This document shows positions 1 through 64,000 of a stretch of 64,000 nucleotides of DNA, piece by piece. The position numbers and the translations under genes are program-made. The DNA is from a virus. Taxonomy: Duplodnaviria; Heunggongvirae; Uroviricota; Caudoviricetes. The DNA lies in IMG/VR virus record IMGVR_UViG_3300029543_000205, positions 5,606 through 69,605 of that record, one strand, 5' to 3'. How positions within the stretch are numbered: position 1 is the first letter of the stretch; every line of letters begins with the position of its first letter. The notes under the pieces were generated by a model. The model did not search any database and was not told the origin of the DNA. It saw nothing but the letters and a program-made list of their open reading frames with translations.

Positions 1-659
1 ATGTAATACTTCACATGAAGAGTATGTTTTACGAACATATCTAAGCGGTGTAGGTATACATTAGCAAATAACTGGCTTGTAAGATTTCCAACCGGTATGC
101 CGACACCATCCGGGAATATCCCATTATGGTCTATTATCCGGTCAAGGATTACGAGTAAGTCCTTGTCTTTAATGTAGGTTCTGAGTTCTTTCTTCAAAAC
201 CTTATGGTCTATACTCTGGAAGTAGTGGTGTATGTCGGCTTTCAGCACATAAACTGATTTGCCTTGCACGACTTCCAGATTATACAGCCATCTTGTCAAC
301 TGCTTGCTGGCTCTGTGAGCACCTTTCCCCTTTCTGCAAGCGTAGGAATGGTATATGAACTGATGCTCAAATATCGGCTCTATATAATTGACAATCATGT
401 GTTGGATAACCCTATCGTAAAACGGCAATGCCATAATTATCCGTTCCTTTGGTTCCCACACTTTGAAAACTTTGTACTTCCCAGGAGTGTATGTCAAACT
501 CTTTAATTCCCGGCGGGCTTTGCTGAGATATTCTTCTCTGTTTGCTTCAAACTCCAAAACCTCCGGTCTGTACCTTTTGCACCGCCTCGCCTTTCTGTAT
601 GCAAGTAAGGCATTGCTCATGGTACAGATGTTTTTCATAAGACCTGTTATTCTCTTCAT
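1..659 (-). CDS. DGR reverse transcriptase, N-terminal ~219 aa; gene continues beyond window start
   Basis: Minus-strand ATG at 659-657; translation MKRITGLMKN...LLAYRKARRCKRYRPEVLEF...GIPVGNLTSQLFANVYLHRLD (RT motifs incl. DGR-typical SQxFAN); open to position 1 so absent from ORF track; adjacent TR/avd/VR. Confidence 0.8.
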   Translation of the reverse strand, partial: MKRITGLMKNICTMSNALLAYRKARRCKRYRPEVLEFEANREEYLSKARRELKSLTYTPGKYKVFKVWEPKERIIMALPFYDRVIQHMIVNYIEPIFEHQFIYHSYACRKGKGAHRASKQLTRWLYNLEVVQGKSVYVLKADIHHYFQSIDHKVLKKELRTYIKDKDLLVILDRIIDHNGIFPDGVGIPVGNLTSQLFANVYLHRLDMFVKHTLHVKYY

Positions 660-825
660 ATAATCGCTTACGTCACACTTCCTTCGCTTACGCTACTATT
701 TGACTCCGCTGTTTTAAATTTGCCCGATTCGCACGGGACGGGATAGCCGTCTGACTATTCAATAATGATTATCAAATAATCCTTGTTGGCAAGCCGTAGC
801 TCCACCAATCTGAAAGTTTCTAAAT

Positions 826-953
826 AGTCACAGACGCACCAGACGCCAATGTTCGTGTTCACGTTCCACGGATAATTGTTGCAATTCACAGTCCGCGAAC
901 CATCGTGAACCCCGTTGTTCCAGTTGCCACCGCCAATGAGCGCGTGCAAACCT
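826..953 (-). repeat. DGR template repeat (TR), 128 bp
   Basis: 115/128 identical to 1459-1586; every mismatch is T on plus strand of TR (=A in sense orientation); TR sense strand is Asn-codon (AAC) rich. Confidence 0.85.
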
Positions 954-994
954 CGGAGCGACAGTGCGAATTAACAGCTACCCCAAATAGTTGC

Positions 995-1393
995 TTATTT
1001 TCGTTTCTCTGCTTGTGCTTTATTTATCAGACCTCCGATGCACGCTCCCATAATTCCTATCTGCTCTGCACAATATTCGTAAACTCTATTGTTCATCGCA
1101 GAATATCCAAGATCGTGCGCCAATCGGATTTTTCTTACCAATTTTCCTTTCAGCCTGTCGGCTGTATAAAGATGGCTGATTGTCTTTGACCTCTCGTATG
1201 CTTCTATCTCATCCATGATTCCGTCTATACATTCTCGTATATCCTTTTGGAGAGTGAATTTCTCATAATGTGGCATTTCTCTCACTTTCTTATGGAGATA
1301 TACCGATAGGTCGTAGGCCATCTGGTGTGCTTCGGTATGAATGTAATCCATCTTGGTTGTGGTCTGATTTTCGTATTTGCTCTTGTATGCCAT
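995..1393 (-). CDS. avd: accessory variability determinant (Avd)-like small basic helical protein
   Basis: 132-aa basic ORF between target gene and TR, same order as Bordetella phage BPP-1 mtd-avd-TR-brt; position-based plus size/charge. Confidence 0.55.
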   Translation of the reverse strand: MAYKSKYENQTTTKMDYIHTEAHQMAYDLSVYLHKKVREMPHYEKFTLQKDIRECIDGIMDEIEAYERSKTISHLYTADRLKGKLVRKIRLAHDLGYSAMNNRVYEYCAEQIGIMGACIGGLINKAQAEKRK

Positions 1394-1420
1394 CTATTAC
1401 ACCCAACCTTTCAACCGCAA

Positions 1421-1444
1421 GGGACTCGGCTTTCGCCGGTCCCC
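1421..1444 (-). promoter_or_regulatory. GC-rich stem-loop (GGGAC-CGGC-GAAA-GCCG-A-GUCCC) just 3' of VR; candidate DGR homing hairpin/IMH-associated element
   Basis: Perfect nested inverted repeat with GAAA tetraloop 15 nt downstream of VR end in sense direction; absent after TR. Confidence 0.4.
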
Positions 1445-1450
1445 ATCAGC

Positions 1451-2554
1451 TTACAGCGAGTCACAGACGCACCAGACGCCAACGCTCGTGTTCACGTGCC
1501 ACGGACAATTGCCGCAATCCACAGTCCGCGAACCACCGAGAACCCCGTCGCTCCAGTCGCCACCGCCAACGAGCGCGTGCAAACCTGTGTTGTTGGCCAT
1601 GTAAAGCTGGCCAACTTTCTGTCCGCTCATAACGTCATACCAGTTCCATGCTGATCCGGTAGGGTCGTGAATGAACTCATCAAGCCACTTCCATACGTTT
1701 CCAACAAGGTCGCGAACATTCGTTGCGGAAACTGCGTTCTTTACATTTCCGCAGGCGGTTCTTGCCGTATTGGAAGTTGCGGACCATGCGTAGGTGTTGT
1801 TACCATCTTCGCCCTGTGGAGAACCGTATGCACCTTTGCAGAACTCAGCGTAGGTTGGAAGTCTCTTTCCTACTCTCATAGCTCTTTCATTGGCGATATA
1901 CCAGTTTAATCCCTCTGTTCCAGTAATCGGCACAACACCCTTTTTGCTCTGCAAACCACTGGCACCATTGTCGGATGAAAGATAGATGTCTCCCCAGAAC
2001 GGTCCGATATAAACCATTCCGGTAGGATCACAAGTAGGTCTATGGAGAAGAGTCCATACAGAGTTAGGAACAATCCCCTCTGTTACGTTTGTTTCCCATC
2101 CGCTTCCGAGTGCTGCCCCGGATGCGCTGATCGGAATACCGGAACTATTTGTTTTTCTGACTACACCGTAATGGAAGCCACCGATTTTTCTTGATGTAAC
2201 TGCTGTATAACCGTTTGGATATGTCGTATTAAGGGAAATACGATACTGTTCGGATGCAAAGTTGGTTGCGTCTCCGCCGGTGGGATCACAGATATAAATG
2301 CAGTAATCTTTTCCGACTTCAAATTTTGAAGCCGTTCCGTCCAGATTGCTTGCTGTGAGTGTGGTCTTTTCTGTCTTGAAAACAGAATTTCCTACTGCAA
2401 TCAGAACTCCGGCGATTACAGTAAGTGTTCCGCTCTCCATGCGGATGAATTTCTTATCTGATGCCACCACATCAGACATGAGGGCAAGTTTGGGAGTGGT
2501 TATCTTTGCAATATCATTCTCCATTGCCTCATCATAACCGTAGAATTTACTCAT
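1451..2554 (-). CDS. DGR target protein with C-terminal FGE-sulfatase/C-type lectin fold; putative receptor-binding tail fibre
   Basis: 367 aa; RVGKRLPTYAEF...GNVWKW motifs of formylglycine-generating-enzyme/CLec fold; VR encodes C-terminus (GGGDWSDGVLGGSRTVDCGNCPWHVNTSVGVWCVCDSL). Confidence 0.8.
   Translation of the reverse strand: MSKFYGYDEAMENDIAKITTPKLALMSDVVASDKKFIRMESGTLTVIAGVLIAVGNSVFKTEKTTLTASNLDGTASKFEVGKDYCIYICDPTGGDATNFASEQYRISLNTTYPNGYTAVTSRKIGGFHYGVVRKTNSSGIPISASGAALGSGWETNVTEGIVPNSVWTLLHRPTCDPTGMVYIGPFWGDIYLSSDNGASGLQSKKGVVPITGTEGLNWYIANERAMRVGKRLPTYAEFCKGAYGSPQGEDGNNTYAWSATSNTARTACGNVKNAVSATNVRDLVGNVWKWLDEFIHDPTGSAWNWYDVMSGQKVGQLYMANNTGLHALVGGGDWSDGVLGGSRTVDCGNCPWHVNTSVGVWCVCDSL
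1459..1586 (-). repeat. DGR variable repeat (VR) at 3' end of target gene
   Basis: 128-bp near-copy of TR; 13 substitutions all at TR adenine positions; last ~22 nt (sense GGCGTCTGGTGCGTCTGTGACT) invariant between TR and VR. Confidence 0.85.
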
Positions 2555-2990
2555 TAGCCAATTCCTCCTTGATCTGATTCAGTTCTTCGGCTGTCATGCC
2601 GAGACTGTCATAAATTGTGTAAGGTGCGGTAACTGCAATTTCCGTAGCTTCGGTAGAAACCATAGCGGAAGTGGAGATAATGGTTGTTTCCAACTGGGTA
2701 TCTCCAGTGTGCTCATCCGGTTCTCCCTCTTCGTGGGTAACATTCGTGATGTTCACAGTCTTGTTGCCAACGATTGCCTTTGTTCCGGCCTTTGCCTCTG
2801 CACAATAGTTGATAGTTACTGTTTTCTTATCCTCTCCTACCGCAAGGATAGGGCAGTGAAGATAATTCATGTTTTCAAGATCTTCGATGGCTTCCAACAG
2901 GTCTTTTGCTGCAAATGCGCCATCATCCACCAAGGATTTACAATTTCTAATGTCCTCGGCGGTTGCAAGTCTCTTAGGGAAATCTCTCAT
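2547..2990 (-). CDS. hypothetical phage structural/tail-fibre-associated protein
   Basis: 147-aa ORF, 8-bp overlap with downstream target gene start; no recognisable motif. Confidence 0.4.
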   Translation of the reverse strand: MRDFPKRLATAEDIRNCKSLVDDGAFAAKDLLEAIEDLENMNYLHCPILAVGEDKKTVTINYCAEAKAGTKAIVGNKTVNITNVTHEEGEPDEHTGDTQLETTIISTSAMVSTEATEIAVTAPYTIYDSLGMTAEELNQIKEELANE

Positions 2991-3004
2991 TGTGTCTACC
3001 TCCG

Positions 3005-3793
3005 TTATTTATTTACATAGGCTCCTACAAAACCATCGACAAACGCCAATCCGTTGCCGTCTATGATTCTGAAAGTCTTATGTGTCATAAGATCCGCATT
3101 GCTGATAGAAAATGTTTTCGGGGCAACCATATAGTTGTCGTTCGCAATGCTTATTGTGTACTCTCCTGCCTCTATGAGATACAAAGGCTGAGTATAATCT
3201 GTAACAGTATATTTGTTACCGGATGTTACATTTTGAACAGTTATTGCAGCAGCAGTTCCAACGGTATCGTTGAAATGTATCTTCACTGCAAGGTTTCTAA
3301 TGTGGGTTTCCACATCGTTGATTTCATTCTGCAATTTTCCGGCTGCATCCGCTGACAACTGATCTTTAATCATTGAAAACCATTGATTAAACAATATTTC
3401 CTGATTGTTCTCAAACGTTGTCATTTCAGATGTGTAGTCTTTCTTTAACTGCACAACATCCGCATTTGCCGTTGCCTGCAAATTGTCGAGAAAGATATTG
3501 AATGAGTCGAGATCCAGATTTGCTCTCTTGTCAAACTCAACTTTCTGGTTCTCAAAAAACTCTGTGAATACCTCATACAAATCTGTTCCGTTTTCCAATG
3601 CTGCCATGATTGCGTTGACGGCTGTATTGATGCGGTTGGCATCATACGCACCGAAAAACGATTCATCATACACCGTATACTGGGTCACATCTTTTACGGA
3701 ATAACTGCCGTCCCCATTATCAATAGGTATGAACTTCCGCAGACCGGACCATACGGCATCCTTGTAGTCTGTCTTTAATCGTTCCCACGCCAC
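3005..3793 (-). CDS. hypothetical tail/fibre protein
   Basis: 262-aa ORF in structural operon. Confidence 0.4.
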   Translation of the reverse strand: MAWERLKTDYKDAVWSGLRKFIPIDNGDGSYSVKDVTQYTVYDESFFGAYDANRINTAVNAIMAALENGTDLYEVFTEFFENQKVEFDKRANLDLDSFNIFLDNLQATANADVVQLKKDYTSEMTTFENNQEILFNQWFSMIKDQLSADAAGKLQNEINDVETHIRNLAVKIHFNDTVGTAAAITVQNVTSGNKYTVTDYTQPLYLIEAGEYTISIANDNYMVAPKTFSISNADLMTHKTFRIIDGNGLAFVDGFVGAYVNK

Positions 3794-4411
3794 TTAGAAC
3801 GCCTCCCTCCTTATGCCAAAGTTAAAGGTAAGCATCTGCCGACCTCTGTATTGGTTTAATAACTGATTGAATAAATCCAAAATCAGGCTTTCAATGCGGT
3901 TGAGTTCGTTGAAATCAAAAATCTTTCCATTCGCTGTGTATAAGGGGTTCTCCCCTATGTCCGGCTTAAATGTGTTTTCAGCTATGAGCTTAATGTTTTC
4001 TTCCAACTGATTTATCTCATCCGCATAAAAATACTGGTCTTTGCTCCTATCGTCTCCCAGATCATTTATGGAAAACTCCTGGTACATTGCCACGGCTATC
4101 TCTCTGAGATATGCGAGGTTGTTCTTTATCCGGTTGAAATCTTCCGTGTTGAACCGGTCTCCGTGATAAATCCCATCATCGTCTGTGTAGCCGTACCAAT
4201 TTGTTTTCGGAGTGGTCCAGGAACCGGAGATAGAAACAACCATTGTTTCCGTTGTACTATTCCCGGCAGAATCCGTTGCCGTCAATACAGCTACATGATC
4301 CTTTTCTGAACCGTCTATGTTTGCGGAGGCTTTATATACTGTTCCGATAGAGTGCTGAAAATTCAGTTCTTTATCGTCAAGCGTTCCTGTGACATTTGCT
4401 ATATCAGCCAT
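3794..4411 (-). CDS. hypothetical tail protein
   Basis: 205-aa ORF, abuts previous gene (stop/start adjacent). Confidence 0.4.
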   Translation of the reverse strand: MADIANVTGTLDDKELNFQHSIGTVYKASANIDGSEKDHVAVLTATDSAGNSTTETMVVSISGSWTTPKTNWYGYTDDDGIYHGDRFNTEDFNRIKNNLAYLREIAVAMYQEFSINDLGDDRSKDQYFYADEINQLEENIKLIAENTFKPDIGENPLYTANGKIFDFNELNRIESLILDLFNQLLNQYRGRQMLTFNFGIRREAF

Positions 4412-4641
4412 TCTTCATCGCCTCCTATCCTTTGGTGTAATTGCCAACGTATGCCAGTGGCAATTTATCAGGAATTTCCTTGTCTGATATATTGACATAG
4501 GAGCCAACATAATTGCCGACAAATGCAACGCCTTTCAGTTCCTCAATGGAAACTGAGATTGTGTATTTCCCTTTTGCCTGCACGGGGTTTGGACTTATCG
4601 TAACATCCCTTACCAATATGTTAGCTGCCATGCCGCACCGC

Positions 4642-5529
4642 CTAATCTGTTACCGAAACAGAAATTACATAGGTTGCTCCGACATCTGCCGGGTTCGGTG
4701 CCAATGAAACATCTGAGATAACCGGTGCTTTTGTATCGAGGGTTACTGTTCTTGTGACGGTCGTTGTTCTTCCGGCTCCGTCCTTTGCCACAATGGTAAT
4801 GGTGTTTGAACCGTCTTTCAGGGTTATATCCTTTGAGAAAGTACCATCATCATATACGGTCACTGCACTGCCGTTGATTGTCAGTGTAACCGGGCTTGAT
4901 GTTGCATCGTTGGTCGTTCCGGCAACCGTTACCGTGGTCTTATTAGTGATGAGCTTGTCTACCGGACTTGTAACTGATAACTCAGGCGGCACAGTATCGA
5001 TCTTGAATGAAACACTCTTCTGGGTAGCTGCGTTTCCGTCATAGTCGGATGCTTTCACAACAACGGTGTGTGAACCGTCTGAAAGTGCTGTGGACGGTTT
5101 ATAACTACACGAATAACCAGATGTTGTCTTTGTTTTTGTGATTCCAGATATTTCAGAACCATCAATAAGCAGTTTGATTGTATCTGGATTGACACCAGAA
5201 TCATCATCTGTGACTGTGAATGAAATTGTCGGCTGATTACTCGTAAGTAACTGTGATGCTGTCGGAGAAGAGATTGTAATAACCGGTGCGGTTTTCTCTT
5301 TTACCGTAAGCCTCAGCTTGCTTCCGAGTGTGGCGTCCGACTGGTTTACGGTAGTCGTGTTGCCTGCCTCATCCTTGGCGATGATCTGTACTCCGTAATA
5401 ATGTCCTGACTGATTGTATGAGGACTTTGCCGGAGCTGTAAGCGTAGCCTTGTAAGTCTTTGATTTGCTGTCGTATTTGAGTGTGGTAGTCACGCCATTT
5501 ACGATAGCCTGTACGGATTTAATAGCCAT
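4642..5529 (-). CDS. Ig-like (Big) domain-containing structural protein
   Basis: 295 aa, repeated T/S/V-rich beta-strand segments typical of bacterial Ig-like domains (TVTVAGTTNDATSSPVTLTINGSAVTV). Confidence 0.45.
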   Translation of the reverse strand: MAIKSVQAIVNGVTTTLKYDSKSKTYKATLTAPAKSSYNQSGHYYGVQIIAKDEAGNTTTVNQSDATLGSKLRLTVKEKTAPVITISSPTASQLLTSNQPTISFTVTDDDSGVNPDTIKLLIDGSEISGITKTKTTSGYSCSYKPSTALSDGSHTVVVKASDYDGNAATQKSVSFKIDTVPPELSVTSPVDKLITNKTTVTVAGTTNDATSSPVTLTINGSAVTVYDDGTFSKDITLKDGSNTITIVAKDGAGRTTTVTRTVTLDTKAPVISDVSLAPNPADVGATYVISVSVTD

Positions 5530-5553
5530 TCATTTTCCTCTTCCTTTCTGTTC

Positions 5554-7800
5554 TTATTTTTCTGATACCCTACGGGCAATTACCTTTCCAGATAAGCTCT
5601 GTGAGAAATTAACAATGTGGCGGTAGATATTTACCTTTAATCCGGGGCGGTATGCGTTCTCTTGATAAACAATGTCGTTCGCATCAATCTCTGGATTTCC
5701 ACGGGTATTGTATTCGTACTCAATACCGGCGTTGTAATAATCCCCAAGCCAGTCTGCCAAGTGGTTTGCTGTTTCCATATCGCTTACCAGAGGATTTTTC
5801 CATGTTATGGTCTTTCCTCTGCTATTGAGCGTTTTTACGGCATACTGCTCAACAATGTTGTATCTGTGTCCTATAATTTCAAACTGGTACTTGCCAGTAA
5901 TCAGAAACTTAACTGTCACATAATAATCTCCGCTTTCTACAATGCTGACGTTTGATGCTGAGGAATTGAACGTAGCTCTGCATCCATAAGTCGGATCTCC
6001 GAGATAATACGTCTGAATATCTCCCTTTACTGCCTCCGTCTCTTCGCTGATAAGAGTTTCTTCCGCGGTTCCTTTCTGGTAGGAATAGCATGGCACTCTG
6101 ACCGCCTTGACAAGCTCCTGCTTGATTGATTTCGGAGAAGAGGTCATATCCTGCCTTTCCATTGTGAAATCCGTTATATCGCCAAATGAGAAGTAATCAA
6201 CGACTATGCGGTTGAATGGTTCTTTTGTCTTTGTAAACTCAATCTCCAACAAATCAAAATCATCAAAATCGTGCTGCACTATCAGCCTCTTTGTAATGTC
6301 CGAATTTACCTCATACTCATCCACCTTTTTGCCGTCATTGAAAGTTCTGAATATAATTCCGTCCGGCAGCGTAGAGCCGAACATTAACTGCAATCCATAG
6401 TACATACAGGCGGTTTCCTGAGTTATGTAGATAATCGGATTTTCTTCAAATAGGCAATCCTTATTGGACTGCTGTAATGAAATATATCCGGTATACTTAT
6501 CTGCCTTACTCTGGTTCTCCGGGAGATAATACATTTCTGCATTTACAGTGGTGTAGTTGTGCGCAAATGAAGCGTACTCCTGTTTTGCAGTCTCACTCTT
6601 TATATTCCGAACATGGGAATACTCTGTCTCTCCGTTGCACGTTATGTCGTACTCTGGGGCGAATGAGGATTTAATCTGCGGTCTACCGTACCGGTTCTGT
6701 GAAAGAACACATCGGCAGGCATTTGCGATAATCTGCAAGGCCTCTTTGTGCTTAACCCTCGGTATGGGGTTTTTCGTGGTTGACTTTTTGAGGTACGGAT
6801 CAATGTAGTATTCATCAATTCCTGCATCCTGAAAGACCAATTCTGCTGCATGGTAATATGTGATTCCTGCCGGAGCATAACAGCCTTTGTAATATTCTTC
6901 GTCCATGTTTCTGAACAGATCCTGACACCTTATCGTTGCCGAGTAATCATCACTTTCCCATGCACTACACTGTAACTTTGCCCCTCTTATCCATTCGATA
7001 GTGTCTGAGTTCGGCAACTGATAACCGTACCAGACATACATCTCCTGTCCTGTCTCCAAGAAGTTGATTGCTGAGTTTGGGTTGTCTACATTGAAATACT
7101 GATCGTAGTTCTGCAGCTTAACCATAAAATCTATCTGTGGAACATCCTCACAAATCGGGGATATGTAGCTGTCTAATTTAGAGTCCATAATATCGTCATT
7201 GTAATAAACAAGACCGTAGCCTAACTGAATTGAATAAATCCTCAGTCTGGAATATGGATTTTTCATCTTATAGAAGATGAATTTTATATATGTGGTATTC
7301 TCTAACACCTGTTCTGTGCTGAACTCTGACTGATCGTTGTCAACAATCTCTATTCTCTGTCCGCTACTCGTGAGTATGTCGAACCGGGTAGGATAAACCT
7401 CTCCAAAATTGATAGTCAGTCCTTTAATGTCCGTTGCTACAACATTCAGTTCGATAAGCAGCTCATATCCGCTTGCCGGAATCAGAGGCTTACTTATCAA
7501 ACCGGTGTCGTAGTAATTCCCGGAAGTATTCTCTCTTGGTAGAAAATACATAGAGCCATCTACCTTTGTGAAATCCTGCTCCAATGTGGCATATACGGTT
7601 GTCTCTTTTCGCTGACCGAATAAACCGGTCTGCTTTGAATAGTAGGCAAAGTTGTTACCCATGACGGTTGCATTGGCCTGTGCTTCCTGATTTACCAGAC
7701 CGAATGAAATCATCATATATGATCGCTCTCTTAGAGAGCTTTTCATGCTTGCCTTGTATTCATTTGATACTTTCTGCATACCATCACTCTCCGCAATCAA
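5554..7800 (-). CDS. large tail protein (Tal/minor structural protein-like)
   Basis: 748 aa immediately downstream of tape measure and small tail component, canonical siphovirus position. Confidence 0.5.
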   Translation of the reverse strand: MIAESDGMQKVSNEYKASMKSSLRERSYMMISFGLVNQEAQANATVMGNNFAYYSKQTGLFGQRKETTVYATLEQDFTKVDGSMYFLPRENTSGNYYDTGLISKPLIPASGYELLIELNVVATDIKGLTINFGEVYPTRFDILTSSGQRIEIVDNDQSEFSTEQVLENTTYIKFIFYKMKNPYSRLRIYSIQLGYGLVYYNDDIMDSKLDSYISPICEDVPQIDFMVKLQNYDQYFNVDNPNSAINFLETGQEMYVWYGYQLPNSDTIEWIRGAKLQCSAWESDDYSATIRCQDLFRNMDEEYYKGCYAPAGITYYHAAELVFQDAGIDEYYIDPYLKKSTTKNPIPRVKHKEALQIIANACRCVLSQNRYGRPQIKSSFAPEYDITCNGETEYSHVRNIKSETAKQEYASFAHNYTTVNAEMYYLPENQSKADKYTGYISLQQSNKDCLFEENPIIYITQETACMYYGLQLMFGSTLPDGIIFRTFNDGKKVDEYEVNSDITKRLIVQHDFDDFDLLEIEFTKTKEPFNRIVVDYFSFGDITDFTMERQDMTSSPKSIKQELVKAVRVPCYSYQKGTAEETLISEETEAVKGDIQTYYLGDPTYGCRATFNSSASNVSIVESGDYYVTVKFLITGKYQFEIIGHRYNIVEQYAVKTLNSRGKTITWKNPLVSDMETANHLADWLGDYYNAGIEYEYNTRGNPEIDANDIVYQENAYRPGLKVNIYRHIVNFSQSLSGKVIARRVSEK

Positions 7801-8155
7801 TAAGGTTTACTTTGCAACTCTGATAGGTAATTGGATTTCCGTCTGAATCTATCCAGTACGGTTCCGCCGTTCTATCTCCGGGGTACATCTTAATCGTGAT
7901 TTTCTTCATTGTTACCGGATCCGGGAACGTGACATATACGAAAAATGCACTCAGCACTGTAAGCATCCGGCTCCATTCTGCTGCTGTAAGCCACGGCCAT
8001 TCGAGGGTGTCGAGTTTGTATTGATCCCGGCCAACCCTCTGCCCTACGACCGTGCCGTTGGCATTTCTTCCGGCATCCACCATGGTAGATACTGTTGGTT
8101 TTGCCCCACGCTTCGGAGGTGGGAAGTCATAACCATTAACTGATATATAAGCCAT
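7784..8155 (-). CDS. tail component (distal-tail-protein position)
   Basis: 123-aa ORF directly after tape measure gene. Confidence 0.4.
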   Translation of the reverse strand: MAYISVNGYDFPPPKRGAKPTVSTMVDAGRNANGTVVGQRVGRDQYKLDTLEWPWLTAAEWSRMLTVLSAFFVYVTFPDPVTMKKITIKMYPGDRTAEPYWIDSDGNPITYQSCKVNLIDCGE

Positions 8156-8169
8156 TCCCTATCCCTCCT

Positions 8170-11100
8170 TTACGCTCCTTGGAAACTGTAACCGTTCGCA
8201 TTGCGCTGTGTGGTTACTGCATCCGTTACTGTCTTGCCGCCAATCTCAACAATCGTCTGTTCTTTCTTGTCGGCCTGTGTCTTTGTGTTTCTTGAAATAT
8301 CATTCACAGCGGTTGTGATACCCAGATCATCCAAAGCCTCTTTTATGGCATCTTTCAGACCGCCGCCGGAATTAAGGGTAGCCTGTACAGTTCCCCGTGT
8401 GGAAACCTCTCTCGTAACTCTCTGAACAATGGCTTCATTCGTGAAATCACTACCGTAGTTGTTCTGGTAATCTTTCAATGCAGCATTGTCGATTTTCAGA
8501 CGTGTGCCGAGGTTCACTTCCATGTTTGAGAACGAATCCGTCCAGGATGTTACAAATCCTTTTGTTTTCGCTCCCTCTTTTTCGATTCCCTCGTTATATC
8601 CCTCTACGGAATACACACCTAACTGCCGGAATACCCTTGACGGAGAGTTTATATCCAACTTGTCCTTGAACCATGAGATAATACTGCTGCCCCATGATTC
8701 AATGTTGTTCTTGCAGGTGGAATACAGATTTCCTATACCGTTCTTAAAACCATCTACCACATTTTTTGCAATGTCATACCACTTGTCATAAGAACAGGTA
8801 TTTGTGAACCACGTTTTTACATTAGAAGCCCATGTTGTAATGTTGCTCTTGCAAGTCGTATAACTGTTTCCGATTTTCGTTTTGAAGCCGGAAATAATAT
8901 TCTCTGCATAGGTGCTCCACTTAGAGCTATTGATGCCTCCAAAACCACTATCAGAGAACCATGTTTTGAGGTTTGACGCCCATGTTGTGATATTACTTTT
9001 CGTATCTGTGTATGACAGTCCGATTTTGTTTCTGAAACCAGTTATGATATTTCCTGCATAAGTGGTCCATGTGGCATTGTTGATATTTCCGAATGAAGAT
9101 CCAGAAAACCAATCTTTCAGGCCACTCGCCCAAGTAGTAATGTTGTTCTTTGTGGTGGTATAGGTGTTTCCAACCTTTTCCCGGAAACCGGAAATGATAT
9201 TGTTTGCGTAGGTCTGCCAAGTATTGCTATTGATGTTTCCAAAACCGCTGCTCGTATACCATTCCTTAACTTTGCTCGCCCAGGTTGTGATGTTATCTTT
9301 TGTGGTGGTGTATGTGTTACCCACCTTTGTTTTGAAACCAGTGATAATATCATTTGCGTAGGTGGTCCATGTACCGTTATTCACTCCGCCGAATGAAGAA
9401 CTATTAAACCATTCCTTTGCCTTTGAGGCCCATGTGGTAATGTTGTCCTTGGTCTGTGTATAGGCATTTCCCACTTTTGTCTTGAAACCGGAGATAATGT
9501 CATTTGCATATCCGGTCCATGTTTCCACGTTGATCCCGCCAAATGATGAATTGTTGAACCACTCTTTAGCCTTAGTAGCCCAAGTCGTGATGCTGTCTTT
9601 CGTGGTGGTATAAGCATTGCCTATCTTGTCCTTAAAGCCGGTTATGATGTTCTGACCGTGGGTTTCCCAAGTCTCTTTGCAAATCTTTCCAAAACTCGTA
9701 CCCGAGAACCAGTCATTGACCTTTCCGGCCCACTCCGTAACTTTTGCTTGGCAGTCTGAGAATTTCTTTCCGATGCCTCCATTGAAAGCAGTGACAAGAT
9801 TGCTTCCAAGTGTGCTGAATACGGTTGAATCGGATGAACCACCTATGCCAAATATTCCTTTGACAACATCCGTCACATTTCCGAAACAACTCAACGCTGT
9901 CTGCAATGGTGCTGGCAAAAGGGATTTAGATATTCCACCAAGCAAACCACTGACTATTTTCTCTCCGACAGTATTTATTTCTCCATCATCAGATCCAATT
10001 CCGAACTTCTTTGATATTCCCTCAACAACGCTTGTTTTCAGTTCGTTCCAAATGGCGGTCCATGATACCCATTTAAACAAATTCTTGAACGTCCACTTGG
10101 CTGCAAATACCTTAAATACTGTTTTGAGAATTGTGTCCCAGTCAATCTCGGACATTGCCGTTCCTACGCCCTTTAGAAGTTCGTACCAATCTACCTCATC
10201 TATCAAAGTGTTAATCAGTGTGCATACACCAGTGATGAGGGAATTGATTGTACCTCCTGCATCTTTCCAGTTGATGGTTTTTACGGCTTTGTTAATTGCA
10301 CTCGCAAAGTCACTACCGATTTTCTTGAAATCAATCTTTGCAAGGAATTTTCCAATACCACTGAAAAGTGTCTTGATGCTGTTTCCGAGTGTCGTTCCGA
10401 CAAGTTCCCAGTCAATGTTTGTGATTGCCGTATTGAGGTTTGAACCAAGTCCAGAACAGAAACTATCGAAGCCGTCCTTAACTGTTTTCCAGTCGATGTT
10501 TTTCAGTGCCGTATTGACACCGCTTGCAAAGTTCTTTGCGATGTCCGTCCACGGAAATGTCTTTGAGAAATTCAGTACGGCGGTAAATACCCCATTCACG
10601 AAACCGGCAAATGTTTCTCCGATTCCGTCATAATCAATTCCGGCGATCGCATTGCCGAGAAGATTTCCGATTGCAGTTCCAAGTGAAGCCCAGTCCAACC
10701 CTTTGACAAATGTTTTTGCAAAAGTGATTGCTGAGTTTATCGTATTGGAAATTGCAGTGCCGATTTTCTTCCAAAGGTCCTCTGTCTGCAGGGCAGCGTT
10801 GATTGCATCAACAATGCCTTGTGCCAACCCCTTTGCAGTCTTATTTATCAGAGTCCAATCCAGAGTATCTAATGCGCCTATGATAAGGTTTGCAATGGCT
10901 GTTCCAAGACTGCTCCAGTGGAAGTTCTCAACGAATGAATCAACAAACTCAAACGCTGAGTTGATTGCCTGTGCTATGGTTACTCCGATTTCTGTAAATA
11001 ATCCCGGGGTTTCAAGGAAACCATTCAGGAATGTGGCGATACTCTTGGCGATCTTTCTCAGTGTTGCCTTAATTCCATCCCACGGAATGTTTTCGAGAGC

Positions 11101-12855
11101 TTCTTTTAGCTTCTCTCCGAACATTCTTCCTATCTCTGTGAAATCAGCATCCGCCCATGCGTCCTTAACCATTTCCGCAAGGTCTTTGTACTTATCAGCT
11201 ACCGCATCTGTCTCATATCCGCTTCCATCAGCTCCGCTGTTGCTGCCGCTGCCGCTTTTATCGTCACTCAGGATATTAAGCTCATCTATGCCGGTGGTAA
11301 GGTTCTTTGCCGCCTTTGCTGCGCTATTTAAGGAATCTGTATAATCTTTGTTCTGTCGTATTGCCTTGGTGTAGAACTTCTTGCCTGTAAGTGCTGAGAA
11401 GAACTGTGCCAACGCGTTTGTTGCTGCAACGAGCTTCTGAATCAGATAATCCAGAATTGGAGTAACCACATTCAGGATTGGTTCAAATGCAGTTGTCAGT
11501 GATGCTCCAAGCTGACGTAAATCGTTATAAAGAAGATTTACGTTTTTGTGAAACTCTGTTCCGGCTCTTTTTGAATAAATAACAAGGTTGTCGAATCCTG
11601 TTTTTACGAGTTCAAATAGGTGTGTAAACATTGAGCGCAGTAACATGAATGTTCCAAGTCGGAGGATGGAACCCAGTTTCTTTGCAAACGCTCCACTCTG
11701 TTTTTCAGAAAAACCAAGGCTCTCTCTGACACGCTTTTTGAGTTCCTTGAATTTGTTTATAATTGCAGCAATCCCAGAACGGATTTTATTCACTACCGTT
11801 TTCACGGCAGAAATTATTTTTTGCACCTCATTCTTTACGGCATTTGCTACCTGTCTTACGGCATTGATAATGGCAGTGAGTATTGTCAGTATGATACCGA
11901 TAATAGGAATTGCCGACTGTACTGCTTCCAATCCAACTGCCATAGACTGGAATCCGGCATTTGCCGCCATGCCCCCGGTTTCAATGGCCGGAAGAATTGA
12001 TGCAATTCCACTTAATATAGAAGAAAAAGTTCCAAGTCCGCATTTCTGTGCGGCATCCCCTATGGACTTAATGGACTTTGCCACATCCTCCATATTCTTA
12101 GGAGACTGTGAAACCGTTTCCTTGAACTGCTTAAACTGTTCCTGAGCCTGTCTGAGACCATTCACAGCTTCCTCATACTGACCGGTATCAAACCGTATCT
12201 TCCCACTCTCCATACCGCTAACAGTGGCTTTGTACTTATTGATCTGGTCTATGAGTTCCTGAATACGTCTATTAGCCGGATTTGTGTTTGCCTGATTGAG
12301 ACTTTCGTTTAAGTTTGTCTGTCCGGCTGCTGCACTCTGCCCGGCGGTTCCGAGGTTACTTTCCTCCTGCGCCAACTGACTTGCCGCTGATGCAGCACCG
12401 TTCATTGCTGCCTGTGCCTCTTCTGATGCGGTCGCAACGCTTTCTGTGGCTGCTGCTGCTTGCTGACCGTTCTCCAAAGGCTGTACACGTCTCTGCGCGC
12501 CCTCAGAATCAATTCTGATGCTGACACGGTTATTTGATCCGAGGTTTCCAAGTGCTGTGCTGACTTCCTTTACGGTAGCCGCAACCTCTTTCAGTTTTGC
12601 CGTATCAACTCCTGACAGAGACTTAATGGATGATGCAATGTTTCTCATGCCACTTCCGGCATTTTTAAGATCATCTCCAACGCCGGAGAAACCACGCATT
12701 ACATCAAGAATCTGTTTTAACTTTTCTGTATCTAATCCCTCAGTGATTTTCTTCATTGAGGTAAGAGCTTTTGTTACTTTATCAATACCACCGTCTGCCT
12801 TATCAGTGGTGGCTTCTATTTCCAATAAAATGCTATCTACTCTGTTATCAGGCAT
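8170..12855 (-). CDS. tail tape measure protein
   Basis: 1561 aa, coiled-coil N-terminus, long hydrophobic central segment, ~8 tandem 50-aa repeats (NITTWASKAKEWFNSSSFGG...), preceded by G/GT chaperone. Confidence 0.85.
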   Translation of the reverse strand: MPDNRVDSILLEIEATTDKADGGIDKVTKALTSMKKITEGLDTEKLKQILDVMRGFSGVGDDLKNAGSGMRNIASSIKSLSGVDTAKLKEVAATVKEVSTALGNLGSNNRVSIRIDSEGAQRRVQPLENGQQAAAATESVATASEEAQAAMNGAASAASQLAQEESNLGTAGQSAAAGQTNLNESLNQANTNPANRRIQELIDQINKYKATVSGMESGKIRFDTGQYEEAVNGLRQAQEQFKQFKETVSQSPKNMEDVAKSIKSIGDAAQKCGLGTFSSILSGIASILPAIETGGMAANAGFQSMAVGLEAVQSAIPIIGIILTILTAIINAVRQVANAVKNEVQKIISAVKTVVNKIRSGIAAIINKFKELKKRVRESLGFSEKQSGAFAKKLGSILRLGTFMLLRSMFTHLFELVKTGFDNLVIYSKRAGTEFHKNVNLLYNDLRQLGASLTTAFEPILNVVTPILDYLIQKLVAATNALAQFFSALTGKKFYTKAIRQNKDYTDSLNSAAKAAKNLTTGIDELNILSDDKSGSGSNSGADGSGYETDAVADKYKDLAEMVKDAWADADFTEIGRMFGEKLKEALENIPWDGIKATLRKIAKSIATFLNGFLETPGLFTEIGVTIAQAINSAFEFVDSFVENFHWSSLGTAIANLIIGALDTLDWTLINKTAKGLAQGIVDAINAALQTEDLWKKIGTAISNTINSAITFAKTFVKGLDWASLGTAIGNLLGNAIAGIDYDGIGETFAGFVNGVFTAVLNFSKTFPWTDIAKNFASGVNTALKNIDWKTVKDGFDSFCSGLGSNLNTAITNIDWELVGTTLGNSIKTLFSGIGKFLAKIDFKKIGSDFASAINKAVKTINWKDAGGTINSLITGVCTLINTLIDEVDWYELLKGVGTAMSEIDWDTILKTVFKVFAAKWTFKNLFKWVSWTAIWNELKTSVVEGISKKFGIGSDDGEINTVGEKIVSGLLGGISKSLLPAPLQTALSCFGNVTDVVKGIFGIGGSSDSTVFSTLGSNLVTAFNGGIGKKFSDCQAKVTEWAGKVNDWFSGTSFGKICKETWETHGQNIITGFKDKIGNAYTTTKDSITTWATKAKEWFNNSSFGGINVETWTGYANDIISGFKTKVGNAYTQTKDNITTWASKAKEWFNSSSFGGVNNGTWTTYANDIITGFKTKVGNTYTTTKDNITTWASKVKEWYTSSGFGNINSNTWQTYANNIISGFREKVGNTYTTTKNNITTWASGLKDWFSGSSFGNINNATWTTYAGNIITGFRNKIGLSYTDTKSNITTWASNLKTWFSDSGFGGINSSKWSTYAENIISGFKTKIGNSYTTCKSNITTWASNVKTWFTNTCSYDKWYDIAKNVVDGFKNGIGNLYSTCKNNIESWGSSIISWFKDKLDINSPSRVFRQLGVYSVEGYNEGIEKEGAKTKGFVTSWTDSFSNMEVNLGTRLKIDNAALKDYQNNYGSDFTNEAIVQRVTREVSTRGTVQATLNSGGGLKDAIKEALDDLGITTAVNDISRNTKTQADKKEQTIVEIGGKTVTDAVTTQRNANGYSFQGA
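8740..9700 (-). repeat. tandem ~150-bp coding repeats inside tape measure gene
   Basis: Protein repeats GFKxKxGNxYTxTKxNITTWAxxxKxWFxxSxFGxIN recur ~8 times. Confidence 0.55.
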
Positions 12856-12981
12856 TTTGCCACCTCACTTCGTTGAAACCCTGTCCGTGGGTGGTATTGT
12901 TTTGTCCGAATATAAGAAAACATGGGGAACTGCGCCGGACTTGCGCCGTTTCGGTTCGTCAACCTATCCCCATGTAATCAG

Positions 12982-13718
12982 CTACTTTTCTCTTCGCTGT
13001 CTCAATCGCTTATTATGTTCTGCGGCAAAGGCAGCGAATCTGTCTGCATCCGTCATTTTTGCTCCCGGCGGTGCGCTCTCTGTGCTGTTCATGCTTCTCG
13101 GTTGGCTTGGGTATGCCGGAGAATTTTTGCTAAGGAATATCGCCATGGCATCTACGACATACGAACCAACGGACCACGCCAATGTATCTATTGCCGTAGC
13201 CTGCTCTTTTGCCTCCATCTCTCTCTTCTTTTGGAATGGTTCTAATTTCTTAGGGTTCAGTTTCCAGAAAGTATCATAGGAAACACCATAGAGAAGAGCG
13301 TTTGGAAGCCAAACTTTATTGATAATCTCAGTAAACGATTTGTATTTGCTGAGATCTATTTCCTCTACTCTGTTGCCGCCTTGGTTTTCTTTCCGCTGTT
13401 CTTCGGAGTTTCCTCGGCTTCCTCGCCAAAACCCGCGGTTTTCATTGCCTCCGTAAACGCTCCCATGACTTCATCCATAGATCCGCCATATTTGAGATGT
13501 TCGCTTAAAATCTTCCCGGCTGTAGTAAGATCCTTTGTGCCGGTCAGTACCGCAATAATTGCTCTGATTGTCTTAAAAATCTTCATGTTCTCTCTGGTAT
13601 CATCATCCAGAAGTCCCATGACATCTACATCGTGATCTTCCAGATCACACATAAGGTTTGTAAAATCCAGTTCCGCTACTTTAATTTCCTTGGGACCATT
13701 CGCTGTCTGTAAAATCAT
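12982..13718 (-). CDS. tail assembly chaperone G (13365-13718) and G-T fusion via programmed -1 frameshift
   Basis: 117-aa G ORF; -1 frame is open from slippery GGGTTTT (plus 13428-13434) through 12982; T-frame ORF ends 127 bp before tape measure start. Confidence 0.55.
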
Positions 13719-13796
13719 ATTATTAACCGTCCTTTCGTTAATCTGTCCTATTTATGTGGCAGAGGAATGATCCCCTGCCACTAAGCTACTTTTTAA

Positions 13797-14288
13797 TTAC
13801 GCAGTTACAAAATGAAGTGCTTCTGTTCCCTCATCTGTGATAGAGAATGACATCTCTCTCGCATTGTTTGAGGAACCACTGTTCGGATATACTGCCATGA
13901 CACCGGACCACTCCCACTTACCGTCAATGCCCTCTTCTCCAAACCAGATCTGGTAGGTTTCAACCTTACCGGACTCCTGGATGGCAAGTAACTTCTGGTA
14001 ATCTGCTTTTTCATACCATGACTTAAAGTTAAGGTCTCCAGTATCTTCAATACCGTTAATGGTTCTCTTCTTTTTGTCAGAAAGAGTGGTTACATCGAGT
14101 TTTTCCTTTTCTCCACCGAGATCCGGGTACTCTGTAATGTCAACCAGTTTTTCAAATGTATCACTGTCACTCTTTTTCTTCATCAGATAAGTTGTGTTAG
14201 TACATTTAGCCATCTTCGTTCTACCTCCTTGTGTTTTCCTTTGCCTAAGAGGTAAAGCCTTGAATTTATTAAAACCACCGGCAGACAC
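13797..14288 (-). CDS. major tail protein (probable start at internal Met ~14213)
   Basis: Position between tail terminator-like gene and G/GT; ~138 aa from MAKCTNTTYL. Confidence 0.45.
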   Translation of the reverse strand: MSAGGFNKFKALPLRQRKTQGGRTKMAKCTNTTYLMKKKSDSDTFEKLVDITEYPDLGGEKEKLDVTTLSDKKKRTINGIEDTGDLNFKSWYEKADYQKLLAIQESGKVETYQIWFGEEGIDGKWEWSGVMAVYPNSGSSNNAREMSFSITDEGTEALHFVTA

Positions 14289-14331
14289 CAGGCGAGTGCT
14301 TTTCGGGAGCGACCCTAGCCGATGGAGTTAA

Positions 14332-14700
14332 TCATGTTTCCAGTTTTGAGAACCGGGTAAGGAATTGTGAAATGGAAGTATCGCTCACATTCTCCACAGG
14401 AGAGAAATAATCACAATGAAATCCAATCCCTACCATATATTCCCTTGCGGAATTTGCTAACTTCCGCACTTCTGAGGCGGATTTGTTTGAATAGAATTTG
14501 ACTTCCAATCCAAGATTGATACCGTCCTCTGTATTTGAAAGTGTGGATAACGCTCCGTCTCCGCCTATCTGTTTGAAATACATATAGGGGAATGACGGTG
14601 GTGTAGCTTTATACACCTGTCCTCCTTTCAAACTGCTGTATTGTTTCTGCAAGTCTTTCAGGAGGTTCGTAAAATACAAATTCACATTGTCCTTAACCAT
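14332..14700 (-). CDS. tail completion/terminator-like protein
   Basis: 122-aa ORF, position-based. Confidence 0.3.
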   Translation of the reverse strand: MVKDNVNLYFTNLLKDLQKQYSSLKGGQVYKATPPSFPYMYFKQIGGDGALSTLSNTEDGINLGLEVKFYSNKSASEVRKLANSAREYMVGIGFHCDYFSPVENVSDTSISQFLTRFSKLET

Positions 14701-15328
14701 CCTTGAATACCTCGCTTGCTATTTTTTGTGCTTCTTTCCTCAGATATTGCGCCGTCTCATACATGAACGGTCTTGACGGCATACCCTCTGTAAATCGCCA
14801 TGTGCCATCATCAGCCGGATAATACCAACCCTCTCTGCCGTCTTTCGTGGTAAAGATTGTTGCTCCGGAATTGTACGCCCAGTTCATTATTGCCTTGTAC
14901 TCTTCGCTTGGGTGGGAACTGTCCCTACCCTTTACGCCAGTACCGAACTCAATGTACTTGCAGTACCCTCCGGCACTTATTATTCCAACTCCCTCTGCCT
15001 CATCCAGATAACCGATAATGGAAGATCTTGCCGTACCGGTATCAACCGGAACTAACTCCTGTGCCTTTTCAACTCCGAGGTCTGTAAGCCTCTGTATAAG
15101 TTTCTCTGCGCATTTGTGTATACGTTCTTTCCGCTTTTCCAGTTTCTTAATAGCCTCATCTATGCTGTCCGGGTCAAAGGGATTGATCGTTATTTTGTCC
15201 TGCATGGATATTCCCCTTAATCTTCCGTATCGCCCATAGATTCTGTTGCAAATCATGTTTCGGGCAGACACATATATAATCCGGTTCTGTATCTGTGGAA
15301 CCGTCCTCGTTGAGAATAGGAACCACAT
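14693..15328 (-). CDS. HK97 gp10-family tail-component protein (start probably ~15207)
   Basis: Motif VPVDTGTARSSI matches HK97-gp10 family signature. Confidence 0.55.
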   Translation of the reverse strand: MWFLFSTRTVPQIQNRIIYVSARNMICNRIYGRYGRLRGISMQDKITINPFDPDSIDEAIKKLEKRKERIHKCAEKLIQRLTDLGVEKAQELVPVDTGTARSSIIGYLDEAEGVGIISAGGYCKYIEFGTGVKGRDSSHPSEEYKAIMNWAYNSGATIFTTKDGREGWYYPADDGTWRFTEGMPSRPFMYETAQYLRKEAQKIASEVFKDG

Positions 15329-15605
15329 CTATGAAGAGTTTTGAGTATTCATCAATCGGCAATTTCTGTACGGTTGATATGGTCTTGTCGTAGACAATAT
15401 CTTTACCAAATGGGGAGTCCTCGGCATTTCCTGAGTTCGGACTTACTCTCGCAAGCACACGAACCGGATTTGAATACTTCGGTATACTCTCCCCGGTAAG
15501 GTTGCCATCCTCGTCCACTTCATCCACCGTTCCGTCATAGGTCTGGTAATAAAAAGGAACTTGGTTCAATCTGAGGTCTTTAAGTCTCAGCTTCGGCATT
15601 GCCAT
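15174..15605 (-). CDS. head closure / head-tail adaptor protein
   Basis: 143-aa ORF in connector position. Confidence 0.4.
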   Translation of the reverse strand: MAMPKLRLKDLRLNQVPFYYQTYDGTVDEVDEDGNLTGESIPKYSNPVRVLARVSPNSGNAEDSPFGKDIVYDKTISTVQKLPIDEYSKLFIDVVPILNEDGSTDTEPDYICVCPKHDLQQNLWAIRKIKGNIHAGQNNDQSL

Positions 15606-15945
15606 CCCTCCTTAACAGACCGACATAGGTTTTGGGTGGAATCTTTGCCAAGGCCAACTCAATATCTTTCTTACCTGTCTGCCCCCAGTTCCGGGTAACT
15701 CCAAGCTCTGTGTGAGATACAAGTCCGCCCCTCGCATCATCAGAGTTTATGGCTTTCGCCAAATCATAGATTTCAAACTCATACCGGTTATAAAATCTCT
15801 CCAACTCTGCATCTGTCGGAATATCATCATCCGCCCAAAAGTGTTGATTTGCAGCCTGTTTCTGAGCTTTCACGAGGAGGACGGCAATCTGTTCGTCAGT
15901 AAGAGTTTCATCGTCTAAAATGACTTTCAACAATTTAGCGTCCAT
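15580..15945 (-). CDS. head-tail connector (gp6-like) protein
   Basis: 121-aa ORF immediately downstream of capsid gene. Confidence 0.4.
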   Translation of the reverse strand: MDAKLLKVILDDETLTDEQIAVLLVKAQKQAANQHFWADDDIPTDAELERFYNRYEFEIYDLAKAINSDDARGGLVSHTELGVTRNWGQTGKKDIELALAKIPPKTYVGLLRRDGNAEAET

Positions 15946-15960
15946 AATCCGTCCTCACTT

Positions 15961-16199
15961 TCTTACCCTTGCTGAGTTAAAAACTCTGCGATCAGCTTTG
16001 CTTTTACGGTTTCTTTCATGTCATACCCACGTTCCGTTGCGATAGCCTTAATCTGCGCTACTGTCAGAGCGTTAAGTTCTTCCTCTGTGTATTTCTTGTC
16101 AGTAGCCGTCTCTTCTGAAACCGCATCCGTTGATGTGGAAACAGAAGAATCAACTACCTCGGAACTACCGTCAAGGGTATGACCTGTTATTCCCCCCCC
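15961..16199 (-). other. candidate -1 frameshift C-terminal extension of major capsid protein (75 codons, Rho_N/SAP-like helical motif)
   Basis: G8 tract (plus C8 16192-16199) two codons before capsid stop; -1 frame open to TAA at 15961-15963 encoding ...KKYTEEELNALTVAQIKAIATERGYD...; no ATG start for that ORF. Confidence 0.35.
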
Positions 16200-17182
16200 G
16201 CTGTACCTGTTGTACCGCTTGCCGTGATCTTGCTAGGAAGATCTGTGGAAATATTAGTGAACTTCGCACTCATCCACTCAGGACCGTGATCCAGACCGAT
16301 CTGACCGAAGATCTGATAAGTTTCTCCTGCGCCTGTCTTAGCAAGCTGCTCTAAGAAGAAATTACCCTTACCAGGAACCATCTGATGAACAGGAGCCATG
16401 ATGGACGGATCGAACAGAACGGCAGTGCCGGCAGGCATGGTATCGAACAATGCGACTGCCACCTCTCCAAGAGGGGTTACTACGGTCTGTAACTTGATAC
16501 CGTTTACTTCTCTTCCGAGAGGAACGATAGTCAGGTTGTTCTGCTGAGCGTCAAGGTTGAGCTGCAACATAGTGGTTGCATCTACACCGAGAACGATGTT
16601 ATCTGTCTTTGCTCCCTGATCGTGAATGGACTTTAATCCCTCTGCTACAAGCCAGTAGGTAAGAGGTTTCTTTGCGAGATCGAGTATGTTGGTTGTAATC
16701 GCAGTCAGAAGTCCTCTGGTCTGGTTTGCCTCTGCATCAGTAGTAGCTTTCGCATACTTACCATTGATGAAAGTGTACTCAATATCCTGTGCGATCTTCG
16801 CCATTCTACGAGATACCTGGAACGCAAGTTCATCCATAGGATTTGCCTGCTGACCGGCTACGTTGATACCCTGCAGTGTACCCATGTTGCTCTGCTTTCC
16901 ATAAGAAATCGCTACGGACTTCTGGAAGATCTGAGTTACGTTGGTAAGCTGACTTCTGGTTACGATTTCCGGCTGTGGAGCGGTAAGGGATGCTGTCTCA
17001 GAAATCTTAGGCTGTTCGCCTGTTTCTGTGTTGTACTCCTGACCGCAAGTAAACTCTACATGATTGGTTACAAGAGGTCTTGCGCCAATCATAGTAGAGA
17101 ACGGTGTTGCCTGCTGCCCTTTAGCGAATAACATTCCGCTAAAATTAGGAACAGCGAATGATGTTGCTGTGCCCTGTGCCAT
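16187..17182 (-). CDS. major capsid protein
   Basis: 331 aa downstream of scaffold-like gene; size/position; Ala/Gly/Thr-rich. Confidence 0.65.
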   Translation of the reverse strand: MAQGTATSFAVPNFSGMLFAKGQQATPFSTMIGARPLVTNHVEFTCGQEYNTETGEQPKISETASLTAPQPEIVTRSQLTNVTQIFQKSVAISYGKQSNMGTLQGINVAGQQANPMDELAFQVSRRMAKIAQDIEYTFINGKYAKATTDAEANQTRGLLTAITTNILDLAKKPLTYWLVAEGLKSIHDQGAKTDNIVLGVDATTMLQLNLDAQQNNLTIVPLGREVNGIKLQTVVTPLGEVAVALFDTMPAGTAVLFDPSIMAPVHQMVPGKGNFFLEQLAKTGAGETYQIFGQIGLDHGPEWMSAKFTNISTDLPSKITASGTTGTAGGE

Positions 17183-17203
17183 AATTCATTACCTCCTTAA
17201 AAG

Positions 17204-18052
17204 TTATGCCTGCTGATTGTTAGCGGCATTTTGACTTAATATTGCAAGAACGGCGGCCTGTGTATCGCCTGCGTCCATTGCCTGCTTGATCTGTGCTGAA
17301 TAGTCAACCTGGCCTACGTTTCCAGACTGCGGTGTAGGCATCTGAGCTAAATACTGTGCGCGGATTTCAGACTCTTTCTGCTTATCCCTCTCTGCCATGA
17401 ACTTAGAGATGTTTCCAGTAACGACATCCATATTTCCCTCATACTCTGCCGTTGCCGTTGCCTTTGCCATTTCGGTAGGCATACCCATTCCTAAGTAACG
17501 CTCCGATGATTCTGTTACCGACTTGAACTTTTCCAGTTCCTTGACATAGGCATCTCTCTGTGCCGCCTGTTCAGCCTTTGCTTCCGCTTCCTGTTCCTCG
17601 GCTGTCTGCTTAGCTCTGAGCTGTTTTCTCAGATTGCCCTCGGATGTGCATAACTTGTCATTGTCAGACTTTAACTTGGCATTATTGGCCTTTTCCTGCG
17701 CAAGCTGTGCCATAAGGCTTTCAACTGTAAGTTCATTGCTGTTGCTGTTATCCTCCGGCTTGGTTGTCTGAGACTGCTGCTGAGTACCGGGAACCTGAGT
17801 AGTAGGCTGCTTCTGCGGTTCTGTCTGAGACTGCTGCTGTGTCTGGTTCTGAGTTGCTGTACTGTTTACATCTGCCATAATTGACCTCCTGCGTTTGAAC
17901 GGTTCTCTCCGTATAAATTTCTGCGTTTTTTTACTTGCGTCTCTGCAAGACAATAGTTGTATGCGTTTTGTAAGGATTTTCTCTAACCCGTTATGTGATA
18001 GGGATTTCTCCCTGAATAACCGAAAAATGAGCCGGACACGATTCATCATCAC
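17204..18052 (-). CDS. capsid scaffolding protein (likely start MADVNSTATQ ~17879)
   Basis: Q/E/A-rich coiled-coil protein between portal/MuF and capsid. Confidence 0.5.
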   Translation of the reverse strand: MMMNRVRLIFRLFREKSLSHNGLEKILTKRIQLLSCRDASKKTQKFIRREPFKRRRSIMADVNSTATQNQTQQQSQTEPQKQPTTQVPGTQQQSQTTKPEDNSNSNELTVESLMAQLAQEKANNAKLKSDNDKLCTSEGNLRKQLRAKQTAEEQEAEAKAEQAAQRDAYVKELEKFKSVTESSERYLGMGMPTEMAKATATAEYEGNMDVVTGNISKFMAERDKQKESEIRAQYLAQMPTPQSGNVGQVDYSAQIKQAMDAGDTQAAVLAILSQNAANNQQA

Positions 18053-18082
18053 ATCCGGCTCATAGGCTCTAACTGTATGAAG

Positions 18083-18268
18083 TTAGTTTTTCTTTGCTGC
18101 CTTTTTGGCAGTAGTTTTCTTGGTGGCAGTTTTCTTTGCAGTGGACTTCTTAGCTGCCGCTTTCTTATCAGAAGATTTCTTCGCAGTCTCCTTTTTGGAA
18201 GCTGCTACTTTCTTCTTATCGTCCATTTTCTTCTTGCCTGCTGCCGTCTTTTTGCTTGCTGTTGCCAT
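18083..18268 (-). CDS. lysine-rich histone-H1-like small basic protein
   Basis: 61 aa, 40% Lys, AAKK/TAKK repeats. Confidence 0.4.
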   Translation of the reverse strand: MATASKKTAAGKKKMDDKKKVAASKKETAKKSSDKKAAAKKSTAKKTATKKTTAKKAAKKN

Positions 18269-18285
18269 TGGCTCTACCTCCTAAT

Positions 18286-18945
18286 TTATAATTCTACGCA
18301 CCGGCAGTTGATTATTTCATCTATCGGTGCGCCCATACTATCATCAAGTGGGAACATCATTTTGTACCCATTGATGGTAAAAGGCTCATTTATCGGAACT
18401 GTCTGCCCGTCAGCCTCCCAATGGCTTACCCGGACACGTTCATCTCTCATGCTTACCCATGTATGGGTGTCCTGCCTCTCGGCAAGGTTCTGATGATTGA
18501 TCCAGTTATATATCCAGTTGGTTTCATTTAAGGCAATCTCGGTTGCTCTGACTTCCGAGAACATCCGCTTAACACTCTTTGGAACATCCTCTTCTTTCAT
18601 AATGCCACCGGTCATGCGAGACATTTTATAGTCATCGTTTCCGTTGGCGTTTGCTACCGCTCTTTCGGTTGCCTCCTGGATGTACTTTGCAAATCTGTAT
18701 GCCTTTTCTCTTACCTCAGTCTCGTACTGATATTCAGGAGCCATGGCAAAATAAAGATCCATAAGCTCATTTTCATAATCAGAACTCGACTTCTCGTAAA
18801 GGAATATCCCGGAGAGAAGATTCATAAACTGTGCTGCGAAGAAATCAACAAGGGCATTGATAAATTCCTTGGCGGTCTTTATCCGGCGGAGCTTATCATC
18901 TTTGAGGATATTCATTTCATCAAAGTATTGTACCGGATCATACAT
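18286..18945 (-). CDS. head morphogenesis protein (phage Mu F / SPP1 gp7 family)
   Basis: 219 aa directly after portal; VRVSHWEADGQ...INCRC C-terminal motif. Confidence 0.55.
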   Translation of the reverse strand: MYDPVQYFDEMNILKDDKLRRIKTAKEFINALVDFFAAQFMNLLSGIFLYEKSSSDYENELMDLYFAMAPEYQYETEVREKAYRFAKYIQEATERAVANANGNDDYKMSRMTGGIMKEEDVPKSVKRMFSEVRATEIALNETNWIYNWINHQNLAERQDTHTWVSMRDERVRVSHWEADGQTVPINEPFTINGYKMMFPLDDSMGAPIDEIINCRCVEL

Positions 18946-18957
18946 ATATCACACCGC

Positions 18958-20574
18958 CTATTCTTCTACCATTGCCGTTTTGCTCGGCTGCTTTGATTCC
19001 TCTGTCTTATCCTTTTCCTCGTTGTTCTCTCCGCCGTTCCCCTCATCATCCTTATAGGCGTTAGGGTTCGGCTGCTGTGTTTTCTCTTCCTTGGATGCAA
19101 GTTTCTTCTGGATGCCATCAATAATGTTCTTACTGTCAACCCATGCCTGCTGAGGATCTGTAAACAGTCCAACAGTATTGAATGAAGTGAGACCGTCTAC
19201 TCCGGCATTAAGTAATGCAACAAGGGAGTTTGTTTTAGACACCAGATCGTATGTCTTGGTTCTGCAGAAACGTATTTCAACGTCTGCCGTCTCTATATCT
19301 TTCAGACCGTCATACGGTCTCTGATCTGCCTTGATTATCTCTATTGCCAAATCAATAATCTGCATTTCCGGTTCCGTGAATAACTGCTCAACGGTCTTTG
19401 CAGAAATCTCCAAACACTGCCATCCATTGGATAACTGCATTGCTCCGGTGGTAGATCCGCCGCTCGCTTCCTGCCATGACGGAGTGGATGTAATCTGTTC
19501 CAACTGGGAATTGAGATGATCCACAAGTTTCTGCACCTCACTCTCATTCAATGTCTGATTGAGGTAGGTAATCTTTGCTTCCTTGCCGTCTCCGGTACTC
19601 TTTGTCATAATGACACCATCGCCGTCAACGAGATTTTTCTTACCCTCTTCATTCACTTGGCAGTTGTGCATCCAGAGTAAGGACTGAACGTGCTGCAATA
19701 TATCATTGATACGGTCTGAATCCACAAGGTTCATGGCATCCATGAGAGGGATAACCTTTTCAAAGATACCCATACGGTCATTCAGTGCAAACTCTACGAC
19801 CGGTATTCTTCTCAGTGGGTTCGGAGTGATATTCTCTTTCAAATGATAATCTGTTGTATTAAGCTCATGCTCAATGGTGTAACAGAATCTACTCGAATAT
19901 GCCGTGAGAGTGATAGTTCCATCATTGTGTATGAAGTAGGTGCATCCAAGCACCGGCTCTCTGTACGCGTCATTGGAATACACCACGAATGTTGTCAGAG
20001 GACTCGGAACCAAAAGTTCAAACGGAGAATATCGGCTTGAATTTCGGTTCGGCAGCATCATCTGGTAGCCGACACCGCAGATAAACAGATTTCTTCCAAG
20101 AGCAATGTCCTTTGCCGCTTTGCTCTGCTCCTGCATCATTTTGTTGAGCATGGCGATTTTCAAATCGTCAATGTTCTCTCCGTTATCCTCATCCTTTTTC
20201 TTTAAGAAACCGAATAAGGCTTTCTTCTGTTTCTTTGTCGGTTCTATCTTTGCTCTCTGTACGAAAGTGATCGGGTTGGAAAAACAATATCCCAGATGCA
20301 CGTCCACAATCTTTGAAGCATTGTTTTCTACGACTGTGGCATTGAGATCCGGTCTGATTTTCTTTTCACGGTTAAGAATTGGCTGATTGCCTTTCTCATA
20401 CTCAAAAAGAAAAACTTCCTGTGCCACATTCTCCTGGTGTTCCATAAACGCCTTAGATACAACCGATATGATATTGTCTTTCGTAATTTCCCTCTCATCA
20501 GTCATTAACATTCGTCTACCGAGAGTTGGACGGTTGCTTGCGTACATGAAGTTTCCCCTTTCCGAATAAAACAA
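18958..20574 (-). CDS. portal protein
   Basis: 538 aa, acidic C-terminus, first gene of head module, followed by MuF-like gene. Confidence 0.75.
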   Translation of the reverse strand: MFYSERGNFMYASNRPTLGRRMLMTDEREITKDNIISVVSKAFMEHQENVAQEVFLFEYEKGNQPILNREKKIRPDLNATVVENNASKIVDVHLGYCFSNPITFVQRAKIEPTKKQKKALFGFLKKKDEDNGENIDDLKIAMLNKMMQEQSKAAKDIALGRNLFICGVGYQMMLPNRNSSRYSPFELLVPSPLTTFVVYSNDAYREPVLGCTYFIHNDGTITLTAYSSRFCYTIEHELNTTDYHLKENITPNPLRRIPVVEFALNDRMGIFEKVIPLMDAMNLVDSDRINDILQHVQSLLWMHNCQVNEEGKKNLVDGDGVIMTKSTGDGKEAKITYLNQTLNESEVQKLVDHLNSQLEQITSTPSWQEASGGSTTGAMQLSNGWQCLEISAKTVEQLFTEPEMQIIDLAIEIIKADQRPYDGLKDIETADVEIRFCRTKTYDLVSKTNSLVALLNAGVDGLTSFNTVGLFTDPQQAWVDSKNIIDGIQKKLASKEEKTQQPNPNAYKDDEGNGGENNEEKDKTEESKQPSKTAMVEE

Positions 20575-20589
20575 AAGAACCGATCAAGT

Positions 20590-29492: not shown

Positions 29493-29564
29493 CGACTCTA
29501 TTGGGAATCGAACCCAAATTTTCCGATAGACAGTCGGGCGTAATAACCTTTATACCATAGAGTC
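29493..29564 (-). tRNA. tRNA-Asp(GTC)
   Basis: Acceptor GACUCUA/UAGAGUC, anticodon loop CUGUCUA, T-arm UUGGG-UUCGAUU-CCCAA. Confidence 0.6.
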
Positions 29565-29687
29565 AAAACCACAAAGTAAAATGCGACCTCACACCGCGGA
29601 ATCGAACCGTTCCTTTCTCTATTGGTTTTTGGATAGAGAATGTGCAACCCATACACCTACGAATCGAACGTATCCTTTACTTTGCCA

Positions 29688-29771
29688 CGCCGTGTTAGGG
29701 ATTTGAACCCCAGAGACTTTTACATCCAGACGGTTTTCAAGACCGCACCCTCGACCAACCGGACACACGGC
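29688..29771 (-). tRNA. tRNA-Ser(TGA), class II
   Basis: Acceptor GCCGUGU/ACACGGC perfect, anticodon stem GCGGU/ACCGU loop CUUGAAA, long variable arm, T-arm UGGGG-UUCAAAU-CCCUA. Confidence 0.5.
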
Positions 29772-29885
29772 AGAGTAGTTTTCCCTTGGTAACGTACAAG
29801 TCGGAGATCCTCTTCCGCCGGTCGTAAACGCCCTTTCATAACCTTTTTATGGAGTGCTTTGAAAGAGTAAGTCAAGTGTCTCCAA

Positions 29886-29957
29886 CTGGCAAGGTGGGGA
29901 TCGAACCCACGACATTCTGATTAACAGTCAGACGCTCTACCACTGAGCTACAAGCCA
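29886..29957 (-). tRNA. tRNA-Asn(GTT)
   Basis: D-arm GCUC-AGUGGUA-GAGC, anticodon stem UCUGA/UCAGA loop CUGUUAA, T-arm GUGGG-UUCGAUC-CCCAC; two U-U mismatches in acceptor. Confidence 0.5.
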
Positions 29958-29960
29958 TTA

Positions 29961-30035
29961 TTGGAGTAGCAGGACTCGAACCTGCGCTAACCAACATCCG
30001 TAGTGTTGTGCTCTATCCATCTGAGCTATACTCCA
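29961..30035 (-). tRNA. tRNA-Arg(ACG)
   Basis: Acceptor UGGAGUA/UACUCCA, D-arm GCUC-AGAUGGAUA-GAGC, anticodon stem CAACA/UGUUG loop CUACGGA, T-arm GCAGG-UUCGAGU-CCUGC; 3 nt from preceding tRNA. Confidence 0.65.
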
Positions 30036-30525
30036 ATGCAGTCCGGCGGTAGCTTGGATGGTTGCCACTACCGAACCGATGCAACGTGTAAGACAGTTGC
30101 CAACAAAGGTATTTCATTTTTTAATGTGGTTCTCGGACCTTACACCCCTCCACATGGTTCTCATAATCCACCGACTACATACTCAAAGAACCTTTGACGA
30201 GTCCAACTCTTTATCGCCTTACCTCGGATGTACGTTGTTATCGCAGTTCTCCGCCTCTACTACATTCCTCTGCGCCTGACTAAGCATGACGGCTCGATTG
30301 GTTACGGCTCACGCACATCTGTAATCAGGTCTTTCTCGGAAGTTTCCACCGCCGCTTAAATCGCTGTAACGCTCATGCACTCTAAGCAGTAAATTTTCCG
30401 CACCGGAGTTTTTCTTGAAAACTCTTGGTAATGTAAAAGCACTTGGTGATCACCGGAACCTCGCCACCGCCAATTTTCTTTCCTGTTAAAGCCGGACTAA
30501 GAAAATCAGTTAAGAAATCCGCTCG

Positions 30526-30598
30526 TCCTACGGTGGGGAGTTGAACCCCACTTTCCCCGGCATGGTGTCCGTGGCATTTCCAGTTATGCTATCGTAGG
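30526..30598 (-). tRNA. tRNA-like/pseudo-tRNA (anticodon arm not resolvable by eye)
   Basis: Acceptor CCUACGA/CCGUAGG (1 mismatch), D-arm GCAU-AACUGGAA-AUGC, T-arm UGGGG-UUCAACU-CCCCA. Confidence 0.3.
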
Positions 30599-30802
30599 CA
30601 CCGTTGCAACAGTGGTCTTTAGCGTGACTTACGCAAGCTCTCCTATTTTAAGTCCTGTCGGCTTTCCCTGACTGCTCAAATAAGCCTCGTCAATGAGCTT
30701 TGCAATCTCCCTATTTTCCGATTGCTTCCCACGGCTTTCGCCAAAACTAATTATCAGTGAATACTAAACCAACTGTAAACAGTCAGCGTAATTCAACCGA
30801 AG

Positions 30803-30874
30803 TGTTCGGTATGGGATTTGAACCCATGTTTCCACCGTGAAAGGGTAGTGTCTTGACCGCTTGACTAACCGAAC
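30803..30874 (-). tRNA. tRNA-Glu(TTC)
   Basis: Acceptor GUUCGGU/ACCGAAC, anticodon stem CUACC/GGUGG loop CUUUCAC, T-arm AUGGG-UUCAAAU-CCCAU. Confidence 0.65.
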
Positions 30875-31013
30875 CGGTGCGGTTGTTGCTTTTTGTCTGG
30901 AAGATAGGATCCATTCAACCGCCAAAATCATAACCAGGTTCTTGCTGTTCTCCGCAAAGAAAGTCTGTCCGCGTCCAAAACATTCAATGTGGATAGGTTG
31001 CAATCTACCTAAA

Positions 31014-31093
31014 TGGGCGAAAGAGGAATTGAACCTCCAATGTTTACCACGAGGGAACGGATTTACAGTCCGCCGCAACACCACCAATCGTTG
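31014..31093 (-). tRNA. tRNA-Tyr(GTA)
   Basis: Acceptor GGGCGAA/UUCGCCC, D-arm GCAAC-GAUUGGUGGU-GUUGC, anticodon stem GCGGA/UCCGU loop CUGUAAA, long variable region, T-arm GGAGG-UUCAAUU-CCUCU. Confidence 0.55.
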
Positions 31094-31221
31094 CCGTTCG
31101 CCCGGAATTTTCTTTGTATCGCCAAGAACATTAGGAAAGAAGCGGTAGGAACCTTAATCGCAAGAGCTACGCCCACAGGTGGAATCGAACCACCACACTA
31201 CACCAAGTTCGCTCCGATCAT

Positions 31222-31533
31222 TTAGCGATTCACTTCATCTTTCAGAGCCTTGCCTGCTTTGAACTTAGGTGCCTTGCAAGCCGGAATGGTAATCTCTTTT
31301 CCGTTCTGAGGATTCTTTCCGATTCTGGCAGCACGCTCAGTTACTTCAAACGTACCGAATCCAACCAACTGTACTTTTCCACCCTTGCCGAGTTCTCCGC
31401 CGACAACTTCCACAAATGCGTTGAGTGCCTTTTCAGCATCACTCTTGGAAAGTCCGGCTCTTTCAGCCATAGCCTGTACTAATTCAGCTTTATTCATTGC
31501 TCTGTACCTCCGTTGTTGATGAAAGATCTCCAA
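31222..31533 (-). CDS. hup: HU-family DNA-binding protein (likely start MNKAELV at ~31497)
   Basis: [28 protein letters not shown]...[28 protein letters not shown] canonical HU/IHF fold. Confidence 0.75.
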
Positions 31534-32485
31534 TGTCTACGATTGTGTCTGTGCCATCAGACAGCGACACTTTCGGCAGTGCGCCGTCCCACTTCTCCAA
31601 ATACATCTGCTGCAAAATCTTATCCGTCAGCGAATCATTCAACAGCTTATTGGCATCCGCCTCTCCCTGTGCTTTAATAACGGCAGCATCAGCTTCGCCC
31701 TGTGCCTGAGTGGTTTTTACCTTGGCATCTGCCTCAGCGGCTTCAATCTTTTTCTGATTTTCAATCTGCTGCTGTTCGTAAGCTAACTGTGCAGTCTGTT
31801 TTTCAGCGATTGCCTGATTGTAACTGTCCTCAAAATCAGTATTTGCAATTACTACCTTGTTGATGATTACAACATCCTCTCCGTACTTCTCGTTGAGGGC
31901 TTTCTGGATGTTCTGCATAGAAATGGGTTCTACAATCCCTCTGTTCGTTGCATCCGTTGAGGTCAAGGACTTACTGCTTGTCTTGATTGCGGAAGCCACA
32001 AGTGTCTGCGTCACAAGGTTTTCCTTGTAGTTGCTGACGTTGGCATAAATCCATGCAGACATTTCCGGGTTGATCTGGTATGTAACTGTGATGCCGTCAT
32101 AATACAGTGCTGTTCTTTCTGATGTTTCAGACCAAATCTGTCCGTCAAATACAATGTCCTGCTGCTTGTTGTTGACTTTCTCAATCTTCTGGATGAATGG
32201 AATCTTCCAGTTTGCACCATTCTGTATTGTTGTCTCATCAATCTGTCCGAATGTGCTCTTAACTCCGGTATATCCGGTCGGTATAATCACAAGTGAATTT
32301 CCTACTCCGAATACAATCAGACCAACAAGTACAACAACAACAAAACCTTTTGGGAATTTTGCTTTCTCATTTCCCTTTTCCTCGATTTCATACTGTTTCA
32401 TCGAATATCCGGCAATGATGCCACCGAAGAAAAGCACAATACCGATGATTGTCAAAATGATACTCATTTCATTCTCCTTTTCCAT
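31490..32485 (-). CDS. SPFH/Band 7 (HflC/prohibitin-like) membrane protein
   Basis: N-terminal TM helix, SPFH core, C-terminal [20 protein letters not shown] coiled-coil. Confidence 0.6.
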
Positions 32486-32627
32486 TTGTATTGCTACCTC
32501 TGGTAGCCGTCACGGTCATGCAGTGAACATCCCGTTTTTGTTTGCACCGCTGCACTCAGCCGCCTTACATCCTCCGGTGTACCTCGGCGTGGCTTCACTT
32601 CCTAGGAAAGTGCCGGATTGCCATGCG

Positions 32628-32701
32628 TGGACCATCAGGGACTCGAACCCCAGACCGTCCGGTTATGAGCCGGATGCTCTAACCAACTGAGCTAATGGTC
32701 C
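32628..32701 (-). tRNA. tRNA-Met/Ile2(CAT), elongator type
   Basis: Acceptor GGACCAU/AUGGUCC, D-arm GCUC-AGUUGGUUA-GAGC, anticodon stem UCCGG/CCGGA loop CUCAUAA, T-loop UUCGAGU. Confidence 0.7.
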
Positions 32702-32802
32702 ATACCTCACACTTTGGGAGATTCCATGTGAGGTTTCGGAGGTTCATCATAAGTGTGAACCCTCCGATGTTGGATTGCTGTCGGGGAACAACAATTCCTA
32801 AG

Positions 32803-32875
32803 TGGGAAGTGTTGGTGTCGAACCAACTCCTATGGATTTTCAGTCCATCGCTTCTACCGAGTTAGCTTACTTCCC
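32803..32875 (-). tRNA. tRNA-Phe(GAA)
   Basis: Acceptor GGGAAGU/ACUUCCC, anticodon stem AUGGA/UCCAU loop CUGAAAA, T-arm GUUGG-UUCGACA-CCAAC. Confidence 0.6.
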
Positions 32876-32981
32876 ATATTACGGCACTGTTGCTGTGCCG
32901 CAATGGTTAGGAGAAACTTTAATGCCAAATACCTTGTGTTCACTCCGCTTAACTTATGTCCGTGTCACTTGGTATGGTCGT

Positions 32982-33010
32982 AGTATAGCCTACTGAACAT
33001 TGTTTGTCAA
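32982..33010 (-). promoter_or_regulatory. near-consensus sigma70-type promoter (TTGACA-17-TATACT) directed into tRNA array
   Basis: Minus-strand TTGACA (plus 33005-33010), 17-nt spacer, TATACT (plus 32982-32987); ~100 nt upstream of tRNA-Phe. Confidence 0.45.
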
Positions 33011-33052
33011 GTGGAATAAACAATTTTTTCAAAAAATTTTAATTTCTAGTGT

Positions 33053-33283
33053 TTATTCGACTTTACAACCATTCTCCTGTATGTCAGTAAGCAACTTACT
33101 TACAGGAATTTTCATAAAATTCGCTATGTCGTATATCTTGTCGATTGGAGGATAACATTTGCATAACTCCCAATCGCTCACGGTATTTTGTGAAACATGA
33201 ACCCCATCCGCAAGTTCTTTCTGTGTAATCTCTAAATTCTGTCTCTCTCTTTTTAGGTTGGTGGCGAAACTGTATTGTCTCAT
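33053..33283 (-). CDS. XRE-family HTH transcriptional regulator
   Basis: ITQKELADGVHVSQNTVSDWE helix-turn-helix. Confidence 0.6.
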   Translation of the reverse strand: MRQYSFATNLKRERQNLEITQKELADGVHVSQNTVSDWELCKCYPPIDKIYDIANFMKIPVSKLLTDIQENGCKVE

Positions 33284-33296
33284 GCTATCCCTTTCT

Positions 33297-34943
33297 CTAT
33301 ATTCCGAGTTCGCTTCTCTTCATTACCTGTCCCTCTCCGCCGAGAAGAGCATCTACAAACTGTGCGAACATTGCCAATGCGTCCGGTGCATCATCGTGTT
33401 TATTCTTTCCAAGCTGTGTGTAACTGCAAAGGAATGACATCATCACACCGTAATCACTCTTAGGTTCATATTCTGTAATATCCTTGAATATAACGTGTTC
33501 CTTAACCCATGAAGAATTGACAATGATCTTGGTCTCTTTGTTCTGGGTCGTGTATTTCTTCGTAATATGGCATCTGCCGCCTTTTTCTCTTACAAGGCGT
33601 TCTACCTCATTGGCGGTACGGCTACCCTCTTTGTTGCTCTCAAACTGTGCCTGCTGCACATGATGTTTCACAAGCATATCTGAGTTGAGTTCGTCCAGAG
33701 TTCCCGGATCGATATTCTTGAATACCAGATCTTCCAGATAATATCTGTCTCCATACTGATAGAAAACTCCGAGGAAGTTGTAGTCTGTACCGGTGTCCTT
33801 AGTATCGCAGATTGCCAATATGGAATCCGGTTCTCTGTCCGGCAGTCCTCCGAGGTATCTCTGTAATTCTGTCGGATGATACAGAATACCCTCTCTCTCG
33901 ATAGGATCACTCTTATACAGGCAACGGTATGAAACATCATCCATAGACATCTCCATGTCATGGAAGTATTTCTCGTCAAATCCGACATCGTAATCATAGT
34001 CGAAGTTGCTTTTTCCGGTCTTAGGGTCAATATCCGGCACGGCAATGAACTCTGCCCTTGGATTGCCCTCATACATCCTTTCAAGCCGTCCTATGACATC
34101 GTGGACGCTCCAACGTGTGGCAATGTGGATTTCCTTTGCCTTTTTCTTTTTACGGGATTTAAGGTCTGTCGTATACTCTCCGTACAGCTTATCCAGACGG
34201 TCAATCGACAATGCCTCTTCAATACCGGAAACCAAATCGTCCACATACAGAAATCCCTCACATCGGGTAACACCGGTAAGTGATCCTCTGATTGGTCTGC
34301 AGGTCAGTGTCTTAAAAGGCTGCCATCTTCCAAGGTTGATTGTTTCCTCTTTTGCATTGTTTCCCTCAAATATCACATCCGGGAACACATCGCTCCAACA
34401 ATACTCATTACTGGTAATAATATTGAGAACTGCGTCATAGAACATTCTCGTCATAAATCCAGAATGAGAGGACATAAGGTTTGGTGTGTTCGGATAATGC
34501 CCCATCACAAACGATATGAAGAACTCTCCCAGAGTGGTCTTGCCGGTTCCGGGTGGCATTGATATTGACAGAATATCCAGCTCATCATCAATGAGCCGTT
34601 GCATCTTCTGTACAAGCCAGTAAATCTTATTTCTTCTCGGCTGATAGTATCTGTCCTCCGGGTCTCTGTCTTTCTCCACATACAGCAAGTAAGAATCGAA
34701 GTCCTTATGTTTCTGTGCCAAGAATAACAAAGCCTGATTATAGAGGTTGTAATACTTTATATCTCCTGTGGAACAAAGCCTCAGTGCAAGGAATCGAACC
34801 TTATTCGCCAATTTCTTTGACAGTTCTTTATCTTCACTGAGGACTTCGTTCGCCATACCGAGCAATGACAGGAGATTGTCGTAATCACTCAGATCGCTTT
34901 TCAAAAGCCGTATGATTATATCTCTGTTCGACAGTTGAGCCAT
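33297..34943 (-). CDS. terL: terminase large subunit
   Basis: Walker A SISMPPGTGKTT; C-terminal RNaseH-like nuclease motif KHDDAPDALAM; 548 aa. Confidence 0.8.
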   Translation of the reverse strand: MAQLSNRDIIIRLLKSDLSDYDNLLSLLGMANEVLSEDKELSKKLANKVRFLALRLCSTGDIKYYNLYNQALLFLAQKHKDFDSYLLYVEKDRDPEDRYYQPRRNKIYWLVQKMQRLIDDELDILSISMPPGTGKTTLGEFFISFVMGHYPNTPNLMSSHSGFMTRMFYDAVLNIITSNEYCWSDVFPDVIFEGNNAKEETINLGRWQPFKTLTCRPIRGSLTGVTRCEGFLYVDDLVSGIEEALSIDRLDKLYGEYTTDLKSRKKKKAKEIHIATRWSVHDVIGRLERMYEGNPRAEFIAVPDIDPKTGKSNFDYDYDVGFDEKYFHDMEMSMDDVSYRCLYKSDPIEREGILYHPTELQRYLGGLPDREPDSILAICDTKDTGTDYNFLGVFYQYGDRYYLEDLVFKNIDPGTLDELNSDMLVKHHVQQAQFESNKEGSRTANEVERLVREKGGRCHITKKYTTQNKETKIIVNSSWVKEHVIFKDITEYEPKSDYGVMMSFLCSYTQLGKNKHDDAPDALAMFAQFVDALLGGEGQVMKRSELGI

Positions 34944-34985
34944 GAAAATTCATCCTTTCTCACGGCTCTACACGGCTCTGTATTT

Positions 34986-35330
34986 TTACATCGGTCTTAT
35001 TACATCAACTCTTGCCCTGACAACAATTCCGCAGTTATTAGAATCTGGTTCTGTGTCGAATACGAGTATTCCGTCTTGTGCAAGTTTCATACCCATTTCT
35101 TGTGCCATTTCCCTATGTACAAAACCTGCTATATCCTCTCGACCCGCTTGGAATATATTAAGGTGTTTGCATACCTGATACGTCTCTATCGGTCTGAAAG
35201 TGTAGGTGTTTTGAAATTCAACGGACGGTTCCGGCATTGGCATTGGTTGATCTTGTAACTTCCTCTGTGGTCTTTTCCGCCAATGTGGTTTATTGTTTCT
35301 CTTTCTCTGTCTCATCATTGGTTTTACCAT
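34986..35330 (-). CDS. hypothetical basic protein upstream of terL
   Basis: 114-aa ORF. Confidence 0.3.
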   Translation of the reverse strand: MVKPMMRQRKRNNKPHWRKRPQRKLQDQPMPMPEPSVEFQNTYTFRPIETYQVCKHLNIFQAGREDIAGFVHREMAQEMGMKLAQDGILVFDTEPDSNNCGIVVRARVDVIRPM

Positions 35331-35556
35331 CTTTCTTCTGTTGCCTATCTCTCACGCTCTTACTGCAAACACTCAGGATAACCATATTCAGATGATCGTT
35401 CTGCTTTCTGAGCTGTGTGTTCTGTTCTAAGAGCAGTTCATTCATCTGCGTGATTTCCTTTTTTACATCGTTGTTGGACTTTGCATCTTTCCAACTCACA
35501 AAGATATAAATTCCCAGTACCACAAACCATATAAGTGCAAAAATCAAATCTTTCAT
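35290..35556 (-). CDS. small membrane protein (N-terminal TM helix, coiled-coil)
   Basis: MKDLIFALIWFVVLGIYIFVSW hydrophobic segment. Confidence 0.3.
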   Translation of the reverse strand: MKDLIFALIWFVVLGIYIFVSWKDAKSNNDVKKEITQMNELLLEQNTQLRKQNDHLNMVILSVCSKSVRDRQQKKDGKTNDETEKEKQ

Positions 35557-35558
35557 CT

Positions 35559-35891
35559 CTATTCCTCCGGCATATAATATAATCCATTGTCATAAAACTT
35601 CACGTCCGGCTCTCTGTCCGCACTTTTCAGCAGAATCACATTTCCGTTTGCAAAGTTTTTCATTGCATCCGGCGGTAATTCTGCATTTTTTAACATCATA
35701 TATGGGGAGAATAAGATTTGCAGCATTTCATTGTAAACCTGAGTTGTTCTTTCTTCCGTCTTATACTTCCCAATCACTGTGTTGTCCGCAAATATTCGTT
35801 CCTGACTTACGAATATTTCTTTTACGTTATTCAAATTGATTGTAGTGTCTCTATCCTGATTTACTATGAACATCACTCGTCCTCCAACCAC
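35559..35891 (-). CDS. hypothetical protein
   Basis: 110-aa ORF. Confidence 0.3.
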   Translation of the reverse strand: MVGGRVMFIVNQDRDTTINLNNVKEIFVSQERIFADNTVIGKYKTEERTTQVYNEMLQILFSPYMMLKNAELPPDAMKNFANGNVILLKSADREPDVKFYDNGLYYMPEE

Positions 35892-36670
35892 TTGTTATCC
35901 AAATAGCAGAATCCATACACCGCAGCTCCTATAACGACAATCCATAACATCCAGAATCCGGCCAACATCGCCGTACTGCTGCTTACCATGTAATCCACAG
36001 CACTATCTAACGTATCAGTCTGAATGAACGGTGTTCCATCCTCTATTGTATTATCTTTGAGATTGGCATAGATAACTCCACTGTATTCTGTGTTGATAAC
36101 ATAGTACAAATACCTCACATTGGACGATTGCTTGATCGTATCATACAGGTAAGACCCCGGCATCTGGATTTTTCCATACGGAAACTCCACACCAAGGAAT
36201 GATACTGTTTGACTATGGTTTTCCCAACTATCGTAGTAATCCCACGAATAATATACCTCCGTGGTGTAATAAGTCTGAGATTTTCCATTTACCGTCCGTG
36301 TATGTGCCACCTGTCTCGTGTGACGGTTATAGTGTTGTTCCTCAACCTTTATGTAGGCAGCTGGTACTCCACCTATGCCCGGATCTGTAACAGGATCTAC
36401 TGCCACCAGATTTCCTTTCACAAACGCATTTCCTACATCAGTTCGCATACCGTACCGAAACAGCTCCGCATTTCCATCAATCTGCATAGCTTGATAGTAT
36501 TCCTGATTCTGTTCGTCATTGTGTGAAGCTATCTTTTCGCTGATGAAAAATCCACCCGTGAGCATGACAAGGATAATGACGACGCTAAACATGAGTTCTC
36601 GCACCGTCAAATCCCAACCACTGCCGGAGTAGATTATCGTACTCCATTTTCTCATAGGCTTATTCTCCAA
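35873..36670 (-). CDS. membrane protein (N- and C-terminal TM helices)
   Basis: 265 aa; FSVVIILVMLTGGFF and MLAGFWMLWIVVIGAAVYGF. Confidence 0.4.
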   Translation of the reverse strand: MENKPMRKWSTIIYSGSGWDLTVRELMFSVVIILVMLTGGFFISEKIASHNDEQNQEYYQAMQIDGNAELFRYGMRTDVGNAFVKGNLVAVDPVTDPGIGGVPAAYIKVEEQHYNRHTRQVAHTRTVNGKSQTYYTTEVYYSWDYYDSWENHSQTVSFLGVEFPYGKIQMPGSYLYDTIKQSSNVRYLYYVINTEYSGVIYANLKDNTIEDGTPFIQTDTLDSAVDYMVSSSTAMLAGFWMLWIVVIGAAVYGFCYLDNKWLEDE

Positions 36671-37205
36671 ACAGATTGCTTACCGGCTGCCTGTCCTCTG
36701 TGCTGTATTCCAAATATGAATAATTGATAACCTCATATCCCATCATTCCTAAGATCTGCTTATGAGGAAACTTACGCACATATTTCTTGTATGCCCGGAC
36801 TTCATTGTTGTAAGACTGTCTGTACTGTGCAATCAGGTTTTCAGTCGTAGACAATTCATTCATAAGCTCTTTGTAATTTTCATTCGATTTCAGTTCCGGG
36901 TACTGCTCCGCAACCGCAGCAATGGAAGTTGTGACATTCTCAATATCCACACCGCCATTATTCCTTGCGTCAACAACTGCCAGAAGTGTATCTGCCTCAT
37001 GTTTATCGTATTCCTTTACACAGTCTGCCAGATTGTAAATGAGATCGGTTCTGCGTTTCTCCTGTGTCTGCACATCAGAATCCGCCGTAAGAACCTGTTC
37101 CTCTAACGAGATGGCTCTATTGTTCGTGGTTACGAAAATTCCTGCAATCAGTAATACAAATGCGGCTACAATGCCGACAATAATCCATGTTCCTTTATTT
37201 TTCAT
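36660..37205 (-). CDS. LemA-family membrane protein
   Basis: N-terminal TM then ...LIAQYRQSYNNEVRAYKKYVRKFPHKQILGMMGYE typical LemA. Confidence 0.55.
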   Translation of the reverse strand: MKNKGTWIIVGIVAAFVLLIAGIFVTTNNRAISLEEQVLTADSDVQTQEKRRTDLIYNLADCVKEYDKHEADTLLAVVDARNNGGVDIENVTTSIAAVAEQYPELKSNENYKELMNELSTTENLIAQYRQSYNNEVRAYKKYVRKFPHKQILGMMGYEVINYSYLEYSTEDRQPVSNLFGE

Positions 37206-37409
37206 TGTTCTTGCCCTCCATCTTTAGCATAAATTTATTTTCTGCCAGAACCATTCCTCCTAGAGTTTCCGTAAAAATTGGTTCTGTTCCGTTGTAAATC
37301 TGAAAATCAATATCATTCCGGCAAACGGCATCGCCACCCTCTACCGGAATTGCCGCCAGGACTTCTCTCGTCCCGGTCTTATAAACTACCACCGTTGTCA
37401 TAACGTACC

Positions 37410-38177
37410 TCACATGAAATAGTTGTAGTCCACACCGTATTTTGCCATGATGAGACTCTTTGCCATTTCTTCCAACTTCTGGTGTTCGGTTGCATCCAAA
37501 TACACACCCTCATAGGTTCTACCCTGACATCCCATCCAATCATACTTGCAATGCAGGAGTTCATGCACCAGATCCTTTTCCATGCAATGTTTGAACAGTG
37601 TATTGTTCTCTTTGTAAGATTCATCGCTAAGCAACTGGATATTCGCTTGACTGGATTCAAAAATGAATGTGTTATATCCGGCAGCGTCAATTACCTCTTC
37701 TCCGTCAGGATTCATGATCTTATCTTTAACGTGTGCCAGTATCAGCCACCCATCAAGGAATAGTCTGTGCTGCCACTCTCTTAGGCACTCTTCTAACTGT
37801 TCCTGGTTTTTGAATATGTCTATCGGTTTTTCTTTCCCCTCTCTCTTTTCGAGAGTTCCGCAAGTGTTGTTTTCAAAAGCCGTACCGTCCGCAACGGAAA
37901 AGCACCATTTATCTCCATATCTGCGACCGCACACATAATCCCCTATCTTTACCGGTATTTTGCATCCGCACTGATTTCCTATGTTGGCAATAAGCACCAA
38001 CCCGCCTTTTACGGTGCTATGGTCTATGAAAAAGTTCTCTCCACTGGCAGTCATATAATCATCAATTTTCTTGCCGCAAGTAAGCAGATCGAACATTTCA
38101 CGCTGATTTTCCCCAGTCCACATCATGGTTTTTACTTCATCCGGGGACTGCGGTTTCAAGTTCAAATTATCCATCAT
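37410..38177 (-). CDS. putative HExxH metallopeptidase-like protein
   Basis: DLVHELLHCKYDW (HExxH) motif; Cys-rich N-terminal region. Confidence 0.35.
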   Translation of the reverse strand: MMDNLNLKPQSPDEVKTMMWTGENQREMFDLLTCGKKIDDYMTASGENFFIDHSTVKGGLVLIANIGNQCGCKIPVKIGDYVCGRRYGDKWCFSVADGTAFENNTCGTLEKREGKEKPIDIFKNQEQLEECLREWQHRLFLDGWLILAHVKDKIMNPDGEEVIDAAGYNTFIFESSQANIQLLSDESYKENNTLFKHCMEKDLVHELLHCKYDWMGCQGRTYEGVYLDATEHQKLEEMAKSLIMAKYGVDYNYFM

Positions 38178-38526
38178 TCGCTCTCCTTTACTTTCTTGGC
38201 AGATTTTACCTTGATTTTCTTTCTACCGAACTGCTGATATACCAGAGCAGACGCATGAACACTGTCCGTGCTGCATACGGTAACAGTTCTGCGGATTGGT
38301 TTTCTCTCAATGGTTTCAAACACTACTTTGTACCACCGTTGTTTCATTAGTTCTGCCCTCCTGTATTCTCCCGTATATTCTTTCGCACTTTTCGGCGTGT
38401 TCACATCTGATTGTGGTTAATGCCCTTTGGGTATGATCCGCCAATACAGTAATATCAACCTTATCAACGTCAGCCTCAAAATCAGGGCAGAAAGCACAAT
38501 AATCTTTCACTCTGAGTTCCATTCCA

Positions 38527-38847
38527 TTATCCATGACATCCCACCGCCTTTAACATACTGATTTTCTCTACCAGAACATCAACCGTTGCGTTGAGTTTGC
38601 TGTTCTTAATGCAAACTTCCTGATAGTCCTCATATAACTTTCCACCGTTCAGCATTTCAGTCTGTTCCTTGACTGTGGCATTCAACTCTGCATTGAAACT
38701 TTCAAGCTGTTCAATCTGTTTCCTCAGATCATCATTCTCTTTTTCTGCTTGCATATTTCTTTCTGCCAGAGATTTCTTGTTTGCTTTCAGTTTTTCGACC
38801 TCACTCGTAAGTTCTCCGAGTTTCTTTATCATTTCCTGCTCAGACAT
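38527..38847 (-). CDS. coiled-coil protein
   Basis: 106 aa heptad-rich. Confidence 0.3.
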   Translation of the reverse strand: MSEQEMIKKLGELTSEVEKLKANKKSLAERNMQAEKENDDLRKQIEQLESFNAELNATVKEQTEMLNGGKLYEDYQEVCIKNSKLNATVDVLVEKISMLKAVGCHG

Positions 38848-39451
38848 GGTTCCTTTTTCCTCCCTGTTTTACCCTCCCACGGAGAAAAAAGTCCTCGTAT
38901 ATCGCTTTGATAACTTCCGCATCGTAGAGTGCATTGTGTTTTTGACCTTTCGGCAAATCAATTCCTCTGTCTGTAAGGAGCTGTTCTCTCGAAATGTCAA
39001 AAGCTGCCTTTTCTGAAATATCCAGAATCATTGAAATGTCCTGGCAGAGATCGTGGCAAAACGGATTGATGTACTCCGGCAGCAACATAGCTCCGTCTGC
39101 AATCAGTTCGCATAATAAAACCATATCGTAATGGCACACATCAGAGACAAACTGAATATCATCTCCGAAGCCATCAAGCCAATTAAGCAATTCTGTTCTC
39201 ACATCGTCCCTGTTGCCGATTACTCTTGTCGTAAGCTCATCCTCTTCCAGTTCTTTTTCCAGCTCCGTGTTGCCGCTCAGGAGCAGATGATCCAGCACAT
39301 TCTTGGTAATCCAATCATCGCACTGCGTCTCATCGTAATCGGTCAGCTCCGCATAAAATCTTTCGCCCTCATCAGAAACCAGTCCGATGCTTATGAGTGT
39401 TGTGTTCTGATGCAGACCGGTAAACTCTGTGTCAAAAAATATCTTTCTCAT
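38840..39451 (-). CDS. DEDDh 3'-5' exonuclease (DnaQ-like)
   Basis: Exo I FFDTEFTGL, Exo III HNALYDAEV. Confidence 0.65.
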   Translation of the reverse strand: MRKIFFDTEFTGLHQNTTLISIGLVSDEGERFYAELTDYDETQCDDWITKNVLDHLLLSGNTELEKELEEDELTTRVIGNRDDVRTELLNWLDGFGDDIQFVSDVCHYDMVLLCELIADGAMLLPEYINPFCHDLCQDISMILDISEKAAFDISREQLLTDRGIDLPKGQKHNALYDAEVIKAIYEDFFLRGRVKQGGKRNHV

Positions 39452-39696
39452 TCAGTTCCCTCCGTTTCGTTTGGGATCTCCGGCACAGCTTCAAAATTCA
39501 CTCTCAGATACCGTTCAAACAGTGAAGCGCAAACCATTGTGTAGCTGTATACTTCTTTGTCAAGAACCTCATCCTTGATAGAATCCGTAATCTGAGTCAT
39601 CATAATTGCTGCCGGAGCTGTTGATTTCTCATTCTCAAATGCTTTCAGCATAATGTTACCGTCATATCCCTTGGCAAATTCCCTCAGTGTCATGGG

Positions 39697-40620
39697 TTAT
39701 TCCTCCGATTTCTGCGCCTTTTTAGCTTTCTTGGCAGCTTTCTTTGCCTCTTTTTCAGCCTGCGCCATCTCAGGAATGAACTCACGGAAGATATTGTTGT
39801 AATTTCCGTTGTTGCCGGCCCATTTCTTCACGATAGCCATAGCCAGACCGGCTTCCTCGGAATAGGTATCAGCCTTTTTAGGCTTACGAATGGTTACTTC
39901 CTTGCCATCAACAACCTTTTTCTTGATTTCCACATTATCCATGCAGTTTACAACCGTCTTTGTTCCGTCAGACCAGAACACGATTGTTGCCGGATTCTGG
40001 AACAGGACTTTCTCGATACCGTATGCTCCAATAGGCTTGTCCTCAACCATTGCTTCTACACAAAGTTTATCCCAACGATACGGGCTACCACATACATGAT
40101 TGATCTTTCCAGCGTAAGTCGTGCCGTCCTCGCACTCGATAGTTACTTTCTTAAATTTCTTGTCTGCTAAACTTCTATCCATATTGTCCTCCTTAATACC
40201 TAACTGGTTAAAAATGTCTCCAAACAATGTTTCTCCCGGAATAGTGCATGATGCTATTACCTGATCTCTTAATAATCCGATTGTGGCATTTTGACATTTC
40301 TGTGAAAAATCCTCTGCGATACTCGCAACCGGTATATCATCAAAATCCGGCCATGGTTCTCCGAGGCAGCGTGCTCTTTCGATGCTCACTCTCCGCCACT
40401 GTTCTGCCGATGTTGTTGCCGTTACCTGTCTTGCATTTTCCCACCATCGGTTTTCGGTAAATGCCGAGTGTTGCCTCACTCTGTCAAATGTTTGTAATGG
40501 TGGTATCAGCCGTTCTTTCGGTAATCCAAAGCGTTCAAAACCCTGCATGGCAAACGCTATCGGATCGGGTAACTGTGCCGCTTCTGGCGGTCTCCACGGT
40601 TTCTTTTCTTTCTCTTCCAT
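39697..40620 (-). CDS. hypothetical protein with Lys/Ala-rich C-terminal tail
   Basis: 307-aa ORF. Confidence 0.35.
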   Translation of the reverse strand: MEEKEKKPWRPPEAAQLPDPIAFAMQGFERFGLPKERLIPPLQTFDRVRQHSAFTENRWWENARQVTATTSAEQWRRVSIERARCLGEPWPDFDDIPVASIAEDFSQKCQNATIGLLRDQVIASCTIPGETLFGDIFNQLGIKEDNMDRSLADKKFKKVTIECEDGTTYAGKINHVCGSPYRWDKLCVEAMVEDKPIGAYGIEKVLFQNPATIVFWSDGTKTVVNCMDNVEIKKKVVDGKEVTIRKPKKADTYSEEAGLAMAIVKKWAGNNGNYNNIFREFIPEMAQAEKEAKKAAKKAKKAQKSEE

Positions 40621-41708
40621 TGGTGTCCTCCTTGTGATTTATTATCAAGGGTGGTATGCCCTTAATCTCATGTTGAAATTGTTCTCGATTTTCGCCACAA
40701 CGCAGTCCTTTTTCAGTATGCACTTGGCGCATTTTTTGAGATTTCCGTACGGTTCTCTGCCAAAGCACGGTTGAAACAGTTTGTTTATGGCAGATTTCTT
40801 CATTTTCACTTCAAAAGGTATTTCAAATCCATCTTTCAGATGAGAAATATCCGGCATATCATACTCTTCATCCAGTGTAGGCTCAGATATTTCCTTAATT
40901 TCCGCAAGCGGTATGGGGTCTCCGAGCCGTTCATCCATGATAAAGAGCTGTGGTTTGGTCTCATTTTCCATCCATATTCCCCCCTACGCCTCTATCAGTG
41001 TGAATACACGTTTATACACATCCTTATCAGGCAAACACCGCAATTTATTCAGTGTTGTGTTTCCAAGATAAACATTATATGTGCAATCCCCTATGGTTAA
41101 TGTTCCTATGCTGCCCGGATCTTTCATTTCCACCTGTACGCTATTGCTTTTATTCAGCATCGCCCGTATGGTCTTGCACACTTCCTCATTTTCTTTTTCT
41201 GATGCAAGGCAATCAAAACACGGATTTTTATTCTTTGATGATCTCATAATATTCGCCCTCGCACTCTTTCGGAGCCATAGTTCCCCATCCGTCAGCCTTT
41301 CTCAGCTCATAATGGGTTCCTCTGTCGATGGCAAAGAGTTCTTCGCCCTTATCAATATTCATTTCCATATTCTTCTCAATGTCATTTACGACAATATTCT
41401 GTAAGAAACGTGCTATCATGTCTCTTTCTCCTTTATCATTTCGGCAAACGCCGGATTCTCATGCAGCTTTTCAGTAGGCCATCCCATGTGATGATACAGT
41501 TTTTCCATAAATCCAAGACACTCCGCCTTATCATACGCCAGTAGGAAACACAGTAATTGTTCTCTGTTATACAGCACTGACGGTCCGGCTCCCATTTTGA
41601 TGTAATCGTAATCTGGGTAACGTACCTGAAACTCATTCGTTGTTGCTGCCAGTATCTCAAATTTCACTGCTGATCCGTGTGGTTCCCTTATGCAATGTCT
41701 GAATGGTA

Positions 41709-41978
41709 TCATTCTCTATCCCTCACTCTTTTCTCCCATCTCTCATGTTTTCGTGCCATCTGTTCCTCATCTACCGTAAGCGAAAGTTCTCCGGCGCACT
41801 GCACGACATCCGTATATTCCTCACGGATATTGGCAATGGCTTCTTTCTCAGTAACCGGTGTCGGATTCTCTTTGCGGATAATCCTTGCCATTTTGAGAGC
41901 CGCCTTTGCCAGTTCAGTACATTCCTCGGCAAGCTGTTCCAACATTGCAGCTTCGCCAATTTCTTCAATAATTTTCAT
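41709..41978 (-). CDS. MazG-like nucleotide pyrophosphohydrolase domain protein
   Basis: LAEECTELAKAALK...EEYTDVVQCAGELS EExxE/D motifs. Confidence 0.45.
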   Translation of the reverse strand: MKIIEEIGEAAMLEQLAEECTELAKAALKMARIIRKENPTPVTEKEAIANIREEYTDVVQCAGELSLTVDEEQMARKHERWEKRVRDRE

Positions 41979-42211
41979 TATCTCTCCCTCTTTGTGATAA
42001 CTTTAAGTCTATCCAGTGGATATGTCTCCACTTTGCCATCTTCCAGAACGACAACCGCTTTTGTGCCAAGCAGGCTCGTGATTGTATCTATCCATGTTCC
42101 TTTTCTATTCTCACAGTGAGTACAATCTGGTATCTCATTGCACATATCAGCAATATCGTTACAGAATTTGCACTCTGCATAGCTTCTTGTGATTTCTACC
42201 GGTCTATCCAT
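41978..42211 (-). CDS. small Cys-rich protein
   Basis: CKFCNDIADMCNEIPDCTHCEN. Confidence 0.3.
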   Translation of the reverse strand: MDRPVEITRSYAECKFCNDIADMCNEIPDCTHCENRKGTWIDTITSLLGTKAVVVLEDGKVETYPLDRLKVITKRER

Positions 42212-42221
42212 GCCCTACACC

Positions 42222-42467
42222 TCATACTAATAATTGCTCAATGCTTATTTCTCCGCATTTCTTACACCCGCATTTGCATACCTCGTACTTAAATCCGCTG
42301 TAACCAGGTAGCGTCCAGAGAACTTCCAATACTTCCCACTCATGCTTGCACGGAAGAAAATGCGATACCAAAATCTTGTCGAATAACCTTTTATACCACG
42401 GTTCCTTGTGCCAAGACCTCTTTTTATTTTCCGGGGAATTTTTGGAATTGCTGTTTTCATTGCTCAT
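42222..42467 (-). CDS. zinc-ribbon protein
   Basis: CKHEW...CKCGCKKCGE. Confidence 0.3.
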   Translation of the reverse strand: MSNENSNSKNSPENKKRSWHKEPWYKRLFDKILVSHFLPCKHEWEVLEVLWTLPGYSGFKYEVCKCGCKKCGEISIEQLLV

Positions 42468-43206
42468 CCGGTTTTACCTCTTATGAGGCGTAAGCCTCCG
42501 CCGATTTTTAATTTTTGCCTGTTATTGTTTCTACGAGCAGACGTGACGGCATCCTCATTATGAGGTCATTACACATTTGATTCAGACGATGGTTTTCATC
42601 CGCAAGCGTATTTACCATGAGGTACAATCCCTCTTCTCTGGTAAGTTCTCCGCGCTCTATCATCTGCCATACTCGGAATACCGTTGCATTGTTTCTGATA
42701 TGCGTTTCAGAGATCCCTACGGTGTATGCCTCTGTCATGCAGTCCGGTTGAACTTCCGCAGTGTGTCCTCTTTCCATTTGTCCCATGCGGTCTGCTTCTT
42801 CTCTCTGCATACTTCCGCCTCTCTCTGCTTATTCTGTGTTGCTGTTTCTTTGTTCTGTTCCATATTTCTCTCTTTCTATGCCGGTAGGCATCCGCCATTT
42901 TTGGATTTTGTGGTTTTGTAAAGTTCTCACTTTCCTTTTGTTATTCGGATGCCGTGTTTATACTTACATTGTAAATTGGGTGGTTTACGCTTTTGGGGTC
43001 TTTTGCCATTTTACGATTGGGGTGGTTTGTGGCTTTTTAATTTTTCGGGAACTCAGAGGGGTGAGTTGCCCCTGATCCGCTCCGCCCTACACCCCCGCCA
43101 CAGGGTATAAGCTGCCGGACCTGTCCCCGGATCGTCACACCAGAACCGCCGGAAACGTGCCGGAGTTCGTAAAAGTAAAAGAAAACGAACCGCAAAACGC
43201 CCATTT

Positions 43207-43836
43207 TTAAAGGTTTTCGAGATCGTCCGGGAGTTCTGCCGGGTCTGTGCCTCCTGTTTCTACTGGTAATCGCTGCACAATGTCCGCCGCGGTTGGTAAC
43301 TCCTGCGCCTGTTTGCCTACGTTTAAATCTATCTTTTGTGCGGCCTGCGTGTAACCGTGGTTATTATTAAAATCAGTTGCGAACACGATCGGCGGGATCT
43401 CTCCATTAAAAGCGAGCTGTTTCTTATATGCTGCGATGGTATTCTTAAATATTTTTATTGTGTCAGAATACGCGCCAGGGCGGGCAGTTTCCCAATTATT
43501 CAAAGTTTCCCTAGAAATCCCGGCAAAAGCACAAAAGCCCTCTATATCAGGCACTAAACGCACGCCGTCAAGTGCTCTATCCTTAATATAATTTATATAT
43601 CGCTCTGCGACTTCCCGGAACTCTTCCACCGTTTCCAACTTCCGAGGCCGTCCACCTTTTCCCCTCTCCGCATCCGCTACAGATCTTTTAAAGCCGTCTA
43701 GCATCATATCGCATAGGGCTACAGCTTGCGCCGTCTCTATTTCTTCATAGTCTCGCCCCGGTTTAAATCGTTTATAGCTTTGTTTTCTGACTCCGTTTTC
43801 GTCCCTTGTTGCCGTTTCTTTCTTCTCTCCTGCCAT
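43207..43836 (-). CDS. terS: terminase small subunit candidate
   Basis: GGRPRKLETVEEFREVAERYINYIKDRALDGVRLVPDIEGFCAFAGISRETLNNWE resembles Terminase_2 family N-terminal region. Confidence 0.5.
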   Translation of the reverse strand: MAGEKKETATRDENGVRKQSYKRFKPGRDYEEIETAQAVALCDMMLDGFKRSVADAERGKGGRPRKLETVEEFREVAERYINYIKDRALDGVRLVPDIEGFCAFAGISRETLNNWETARPGAYSDTIKIFKNTIAAYKKQLAFNGEIPPIVFATDFNNNHGYTQAAQKIDLNVGKQAQELPTAADIVQRLPVETGGTDPAELPDDLENL

Positions 43837-43974
43837 CTCTCCGCCTCCTGTCTTTCTGTGCCCTCCGTGGTGGTCCTATACTGTCACACAGGCAAAATAA
43901 AAAGAGCACCGGGAAAAGCTGCTTTCTGCTTCTCTCTGTGCCCTACGTTCTACTTTTTCGGCTAACTCTATTTA

Positions 43975-44334
43975 TTATATATGTGGATCCGCTCCGCCCT
44001 CCGGCGGTTCTATTATTTCTATTTCTATACCGCAACCAATGGCGGCGGCGTATTTCTCCATATCGTCAAGCGTGAATCTATCCGCGTTTAGTCTCTGGTT
44101 TACATTCTGCCGGGACACTCCCAAGCGATCCGCCAGATCTTGCACCGATACCCCGCGCCGCTTCATTATAACGCGCATTTTCTCGCCAAAACTCAACCGC
44201 ACCGGCTCCACCCTCCTTTCTCTCTGTACCCCTCTAATATATAGGAATCTGCGCCGCCTGTCAAGTCTGCCGTTTACATGGTAAAGACTGCGCCGGGGTT
44301 TTTCTGCACTTTGTAAAGTGTACAATTTACACAA
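43975..44334 (-). CDS. HTH transcriptional regulator (probable start Met at ~44178)
   Basis: GVSVQDLADRLGVSRQNVNQRL helix-turn-helix; palindromic operators just upstream. Confidence 0.5.
   Translation of the reverse strand: MCKLYTLQSAEKPRRSLYHVNGRLDRRRRFLYIRGVQRERRVEPVRLSFGEKMRVIMKRRGVSVQDLADRLGVSRQNVNQRLNADRFTLDDMEKYAAAIGCGIEIEIIEPPEGGADPHI
44312..44331. promoter_or_regulatory. palindromic operator O1 TGTAAAG-N7-TTTACA
   Basis: Inverted half-sites TGTAAA/TTTACA; second copy 80 bp away; extra GTAAAG half-sites at 44283 and 44391. Confidence 0.4.
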
Positions 44335-44410
44335 TAAACCGCCGTTGTTTTGTTTAGTCTGCTATACACTTTTCACAAACTCAAAAAAATGTAAAGTTTT
44401 CGCTTGACTT

Positions 44411-44430
44411 TGTAAAGCGTTCGGTTTACA
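44411..44430. promoter_or_regulatory. palindromic operator O2 TGTAAAG-N7-TTTACA
   Basis: Same architecture as O1. Confidence 0.4.
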
Positions 44431-45124
44431 ATACAGACATAAAGAACGAACCGCAACGGACAACAACGAACCGCCGGACGTTCAGCAAAACAAACAAGCA
44501 AGGCAGGCGGGGCGCACGGTGTACCCCAAAAGATCAACAGCTTTCAGACCGGACCAAGGGCAGCAGCCCGGACCAAGGCAACAGAAAGCCGGCACTTATT
44601 AAGATGAGACCGAACACACGCCCACCGCCTCCGGCTTGTATCTCCTGTGAGGGCTGCCCCTGTGGTAATGAGTGCATATATCAGGCAAAAGGAAAATTGT
44701 AAACCTGTGCTAGGGTGTACCAATTCACACCGCACATATAAAAAAGATAATTAAGTTATTGGAAGTATGAAAGCACTTTGAAACTTTCAGAACCGCACGA
44801 GATCGGGAAAGCGGTATAAAACCGGCCCGGCATCGAGTGAAAGCAGTTAACACTCTAACAATGATTAACGCCCCCGACGCTCCCAGGGGAAAACGGGAAC
44901 CGCTCCGGAACTATTGAGCCGGGGCGATGGCTGGAACGAGTTGCCTATATACACGCAGCATAAAAGGGAATAGGACAGGCGAACCCCTGCAAGCCGCCGT
45001 CTGCAAGTCTGACGCAAACGACTATTGAGCCAAATAAAAAAGGGCGATCCGCTACACCTACCAAGCGACACGGACCGCCGCCACCCCTCCGGGGCTTGTC
45101 TCCTATTATAACAGGCTTTCCCGG

Positions 45125-45556
45125 ATGGAACAACAGAAAAGAGAGGGAAAGACCATGACAGCAGAAAAAATTATTGATTCTTTAAAATTCACATTTGAAG
45201 AGGCAGACGAACAAAAGGACCTTTTTACACCGTCCCACGTTCTCTATAAATGCCGCATTATCAACCCGGCAAACAACCGCCGTTATACTTTTGATTATCA
45301 GTGTAACCCATCCGCAACCCATGAGCCGGAGAAAAAAGACTGTTTATATTGTCTTTTGTCTGATTCCTCTTGTGTAGAGAGTTGCACAGATGAAGCCGAC
45401 TTTTTAACAGAGTTTGGATATATTGACGGCGGAGCGGATCAGGTTAGAAAAGGCTTGAAAGCGTTTAAGGCTTGCCAGAGAACAAAGAAAGCTATTGAAA
45501 GGCTTTTCACGGATGACGAGATCGAAGCTCTGCAGGCACATTTTGAAAACTACTAA
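45125..45556 (+). CDS. hypothetical protein
   Basis: 143-aa ORF, first gene of plus-strand block. Confidence 0.4.
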   Translation: MEQQKREGKTMTAEKIIDSLKFTFEEADEQKDLFTPSHVLYKCRIINPANNRRYTFDYQCNPSATHEPEKKDCLYCLLSDSSCVESCTDEADFLTEFGYIDGGADQVRKGLKAFKACQRTKKAIERLFTDDEIEALQAHFENY

Positions 45557-45838
45557 ACCGATAGAAACGAGGCGCGCGCCCTCCGGGGCGCTCCCTCTCA
45601 AAATATAGGAGATCAACACCATGAGAAAAGAATACGCAAGTTATAACCGTTACGGATATAGAAATTTAACTATTATTATTGATACAGACAAAAAGCACGT
45701 TGCATTATATCACGGATGCACGGCACCGATCAGCAAGCCGGACAAGAAAACAAGTTCTAAATTTATCCGGGAACAATTCGAGACATTGACCGCCGCCGGA
45801 TTCACAAGCGAAGTATTTTAGAAAGGGGGGGTTATATT

Positions 45839-46807
45839 ATGAATGAATCTATTAAAAATCTTTTATCATTGAATAATAAGGCTTTACAGTTTGCGCATGA
45901 TGTAGACGGATTCGACTTTGAAAAACCTTACTTTATTGCAGAATCGGCGGACCGTTTCACAGTAAACACCGTTAAAAAGGCAGTAGCCGAAGCGATGAAC
46001 CCGGCAAAATGTAAAATTGTTTTGTTTGTCGTTCCTGGTGTGCATTGTTATAAATCCGGTTTATATTATGCAATATTAAGCAGCGGAAAATTTGACGGGA
46101 CGCGCCGCGATGGTGCGAAGTATTGGAACTATCGCACCACTACCGGAGAATTTGACATAGATCATTGCTATGGTGTCGGAGACTTTGAAGAGCTGCGCAA
46201 GAAACAGACTGAAAGCATTTTTATAATCGCCCAGGATAAATGCTATATAAAAGAACCAGAAACAAAAATATTTAATGTTTCCCGACGGTATACTCTGGAC
46301 GATGCCAGAAAGAGCACGGACGGACGCGGAAACGATTATATAAAATCCTTAGTATTGACCGCCACGGATGGCAGCGGCGCACGTTTCACATACGAACCAT
46401 ACAACACATTTTACGGAAATGAAAAACGATCCGCGGATATTGCGGACCATATCGACAAAAGCGGCTACTTGTTACGCCCTCACCGCTTCGCATTGATGGA
46501 GAGAGCGGAAACATTGAGACGGACCAGAAAACAGGCAGAGGCAGACAACGCCGACTATACAAATGAGATAGCCGAACTGCAGAAACGCATTGACGCAACT
46601 AGAATTTTATTATCTAACGCCGTTTTGAATTGTCAGGACGCAACCGCGGCGCGTGGCGTGTCTAACAAGATGAATTATTTTTCTTATGCTCTTTCTTACT
46701 TTGAGACATTCAAAGAAAAAATAAACAGCAAGCGTTATGCAAGTATTGAGCGCATCAATTCAGATATTGAAGATATAAAAGATAAGTTGGATCATTGCGC
46801 AGAGTAA
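45839..46807 (+). CDS. hypothetical protein
   Basis: 322-aa ORF; G7 tract in its RBS-spacer (45825-45831). Confidence 0.45.
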   Translation: MNESIKNLLSLNNKALQFAHDVDGFDFEKPYFIAESADRFTVNTVKKAVAEAMNPAKCKIVLFVVPGVHCYKSGLYYAILSSGKFDGTRRDGAKYWNYRTTTGEFDIDHCYGVGDFEELRKKQTESIFIIAQDKCYIKEPETKIFNVSRRYTLDDARKSTDGRGNDYIKSLVLTATDGSGARFTYEPYNTFYGNEKRSADIADHIDKSGYLLRPHRFALMERAETLRRTRKQAEADNADYTNEIAELQKRIDATRILLSNAVLNCQDATAARGVSNKMNYFSYALSYFETFKEKINSKRYASIERINSDIEDIKDKLDHCAE

Positions 46808-47184
46808 GGCGGACGGCGGCGGATCAGCCGCCCCGGCTCCGCCGGATATATTGAGCGATCGGAGGCTTTAGGATGGTTTATAAATATCTGAACCGCTCCG
46901 CAGTATTGGAACATCTACAAGAGGGGCAAACCGTAAATATTGATGAGTATATAGAGAAAATGCAGTTTTTCAAGAAATACGGAAGCAACCAGGGAATCTA
47001 TATAACAGACAGCCGCTATATTGAGTATAGAGAAATCGGCTTGCACTATTTCAAGTATGATACATTGATAAAATTCTTTGAGGATTTCAAACAGAGGAAC
47101 CACGCAAAACGTATATTGATAACATTCAGTAAAAACCACCGCTTACAATGTGAGCCGGTGCAGGATTAAGGAGGCCTTTATATT

Positions 47185-47760
47185 ATGGGATGGGATTATA
47201 CACACGCTACACACTACACCAGAACCGGAGCTATTGACCGGAAAGCAGAAATTGACGAGCTTTACACATGGCAGAACGACACCAGAAAAGCCGAGGTTGT
47301 GCGCTCCGCAATGGTAGGCGGTACATATTACGCCGCTGTTAAAGTAACCATATTGAGCACCGGAGAGGCTGAGACATTCGCCGCCGTTGTATTGACACAC
47401 ACCAACAGCCGGGATTATTTCAACTTTGGAGTTAAGACGATGGGGGAAAGCTCCGGGCCATGCGAAGATCATTGCCCGGCTTCTATTCTCTCTCTTCTCT
47501 CCCCTACTGATTCAGAATATGCCAATAACTGGCGCGAGAGATGCAGAAAGAACATTGAAGCAAAGAAAGATCCGCACGCATTGAAAAATTTACCTGTCGG
47601 TGCAGTGATCCGCTTTACTCTCTGCACTGGGGAAAACATTGAACTATTGAAACACGCTGCGGCGTATCAGTTCAAACGCCCTTTCTGGTTCTGCCAATCA
47701 TCCGGCCGTTATATGCCAGTAACCAGGATCCCGGCAAATTATGAAGTAGTCACAGCATAA
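47185..47760 (+). CDS. hypothetical protein
   Basis: 191-aa ORF with strong GGAGG RBS. Confidence 0.4.
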   Translation: MGWDYTHATHYTRTGAIDRKAEIDELYTWQNDTRKAEVVRSAMVGGTYYAAVKVTILSTGEAETFAAVVLTHTNSRDYFNFGVKTMGESSGPCEDHCPASILSLLSPTDSEYANNWRERCRKNIEAKKDPHALKNLPVGAVIRFTLCTGENIELLKHAAAYQFKRPFWFCQSSGRYMPVTRIPANYEVVTA

Positions 47761-47788
47761 CATATTGAGTTTAGGAGGATAAGAAACC

Positions 47789-48154
47789 ATGAATAATACA
47801 GCATTGAGAATTGAGAACGGTATGAGCAGTTTTGAGTTACTGCAGGCCAAGGTGTCAAGCCTTGAAGCAACAGAAAAACGCATGAGCATTGAAGAGGATC
47901 GTCGCATGGCTGCCATTGATGCAATGGATCGCACCTATAACAATCCATCCACACCACGCCGCACACGTTTTGAGCTTTCTATTGAGCTTTCTATTCAGCG
48001 TGAGGCATTGAAGAATTACCACAATGAGCGCAGCCGTGTATCTGCCGAGCTTCGAGGATTGAGAACGGCTATTGACCTGATTCTAACCGTTTCCAACTAC
48101 GGCGGAGAGGTTACACCTGGAAACCGCCGATTGATTGAGAGTATTTTAATCTAA
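47789..48154 (+). CDS. hypothetical coiled-coil protein
   Basis: 121-aa ORF. Confidence 0.35.
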   Translation: MNNTALRIENGMSSFELLQAKVSSLEATEKRMSIEEDRRMAAIDAMDRTYNNPSTPRRTRFELSIELSIQREALKNYHNERSRVSAELRGLRTAIDLILTVSNYGGEVTPGNRRLIESILI

Positions 48155-48621
48155 TCCGTTACATTGTAACGATATGTAACACGTTGTAATATGGAGGTAA
48201 CGCAAAATGTTAAATATGTCATTTTATAATGGTACATTGAACCGCCCGGAAGCTGCGGACGTTGTAAGAGCTTCTAACAAAACACTTTATCACAGATATG
48301 GCTTTGCTTATAGGGGTGCGGAGAAACGCCCCATAAGCAAGGAAAACGCATTGAAAATTATTGAGGACACCGGGAACTATCTGGATGTAACAGAAACCGA
48401 CAACGAGATCCTTTTGAATACCTATTCAAGTAATGATATGTGGTAGGAGGTATGAACATGGTAGTTATTTCATTGACAGATAGAGAACAGACATTATTGA
48501 GCGATAGCGTATTGACAATGATAGAAAACGCAGGTCAGGCGCAACGCCTTGTATGTGACACTGAATCACAGAAAGCTATTGACATACACATCAAAGAATT
48601 ACAGGCGTTAAACAGAAAGTT

Positions 48622-49908
48622 GTGTACTACCGGCATCCGGTAAAGAAAGGATTGAGAACTATGAGAAAGAAAAGCGTATTTGTAAACTGTATGGAGACAT
48701 TAACAGCAAATAGAAAGCATAATGAGGCCCGTGCTCTCCTTAATGCAGGACTGAAAGAGTCCGCACAGAGGCAGACAGCCACCACCGCTCCGGCGTATGT
48801 TCTTACAAAGCCGTATGTGTTCCCGGCAGTTGATGGAAATATGACTTATCATACCTCATGGGGATCTCACGGAGTAAAAGAAGAGGCTGAAACCATATTG
48901 AGCGTATTGAGTTCTTTCCGCCTCCGCTCCACCCTTGTAAAAATCAATCAGGGGCCACGCCTCACTCAGTATGTTATTGAACCGGCTCCCGGAACTCAGG
49001 TGCAAGCCATTTTGAGACATGAAAAGGAATTTCAGGCAGCTTTACATTGCAACGCCTCTTTGAGATTTGATAATGGCTATGTGTATATTGAGGTTCCGAC
49101 CGGTACAGAAACCGTGTTCCTGGGCGATATGCTCATTGATAATGAGTATCAGTCCTCCAGTGGTTTCACAATGGCGATCGGCATGGCGGTTGACGGTTCC
49201 AAGCATTACATTGATATTGCCAAGGCTTGCCATATCCTCATTTCTGGTATGACCGGATCTGGTAAATCAATCGTTCTGCATAACCTCATCTTGTCTCTAT
49301 TGATGAAAAAGAATCCGGCACAGATGCACTTATATATCATTGACCCAAAAGCAACAGAGTTTGAGTATTACAAGAACCTTGCAGCGTGTACGGTTGTATC
49401 TGAGGTAAATGGCGCGGTTGAACTATTGAAGAACCTTTGTATTGAGATGGATCGCCGCTACTCCATTCTTGCCTCTACCGGCTGCCGTGACATTGACAGC
49501 TATAATACAAAGTTCGCAGATGCTCCTATGAGGCGTGACATAGTTTTCATTGATGAGTTATCCGACCTTATGAGCATGGGTGGAAAATCCGTTGAGGGAC
49601 ATATTGTAAGAATTGCACAGAAAGCCCGTGCCTGTGGCATCCACCTTGTAATCGCTACACAGTACCCGGTTGCAAAGGTTGTTACTGGATTGATTAAGGC
49701 AAATATGCCTACAAAGATCTGTCTCCGTGTTGGTACAGTCACAAACTCTATGGTCGCATTGGATATGGCCGGCGGCGAAAAGCTCATGGGTCATGGCGAT
49801 ATGCTCTTTCTCCCTAACGGTTCTCTTTCCCCAGTAAGGTTGCAAGGTGGGTTTGTATCTGAGACGGCAATCAACAATGTCGTTGCCGGTTTGATGAAAA
49901 ATCAGTAA
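48622..49908 (+). CDS. FtsK/SpoIIIE-family DNA translocase ATPase
   Basis: Walker A ISGMTGSGKS, Walker B VFIDELSDLM, IATQ motif. Confidence 0.7.
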   Translation: MYYRHPVKKGLRTMRKKSVFVNCMETLTANRKHNEARALLNAGLKESAQRQTATTAPAYVLTKPYVFPAVDGNMTYHTSWGSHGVKEEAETILSVLSSFRLRSTLVKINQGPRLTQYVIEPAPGTQVQAILRHEKEFQAALHCNASLRFDNGYVYIEVPTGTETVFLGDMLIDNEYQSSSGFTMAIGMAVDGSKHYIDIAKACHILISGMTGSGKSIVLHNLILSLLMKKNPAQMHLYIIDPKATEFEYYKNLAACTVVSEVNGAVELLKNLCIEMDRRYSILASTGCRDIDSYNTKFADAPMRRDIVFIDELSDLMSMGGKSVEGHIVRIAQKARACGIHLVIATQYPVAKVVTGLIKANMPTKICLRVGTVTNSMVALDMAGGEKLMGHGDMLFLPNGSLSPVRLQGGFVSETAINNVVAGLMKNQ

Positions 49909-49916
49909 GTAGGAGG

Positions 49917-50513
49917 ATGGTTAGAATGGCAGGAAAGACAACAACAGCTTGTACGCATGAACAGTACGAGACTATCATAAAAACTTTATATGAGGGCATT
50001 GGAGACTGCATACAGCCTAATCCCAGGATTGCTACGATCCTCGTTATTGAGGCGAATGTAGGATTGCGTATTGGAGATACACTCTCCCTCCGGCGTTCCT
50101 CTTTCATTAAGACACCATCCGGCCACGCTTTCAATATCGTTGAGCATAAGACCGGAAAGGTTCGCCGTTTCAAGGTCCAGGAACAGGTCTACAACTTCCT
50201 CCTTGAATATGCGGACTCTGAGGGCATTGAGGGCGATGATCTGATATTCCCTATCGGTGTCCGGGCAGTGCAAAAGCATCTGAAAAAGGTTTGCGACTGG
50301 CTCGGCCCTGAATATGAGGATATATCCACCCATTCGTTCCGTAAATACTTCGGAACAGAGATTTACTACAAGAATGGAAAGGACATTGAACTGGTCCGCC
50401 GCCTGTATCAGCACAGTTCCGCCGCCGTTACGGCTCGTTACTTGGGTGTTACGGACGAAAAGATTGAACAGGCATTAGATTCCCACGTTGATATTATTTA
50501 CCGCCCCAAATGA
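49917..50513 (+). CDS. short tyrosine recombinase (catalytic domain only, FimB/FimE-size)
   Basis: RIGDTLSLR (box I Arg), HSFRKYFGTEIY (HxxR), HSSAAVTARYL (His...Tyr nucleophile); 198 aa. Confidence 0.7.
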   Translation: MVRMAGKTTTACTHEQYETIIKTLYEGIGDCIQPNPRIATILVIEANVGLRIGDTLSLRRSSFIKTPSGHAFNIVEHKTGKVRRFKVQEQVYNFLLEYADSEGIEGDDLIFPIGVRAVQKHLKKVCDWLGPEYEDISTHSFRKYFGTEIYYKNGKDIELVRRLYQHSSAAVTARYLGVTDEKIEQALDSHVDIIYRPK

Positions 50514-50526
50514 GGCGCATATATAG

Positions 50527-50556
50527 TAATGGTTCCTTATAAGATTTGTCTATTTG
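50527..50556. repeat. left 30-bp inverted repeat (IR-L) of candidate invertible segment
   Basis: TAATGGTTCCTTATAAGATTTGTCTATTTG; 27/30 match to revcomp of 50754-50783; starts 14 bp after recombinase stop. Confidence 0.6.
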
Positions 50557-50753
50557 AGTGTCGTGTAACAGGTTTCTGGCAGTTTTTAATGTGAAAACTG
50601 CTGCCGGTATGAGGGTTGATAACGGCATACACCATCCCTTTGTTGGTTGACAGGTTTTCCGGCTTTAATGCGAAACCGGATAAGGATAGTGGGATCTCCT
50701 GACATTCGCGTATCTCCGGCGGAGCGCACGATGCCGCTTGATAAGAACGTGTC

Positions 50754-50783
50754 CAAATAGACAAATGCTATAAGGAACCATTG
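50754..50783. repeat. right 30-bp inverted repeat (IR-R)
   Basis: CAAATAGACAAATGCTATAAGGAACCATTG; immediately followed by GGAGG RBS and ATG at 50804. Confidence 0.6.
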
Positions 50784-50803
50784 AAGAAATGGAGGTCTTA
50801 GGC

Positions 50804-51481
50804 ATGATTGATATTACAAACTGCAATAAAATCATAGTCGATACCATCGGGAAAACAGAGAAGATCATTGAATGGTATCAGCAAAATAAAGATTGGTTGG
50901 ATGCCGAAGAGTTCCGCATCCCCATCCCCTCCGCATTGGTTGAGCTGCCGGAGGAAGATATTAAATTCTATTATGAGCAGGAGGGTGTATTCGTCAGGCT
51001 GCATCTGTATATGGGTGGCGTGTATGTCTGCAATTACAGATATGATCCGAAGTCTCAGAAGATAGGCGAACTCATTTTCCCGGCTACTTTAAGTAAGGAA
51101 AAACGCAAGGCAGCTCAGATGATATTGGCTGCCGACAGAACGCCGTACAAAGAGGCATTGAAGTTCCACTCTCTCATGTGCTTCGCCACTCATTACCGCA
51201 ACTGCATTGAGGAAACTGAACAGAAAGAGAAACATATCTCCAGTAGCCATAAGAAACGCATACAGCGTTCCGGCGGTACAACTCCGCTCATCACAACGTA
51301 TCGCATTGATAACCGTCCCATTCCGGCACATCCGGGAGCAAAACGGCAATATACAAAGCCTACGGAACAGGTAAGTGTGAGAGGCTTCTACCGAACCACT
51401 AAAACAGGCAAACGTGTATGGGTTCGCCCATTCACAAAATACAACGGAAACTCTGAAAATCATAAAACATACAAAGTATAG
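50804..51481 (+). CDS. hypothetical protein (start at 50804 preferred over 50789)
   Basis: GGAGG 8 nt upstream of ATG 50804. Confidence 0.45.
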   Translation: MIDITNCNKIIVDTIGKTEKIIEWYQQNKDWLDAEEFRIPIPSALVELPEEDIKFYYEQEGVFVRLHLYMGGVYVCNYRYDPKSQKIGELIFPATLSKEKRKAAQMILAADRTPYKEALKFHSLMCFATHYRNCIEETEQKEKHISSSHKKRIQRSGGTTPLITTYRIDNRPIPAHPGAKRQYTKPTEQVSVRGFYRTTKTGKRVWVRPFTKYNGNSENHKTYKV

Positions 51482-51490
51482 GAGGACACT

Positions 51491-52696
51491 ATGAGCAATT
51501 TGAAAGTATACGCAAAAACCATTGAAGATGAAGCACTTGAACAGATCAACACTCTTCTGTCTCAGGATGCCTTTAAGGACTGCAAGGTTCGCATTATGCC
51601 GGATGTTCATGCCGGTAAAGGCTGTGTAATCGGATTTACGGCAGACCTAGGAGAAAAGGTTATCCCGAACATTGTCGGAGTAGATATTGGCTGTGGTATG
51701 CTTTGCGTGAGCATCGGACACGGAGACATTGATTTTGAAAAATTGGATAATGTCATTCGTACCTATGTCCCTAGTGGAAGAAATGTGCATGACGGTAGAG
51801 TTATGCGTTTTGGCGAATTGCAAGACCTCTACTGTTACCGCGAATTGAGAGACACCAAGCGTATTGAGCGTTCTATCGGAACTCTCGGCGGTGGGAACCA
51901 TTTCATTGAGGTTGATGTTGTTGAGGATGGATATAAGTATCTGGTTATTCATACCGGTAGCCGTAACCTCGGAAAACAGGTGGCGGACTATTACCAGAAT
52001 CTTGCCTACGAATTGATGTATGGCAAGGACGATTTGTATGAGCGTCAGGATAAGCTCATTGAGGAATACAAGGCTGCCGGAAGAAAGTCTGAGATTGAGG
52101 CTGCCTTAAAAGAATTGCGTGAGAATTTCCGTGCCACCACTCCGAAGTTTCCAAAGGATCTGTGCTACTTGGATGGAAAGTACCGGGAGCAGTATTTACA
52201 TGATATGCGTATCTGCCAGAAGTTTGCATATTTCAACCGTGTGATGATCGCGCAAATCATCTGCAATCACATGGGATGGGGAGTTGATGCTGATATGCCG
52301 GATTACTTTGAGTGCATCCACAACTATATAGACCACGATTCTAATATTGTCCGCAAGGGTGCTATCTCTGCAAAACTCGGAGAAAAGGTACTTATCCCTA
52401 TCAATATGCGTGACGGCTGTATTCTCGGAACCGGAAAGGGCAATGATGATTGGAACTGTTCTGCGCCGCATGGAGCTGGCCGGCTTATGTCCCGGAGCAA
52501 AGCAAAGGAAACTCTCTCTTTGAGCGATTATTCTGCTTCTATGTCCGGCATCTACACCACTTCCGTATCTGAGGAAACCATAGATGAAGCTCCGATGGCA
52601 TACAAACCGATTGAGGAAATCATGGACTGTATCAAAGATACCGTTGATATTCTCGCAGTATTGAAGCCGGTCTATAATTTCAAGGCGAGCGAATAA
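51491..52696 (+). CDS. rtcB: RtcB-family RNA ligase
   Basis: MPDVHAGKG, GGGNHFIE, APHGAGR hallmark motifs; 401 aa. Confidence 0.8.
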   Translation: MSNLKVYAKTIEDEALEQINTLLSQDAFKDCKVRIMPDVHAGKGCVIGFTADLGEKVIPNIVGVDIGCGMLCVSIGHGDIDFEKLDNVIRTYVPSGRNVHDGRVMRFGELQDLYCYRELRDTKRIERSIGTLGGGNHFIEVDVVEDGYKYLVIHTGSRNLGKQVADYYQNLAYELMYGKDDLYERQDKLIEEYKAAGRKSEIEAALKELRENFRATTPKFPKDLCYLDGKYREQYLHDMRICQKFAYFNRVMIAQIICNHMGWGVDADMPDYFECIHNYIDHDSNIVRKGAISAKLGEKVLIPINMRDGCILGTGKGNDDWNCSAPHGAGRLMSRSKAKETLSLSDYSASMSGIYTTSVSEETIDEAPMAYKPIEEIMDCIKDTVDILAVLKPVYNFKASE

Positions 52697-52737
52697 AGTA
52701 GCGTTATTTTATACATTGATGTATAATGTACTAAACA

Positions 52738-53433
52738 TTGAACATGGAGGATATGCCTATGAAAATGAGATATTTAGCTGTGTTGCTGTTATCTGCCGTC
52801 CTATTGGTCGGATGCGGAAACAGCACCGCAACAAAGAGTGGAAATACCGCAGTTGATACCACCGCCGAAACCGAACAAAAAGAGAACCTTGCTGATATGA
52901 TGGAAACCAAGGAATACTCATGTACGGTTGATGATTCATTCATGTATTACGTTATGTATGTTACGAACAATTCCGATAAGGTTGTCAGCATTGATTTGAA
53001 CGTGACCGCACTCGATTCTTCCGGCGGTATGGTTGGTTCTTCCAGTGACGGCACAAAGGCTGTTGCTCCCGGTCAGACTGCCGGGATATGGACCACATTC
53101 GATGAATGGGATAAAATAAGCAGCTTCGATTATACGATGTCCGTAAATGAGGAAAAGAACTTCTCTCCGGTATATGATGATCTTTCGATTGATTACAACA
53201 CGACCGATGCAGGCATTGTTGCATCTGTCACGAACAACGGGGACTCTCCTGCGGATTTCGTGTGGATGGATGTAGTGTATCTAAAAGATGGGGAGATGGT
53301 AAATTTCAGTGAATTGTCTTTCATGGACGATAACCAGGAATTGCAGCCGGGAACAACGCTCTCCGATGAGGGGACTTGCTACTCCGATTCTGGTTTTGAT
53401 GATGTAGTGATTGCCATAAATGGCAGAAAATGA
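52738..53433 (+). CDS. lipoprotein (likely start MKMRYLAV at ~52759)
   Basis: Signal peptide plus lipobox LLVGCGNS. Confidence 0.55.
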   Translation: MNMEDMPMKMRYLAVLLLSAVLLVGCGNSTATKSGNTAVDTTAETEQKENLADMMETKEYSCTVDDSFMYYVMYVTNNSDKVVSIDLNVTALDSSGGMVGSSSDGTKAVAPGQTAGIWTTFDEWDKISSFDYTMSVNEEKNFSPVYDDLSIDYNTTDAGIVASVTNNGDSPADFVWMDVVYLKDGEMVNFSELSFMDDNQELQPGTTLSDEGTCYSDSGFDDVVIAINGRK

Positions 53434-53436
53434 TTT

Positions 53437-53463
53437 AAGGCAGAGGTTTTATTCCTCTGCCTT
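53437..53463. terminator. bidirectional intrinsic terminator hairpin
   Basis: AAGGCAGAGG-TTTTATT-CCTCTGCCTT followed by TTTCT; sits between convergent genes. Confidence 0.5.
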
Positions 53464-54072
53464 TTCTATGAGTTCCCATGCCTTTTCATCGCCAAATTCT
53501 TTCCTTACGGCTTTCCATAATCTGAGGTACTTCTTGGATTGTCTGTCCCTTTCAGTCCTTGCCTTGTCAATCTGACTTCTGAGACGGCTTATATACTGCT
53601 CATCCTCCGTCTGTATTAGCTTATCAGAATCCCGATACAGTGAACGAATCATACTATCTTTGAGCATATCCACCCACGGAGTATATACCTCTGTACTTCG
53701 CCCATTGACTGAACGGCGCATTTTATACTCTCTGCCGGATAAATCCTGTTTCTTTGCTTTCTTAGCACAGTAATCTCCGATATAGACACCAATCCAGTCC
53801 GGTATTTCTTCCTCGACCTGATTGTATAATTCCCTTGTGAGAACATAATAGTTGTAATGGCCTACAAACGATTTGACTGCTGCACTATGGAAGTCTGCTT
53901 TTGATACTTTGACCTCATAGCATCGAAAAATGCCCTTGGTGTCATAAGTCATGTAATCGACTCTTTCTCTTCCGCAAAATCCGATTGTTACCTCATAGCA
54001 GCCAAATACACCGGTTTTTCTTGTGGCTCGTCTGATTGCCTTTTCCAATGCCACGGTTTCCGCTGTTTTCAT
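53449..54072 (-). CDS. hypothetical protein, possible PD-(D/E)xK nuclease-like
   Basis: VDYMTYD...IFRCYEVKVSKADF resembles D-x(n)-E-x-K core; weak. Confidence 0.3.
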   Translation of the reverse strand: MKTAETVALEKAIRRATRKTGVFGCYEVTIGFCGRERVDYMTYDTKGIFRCYEVKVSKADFHSAAVKSFVGHYNYYVLTRELYNQVEEEIPDWIGVYIGDYCAKKAKKQDLSGREYKMRRSVNGRSTEVYTPWVDMLKDSMIRSLYRDSDKLIQTEDEQYISRLRSQIDKARTERDRQSKKYLRLWKAVRKEFGDEKAWELIEKAEE

Positions 54073-54455
54073 TTCAGATCCTCGATTGAGAATACAAGGC
54101 CTACGCAGTAAATCTCTCCATCTTCCCAGATGTCAAAGTGTTCGCAAGGAATATCTGTTTTGTAAGTCCATGTTGCCGGAAGTCCGTCTCTGTTCATACC
54201 ATCACACCAGACAGCATCTATCCAGTTTGCACGTTCTTCCCCCTCCTGATCTACACCGTCTCTGTCAAAGTACACTCTTCCTCCATCGAAGCAACCGCCC
54301 TCATCATAGATTGCACCATCAAACTCCATGAGATCGTCCGATGCGCCGTAAACAATAACCAGGCCGCTTTCCTTTGCTTCCTGCTTTACATCGTCAAAAC
54401 TGTCTCCGTATGCTCTTCCATTGAGCTTGTCTGCTAATTCTTTTGCTGTAATCAT
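54069..54455 (-). CDS. hypothetical acidic protein
   Basis: 128-aa ORF. Confidence 0.35.
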   Translation of the reverse strand: MITAKELADKLNGRAYGDSFDDVKQEAKESGLVIVYGASDDLMEFDGAIYDEGGCFDGGRVYFDRDGVDQEGEERANWIDAVWCDGMNRDGLPATWTYKTDIPCEHFDIWEDGEIYCVGLVFSIEDLK

Positions 54456-55802
54456 CGCATATCCTCCTTAATCTGTATATACCACTATTCTCTGTCCCTC
54501 CATTCTGTAACCAAAACAGAGGTTTCCACCGTCTGCTATGATTGCACAGTCATGGTCAGACAGATTATTCACGTTTCCGATAATCTCATAATATTTGCAG
54601 GCATATCCGCTGTCTCCGCTCATTATCACGGTTTTCTCTGCTAGGATCTTCTCTTTCTGTTCATCTGCCATAGACTCCCACTCATATCCAAATATCACTA
54701 TCGCCTTATCCTTTATCTTCTCATATTCCTCATACCATGTTTTTATCATTGGCTAATCCACTCCTTGTAGCAAATCCCATTGTTACCGTTAAATTTCATA
54801 TATGGATTTATCAGAGGACTTCTAAAAATGTCAATTTCTCTTCCATTGAGCATAAATTTGAATGAGATACTGTTGTATGTTCCTTTTACCCCTACCAGCT
54901 CCACGCTCGTATTGCTCTGCCCCATCATAATATCCTCTACATCATATTCAGTTCCGATTTCCAATCCGTCCTCTTCTTTGATGGCTACTGCCTTGATTGG
55001 TATGTGATTCTGTACACGCATAACTTACTCCTTTCTCTCATATTTGCATTTTGGAAAATGAGTTCCAACATCAAGGAACATATCGAGAATGATCTTTCCT
55101 GTTTCTCCACAGAAATTTATATGTCCTGCGTCTGTCTGCTTTACAATCAGCTTTTTGCAGTTAAGACAACAAGCCTTTTCGTTCCGTTCCTCAAATATTT
55201 GTAGTGGTGTCTTTTTCATCCTTGATCCCTTTCTATCTGAAATGCTCCATGATTTTGCAGATTGTGGCATCTCCAACACCTTTGATTTTTGAGATTTCTT
55301 TCAGAAACTCGTTGACCGTTATTCCGGTAACCGATTTCTTTCCCTGATTAAATCCCTCGCTCCTGGCTTTTTCCACTCTGTCATTGACATACTGCACCAA
55401 CTGTTCATCAGTCATTTTGCGGATTTTAACCGCTTTTTCATGTACCTTATCTTCATTTACTGTTCTGCGGCAGCTTCTCTTCTTTGCCATTGCAATCCTC
55501 CTATCTCATGTATGTTTCAACGATGCACGCATCGTCCTCTGGTGTCCTCGGGAACTTAAAAATAAATCCGGCTGACATTACATCATCTTCGCATCTTTTA
55601 AGGTTTTCATATTCGCAGTAAACATTCGTTGGCCGATTCTTCTCTCCGTCCCACACTCTTGCCACCACTTTTCCCGGAAAGTCTTTCGGGCTGTCATATA
55701 TCACTACTAGCGGCACTTTTATATCTGAATAGTCCACCAGATTAAGTGTCGGTACTCTCTTATACAACGGCGTGTTCTGCTTTGCTAATTTCTTCTGTTT
55801 GT

Positions 55803-56435
55803 TCACTCCCATACCTCCTGTAATTCCACATGGAATGATTTCAATAATTCATCGTCCATATTTGACATAAATGTTCTGTACGATATATCAGGTTTATTTT
55901 CCATAAACCACTCTACCGCCTTTTGATTTCTGGCTGTTCTGGCAGATAGATTTCTCCAATTATCCTGATACCGAACCCTTTTCAATTCTCCGTACCATAC
56001 AAGAAATCGTTCTCTCGTGCCGTTCCGGTCAATCCTCATAGGCACATACGGATCAATAATCTTATAGTCTATCCGGCAGACTGCTGTTGGAACTGCCATA
56101 ACCCACATTTCTCCTGTGGCAACGGCATCCGGCACTTTATCCGCTATTTGCTCCGGCATGAGGATAGCATCACTCTCTATGTAATACGCATGGATAACAA
56201 CCGGTACACCAATCCTCGCCATGTTGTACACTACTGTTCCGCCTTGCGGCATCGCTTGGATTGCACTTAATACATTCGGTGCTGCGCATATTCTCGGAGT
56301 GGTGTTGTCCTCATTGGGGCAAATCTGTTTCGGTATTCTCGGTATGAACTTTTCCACTTCATCAAATGAAACGTGAACCAATTTACTGTTGTTTCTTTTT
56401 CCTCTTTGCTTCATCCTTTTTCCGTTGGCGTTCAT
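55803..56435 (-). CDS. hypothetical protein
   Basis: 210-aa ORF. Confidence 0.35.
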   Translation of the reverse strand: MNANGKRMKQRGKRNNSKLVHVSFDEVEKFIPRIPKQICPNEDNTTPRICAAPNVLSAIQAMPQGGTVVYNMARIGVPVVIHAYYIESDAILMPEQIADKVPDAVATGEMWVMAVPTAVCRIDYKIIDPYVPMRIDRNGTRERFLVWYGELKRVRYQDNWRNLSARTARNQKAVEWFMENKPDISYRTFMSNMDDELLKSFHVELQEVWE

Positions 56436-56587
56436 CCCAGTAGGGATGTTCCAACCTTTCTAGTCCAGTGCATCCTATCTGCAGGCACTTATGGACTTTC
56501 ATTTGCTTCGTTGATAGATACCCTTTATGTGTTTTGCAGTACGCTACCGGCGATTTAACCATATTTTTATCAATGCTCCGAAATAAA

Positions 56588-57403
56588 TCAGGCATGGATA
56601 AGAGCTTTCGGGAACTCTTGAATGAGTTCTTCGCCCCAAATGTCCGTGAGGCTTGGTTTCATAAATACCGGTATGTTGTACTTTCTGCACTGTTCAACAA
56701 TATTTTCTATCCATTCTCGTCTTGGTATGACTTTATCTTTTCTGCTGCCAGTCTCCGCTCCTACGATGATCCACTCCGGGATGTATGATTTCTCACTCAG
56801 CTCTCCAAAGTCTGCCAGTATAGGCTCTACTGACAAAAACGTATGGAACTCATAGTGTCCGTCCTGTCCCATATACTCCGTATCTGGATCTGTGACTGTC
56901 GTTCCGTACCACATATTATCTCTGAGTGGTAATTCTCCGTAATGATGCAGCTCAATATATCTTCCGGGATTCTTCGTGAGGAAGAGGTAATTATGCTGCG
57001 GAGCTTTCTCACAAGCATTAAACACTTCCCTGATCCATCTATCAGGAACCCACTCTCCAAACACATCCGACATTGATCCGACAAAGATATTTCTCTGCCT
57101 CTTTTTGTCTCTGTATTCTCCCATGCGGTATCTGTGTATTGTCGGTACAAATCCGTGTGGATAAGCACATCTGTACTGTTTCCCGGTCTCATCGTCCACA
57201 TAATACGGCTGCTCATTGATTTCGTAGACTTTTGAGCCATCATCTCTCGTAAGTTTGTACGTTTCCGGCTCTACCAGATGGCAGCCTTTTCTTGATACAA
57301 ACCGGTTAGCAATACCTCTTGCATAACAATAAGGGCATTTGTGACGGCAACCTGTTATGGGATTCCATGTGCTGTCAGCCCATTCTATCTTTGTTTTATC
57401 CAT
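56588..57403 (-). CDS. phage Gp37/Gp68-family protein (DUF5131)
   Basis: N-terminal MDKTKIEWADSTWNPITGCRHKCPYC signature. Confidence 0.6.
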   Translation of the reverse strand: MDKTKIEWADSTWNPITGCRHKCPYCYARGIANRFVSRKGCHLVEPETYKLTRDDGSKVYEINEQPYYVDDETGKQYRCAYPHGFVPTIHRYRMGEYRDKKRQRNIFVGSMSDVFGEWVPDRWIREVFNACEKAPQHNYLFLTKNPGRYIELHHYGELPLRDNMWYGTTVTDPDTEYMGQDGHYEFHTFLSVEPILADFGELSEKSYIPEWIIVGAETGSRKDKVIPRREWIENIVEQCRKYNIPVFMKPSLTDIWGEELIQEFPKALIHA

Positions 57404-57552
57404 TGCGTTTCCTCCTGACGTACTTCCCTACATGATTGACGTAGCCGCAATAACAACATCTCACATCATCTCTGAGGCGGCTCTTATAAATCTGATTCCC
57501 ACAGCATCCACAGTCAAATTCTTTCGGGTTTACTTTATTTTTCTTCATTCTC

Positions 57553-58113
57553 CTATCGCTCCTTTGGAAATAATTTGCCGTCAAACCATTCCGGTTCCCG
57601 GCGGACTTTGAAATACTTGTACTTCGGATCATCGCTTATACTCACAGCCAAAATCCAGTTGTCGATCATGCTCATTTTTTTAATCCAAACAGGTATCTCG
57701 AATCCATCGCATTTCAATATCCACTCGCTGCCAACTGGGTATTTAATAACTGTGTCATTCGCAAGATCCGGTTCTGCAAAATAAGGAATACCATAGTCCT
57801 CTCTGTTTCCTGCATTATCATCAATGTAACAGGTGGCACATATTTTTCTGGTATTGTTTCCAAACTTTTCTACCAACTCAGGCAGATTGTCATTGACTGC
57901 ATCAAACTCTAATCCGTACTGTTTGCACCACTCCACTGCTTTCTGCGTCTGTTCCTCATTCCGGCACGTCCAGAGGATGAGTTTTGTTCCGTTTTCTCTT
58001 TTGCGAATAAGGTAGCTTATCAATTTCTTATTCGGTGGTCCTATTTCCGGCCATCTGTTCTCGCAGAGTGTTCCGTCAAAATCTACCGCATATATCTCTG
58101 TCGAACTGCTCAT
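57553..58113 (-). CDS. HAD-superfamily phosphatase (Pnk 3'-phosphatase-like)
   Basis: AVDFDGTLC DxDGT motif I. Confidence 0.5.
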   Translation of the reverse strand: MSSSTEIYAVDFDGTLCENRWPEIGPPNKKLISYLIRKRENGTKLILWTCRNEEQTQKAVEWCKQYGLEFDAVNDNLPELVEKFGNNTRKICATCYIDDNAGNREDYGIPYFAEPDLANDTVIKYPVGSEWILKCDGFEIPVWIKKMSMIDNWILAVSISDDPKYKYFKVRREPEWFDGKLFPKER

Positions 58114-58400
58114 CAGCTAAATAACCTCCCATCTTCGTAAAAATCTTTTTCTTGCAACAACAGTTTCGCAATTATCGGTCGCTCTTAATACCCCCTCTTC
58201 ATATCCTTGAAATGCCTCTGGATTGAATGTAATTGTTGCGCCTGGGATGAGCATTTTGCTTAATCTTTCAGCTTTCGGTATCTTTTCTCCCAAAATAGTT
58301 CCGCAATTACATATCTCCACAATTCCGTTGGGGTATATTTTTTGACAAGTTTTGCATCTGCAAACCTTTTTTACCCTCATGTTTCTCCTCCTATTATCTA

Positions 58401-59099
58401 TTATCTGTTATCGTTCCTTTCCATTCCCAAATCAAATAGTGATAATTGTGCTCTTTCTCTTTCTAACCTTGTATTTGAGACCTCATACATCTCGGTATCT
58501 ATCTCAAACCCTACAAACTTCACACCGTTTCTATGGTATGCTATGAGGCTTGATGCACTTCCTACATGGGTATCAAGTACCGGTCCTGTTATCCCGAATG
58601 TCCGCAAAAGATATTCGTATAATGCAATCGGTTTCTGTGTTGGGTGTATCTTTTTCTCTGTATTTGCCCCACCGGTGTTAGAATATCTGAACAGCTTTGC
58701 AGGCAAATCGTATGAAGTCCATGCCATCTCCACTTGTGAGAACGCTTCCCATGGCTGTACCTTGTCCCACACAACAAAACATTTTGTCGGTGGCAATCGG
58801 AAATAGTTGCCGCCCCATATAATTTGATTCTTCGATACCCGGAGCAGTTCTTTGAAATAATCTTCCTCAGGAGGTTCGTTATCCCATTGTCCTGCTCCTT
58901 TGCTTCGCTTTATCCGTGAAGCTGTACTTTCTGCCGGGTAGCCATTCTTTGACCGGCTCTTATTGGTTCCCATTGCCATGTTTGGCGCATTGATACCGTA
59001 TGGAGGATCCACGATAGCAACCTCAAAATATTTATCAGGAAATCGTCTCATTCCCTCCATGCAGTCCATGTTCCAGTAACCATAGTCTAATTTATCCAC
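58401..59099 (-). CDS. DNA methyltransferase (N6-adenine/N4-cytosine, beta class)
   Basis: Motif IV VDPPYG N-terminal, motif I LDTHVGSASS C-terminal. Confidence 0.7.
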   Translation of the reverse strand: MDKLDYGYWNMDCMEGMRRFPDKYFEVAIVDPPYGINAPNMAMGTNKSRSKNGYPAESTASRIKRSKGAGQWDNEPPEEDYFKELLRVSKNQIIWGGNYFRLPPTKCFVVWDKVQPWEAFSQVEMAWTSYDLPAKLFRYSNTGGANTEKKIHPTQKPIALYEYLLRTFGITGPVLDTHVGSASSLIAYHRNGVKFVGFEIDTEMYEVSNTRLERERAQLSLFDLGMERNDNR

Positions 59100-59691
59100 T
59101 TAATGATGCTCACTCCCTCGTAACCTTTCTCAAACTCGTACCATGCGTATGCTACTGCACTACCGCCTCCGGCTTTCATTTCTTCAAAATTTCCGTTCTT
59201 GGCACATAAGATTCTGCTTCGAGATACATATACACATTTCGGAGGGTATTTCTTGAACAGTTCTCCCCTTGCCTTTCCCTCTAAGAACTGCAATTTGAGG
59301 AACATAAATACCTTTCTTCCGTCCGGTATCACATTCATAGCGTGTTCAACAAATTCTTTCGCGTATTTATATGGCGGATTCGTGATAATGTCTCCGTCCC
59401 ATATCTCATCAGTCTGCAGAAAATCTACGCCACCCTGTCCGTAACCTCTGTCGATAAGGTCTGTGCTCCGCACATCATACCCACGCTCTTTGAGTTTTTC
59501 AGATAAATGTCCTTGTCCTGCTGCGCACTCCCACACTTTTTGGCTGAGTACCGCCCCCCCGATAAGAGTGCGTCTATTGCGATAGGATCTGTTGCGTAGT
59601 AATCATTTGTTTCCCTTTCTTTGTCTGTATGGTTTGAAGCACCAAGGGTTGTGAAGATGCTTTTACCATTTCCGGTCCAATCTTTTCCCAT
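59087..59691 (-). pseudogene. phage N6-adenine DNA methyltransferase interrupted at a G7 tract (phase-OFF); two ORF fragments
   Basis: N-terminal fragment NDYYATDPIAIDALL..SGG (59425-59817) and C-terminal fragment WECAAGQGHL...IITNPPYK (59087-59536); plus C7 at 59554-59560; +1 G restores one frame. Confidence 0.5.
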
Positions 59692-59695
59692 ATAT

Positions 59696-60233
59696 TCATC
59701 CTTTCTGAATTTCTTCAAATACAATTTTCTGTGGCAATACTCCGTGGCAGACATAAACACTGCTAAACGGAGGATTGAGTGACGGTTTCTGTTCTTCGTA
59801 ACTCTTGAAATATGCAACTCTTCGGTTCATATACATAATCTCAAATTCGTGGTCTCTGAACATTTCAAACCGTCTCTGGCTTTCAAACAATCCAACCACT
59901 CCAACAAGCATTGCAAACGGTTTATCTAGGTCAAATAATCTCTCTATCACTTCTGTTTTCATAGAGTAAGGCGGATTACTTATGATGTAATCGCACCATT
60001 GCACCATTTCTCCTTGTTTCTGATACTGGAAGAAATCGTCTCCGTACTTTATGTGGGTTGCTTTTACGTCATACCCCCCCCCGATTGAAATTTTTGACAA
60101 ACAGGCTGTCCTCTGTATCAAAAGGACACCATATCTTTGCCCCTTTCGGAATGTATTTCATAATCGGTGCAACTGCGTAATCAGGTGTATAGAACTCGTC
60201 ATTGCCGCTTCCGGCCACTTTATCCATTTTCAT
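59696..60233 (-). pseudogene. paralogous phage N6-adenine DNA methyltransferase interrupted at a G9 tract; two ORF fragments
   Basis: N-terminal fragment NDEFYTPDYAVAPIM...NFNRGG (60069-60302), TGA right after tract; C-terminal fragment GGGYDVKATH...IISNPPYS (59696-60121); plus C9 60074-60082; -1 G fuses frames. Confidence 0.5.
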
Positions 60234-60250
60234 GTTTCTTGTCCTTTCCT

Positions 60251-60823
60251 CTACAAATATCCAAATCTGTAACCATATATAGATTCCAATTCTCCCCGGC
60301 ACACCTTACCCACTGAGTTCGGCGGAAGATCGTACTGCCGTTCTGCTTCCCGGCATGAGAAAAATATCTCTTCCTCATCCCCTATACAGATAACCATGCG
60401 ATGTTTCCCCGGCTTGTCCCTGCGGTTTCCGCACTGTACTCTTTTATCAGCCCATCTCAGGTTGTATATGCTGTTGTCGAACCTCTCTCTGTTGTTTATA
60501 TGGTCTACTGTGTCATACCGCCGTCTGTTACCCATGTAGAACGTCTGCATAACTATCTGGTGTCTCTTAAATCGCACTTGGTTTCCGTCTGTATCTGTGA
60601 ACATACTGGAAATATCGTATTTATCTCCGTATGCCATATTGCAGAGGATCCCATTCCGTATGAGCCTACCAAATGATGATATGTAACACTCCATGTTGAA
60701 GTCATGCACGCTCTTTACTTCCAAATTCTCATCAAACTTAACAAGCCGTGTGACTTTTCTCCATGTTTCTTCCTTGTCCGGGTACTTCCGGCGGATATAC
60801 TCAAAAGTTTCTGTTTCTCTCAT
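60251..60823 (-). CDS. HNH homing-endonuclease-like protein
   Basis: VDHINNRERFDNSIYNLRWADKRVQ HNH_3 motif. Confidence 0.6.
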   Translation of the reverse strand: MRETETFEYIRRKYPDKEETWRKVTRLVKFDENLEVKSVHDFNMECYISSFGRLIRNGILCNMAYGDKYDISSMFTDTDGNQVRFKRHQIVMQTFYMGNRRRYDTVDHINNRERFDNSIYNLRWADKRVQCGNRRDKPGKHRMVICIGDEEEIFFSCREAERQYDLPPNSVGKVCRGELESIYGYRFGYL

Positions 60824-61099
60824 ACTCTCTCAAACGTGTAGATTGAATTTCTGGTTGTTACCTCAATGTATTTTCCTCTATCCTCGGTCTTGAATCCGAT
60901 AACTGTACTCGTAACAATCATGCCGACATACGGTGTTCCATCCGGCTGAGCCAACCATTCAATCATCATGGCATCTCCGTTTCTTGGAGTGGGTTTCTTG
61001 CACATTCTCCCTACTCTGAGAGGGTATCTGCCCTCAATTCTCGGATTGCCTTTTCTGTCTGTAATTGATACAACTCTATAAGTTTCCATGGCAACCTCC

Positions 61100-61630
61100 T
61101 TAATAAAGATTCCACAAAAGCAGTTCTTCGTTTTCTGCCGGGTCGCACTTTTCTTTCCATTCCAGTTTTCTCACTACATCCCATGTTTTCATGCAGATAT
61201 TGGATAAGTCGTACCGGTCGTACACCCTCTTGTCGATAAACAGACGCATATCCAAGTCCTCATCATAGAGATTGAAGCTCATGTATTTCAGATTGCGAAT
61301 ATCTTCATCTGTGGCTTCTGCATGGACTGTTACTGTGATACCGTCCAAGTGTTTCAAAATTACCGGATGATCGTCCATTGTCAGGCAAGCCGTATAAAGA
61401 TAAATTTTCTGTCTCTTATTCTGCTTTTTGAGCATTTTAATGACTGTGTAAAGCTGTGCCGGATTTATCATAGGTTCTCCACCGGTAATCACAACTTTCT
61501 CATAATCCTTTAACGTTGTGATACCGCCAATCACTTTCGCCAATGATGTGTAATCCAATTTGCTGTTGCAGCACCCCGGACACTTCCGGTCGCACTTTGA
61601 TGTGATAATTACTCTCGCTGTCTTTTTCAT
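61100..61630 (-). CDS. radical SAM protein (NrdG/QueE-like small activase)
   Basis: CDRKCPGC CX3CX2C cluster motif and VITGGEP SAM-binding motif. Confidence 0.55.
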   Translation of the reverse strand: MKKTARVIITSKCDRKCPGCCNSKLDYTSLAKVIGGITTLKDYEKVVITGGEPMINPAQLYTVIKMLKKQNKRQKIYLYTACLTMDDHPVILKHLDGITVTVHAEATDEDIRNLKYMSFNLYDEDLDMRLFIDKRVYDRYDLSNICMKTWDVVRKLEWKEKCDPAENEELLLWNLY

Positions 61631-61638
61631 CTTTCCTC

Positions 61639-62235
61639 CTATCTCTGAGCCAAAAGTTCCTCATAAAGTCTCTTGTAGACATCTCTTTCTGCCGTAATCT
61701 TCGCAATTTCCAACTGCGTCTCCACATCCGGCAGAACGGTTTCTTTTACCACAACCGGCTCAGGTTCTTTCTTCTCAGGCTTCTCAACTTCATTTGCAGC
61801 TTCCGCCCATTTCTTTACCAGTTCATTTCCTTTGATGTTGGTTCCAATGCCAATGCTTACTGCAAGTGCCGCATCTATGCGTTTCATTTCAGCCATAGAG
61901 CACTGCCCTATGTAATCCCCAACCTTATCCTTATTCACGGTATCAATCTGTTCACAGAGCACCGTGGACGGATATTTTGAGCTGTTGATTTTAACGTGTG
62001 TCGGCAAGGGTTTCTTCTCCTGGGTTGTAAGATACACAATCTCCAGTATGGGACCGGCATTATTGCCAATATCATTGCTGATGATTACCGCCGGTCTACC
62101 CCCCCCCTGAACATTTCCGCTATATTCGTTATCATTGCGGATATAGAAGATTTCGCCTCTGTAATACTCTTTATTCATGGTTTCCTCCTTAATCCATGCC
62201 GTCATATAAACTCTCTGACGCATAAACCTGTTCAT
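61639..62235 (-). CDS. MazF/PemK-fold protein with C-terminal coiled-coil extension (probable start MNKEYYRG ~62178)
   Basis: GEIFYIRNDNEYSGNVQGGGRPAVIISNDIGNNAGPILEIVYLTT...STVLCEQIDTV matches MazF/PemK core; in-frame G9 tract encodes GGG. Confidence 0.5.
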   Translation of the reverse strand: MNRFMRQRVYMTAWIKEETMNKEYYRGEIFYIRNDNEYSGNVQGGGRPAVIISNDIGNNAGPILEIVYLTTQEKKPLPTHVKINSSKYPSTVLCEQIDTVNKDKVGDYIGQCSMAEMKRIDAALAVSIGIGTNIKGNELVKKWAEAANEVEKPEKKEPEPVVVKETVLPDVETQLEIAKITAERDVYKRLYEELLAQR

Positions 62236-62417
62236 CTGTGAGTTCTCTCAACGCTTCAACAATTCTGAGTTTTGTTTCCCTACAAGGGAAATATCCATAC
62301 TTTGCATATCTCAACATTCTCTCGAATGTACTCATTGGGTACGGTATGTTGTTATCTGTCACAAGTCTTTTCAGATGCAAATGTTCAAAAAACTTATCAT
62401 CCATAAGGATTCTGTAC

Positions 62418-62978
62418 TCAATGTGTGTTTCCGGCTTTTCCTCCCCCTGTATCAAACGGATCATCTATCTCTGAAATTCCATCCTCAATCTCGGCTTTGT
62501 AATAGGCGAACTTCGTAACGGTAAAATCAAAGTTGTCAAGTATCTCCTTTGGTGTTCCGAATATCTTGCAACACAGTTCCACTATAATCCCGGTTTCCAT
62601 GTGCTTATACGCTTTCACATTGTCATTTTCATAATGGAAGTAGTATTTTTCATCTCTCTTATCATCGCCCTCATATCCGGGTGTCTGGCTGTCAAAATAC
62701 TGTACGGCATCGTCAAAATCACTTGCCTTTTCAAAGAAAATGTCTAAGTCCTTTACGTTTTCCTTGTTGAAGATATTTTTGAAACATCCTCCGCAGATAA
62801 ATCCTTTATGTCCTGCCATGTACTCATCAAGCCAATTCAGCATCCAGAAGTTATCTCTGTCTCTTTCTACTAACACATTCCTATACCTCACTTTCCTGTG
62901 GCATTTCAAAAATTCCAAGCGGCTGATCCGCCACATAGTCACATACCAAATCTCTTGGATTTTCGTCTCCCCGTTCAA
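62418..62978 (-). CDS. hypothetical protein
   Basis: 186-aa ORF. Confidence 0.3.
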   Translation of the reverse strand: MNGETKIQEIWYVTMWRISRLEFLKCHRKVRYRNVLVERDRDNFWMLNWLDEYMAGHKGFICGGCFKNIFNKENVKDLDIFFEKASDFDDAVQYFDSQTPGYEGDDKRDEKYYFHYENDNVKAYKHMETGIIVELCCKIFGTPKEILDNFDFTVTKFAYYKAEIEDGISEIDDPFDTGGGKAGNTH

Positions 62979-63172
62979 ACATTAAATTCATGGTGTAACA
63001 ATCCAGAAGCATTGAAATCGCCATTCTGCATTTTTCTTTGGTTGAATATCTTCCAATCACAATATTCTGTTCTTCTACGAGGGCAGTAACTTTGTACCGC
63101 CCATCATATTTGTCAGTGGTTTCGTATTCTGTAACCTTGTCGTTGTTCAGAACTACCGCTCCATCCTGAGAC

Positions 63173-63481
63173 TTAACAAACATTGTTCCTTGCCTCTCTT
63201 TCCGTAATTCTTCCCATCTGGCGGTCGATCTTGAAATCAATACGCTCATTGACCTCTTCCACGCAGTTGAAAATAATTCCAAGCTGTGTGAACATAATCT
63301 GCACGTCTGCGATTTCATCAATAACCGCATCTCTCAAATCGGAATCCTTTGCGTTGCTCCGGCGGAATTTCAGAATGGCTTTGATGAGTTCCGAACACTC
63401 TTCGATCGCCATATCTTCCTGTTTATCCGAACCGTAGGTTTCCACGATTGTATTGAGGTCTCTTAGCTGTTTCTGTGTCAT
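63173..63481 (-). CDS. MazG-like NTP pyrophosphohydrolase domain protein
   Basis: IEECSELIKAILK...IDEIADVQIMFTQL EExxE and DExxD motifs. Confidence 0.5.
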   Translation of the reverse strand: MTQKQLRDLNTIVETYGSDKQEDMAIEECSELIKAILKFRRSNAKDSDLRDAVIDEIADVQIMFTQLGIIFNCVEEVNERIDFKIDRQMGRITEREARNNVC

Positions 63482-63490
63482 ATCTGCCTC

Positions 63491-64000
63491 CTAATATCTG
63501 ATATTCAGATTTCCATGTTCATTGATCCAATCAATAATTTCTTTGAAACCAAGTCCTCCATCGTCCCAAGGTTTCATAATGTATTCGTACTGTTTCGGAT
63601 GTGTTATCTTCATCTTTTCAAAACGTCCGGGAGACTTTTCCAAATGGCATCCATATCCGCAAAACATACATCCGGTGCGTTCACACCCGGTAGTTTTGAG
63701 TAGCGGTCTGCCAAAATCAAATATGCCCAAGTCTGTCACATCTGCCAGGGTCATTTGACCGTGTTCCTCATCCTCCGTCACAACTTCTCCGTAAACGGAA
63801 CATATCGGTCTGCCAATCTCTGCGGATTCCATCGTTGCTCCTGTCTCTCTCGAAACGTATCTGTTGCCATATTTCATGTACTCATCGCTTTGTTCTGCCC
63901 TCCGGCGAACCATATCGTCTCCGTACAATCTGATGTATGTAAGCACATCCTGTTCCGTCCAGAATGACATTGGATTGCTTATCGGAGATTTCATATCAAA
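63491..64000 (-). CDS. PAPS-reductase-like (DUF3440-type) protein, C-terminal part; gene probably continues beyond window end
   Basis: CERTGCMFCGYGCH Cys cluster typical of phage PAPS reductase-like C-terminal domain; ORF reaches window edge. Confidence 0.4.
   Translation of the reverse strand, partial: FDMKSPISNPMSFWTEQDVLTYIRLYGDDMVRRRAEQSDEYMKYGNRYVSRETGATMESAEIGRPICSVYGEVVTEDEEHGQMTLADVTDLGIFDFGRPLLKTTGCERTGCMFCGYGCHLEKSPGRFEKMKITHPKQYEYIMKPWDDGGLGFKEIIDWINEHGNLNIRY

Follow-up and report, generated by a model that had tools for sequence, protein, structure and literature searches.

The first 2,554 nucleotides of the window, the 64,000-nucleotide stretch of viral DNA analysed here, are organized on the minus strand, which is the sense strand. 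Read in that direction, it begins with an Mtd-like target gene whose 3' end carries a variable repeat (VR). A GAAA-looped GC hairpin comes next, then avd, a template repeat (TR), a spacer and a reverse transcriptase (RT) gene. This is the layout of a diversity-generating retroelement (DGR) like that of the Bordetella phage BPP-1. The features are as follows.

1..659, minus strand: DGR RT gene, 5' two-thirds; the open reading frame runs off the window edge (Pfam RVT_1, E=1.2e-10)
660..825, minus strand: spacer (Sp) from TR to RT, the non-coding part of the DGR RNA, conserved in 21 clade members
712..737, minus strand: short stem-loop CCCG-UGCGAAU-CGGG (723-737), then an A-rich run (712-722), in the same order as in the BPP-1 cPRT Stop
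740..750, minus strand: Sp strand of a long-range duplex like the 'cPRT Stop', ACGGCUAUCCC, directly after the predicted priming AG
751..756, minus strand: predicted primer strand AGUCA, then G, complementary to the TR 3' end UGACU
786..808, minus strand: stem-loop with a UACG tetraloop, UUGG-ug-GAGC-UACG-GCUU-g-CCAA, 18 nt after TR
826..953, minus strand: TR, 128 nt with 28 A, non-coding here
973..984, minus strand: upstream strand of the cPRT Stop-like duplex, GGGGUAGCUGUU, in the 41-nt gap between avd and TR
995..1393, minus strand: avd, accessory variability determinant, 132 aa, between VR and TR
1421..1443, no strand assigned: DNA hairpin or cruciform, a predicted target-recognition element, GGGACCGGC-GAAA-GCCG(a)GUCCC on the sense strand
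1451..2554, minus strand: DGR target, an Mtd-like tail receptor-binding protein of 367 aa
1459..1586, minus strand: VR, the last ~42 codons of the target, with 24 invariant nt at 1459-1482

A repeat finder recovered a 128-nt direct repeat, 826-953 against 1459-1586, with 90% identity, at exactly the positions where a preliminary description of this DNA had placed TR and VR with 13 differences between them. It had also stated that every difference is a plus-strand T in TR, and all 13 do fall on a sense-strand A of TR (11 A>G, one A>C and one A>T). Given 28 A among the 128 TR positions, the chance of 13/13 is 1.8e-10. The invariant 3' stretch, previously given as 22 nt, is in fact 24 nt (826-849 in TR), and the target stop codon follows 5 nt after the end of VR. 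Twelve amino acids are changed between TR and VR, and Asn codons (AAC/AAT) account for 7 of the 12 changed codons. The protein changes listed earlier (N to D, S, G or H, Y to C and H to L) are right as far as they go, but two I>V and one D>G had been omitted. TR has nine AAY codons, the variable adenines are all at codon position 1 or 2, and mutation of A cannot produce a stop codon from any TR codon. In total, 17 codons with 26 adenines are diversifiable, corresponding to up to ~2.5e15 peptides. There is no third TR-like copy in the 64-kb window, and no second, remote VR was found in the window or in the 20-kb loci.

The RT starts at a conserved ATG (659-657), with an alternative ATG at 638. 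Its in-window motif reads VGNLTSQ, which fits the DGR-type [LIV]GxxxSQ; the motif had been reported as IGxxxSQ, correct as to type but with V in the place of I. Leftward extension in the L003 locus gives the YMDD motif, in agreement with an RT truncated by the window edge. L003 matches the window without a difference over the 11.4 kb compared and encodes an intact RT of 335 aa with RYMDD, and because of this identity we infer the catalytic half of the window RT from it. YMDD lies beyond the window edge and is present in L003 and nine further loci; full RTs in identical or related loci are 335/342 aa long. The RT of another locus, L008, has a premature stop and is 297 aa long. Among solved structures, the Bordetella phage bRT (PDB 8ub7_A, E=3.7e-51) is the closest relative, matched end to end over residues 3-320, and identity to BPP-1 Brt is 36% (E=2e-59). 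The end-to-end match bears out the earlier assignment of this open reading frame to the DGR-type RTs.

We considered whether the RT could derive from a group II intron, a retron or a defence RT, the repeat then being an unrelated duplication of a gene 3' end that diverged under selection. The best NCBIfam match of the RT fragment is indeed a group II intron RT/maturase model (E=2e-28), with Drt and retron models weaker, and relatives are annotated as 'retron-type' RT in phage records. However, group_II_RT_mat reaches 99.5 bits where the cut-off is 300, and retron_St85 28 where it is 235, while among solved structures bRT is by far the best relative, group II RTs in PDB giving E=1e-17, and the RT has the [LIV]GxxxSQ motif. 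A scan of 1-2554 against Rfam gave no intron or retron RNA, and ordinary divergence cannot account for 251/253 differences lying at adenines of a single copy (see below). We therefore give this origin practically no credence and treat the gene as a DGR RT.

The open reading frame between VR and TR is highly diverged. Its Pfam bAvd match (E=2e-9, 38.3 bits) is below the cut-off of 40, as is that to NCBIfam DivGenRetAVD (E=7.7e-12, 45.5 bits) below the cut-off of 80; TIGR02436, a four-helix bundle model, is matched above its cut-off. Phmmer of the single sequence against PDB gave no match and BLASTP against bAvd a marginal one (E=0.011). A clade profile searched against PDB hit bAvd only (4dwl, 1.4e-6; 8ub7_B, 8e-6), and hhalign against bAvd returned 96.7% probability (E=4.5e-10, 103 columns). 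By clade profile and hhalign the open reading frame is Avd, which sustains the earlier claim of a complete cassette that includes avd.

The target is the last gene of the tail module, as had been proposed. Its Pfam matches to mtd_2nd (E=1.2e-28) and FGE-sulfatase (E=5.9e-7, 29.8 bits, cut-off 23.3) are both above cut-off, and it matches PHROG 11262 'tail protein' (E=3e-68), BPP-1 Mtd in BLASTP (E=2e-25) and, over residues 34-367, the PDB Mtd structure 1yu4 (E=2e-14). An FGE/C-type-lectin C-terminus had been claimed for it, and the FGE-sulfatase match together with the full-length Mtd homology supports, at the level of sequence, a C-terminus of FGE-sulfatase/C-type-lectin (CLec) type. A single-sequence AlphaFold model had a pLDDT of 32.5, too low to use.

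Fifteen nucleotides after VR lies a hairpin with a 9-bp GC-rich stem, one bulged A and a GAAA loop, and no equivalent hairpin follows TR. A GC hairpin after VR only had been described at 1421-1444; its presence and its position hold, but it ends at 1443. It fits the published consensus for target recognition, a GC stem of 7-10 bp with a GRNA loop 4-34 bp from VR (PMC3240598). Being GC-rich and only 7 nt past the target stop codon, with a fold energy that is unexceptional against shuffles (z=-1.6, 89-nt context), it might be an intrinsic terminator of the tail operon with no role in retrohoming. However, there is no T-run after it, a terminator scan makes no call, and avd, 27 nt downstream on the same strand, would need read-through or a promoter of its own. 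In relatives the stem sequence differs and the 4-nt GRNA loop and bulged A are kept, as in the BPP-1 hairpin, which is experimentally required for homing (PMC3240598). A terminator is thus quite improbable, and we regard the hairpin as the predicted target-recognition element.

We looked for RNA structure around TR by testing explicit helices by pair counting, and only helices so tested were kept. RNAalifold on a MAFFT alignment of the spacer gave a weak and partly spurious consensus, RNAduplex of flank against spacer was noisy, and the single-sequence minimum free energy of the whole RNA was no better than that of shuffles (z=-0.5). In the UACG-tetraloop stem-loop, the four pairs nearest the loop are formed in 100% of cells, and 4/4 show compensatory changes. 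Its 11-mer GCUACGGCUUG is identical to BPP-1 Sp 16-26. The Avd-binding stem-loop of BPP-1 spans Sp 3-33 and has a UNCG loop (bioRxiv 10.1101/2023.10.23.563531), and the stem-loop at 786..808 is its counterpart.

The primer duplex between the spacer and the 3' end of TR has five pairs, paired in 21/21 sequences. One C:G to U:A switch occurs in it, in the subgroup of L035, L036 and L054; coming from one subclade, this compensatory change is probably a single event. Stem-loop and primer duplex together are 100% paired, with compensatory changes in 5/9 pairs. In BPP-1, Sp A56/G57 pairs with TR 118-121 (PMC6182149). By analogy, the priming adenosine is predicted at window 752 (Sp position 74), with the G at 751 next to it, and the first templated base is predicted to be the G at window 831 (TR position 123).

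For the stop duplex (740-750:973-984), 98.1% of cells are paired, compared with 39-62% when the partners are slid. Three of its 10 pairs are compensatory, and the observed covariation score was reached by 0/500 shuffles. At the place of 712..737, clade relatives have GCC-GNRA-GGC followed by AAAGAGAAAAA; the BPP-1 cPRT Stop comprises a stem-loop plus A-minor adenosines (bioRxiv 10.1101/2023.10.23.563531). Taken together, covariation across relatives supports three RNA elements of BPP-1 at this locus, namely the tetraloop stem-loop, the primer duplex between TR end and spacer, and the stop duplex between upstream flank and spacer. Since these elements were seen in BPP-1 by cryo-EM, their occurrence here with covariation lends support to the generality of the cis-priming model.

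Variation was followed in a population set of 20 near-identical prophage loci from public assemblies, which carry 19 distinct VR alleles. Far from being invariant across independent assembled copies, VR is hypervariable almost only at positions of TR adenines. It differs from the window VR at 9-16% of positions, whereas outside VR the target gene differs by 0.3-0.9% in most loci. When 18 distinct VR alleles are taken together, 251/253 TR/VR differences are at TR adenines, so that the bias noted for the single pair persists as more copies are added. The L090 locus has 10/11 of its differences at TR adenines, and the non-A differences number three in all among the copies compared. Of the 28 TR adenines, 26 vary in VR. 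The TR copies from independent assemblies are identical in 15 of 19 cases. As far as sequence comparison can tell, 19 VR alleles, carried by near-identical prophages whose TR has not changed, indicate mutagenic retrohoming in natural populations.

The same data bear on whether the DGR is a fossil, active in an ancestor and now inert in this genome, in which case the VR differences would be inherited history. Only one VR allele is visible per assembly, and the single allele in the window is the same as that of L003. Decay also occurs in the lineage, as seen in the premature stop of the L008 RT and the adenine-depleted TR of L009. However, among prophages no more than 1% apart elsewhere, 20 loci have 19 distinct VRs, with RT, Avd, TR, spacer and hairpin intact and nearly invariant, and L003, identical to the window, retains an intact 335-aa RT with YMDD. 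Because VR turnover on a near-clonal background needs recent and repeated homing, we find a fossil very unlikely and favor an element that has been homing recently.

In the assembled L009 locus, 12/28 adenines of TR are gone, each through an A-to-N change. The sequence on either side of this TR is unaltered, and the L009 VR still bears the imprint of the ancestral TR. We searched IMG/VR for an independent copy of this variant TR and did not find one. Conceivably, L009 shows a DGR that has overwritten its template in nature, either by cDNA homing into TR or by VR-to-TR conversion, an explanation we hold to be doubtful. If true, it would be a self-inflicted route by which the repertoire of a DGR shrinks and the DGR is eventually killed. 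In this DGR family, TR and VR are told apart only by the sequence that follows their shared 24-nt end.

The carrier is a widespread gut Lachnospiraceae prophage of at least 68 kb; its portal is of SPP1 type and its tape measure is long. In the assembly index, 2,889 blocks list the exact Avd protein. Lachnospiraceae genomes yielded more than 40 RT relatives, 55-75% identical, all with A-biased TR/VR pairs and an unchanged layout. A related copy of the element is present in the cultured Diplocloster hominis CSJ-3. Megablast of positions 1-2600 against 50,697 phage records found no annotated twin, and the closest RT among annotated phages is 47% identical.

A Mu-like transposable phage was considered for the carrier, as the host DNA after the endolysin differs at every locus and BalMu-1 supplies the closest phage RT. 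We rejected this reading, since all junctions share a common core, ...CTGTGCTACNGCTATG, followed by the codon-periodic end of a host gene. The shared core and host gene end imply site-specific integration. attL was searched for in the window and is absent from it.

We therefore consider it very likely that window positions 1-2554 hold a BPP-1-type DGR, complete save for the off-window 3' end of the RT and located where the tail module ends in a large temperate phage of human-gut Lachnospiraceae. In the mechanism we propose, a transcript would span the avd 3' flank, TR and spacer. Its tetraloop stem-loop would dock on Avd, with protein contacts as in the BPP-1 cryo-EM structure. The duplex between upstream flank and spacer would close the base of TR, and the spacer AGUCA would pair with the TR 3' end UGACU, both pairings being supported by covariation. 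By homology, RT-Avd would prime cDNA from the A at window 752, copying from the TR G at window 831. The RT would copy C, G and U faithfully and misincorporate opposite A; the A-specific outcome is observed, and the enzymology behind it is presumed. The cDNA would then replace VR at the 3' end of the Mtd-like gene. The invariant 24-nt end of VR and the GAAA-loop hairpin, both present and conserved, may guide this homing, a role suggested by BPP-1 genetics. The outcome would be a diversified ligand-binding face of the tail receptor-binding protein, and the host range would presumably shift or widen.

Diversification of phage receptor-binding proteins by DGRs has been known since BPP-1, and catalogues list thousands of such DGRs in gut phages. 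The DGR described here is a canonical, ordinary member of this well-known family and nothing new in kind. Its gene order is identical to that of the prototype, the BPP-1 DGR (mtd-avd-TR-brt), from the tail genes through RT, small open reading frames and endolysin to the prophage end. Both RTs contain GIPxGxLTSQLFANVY and RYMDD, and the target is a full-length homologue of BPP-1 Mtd with 29% identity. The TR-encoded peptides of the two align with no internal gaps and their Asn codons coincide. The three RNA elements are likewise common to both, down to the identical 11-mer of the stem-loop.

There are also differences. The host is a Gram-positive gut Lachnospiraceae rather than Bordetella, and the carrier exceeds the 42-kb Bordetella phage in size. 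Avd is only ~20% identical to BPP-1 bAvd and is detectable by profile only. The 41-nt gap between avd and TR holds the upstream strand of the stop duplex, whereas the BPP-1 TR abuts avd and the strand lies inside avd. Directly after GUGACU the TR/VR homology breaks off here, while in BPP-1 it goes on as IMH versus IMH*, which mismatch at 5 positions. A bulged A interrupts the hairpin, and its distance from VR is 15 nt, compared with 4 nt in BPP-1. Unlike in BPP-1, the primer duplex consists of 5 contiguous Watson-Crick pairs.

Within annotated phage records, the closest RT is that of Bacillus phage BalMu-1 (47% identity over 219 in-window residues, E=1e-50), a phage of another host and type. 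DGRs of human-gut Bacillota prophages (such as those of Faecalibacterium, the 'GuFi' phage family and Eubacterium rectale) are likewise carried by temperate phages, with RT and Avd and a tail or receptor-binding target. The Eubacterium rectale prophage DGR has been used in hairpin comparisons (PMC3240598, Fig. 5 legend), and populations of gut Bacillota prophage DGRs are reported to show raised non-synonymous variation confined to VR (bioRxiv 10.64898/2026.01.26.701711; PMC11792537; PMC3240598, Fig. 5 legend). The element is valuable as a clean example from nature: its architecture closely copies that of the prototype, in a Gram-positive gut prophage whose Avd sequence recurs unaltered in thousands of assemblies, and it has many VR alleles on near-clonal backgrounds. 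With the related copy in the cultured Diplocloster hominis CSJ-3, it is also tractable for the study of DGR-driven host-range change in gut Bacillota.

A repeat finder places two direct copies of 128 nt, 90% identical, at 826-953 and 1459-1586, and base-by-base comparison gives 13 differences between the template repeat (TR, the first copy) and the variable repeat (VR). All 13 are T on the plus strand of TR, that is A on the minus (sense) strand, where VR carries G at 11, C at 1 and T at 1. With 28 A in 128 positions, the probability that 13 of 13 land on A by chance is P = 1.8e-10. The homology stops abruptly at either end, and no extra TR-like copy was found in the whole 64-kb window. In frame, the changes alter 12 codons (TR to VR: N>D three times, N>S twice, I>V twice, and N>G, N>H, H>L, D>G and Y>C once each), of which 7 are Asn codons. 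The preliminary description had thus read the repeat, its adenine-specific differences and the prominence of Asn correctly. It had also noted an invariant 3' end, which exists, but the identical stretch is 24 nt (826-849 and 1459-1482), not 22. The earlier observation of the pair is confirmed, with trivial corrections.

Every gene of the cassette lies on the minus strand.

1-659, minus strand: reverse transcriptase (RT) fragment ORF, running off the left window edge; matches RVT_1 and contains GVGIPVGNLTSQLFANVY
995-1393, minus strand: avd ORF, 132 aa, from Avd models and a profile against Bordetella Avd (bAvd)
1451-2554, minus strand: target ORF, 367 aa, with VR as its last ~42 codons

Two Pfam models exceed their cut-offs in the target, mtd_2nd (E=1.2e-28) and FGE-sulfatase (E=5.9e-7), and PHROG 11262 'tail protein' also matches (E=3e-68). 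Its residues 34-367 match Bordetella phage Mtd, the major tropism determinant, in its crystal structures (E=2e-14), and BLASTP against Mtd of BPP-1, the Bordetella phage with the prototype diversity-generating retroelement (DGR), gives E=2e-25. As a single sequence, Avd scores 38.3 bits with bAvd (cut-off 40) and 45.5 with DivGenRetAVD (cut-off 80), significant and sub-threshold, and passes the four-helix-bundle model TIGR02436. Avd as a lone query had no match in the PDB; once 16 orthologues of related cassettes were combined in a profile, its sole match was Bordetella Avd (4dwl, 1.4e-6; 8ub7 chain B, 8e-6), and hhalign aligned the two over 103 columns at 96.7% probability. Extending the RT leftwards, as the preliminary description had proposed, recovers YMDD just past the window edge (...HVKYY|MRYMDDFLII...) in L003, a 276-kb human-gut metagenome contig that equals the window at every compared position over 11.4 kb. 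The completed RT has 342 aa if it starts at the ATG at 659, which is conserved in the clade, and 335 aa if it starts at the second ATG; it is 36% identical to BPP-1 Brt. It aligns end-to-end with the cryo-EM bRT 8ub7_A (E=3.7e-51), compared with ~1e-17 for group II intron RTs. A group II intron RT was rejected, the NCBIfam match reaching 99.5 bits, far under the cut-off of 300. Together with the repeat, these proteins bear out the interpretation as a DGR.

The exact Avd sequence occurs in 2,889 blocks of a public assembly index, from which ten 20-kb loci were retrieved; with Diplocloster hominis CSJ-3 and nine loci from DNA pattern scans, these make 20 near-identical copies. The preliminary description had named an invariant VR, or substitutions at non-A sites in further copies, as outcomes that would count against it. 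VR is instead hypervariable, with 19 distinct alleles among the 20 copies, and 251 of 253 TR/VR differences still fall on TR adenines (154 A>G, 54 A>T, 43 A>C; anomalous copy L009 excluded). The variable adenines number 26 of 28, all 26 at codon position 1 or 2, and the lone A of the invariant 3' end is unchanged in every copy. Mutation cannot turn any TR codon into a stop, and ~2.5e15 peptides are possible in theory. VR differs from that of the window at 12-20 of 128 positions (9-16%), whereas in most loci the rest of the target gene (968 nt) has 3-9 differences (0.3-0.9%). From locus to locus, Avd, TR, the spacer and the avd-TR gap hardly change; 15 of 19 copies carry the TR of the window and 3 of 19 have 1-5 ordinary substitutions. 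This pattern is what repeated mutagenic retrohoming leaves on a near-clonal background. The layout recurs, again with A-biased TR/VR differences, around more than 40 less closely related RTs (55-75% identical) from genomes of Lachnospiraceae and other gut Bacillota.

Two relatives depart from the others. At L009:10441-10568 (window 826-953; ENA ERZ19243417, a 303-kb contig), TR has 12 substitutions, all at adenines, with both flanks unchanged. The L009 VR keeps A or other bases at sites now non-A in its TR, so the present TR was not its source. The L009 spacer has also lost 20 nt between two CGTAAGCGA repeats. This template may reflect self-mutagenesis, VR-to-TR conversion or an assembly chimera; no second independent copy was found in IMG/VR. 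In L008 (10756-11649), the RT stops early (297 aa rather than 335) in a locus otherwise near-identical and with its own diversified VR, which suggests that this DGR was inactivated recently.

cDNA synthesis in BPP-1 starts from the 2'-OH of spacer (Sp) A56 and requires G57, and templating begins at TR G117 (PMC6182149). In the cryo-EM structure, Sp opens with a UNCG stem-loop that binds Avd, and it pairs with TR in a primer duplex. A 'cPRT Stop' begins 2 nt past the priming site with an upstream:Sp duplex, after which come a short stem-loop and A-minor adenosines; these elements were proposed to be conserved in 207 other DGRs (bioRxiv 10.1101/2023.10.23.563531). All three have counterparts in the window.

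786-808, minus strand: UACG-capped stem-loop; an 11-mer within it equals BPP-1 Sp 16-26
756-751, minus strand: primer motif AGUCA+G, complementary to the TR end UGACU (830-826)
750-740, minus strand: Sp strand of a long-range duplex, ACGGCUAUCCC, pairing with GGGGUAGCUGUU (984-973, avd-TR gap)
737-723, minus strand: short stem-loop, then an A-rich run, following that Sp strand in sequence order

In a 21-sequence clade alignment, 100% of cells in the primer duplex and loop-proximal stem are paired (30-46% when slid), with compensatory changes in 5 of 9 pairs; among these, one subgroup pairs TR ...UGAUU with Sp AAUCA. Pairing reaches 98% of cells in the long-range duplex (39-62% slid), which has three compensatory pairs and a covariation score attained by 0 of 500 shuffles. 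Neither automatic consensus folding nor the MFE of the whole RNA was informative. By analogy, the priming adenosine would be 752 and the first templated base the G at 831, which would explain the constancy in VR of the A three bases further 3'.

A hairpin begins 15 nt past VR.

1443-1421, sense strand: target-site hairpin, GGGACCGGC-GAAA-GCCG(a)GUCCC, 9 bp with one bulged A

It fits the consensus for phage DGR targets, a sense-strand GC stem of 7-10 bp with a GRNA loop 4-34 bp from VR; the BPP-1 hairpin is required for homing (PMC3240598). There is no T-run, and a terminator scan makes no call here. Relatives have a hairpin at the same place with different stem sequences and GAAA, GGAA or GATA loops. 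The bulged A (1426, 3' arm), absent from the BPP-1 hairpin, is kept in all Lachnospiraceae-clade relatives compared despite stem changes and may be a clade-specific recognition feature.

The window is prophage throughout.

8170-12855: tape measure, 1561 aa
16187-17182: major head protein
18958-20574: SPP1-type portal
20795-21016, 28847-31103 and 32627-32875, minus strand: 13 tRNA genes in three clusters, portal-terminase interval
33297-34943: large terminase
48622-49908, plus strand: FtsK/SpoIIIE-family ATPase, early region
61639-62235, minus strand: PemK/MazF-like toxin gene, early region

Tail genes downstream of the tape measure end with the DGR target, and the far window end still carries phage-type genes, RtcB, DUF5131 and the MazF-like toxin. 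The tRNA set includes an ARAGORN call with a 4-base anticodon (30525-30598) and an Rfam tRNA match containing a long insertion (28404-28522); 27.8-31.5 kb has no long ORFs. Unusual cargo at 22199-23929, 26316-27794, 31490-32485 and 51491-52696 comprises a protein-kinase-like ORF, a DUF2828/DUF7788/VWA protein (PHROG 850 'RNA-binding protein', E=7e-133), an SPFH/Band-7 protein and RtcB RNA ligase. This cargo, of RNA-repair flavour, and the tRNA set may counter tRNA-targeting host defences. The head-tail connector/tail block contains an Rfam int-alpA sRNA match at 14258-14325 (minus strand), which scores 43.8 bits against a gathering score of 35.8.

Left of the window, four small ORFs and an endolysin follow the RT, and homology among loci stops ~110-130 nt past the endolysin at a shared core (...CTGTGCTACNGCTATG; ~14520-14560 in the ten retrieved loci, L001-L010). 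Then come ~22 nt varying with codon periodicity, M-[L/K/T]-A-Q-G-[V/I]-[C/V]-stop, and unrelated host DNA, with at least 6 different downstream gene contexts among the ten. This pattern points to insertion at the 3' end of a small, conserved host gene present in many contexts or hosts; integration is site-specific. A Mu-like phage was rejected, the loci sharing the junction core before the host gene end. The matching core of the other junction is absent from the window, so the prophage spans at least 68 kb; IMG/VR contigs with it are 51-82 kb. The nearest species-representative genome is Diplocloster hominis (RT 95% identical), so the host is probably a human-gut Lachnospiraceae bacterium. On IMGVR_UViG_3300045988_072786 (78,318 bp), loci L080 and L089 put VR and TR at opposite ends; the assembly is therefore circularly permuted and broken at the repeat, which hints at a phage genome of ~78 kb, circular or terminally redundant. 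That this repeat breaks assemblies is a caution.

DGRs of gut temperate phages, Bacillota prophages included, are well documented (bioRxiv 10.64898/2026.01.26.701711; PMC11792537), and the finding of a known kind of element will not surprise a specialist. A search of annotated phage records turned up no annotated twin of the cassette. In each respect tested the element is a BPP-1-class DGR, and the differences are of degree. BPP-1 likewise has small ORFs and an endolysin after the RT. Here, however, the host is Gram-positive, the carrier phage larger and different, and Avd very diverged; the upstream duplex strand lies in the 41-nt avd-TR gap rather than inside avd, the TR/VR homology has a sharp end instead of the IMH/IMH* pair of BPP-1, and the hairpin is bulged and further from VR.

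Follow-up and report, generated by a model that had tools for sequence, protein, structure and literature searches.

C-terminal extension of a capsid protein through frameshifting at the 3' end of its gene has been described in T3/T7, in the Lactobacillus phage A2 and in the Listeria phages A118/A500, all of which use a -1 shift, and in PSA, which uses a +1 shift (PMC5009743). Moreover, accessory domains on phage proteins have been noted to occur both in frame and out of frame, with no apparent preference (Atkins et al. review, PMC5009743). In this study, we report the analysis of a stretch of viral DNA of 64,000 nucleotides (hereafter the window, with all positions counted from its first letter), in which an open frame lies in the -1 register directly behind the gene for the major capsid protein. 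The phage, which belongs to a gut bacterium, very probably makes two forms of its shell protein, the extended one being the rarer. A strategy known from a few model phages is documented here, by comparison of reading frames, in an abundant uncultured lineage.

The end of the capsid gene and the frame behind it

The major capsid protein gene occupies positions 16187..17182 of the minus strand and encodes a protein of 331 aa with the HK97 fold, of the SU10_MCP family, its stop codon TAA lying at 16187-16189. The protein matched Pfam family PF17236 SU10_MCP with an E-value of 4.8e-51 and 174 bits (cut-off 24.1), and PHROG 1328, major head protein. A Foldseek search with the AF2 model of P0002, a relative 81% identical to the capsid protein, matched the capsids of Pa223, VP1, SU10 and HK97 with E-values of 1e-16 to 1e-11. 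The gene has as its neighbours a Mu F-like protein, a scaffold-position gene and a gp10-like gene. By its Pfam score, its fold and its position in the head module, it is an SU10-type (PF17236 / DUF5309) HK97-fold major capsid gene. The next head gene (15580..15945, minus strand), taken from the ORF list, has its own ATG, encodes 121 aa and lies at the position of a head-tail connector or adaptor; this protein had no Pfam or PHROG match, and the gene in the same slot of a related locus (L291) matched PF05135 Phage_connect_1. The tail chaperone gene of the same phage carries a classical -1 frameshift site, G GGT TTT, at about 13428-13434.

The capsid ORF ends ...ACA GCG GGG GGG GAA TAA on the minus strand, with a run of eight G (G8) at 16192-16199 and the GAA codon at 16190-16192, which agrees with the ending GCG GGG GGG GAA TAA given in the initial annotation. 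That annotation had also described a -1 frame of 75 codons behind the run, and this was confirmed: the junction reads GGG GGG GGA ATA ACA GGT CAT... in the -1 frame, and from ATA onward (16190-15966) all codons are sense codons, giving an extension that begins ITGHTLDGSS and ends in YTEEELNALTVAQIKAIATERGYDMKETVKAKLIAEFLTQQG. Two of its measurements were corrected. The stop codon of the extension lies at 15963-15965 and not at 15961, and the distance from the capsid stop to the next ATG (15945), which is 17 nt beyond the extension stop, is 241 nt and not 224 bp. The statement that the extension has no ATG of its own held, as the first ATG, GTG or TTG in its frame is codon 57. The ORF listing of the window contained no ORF in this frame, and a promoter and terminator scan of the coding strand of the gap found nothing. 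By calculation, 75 stop-free codons would arise by chance in about 0.8% of cases at the base composition of this strand; the comparative evidence given below is far stronger than this figure.

The -1 frame is already open over the last 14 codons of the capsid gene (16191..16232, minus strand, from the sequence). A shift into it must occur there. The corresponding overlap in relatives is shorter, 7-10 codons, and the slip motif is the sole conserved element inside it. The proposed shift site in the window is C GGG GGG GGA ATA A (16187..16200, minus strand), which in the zero frame is GC[G GGG GGG] GAA TAA. It contains the motif found throughout the family, G GGG GAA followed by a stop codon. 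The G8 run equals the G5 run of the family plus one glycine codon, and this allele thereby also holds an all-G heptamer of the X XXY YYZ type one codon upstream, that is, one codon before the stop. The sequence permits -1 re-pairing of tRNA-Gly perfectly and of tRNA-Glu (on G GGG GAA) with one G.U pair. G GGG GAA is a non-canonical heptamer, as re-pairing of tRNA-Glu in the A site would involve a central G.U.

Junctions and slip motifs among the relatives

Approximately 340 loci with related capsid proteins were collected from IMG/VR, GTDB genomes, JGI metagenomes and exact-protein look-ups. GenBank phages, searched at both the nucleotide and the protein level, gave no close cultured relative and no annotated slippage; consequently, the comparative evidence comes from metagenomes, MAGs and one isolate prophage. 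The latter, in Diplocloster hominis CSJ-3 (L081), has the junction CCG GGG GAA TAG with the extension in the -1 frame, and its presence in the set indicates that the host is a human-gut member of the Lachnospiraceae.

The exact 331-aa capsid protein is indexed in 374 blocks of a public assembly collection. All ten independent samples that were read (L279-L288), each with its own nearby polymorphisms, carry G8 followed by the -1 extension, and the run is therefore not an error of the window's assembly. The initial annotation had raised the possibility of a G9 run, with the extension simply forming part of the capsid gene; the window and the ten samples have G8. The 241-nt stretch is left without a gene call in all ten.

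The junctions were then surveyed across 174 unique regions, with a junction assigned to the extension class if its -1 frame was open for 50 codons or more and had no start codon early on. This class comprised 49 of the 174 junctions. In every one of the 49, a slip motif stands 0-1 codon ahead of the stop, and the +1 frame meets a stop within 1-5 codons. The 125 junctions without an extension were inspected at two positions, and none had an X XXY YYZ heptamer at either. The extensions of L001 and L003 contain no ATG, GTG or TTG anywhere. A check for a conserved extension in related phages, as suggested with the initial annotation, thus found it open and in the -1 frame in the 49 unique junctions and in 46 of 47 metagenome contigs. 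Altogether, the extension is kept in the -1 frame behind G GGG GAA and a stop in about 140 independent assemblies.

More diverged capsids, with approximately 60-80% identity, have the same module in the -1 frame behind other slip sites. Perfect heptamers, in the correct zero-frame register and 0-1 codon before the stop, are G GGA AAC in CTG GGA AAC TGA (L074, L295), G GGA AAT in CTG GGA AAT TAA (L294), G GGA AAA in GTG GGA AAA TAG (L197), G GGG GGA in GTG GGG GGA TAA (L123), A AAC CCG in GTA AAC CCG TAA (L293), A AAC CCT in GAA AAC CCT TAA (L129) and C CCA AAA in GCC CCA AAA GAC TGA (L085), the last of which we take to be the heptamer reported for phage A2. In L292, with the junction ACG GGG GAA CCG TAA, the non-canonical G GGG GAA is retained and a single codon separates it from the stop. 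The -1 extensions of L085 and L289, about 190-200 codons long, have a further domain in front of the same terminal module, and L129 has a different -1 extension of 242 codons. At the protein level, 55 of the best 120 protein clusters (at 90% identity) end in ..GE*, ..GN*, ..GEP* or ..NP*, which are the translations of slip motifs. Across these junctions, the slip motif varies only among sequences that would permit -1 re-pairing. The conserved frame and slip motif, together with the canonical heptamers in diverged relatives, strongly support the frameshift reading put forward in the initial annotation.

The length of the G run was compared among the assemblies. G5 was found in 84 loci from IMG/VR and genomes and, by a DNA-pattern scan, in 46 of 47 metagenome contigs; G7 was found in one locus (L005), and G8 in the window and L279-L288. 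The run length is 2 mod 3 in about 140 of 143 assemblies. The three frame-changing alleles among the approximately 143 are L063 and L298, in which a G6 run places the extension in frame, and L006, in which a G6 run derived from G7 places it in the +1 frame.

These lengths bear on phase variation at the DNA level, in which the G8 tract would change length during replication and genomes with G9 would encode the fusion by standard translation. G8 is long enough for slipped-strand mispairing, the three G6 assemblies show that rare indel alleles exist, and two methyltransferase genes in the window are split at runs of G9 and G7. Against this, most relatives have G5, which is too short for efficient slippage, and some lack a G run altogether and carry a heptamer such as G GGA AAC instead. 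L298, one of the two in-frame alleles, stands on a contig of 2.95x coverage, and no fused capsid protein of more than 90% identity was found in a search of 5.8 billion clusters. Phase variation would furthermore leave the in-register conservation of X XXY YYZ unexplained. We regard it as an improbable account of the locus; the suggestion in the initial annotation of a phase-variable G tract, given that G5 is the commonest form, that lengths are 2 mod 3 and that in-frame G6 is rare, is unsupported as the main mechanism.

The run could also act during transcription, if RNA polymerase inserted an extra G at G8 so that some mRNAs carried G9 and were translated into the fused protein. Documented cases of transcriptional slippage in bacteria typically involve runs of about nine or more A or T; here the homopolymer has eight residues. 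The process is an established route of frame change in bacteria and mobile elements (review PMC5009743). The family consensus is G5 or no run, G8 being confined to the allele of the window, and the relatives with G5 or heptamers share the architecture yet cannot use such slippage. As the source of the extension it is therefore very unlikely; in the G8 allele, it could at most supplement slippage by the ribosome.

The extension as a predicted protein module

The extension is predicted to consist of two parts. The first is a linker of 33 residues (16092..16190, minus strand; ITGHTLDGSSEVVDSSVSTSTDAVSEETATDKK), rich in Ser, Thr, Asp and Glu and predicted to be disordered, with AF2 pLDDT below 50 at extension residues 1-4 and 9-22 and block means of 45-51 across residues 1-30. 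Its length and sequence vary among relatives. The second is a helix-extended loop-helix module of 42 residues (15966..16091, minus strand), Rho_N/SAP/HeH-like, which is followed by the TAA at 15963-15965. The consensus of the module is YTEDELNAMTVAQIKALAxELGYxITKTxKADIIAEFLxQQG. In alignment A1 of the module, 11 columns are invariant, including L8, T12, I16, A20, Y25, I36, F39 and L40, and column G24 is nearly so; alignment A4 is meaningful only in its C-terminal 45 columns, since linker residues are misplaced over the capsid domain. AF2 places helices at extension residues 36-40, 44-54 and 63-74 and an extended segment at 55-62, with pLDDT of about 90, and predicts a like fold for the module in the window extension and in the in-frame relative P0002.

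A profile built from 14 diverse copies of the module matched the C-terminal domain of FluMu gp35 (PDB 2OUT) with an E-value of 2.3e-4. Rho_N (PF07498) was found below threshold in 8 of the 14 copies (best E 6e-4) and SAP below threshold in 4 of them. The window extension itself had no match to Pfam Rho_N, and matched SAP (PF02037) with E 0.083 and 13 bits, below the cut-off of 23.9; a stand-alone homologue scored 24.8 bits against Rho_N, for which the cut-off is 24.9. Formal membership in Rho_N or SAP was rejected, as the curated cut-offs were not reached. Foldseek placed nearest to the 75-residue extension model the C-terminal domain of T4 EndoVII (rmsd 1.4 A over 39 residues) and the SAP domain of PIAS1, none with a significant E-value, the domain being very small. 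By predicted fold, hydrophobic pattern and the glycine before the loop, the module is Rho_N/SAP/HeH-like. The Rho_N/SAP-like motif recognised in the initial annotation is thus borne out by the predicted fold and by sub-threshold similarity, and not by the Pfam thresholds.

The same C-terminal module was found in four architectures: in the -1 frame behind the G run, in the -1 frame behind another slip site, as an in-frame fusion, and as a separate protein. The first of these has N GGG GGA ATA A at its junction, read xxG GGG GAA TAR in the zero frame. In-frame fusions without a slip site are P0002-5, 7-11, 20, 25, 28, 93 and 94 (376-398 aa, query coverage 99-100%), and also L065 and L083. One-base differences separate in-frame from frameshifted forms in L063 versus L030 and in L065 versus L074, L063 (like L298) corresponding to a G5 phage with the run lengthened to G6; in the L065/L074 pair, TTG GGG AAC CTG ACG (L065) stands against CTG GGA AAC TGA CG (L074), and the extra base in L065 destroys the heptamer. 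The separate proteins (L060, L062, L079, L082, L084, L086, L087) are about 120-160 aa long and have their own RBS and ATG. Their genes directly follow capsid genes that end normally, the module forms their C-terminus, and all of them have an extra N-terminal domain of about 55 aa that is absent from the window. Other capsid relatives carry in-frame Big_2 (PF02368) or PF18316 domains, or nothing; relatives without any extension have junctions that end in ..TGA*.

The stand-alone genes bring up a further explanation, namely that the extension of the window is translated as a separate protein of about 8 kDa, either by termination-reinitiation or by a weak SD-driven start at a near-cognate codon overlapping the capsid stop (AUA in A-UAA; CUG or AUG with UGA), the G run being SD-like. 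Many phages do have a stand-alone HeH/LEM gene between the capsid and connector genes, among them Firmicutes phages unrelated to this one, such as vB_Sags-UPM1 with its ORF12 (PMC10221047), and the seven loci listed above. In E. coli, a G-rich tetramer (G_GG.G) can serve as SD for weak initiation at AUA in the -1 frame (PMC4066793), and AUA follows the run here. Two loci have a possible start: in L296 the codon overlapping the capsid stop is ATG (junction ATGA), where a gene caller placed an ORF of 59 aa, and L185, with the poor slip site ACG TGG GAA TAA, has ATG at extension codon 7. Across the family, however, the overlapping codon is not kept as a start (TTA in L294 and L129, GTA in L293), whereas the slippery pattern is kept. 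Only 1 nt separates the G run from AUA, which is not enough for an SD to function, and the window has neither the N-terminal domain nor the true RBS and ATG of the stand-alone versions. The in-frame fusions, moreover, show the module functioning as a covalent C-terminus of the capsid protein. Independent translation of the extension is conceivable in some members; for the extension of the window we consider it to have a small probability.

Selection on the extension was assessed by NG86 dN/dS over the 41-codon module in eight frameshifted lineages. In the extension frame, dN was 0.13-0.36 and dS ranged from 0.86 to saturation, so that dN/dS was at most 0.35; the same DNA read in the other two frames gave dN/dS of about 1 and about 4. 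These values indicate that the extension is under purifying selection in the -1 frame only. They bear directly on the view that the extension is a decaying remnant, an ancestral in-frame C-terminal domain severed by a frameshift mutation and no longer expressed. In-frame relatives or ancestors do exist, and the short form is evidently enough for building capsids in relatives without an extension. A dead remnant would gather stops and indels, however, and the extension is free of stops in all of the approximately 140 frameshifted assemblies, with synonymous change between frameshifted lineages saturated at a dN/dS of 0.35 or less and with slip motifs either kept or exchanged for other slip motifs. 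We therefore consider decay extremely improbable.

Proposed mechanism and comparison with known systems

A stimulatory RNA was searched for in single-sequence folds of 16 representatives, in an RNAalifold analysis of 11 and in a z-scored fold of the window (z = -2.9). No conserved hairpin or pseudoknot was found in these folds at 5-9 nt downstream of the slip site. The one conserved stem is formed between the slip site and GGTAGTTCC, which lies 20-27 nt downstream; it was rejected as a stimulator, because a stem that includes the slip site cannot exist while the ribosome occupies that site. Stronger hairpins that begin 26-33 nt downstream (for example, 13 bp in L073 and L076) were likewise not counted, given this distance and the fact that their 3' arm is the coding sequence of YTEEEL. 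An Rfam scan gave nothing relevant, and no conserved SD-like element was seen upstream. The adjacent zero-frame stop appears to be the only conserved candidate stimulator. Such a stop is a common but non-obligatory feature of this family of frameshift sites.

We consider it likely that the extension is expressed through programmed -1 ribosomal frameshifting at the last codons of the capsid gene. Most ribosomes would read ...GCG GGG GGG GAA, terminate at TAA and release the 331-aa capsid protein. The remaining ribosomes, a minority, would slip back by one base on the G run and continue in the -1 frame as ATA ACA GGT... for 75 more codons. In one way of slipping, peptidyl-tRNA-Gly would re-pair from GGG to GGG, either on its own or with tRNA-Glu moving at the same time from GAA to GGA; in another, tRNA-Glu would slip while the unread stop codon occupies the A site. 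L185 would allow only the latter move, GAA to GGA at the stop, although this locus may be atypical in view of its ATG at codon 7; in L292 (GGG GAA CCG TAA) a slip at the stop is impossible, and this locus speaks for G GGG (GAA). The family may use both modes. As a conjecture, G8 probably raises slipperiness, including some slippage of DNA or RNA polymerase. All-G heptamers are among the poorest in E. coli, with 0.018% for G_GG.G_GG.U without a stimulator (PMC4066793), and the efficiency here may consequently be low. An efficiency of 1% would still yield a few extended copies per capsid.

The product would be a capsid subunit of 406 aa with a flexible acidic and Ser/Thr-rich linker and the 42-residue module at its C-terminus, and extended subunits would co-assemble into the shell in sub-stoichiometric amounts. 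The module probably lies on the outside of the capsid, since the corresponding C-terminal position in relatives is where Ig-like Big_2 domains are found. From what SAP, HeH and Rho_N domains do elsewhere, its function may be guessed to be binding of nucleic acid or another polyanion, or capsid-associated anchoring. The analysis shows the sequence anatomy, the conserved frame and slip motif, the selection on the extension, its homology to in-frame fusions and the predicted fold; we infer that the shift is ribosomal, and likewise infer the slipping tRNA, how efficient the shift is, the outside location of the module and what it does. A broader and rather doubtful proposal is that G GGG GAA with a stop constitutes a distinct, structure-independent -1 signal that is widespread in Lachnospiraceae phages, at which the peptidyl-tRNA slips back at the stop. 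The signal would determine how many copies of a SAP/HeH module are displayed on the capsid; this module would bind nucleic acid or other polyanions (extracellular DNA, teichoic acid, mucus) and would have moved repeatedly among the forms of separate protein, in-frame fusion, frameshift fusion and frameshift fusion behind an extra domain.

The lineage is a common one among human-gut prophages, and gene callers miss the 241-nt stretch, or call spurious ORFs in it, in hundreds of public assemblies; if the stretch is expressed as proposed, one virion component is as a result systematically absent from annotations. The family further offers a natural series for the study of -1 frameshifting in Clostridia, with at least eight slip-site variants besides in-frame fusions and stand-alone genes. 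To our knowledge, almost nothing has been measured on -1 frameshifting in Clostridia. The finding also provides a physical link between the capsid and the widespread HeH/Rho_N-like gene located behind the capsid gene, and this suggests a hypothesis on where the module acts. A literature search on the function of capsid-adjacent HeH proteins returned only an annotation table, and we know of no established function for capsid-adjacent HeH/LEM proteins.

Among known systems, gene 10A/10B of T7/T3 resembles the locus in having a major capsid protein of HK97 fold, a -1 shift in the last codons and a minor extended subunit that co-assembles with the major one, the shift and the subunit being deduced from the sequence in the present case; the T7 extension, like that of the window, is not Ig-like (PMC5009743). 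It differs in that T7, which infects Enterobacteria, is a podovirus whose capsid protein belongs to an unrelated family and which has another slip sequence and an extension that is not HeH/SAP-like, and in that the zero-frame stop directly follows the slip site here. A2 (gp5A/gp5B), A118/A500 and PSA are temperate Firmicutes siphoviruses in which 3' recoding of the major head gene, as proposed for the present phage, gives a second head component, and in which a tail gene is recoded as well (PMC5009743). The A2 extension is Ig-like (PMC5009743), whereas that of the window is a helix-extended loop-helix module, and the capsid gene of PSA has a 3' pseudoknot as stimulator (PMC5009743), in contrast to the window, where none was found at the usual distance. 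Compared with these known capsid frameshifts, whose mode of action and evolutionary pattern it would share, the locus differs in the SU10-type capsid family, in the HeH-like rather than Ig-like cargo, in its dominant slip motif, the non-canonical G GGG GAA with its stop, and in the absence of a detected RNA stimulator.

The tail chaperone G/GT -1 frameshift, present in the same phage with G GGT TTT, is similar in that one gene gives a fixed ratio of short and extended products; the gene concerned is another one and codes for assembly chaperones, not for shell subunits. ORF12 of the S. agalactiae phage vB_Sags-UPM1 is comparable as an HeH/LEM gene between the capsid and gp6-like connector genes (PMC10221047), and FluMu gp35 (PDB 2OUT) for its C-terminal domain, which the profile of the module matched. 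Both of these are separate genes with their own starts, unlike the copy in the window, which is startless and in the -1 frame of the capsid gene. Finally, Ig-like domains on phage structural proteins (Fraser et al., in PMC5009743) are accessory C-terminal domains that likewise occur in or out of frame. The capsid family of the window offers a parallel, with Big_2 (PF02368), PF18316 and HeH domains in frame in some members and behind a slip site in others; in distinction to the Ig-like cases, the mobile module of the window is not Ig-like, and in a third set of relatives it is carried on a separate small protein.

Start of the -1-frame extension and the downstream hairpin

Many of the related capsid loci were found to carry a [GS]-[YH]-[ST]-[LYS] motif two to four residues past the junction between the capsid 3' end and the -1-frame extension, as in the extension starts ITGHTL, ITGYSL, VSYTLNGGS, IEGYSS and IKGYSL. 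The motif was kept at the peptide level with synonymous variation in its codons, and may be a docking element or a piece of the recoding signal. At the junction of locus L296 (CTG GGG GAA TGA CGG), an ATG in the -1 frame overlaps the stop codon as ATGA, and a 59-aa ORF was called there; judging from this arrangement, the extension might also be synthesised separately by translational coupling.

Loci L073 and L076 contain a 13-bp hairpin approximately 26-70 nt past the capsid stop, in which the codons of the Ser/Asp-rich linker (GATTCTTCCTCTG) pair without mismatch with those for YTEEEL (CAGAGGAAGAATT). The matching region of the window (16100-16158, minus strand) forms a long imperfect hairpin, with z = -2.9 for the whole segment. 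These hairpins lie too far from the slip site, the proposed -1 frameshift position at the last capsid codons, to be classical stimulators.

Longer extensions and stand-alone proteins in related loci

Far longer -1 extensions, of 190-242 codons, were present in L085 (junction GCC CCA AAA GAC TGA), L289/L290 (TCG GGG GAA TAA) and L129 (GAA AAC CCT TAA). Those of L085 and L289 include an additional domain of about 120 aa (…GTFPYVEGYEQF… / …GTLKYVTGYTEF…) N-terminal to the final helix-extended loop-helix (HeH) module; the long extension of L129 lacks this module. The L085 and L129 extensions both matched PHROG 31690.

Seven loci (L060, L062, L079, L082, L084, L086 and L087) are without the frameshift and have a gene for a 120-160-aa protein directly after the capsid gene. 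This protein comprises M..YEVIKxFxDLQDNxHPYxVGDxFPRxG…, an acidic linker and an HeH-like C-terminus as in the extension, and it matched PHROG 390 and 3673, annotated as 'Arc-like repressor' despite its position in the head module.

Other G runs and the tail assembly chaperone gene

Elsewhere in the window, a DNA methyltransferase gene (…IISNPPYS…) is divided between two reading frames, with the break falling precisely on a G9 run of its coding minus strand (C9 on the plus strand; 60074-60082); this is a candidate for a phase-variable or frameshifted gene, or for a homopolymer error. The adjoining second methyltransferase gene (…DIITNPPYKY…) switches frame at a minus-strand G7 run (C7 on the plus strand; 59554-59560), reading …ALLSGG / GGAVLSQKVWEC…. 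Another G9 run (C9 on the plus strand; 62099-62107) is read in frame as QGGGRP within the intact ORF 61639-62235 (minus strand), which a single-base change in the run would truncate; by eye, the product looks MazF/PemK-like (..GGGRPAVIISND..).

The tail assembly chaperone gene (13365-13718, minus strand) has the canonical slippery heptamer G GGT TTT at codon 95 (13428-13434), after which approximately 150 codons are open in the -1 frame, to about 12982, up to the tape-measure gene (8170-12855). This arrangement corresponds to the classical G/GT frameshift.

Follow-up and report, generated by a model that had tools for sequence, protein, structure and literature searches.

The window, that is the whole stretch of 64,000 nucleotides of tailed-phage DNA that was analysed, contains between positions 58,401 and 62,235 a group of genes for which the minus strand is the coding strand throughout. 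The relevant features are listed below; G7, G8 and so forth give the number of consecutive G's in the sense strand.

61639..62235, minus strand: PemK/MazF-like toxin homologue (Pfam PemK_toxin, 5.7e-23)
60233..59696, minus strand: MTase A, small homologue of DNA methyltransferases with an NPPY motif (178 aa at G8)
60074-60082, minus strand: run in MTase A, sense G9 (C9 on the plus strand), in-frame length G8
59691..59087, minus strand: MTase B, small homologue of DNA methyltransferases with an NPPY motif (201 aa at G8)
59554-59560, minus strand: run in MTase B, sense G7, in-frame length G8
59099..58401, minus strand: third MTase, 232 aa, intact, without a run, DPPY motif

The initial annotation had described two adjacent methyltransferase genes, each broken at a run of G's, and this layout was confirmed by the sequence and its open reading frames. 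MTase A starts at a conserved ATG at position 60233 (MKMDKVAGSGNDEFYTP...). In the window, a stop lies directly past G9 and the other frame is then open to 59696, which leaves a 54-aa N-terminal piece and a C-terminal piece. The two runs are indeed the break points, and a change of one G restores each frame: with one G fewer, MTase A becomes a single ORF of 178 aa, and with one G more, MTase B becomes a single ORF of 201 aa that ends at 59087. The length of about 200 aa that had been expected for the restored frames is thus correct for MTase B but not for MTase A. Nor are the genes split into halves, as had been stated; the runs occupy codons 51-53 of MTase A and 44-46 of MTase B, and the breaks fall at about codon 52 in the 178-aa frame and about codon 45 in the 201-aa frame. 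The third MTase had rightly been taken to be intact, and its 5' end overlaps the 3' end of MTase B by 13 nt. Further neighbours of MTases A and B are a homologue of HNH endonucleases and a radical-SAM-like ORF. No restriction partner was found among the neighbouring genes that were inspected.

MTase A and MTase B match the family phrog_799 'DNA methyltransferase' at 2.6e-28 and 1.8e-64, respectively. PHROG 799 is the sole strong match, and neither protein reaches the threshold of a curated family model. In Pfam, MTase A scores 22.2 bits with EcoRI_methylase and 17.0 bits with Dam, below the cut-offs of 26.4 and 28.1, respectively, and MTase B has no match. NCBIfam contains no match for either protein, and a sequence search of the PDB yielded nothing significant for either. 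The family is large, with at least 8000 relatives above the search threshold; for 120 relatives listed, a precomputed Pfam annotation is absent. Two NCBI records label a family member as 'NAD(P)-dependent oxidoreductase'. MTases A and B, which had been called paralogues, are only distantly homologous (27% identity, E = 1e-7) and did not arise by a recent duplication.

Both proteins contain the catalytic motif IV (SNPPYS in A, TNPPYK in B). The SAM-binding motif I of MTase B reads WECAAGQG, and N105, P107 and G59/G61 are invariant among 35 homologues. The corresponding position of MTase A reads IWCPFD, which is atypical. The claim that the run separates an N-terminal motif from motif I holds for MTase B but not for MTase A, in which the run comes only after the motif-I-like segment KIWCPFDTED. 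An in-frame allele of MTase B, P0001 (99% identical, 201 aa), represents a protein cluster of 92 member sequences. Its predicted model (pLDDT 79) has M.BseCI, M.TaqI and CamA as best PDB matches (Foldseek E ~1e-6, TM 0.5-0.57). On the basis of this model, which covers MTase B alone, MTase B is predicted to adopt a Class I Rossmann-like fold that is closest to gamma-class N6-adenine DNA methyltransferases. Both A and B would presumably methylate adenine. The third MTase matches Pfam PF01555 (N6_N4_Mtase) at 2.2e-10 as well as phrog_23224 and phrog_67; its matches to CcrM-like models of NCBIfam are weak.

Run lengths were compared between relatives, in all cases as read from assembled consensus contigs. 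Among 16 contigs that belong to the phage lineage of the window, the A run is G9 in eleven, G8 and thus in frame in three (L001, L002 and L183), and G7 and G10 in one each; the B run is G7 in nine, G8 in four, G9 in two and G10 in one. Eight combinations of A and B lengths occur in these 16 contigs, with in-frame and out-of-frame states of both genes; the A and B runs thus vary independently of each other, which agrees with the original proposal. The state of the window (A = G9, B = G7) is also found in L010, L013, L026, L046 and L182. Contigs L001, L180 and L184, whose A and B lengths are (8,7), (9,8) and (7,9), are only one to two substitutions apart in about 1.1 kb. A colinear block of 3.2 kb (61640-58414) is common to the window and to L001, L002, L010, L016 and L018. 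Within this block, the window differs from the five relatives by 128-149 mismatches, and indels are located at the A and B runs alone; the A and T homopolymers have zero indels in these alignments. Among close relatives, changes in run length thus far exceed other indels. Of five extra metagenome contigs, which were found via the flanks of the A run, three are covered at very low depth (1.9-3.4x), and many contigs originate from one large IMG dataset. The lineage is represented, for instance, in SRR27029223 and SRR8956685 and in the assemblies behind ERZ779892, ERZ779875, OZHK01 and ODIH01.

The B run was further followed in 50 run-bearing IMG/VR loci (window clade included), where it is G6 in one, G7 in 16, G8 in 20, G9 in eleven and G10 in two. 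In a sister clade, the B run likewise extends from G6 to G10, and the in-frame length G8 is the commonest. Without the largest dataset, 25 contigs from 25 metagenome datasets, as tallied from contig names, still cover G6 to G10. One further B allele has an interrupted run and is in frame (GGGTGGGG). Interrupted in-frame runs occur in L081 and L297, and such alleles would be locked.

The runs are located at different alignment positions in A and B, as had been noted at the outset, and the A family contains independently placed C and G runs. These are sense poly-C or poly-G and lie at codons ~15, 27-29, 50, 63 and 81; the more distant A homologues have independent runs at other codons. At one run position of the A family, C8 was found 27 times, C9 four times and C10 once. 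Run-bearing A homologues include prophages of cultured Oscillospiraceae, and genomes named as cultured Oscillospiraceae/Clostridia contain C9 (in frame) and C8 (shifted) runs. Among the cultured lysogens with a run are Hominicoprocola fusiformis CLA-AA-H269 (C8) and Dysosmobacter segnis BX15 (C9). A Hominicoprocola contig with the run is named cov_28. The A homologue of Enterocloster phage CB473P3, the closest cultured phage match, is devoid of a run. When 25 kb of the window were compared by megablast with deposited phages, the sole match was a 6.5-kb unannotated fecal fragment. In the consensus assemblies, out-of-frame lengths prevail, as seen from G9 at the A run (11 of the 16 lineage contigs) and from C8 in the A family (27 times versus four times for C9).

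Apart from the runs, the A and B genes are intact, and purifying selection on them is strong. With the run set to G8, 49 of 50 B alleles have an uninterrupted ORF of 201 aa, and all 36 shifted A-family alleles (36/36) reach at least 165 aa by a change in run length alone; the single exception among the shifted alleles tested carries a second run. For MTase B, dN/dS is 0.022 and 0.038 in the segments that flank the run, and in the A-family C-run clade each of the two segments has a value of about 0.04, with dS up to 0.6-0.8 in these comparisons; for MTase A within the window lineage, dS is just 0.02. One length class thus corresponds to the full ORF, with no other lesion and under purifying selection.

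Composition alone supports the runs only modestly. Two C runs of at least nine nucleotides were observed versus 0.20 expected, and three of 100 shuffles reach two; A and T runs do not exceed seven throughout the window, which is 56% A+T. The comparative evidence is strong. Both runs are mutable simple repeats inside an ORF. Because the relatives display indels at the runs only, a mixture of lengths, a single lesion and low dN/dS values, we consider it highly probable that the A and B runs are hypermutable simple-sequence contingency loci and not artefacts or pseudogenes. Slipped-strand mispairing during replication would add or remove G's, and the frame of each gene would toggle between full length at G8 and truncation at G7, G9 and G10. 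A and B would switch independently, the window representing a state with both genes out of frame, and the third MTase, which has no run, would presumably always be made. A phage or lysogen population would then comprise as many as four methylation states side by side. Such a mixture might serve as a hedge between hosts with methylation-blocked restriction and hosts or conditions where methylation is costly or targeted. Reversible switching, enzymatic specificity, a selective benefit and the evasion of restriction, all of which we infer, would be part of this proposal.

The excess of out-of-frame lengths is not predicted by a simple neutral switch and could be due to selection for OFF or to slippage decoding of 'OFF' alleles. 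The latter leads to programmed recoding, which we regard as a rather improbable explanation of the runs as a whole. In this case, the out-of-frame state would be normal and a low, set level of full-length enzyme would be made, as in an expression rheostat, either by RNA-polymerase slippage on the run or by ribosomal -1/+1 frameshifting on GGG/CCC codons; this could coexist with variation at the DNA level. Recoding would account for the prevalence of out-of-frame lengths despite strong purifying selection, and a G run at the end of the capsid gene in the same phage group appears to specify a conserved -1 shift. This capsid site, however, is conserved in both length and frame relation among 67 of 80 relatives and is followed by a downstream hairpin. 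In contrast, the methyltransferase runs occur in +1, -1 and in-frame lengths at the same site in near-identical genomes and thus have no fixed direction; moreover, they consist of G's or of C's depending on the lineage and lie at different codons. There is also no stable RNA structure 3' of the A and B runs (z = -0.83 and +1.0, respectively). A fixed programmed ribosomal frameshift was rejected as the main explanation for the methyltransferases, as the frame relation is not conserved and a downstream structure is missing.

Compared to recoding, the two remaining explanations are far less probable, and both were ruled out on comparative evidence. Homopolymers are error-prone on some platforms, possibly including the one used for the window, and some relatives have low coverage, such that both genes could in truth be intact at G8. 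An error would nevertheless have to reproduce the lengths of the window (G9, G7) in five other contigs and to generate a length spectrum that persists over 25 separate metagenome datasets, while sparing the A/T homopolymers of the same alignments; in addition, both states exist in genomes whose names denote cultured strains; the contig from Hominicoprocola is named cov_28. The earlier view that no sequencing artefact is involved is upheld; the runs are real, conserved and polymorphic in length among independent samples of the lineage. Decay into pseudogenes by ordinary inactivating frameshifts at mutable runs would fit the disruption of both genes in the window and in most lineage relatives, but it is scarcely credible given the lack of a second lesion in 49/50 B and 36/36 shifted A-family alleles, dN/dS values of 0.02-0.04 in the segments that flank the runs, in comparisons where dS reaches 0.6-0.8, and the frequency of in-frame alleles (B is G8 in 20 of 50 loci; the P0001 cluster has 92 sequences).

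Phase-variable methyltransferases with repeats in the coding sequence are known from bacteria, such as the Type III mod genes of Haemophilus and Neisseria ('phasevarions'), and poly-G/C runs are found in methyltransferase genes of Helicobacter pylori and Campylobacter. The contingency loci proposed here resemble them in having a homopolymer in the 5' part of the gene, a frame that is toggled by its length, polymorphism in close relatives and an otherwise conserved gene. Unlike the bacterial systems, the genes are located on a tailed phage or prophage of gut Clostridia, have no restriction partner nearby, encode very small proteins (178 and 201 aa) that lack a distinct target-recognition domain, and represent a family for which neither Pfam nor NCBIfam has a model; furthermore, two switchable genes lie in tandem beside a third that is presumably constitutive. 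The locus contains no Type III mod/res pair, and by analogy it would work like a phasevarion switch without being a member of this class. Bacterial phase-variable methyltransferases are also covered by reviews (PMC13076061, PMC10073500).

The mechanism is thus known in kind from bacteria and barely documented in phages, where cases from Campylobacter, T2/T4 and Bordetella were found. For Campylobacter Fletchervirus, hypermutable poly-G tracts have been described (Sorensen et al. 2021, Cell Rep 35:109214; cited in PMC12633550, PMC12823448). Poly-G runs of 7-11 in coding genes of the phage are reported to create subpopulations there as well; they affect receptor-binding proteins and the host itself uses poly-G switching, whereas here DNA-modification and toxin genes of Firmicutes phages are concerned. 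Contingency loci have also been proposed for coliphages T2 and T4 in a 2025 preprint (PMC12633550). Short homopolymers in phage genes and a presumed role in bet-hedging are common to both cases, but the T2/T4 runs are mostly A/T runs of at least six that are linked to anti-defence escape in the laboratory, whereas G/C runs of 7-10 in methyltransferases are seen here across many metagenomes. A poly-G tract in the methylase of a Bordetella phage (written 'BBP-1') is mentioned in the same preprint (Liu et al., reference 48 of PMC12633550) as not studied further.

The same device appears in a family of small phage methyltransferases that is large and uncurated. Runs arose at several positions in this family, and they are seen in prophages of cultured Oscillospiraceae as well as in metagenomes of the human gut. 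If the runs are functional, single phage populations would be epigenetically mixed. This would bear on how phages cope with the varied restriction and methylation-dependent defences in a community, and on the interpretation of phage methylomes and of 'pseudogenes' that are met with in metagenome assemblies.

A third polymorphic run of the early region is located in the PemK-like gene (G9, 62099-62107), which is in frame in the window. It is conceivable, although we think it unlikely, that this phage group operates a multi-locus 'phasome' of at least three independent early-region G-run switches (two methyltransferases and the PemK-like toxin) and that run length may set graded expression via polymerase or ribosome slippage. 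If true, anti-restriction functions would be tuned at both the DNA and the RNA level, and this would be widespread in phages of gut Clostridia. No viral contig matched the exact flanks of the capsid run or of the PemK run, and the relatives for both runs were gathered by protein-based scans. In the relatives collected in this way, the PemK-like run is G7 in seven, G8 in 13, G9 in 35, G10 in six and G13 in one, and it is interrupted in one.

The methyltransferase (MTase) region is transcribed from the minus strand throughout. Its genes and their upstream neighbours are:

60233..59696, minus strand: MTase A; ATG at 60233, with a start MKMDKVAGSGNDEFYTP that is conserved among homologues
59691..59087, minus strand: MTase B; starts four bases past the stop of A
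59099..58401, minus strand: third methyltransferase gene; intact, overlapping the end of B
60251-60823, minus strand: HNH-endonuclease homologue (phrog_959); immediately upstream of MTase A
61100-61630, minus strand: small radical-SAM-like ORF with a CxxxCxxC-type motif; upstream of the HNH gene
61639..62235, minus strand: PemK/MazF-like toxin homologue (Pfam 5.7e-23); 2 kb upstream of the MTases

In gene A, a run of nine G's (C9 on the plus strand, 60074-60082) follows 'KNFNRGG', and a stop is reached two codons later; the remainder (YDVKATH...SNPPYS...) extends to 59696 in another frame. In gene B the break falls at seven consecutive G's (59554-59560). If each run had eight G's, A would be one ORF of 178 aa, and B one ORF of 201 aa that reads ...DALLSGGAVLSQKVWECAAGQG...TNPPYK... 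and ends at 59087. The initial annotation had described two tandem MTase genes, each split at a homopolymer, beside an intact third one. This layout confirms that description, minor corrections aside. The genes are not cut into halves, as the breaks are located within the first third of each. Motif I follows the run in B as stated, but in A a motif-I-like segment precedes it. The two genes are homologous, but with an identity of only 27% (E = 1e-7) they are not close paralogues. In related contigs, a DUF5131 gene is located downstream of the methyltransferases.

Both repaired proteins match PHROG 799 'DNA methyltransferase' (1.8e-64 for B, 2.6e-28 for A). Neither reached a Pfam or NCBIfam threshold, and a sequence search of the PDB yielded no relative of either. 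A database search returned at least 8000 relatives of repaired B, and the precomputed Pfam column was blank for the 120 among the matches listed. P0001, a full-length relative of 201 aa, is 99% identical to repaired B; an in-frame allele thus exists in the window's own lineage. The AlphaFold model of P0001 (pLDDT 79) was compared by means of Foldseek and is nearest to the gamma-class N6-adenine DNA methyltransferases M.BseCI, M.TaqI, and CamA (E about 1e-6, TM 0.5-0.57). In the model, the glycines encoded by the run lie within a loop flanked by a helix and the motif-I strand. Given the predicted fold and the NPPY motif, both proteins are reasonably labelled putative adenine methyltransferases, and the name 'NAD(P)-dependent oxidoreductase', given to a B-family protein in two NCBI records, is probably a misannotation.

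The window contains two C runs of at least 9 nt where 0.20 are expected, a number matched in 3 of 100 shuffles. The picture is similar for C8 and C7, and A and T runs do not exceed 7 nt despite an A+T content of 56%. As evidence, an enrichment judged solely by composition is weak.

Eight IMG/VR contigs have in common a colinear block of 3.2 kb (window 61640-58414). Alignments of five of these (L001, L002, L010, L016, L018) have an identity of 95-96% and 128-149 substitutions, and contain indels at the two runs only. Metagenome contigs matching the sequences on either side of the A run added five to this set, and a look-up of P0001 added two. Among the 16 contigs of the lineage, the A run is G7 (one contig), G8 (three), G9 (11), or G10 (one), and the B run is G7 (nine), G8 (four), G9 (two), or G10 (one). 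Eight distinct pairs of A and B lengths occur, and that of the window (9,7) is seen again in five other contigs. The contigs L001 (8,7), L180 (9,8), and L184 (7,9) are a mere 1-2 substitutions apart over about 1.1 kb. Base substitution is therefore much slower than change in run length.

The B run occupies the same codon in 50 loci, which belong to the window clade and to a sister clade (about 87% protein identity). Its length is G6 in one, G7 in 16, G8 (in frame) in 20, G9 in 11, and G10 in two loci; one additional allele carries the interrupted, in-frame GGGTGGGG. When the largest dataset was left out, 25 contigs from 25 metagenome datasets (tallied by contig names) still ranged from G6 to G10. 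In a B clade at about 76% identity the run is absent (GATGGTGGT). In the A family, 29 of 84 loci have no run of at least six within the first 300 nt. Near codon 29, the family contains C8 (27 loci, shifted), C9 (four, in frame), and C10 (one, shifted); further alleles have C9 (codon 15 or 27), G6 or G7 (codon 29), G7 (codon 63), or C7 (codon 81). The runs thus arose several times, as poly-C or poly-G of the sense strand, which argues for a property of the DNA and not for a specific RNA or codon signal. In bacteria, this family is represented in genomes of Oscillospiraceae and further Clostridia. Dysosmobacter segnis BX15, Flintibacter muris, and 'Clostridiaceae bacterium strain 9' carry an in-frame C9, and Hominicoprocola fusiformis CLA-AA-H269 and one Oscillospiraceae isolate a shifted C8.

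Of 50 B alleles, 49 regained an intact 201-aa ORF when the run was reset. L150 (IMGVR_UViG_3300045988_093856) is the exception: in its B homologue, a C-to-G change extends the first run to G9, and a second one, C7, is present at nt 447; this suggests that runs can arise at new positions. All 36 shifted alleles of the A family were full length once the run alone was altered. For B, the part before the run has a dN/dS of 0.022 and the part after it one of 0.038 (33 unique sequences, dS about 0.6-0.8), and for the C-run clade of the A family the value is about 0.04 in both parts; the divergence of A within the window lineage is too small for such an estimate. Because the lesions are confined to the runs and dN/dS is low, A and B are to be regarded as functional genes and not as pseudogenes.

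On comparative genomics, the interpretation with the most support treats both runs as hypermutable contingency loci, at which changes in length would switch A and B on (G8) and off independently of each other. The phase variation proposed initially is supported to this extent. From the known behaviour of restriction-modification and methylation-dependent restriction, we infer the biochemical and ecological parts of this interpretation: mixed methylation states would hedge against different restriction systems or, alternatively, may have epigenetic effects in lysogens. Slippage of RNA polymerase or ribosomes on the runs could make the 'off' alleles leaky. Consensus assemblies are mostly out of frame although purifying selection is strong, and this excess could reflect either selection for mostly-off populations or read-through. 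A fixed programmed frameshift is at odds with the MTases, as the shift needed changes sign between close relatives and no RNA structure was found 3' of either run (z = -0.83 and +1.0). As a general explanation, sequencing error can be ruled out, since the states recur over samples and in genomes of cultured strains, and other indels are absent.

In bacteria, methyltransferases switched by repeats are well established (PMC13076061, PMC10073500). Campylobacter phages contain poly-G runs in receptor-binding genes (PMC12633550, PMC12823448). The former source, a 2025 preprint, terms homopolymers of T2/T4 'contingency loci' and mentions, for the methylase gene of a Bordetella phage, a poly-G run that was never followed up (PMC12633550). 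A 2026 review of prokaryotic methyltransferases mentions phage-encoded enzymes but not repeat-switched ones. The literature searched contained no report of such switching by gut phages of Clostridia that involves two tandem small methyltransferases and a toxin, within an uncurated family and at many independent positions. The candidate switch is that of the bacterial enzymes, whereas here it is phage-borne and involves tandem small MTases plus a toxin; it is thus a known device in a new setting.

The window belongs to a tailed phage and contains genes for the portal, the large terminase, the tail, and the capsid. Further features are:

16187-17182, minus strand: capsid-like ORF; run at 16192-16199, extension frame to about 15963
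26316-27794 (minus), 48622-49908 (plus), 51491-52696 (plus): ORFs of a possible RNA-repair module

The PemK-like gene contains an in-frame G9 run at 62099-62107. Its relatives have G7 (seven), G8 (13), G9 (35), G10 (six), or G13 (one), and one allele is interrupted; judged by these alleles, this run adds a third contingency locus to the early region. L185 (a Logan SRR27029223 contig of the same lineage) has a G10 run at position 26-35. The partial gene that holds it lies 5' of a Gad2-family (PF26128) gene, and the site belongs to the variable cassette region that adjoins the methyltransferases.

The capsid-like ORF ends with '...GCG GGG GGG GAA TAA' (G8), and directly beyond it the -1 frame holds a 75-aa ORF with a HeH/Rho-N-like motif. 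Of 80 relatives, 67 have a G5 run ahead of the stop at the end of the gene (for example GGGGGAATAA) and keep the frame relation, and in two (405 and 377 aa) the extension is fused in frame to the capsid protein. A stable hairpin lies 3' of the run (-29.8 kcal/mol, z = -3.06). Rather than a contingency locus, the site appears to be a conserved programmed -1 frameshift by which a longer, minor version of the capsid protein would be made, comparable to T7 gene 10A/10B.

A G7 run on the opposite strand to the other runs (45825-45831, plus) is located in the ribosome-binding region, 7 nt 5' of the ATG of ORF 45839..46807 (AGAAAGGGGGGGTTATATTATG). The three ORFs listed above match, as a set, an RtcB tRNA-ligase homologue (phrog_1075, 2.4e-133), a 492-aa 'RNA-binding protein' (phrog_850, 6.6e-133), and an FtsK/SpoIIIE-like protein, which suggests an RNA-repair module located partly on the opposite strand.
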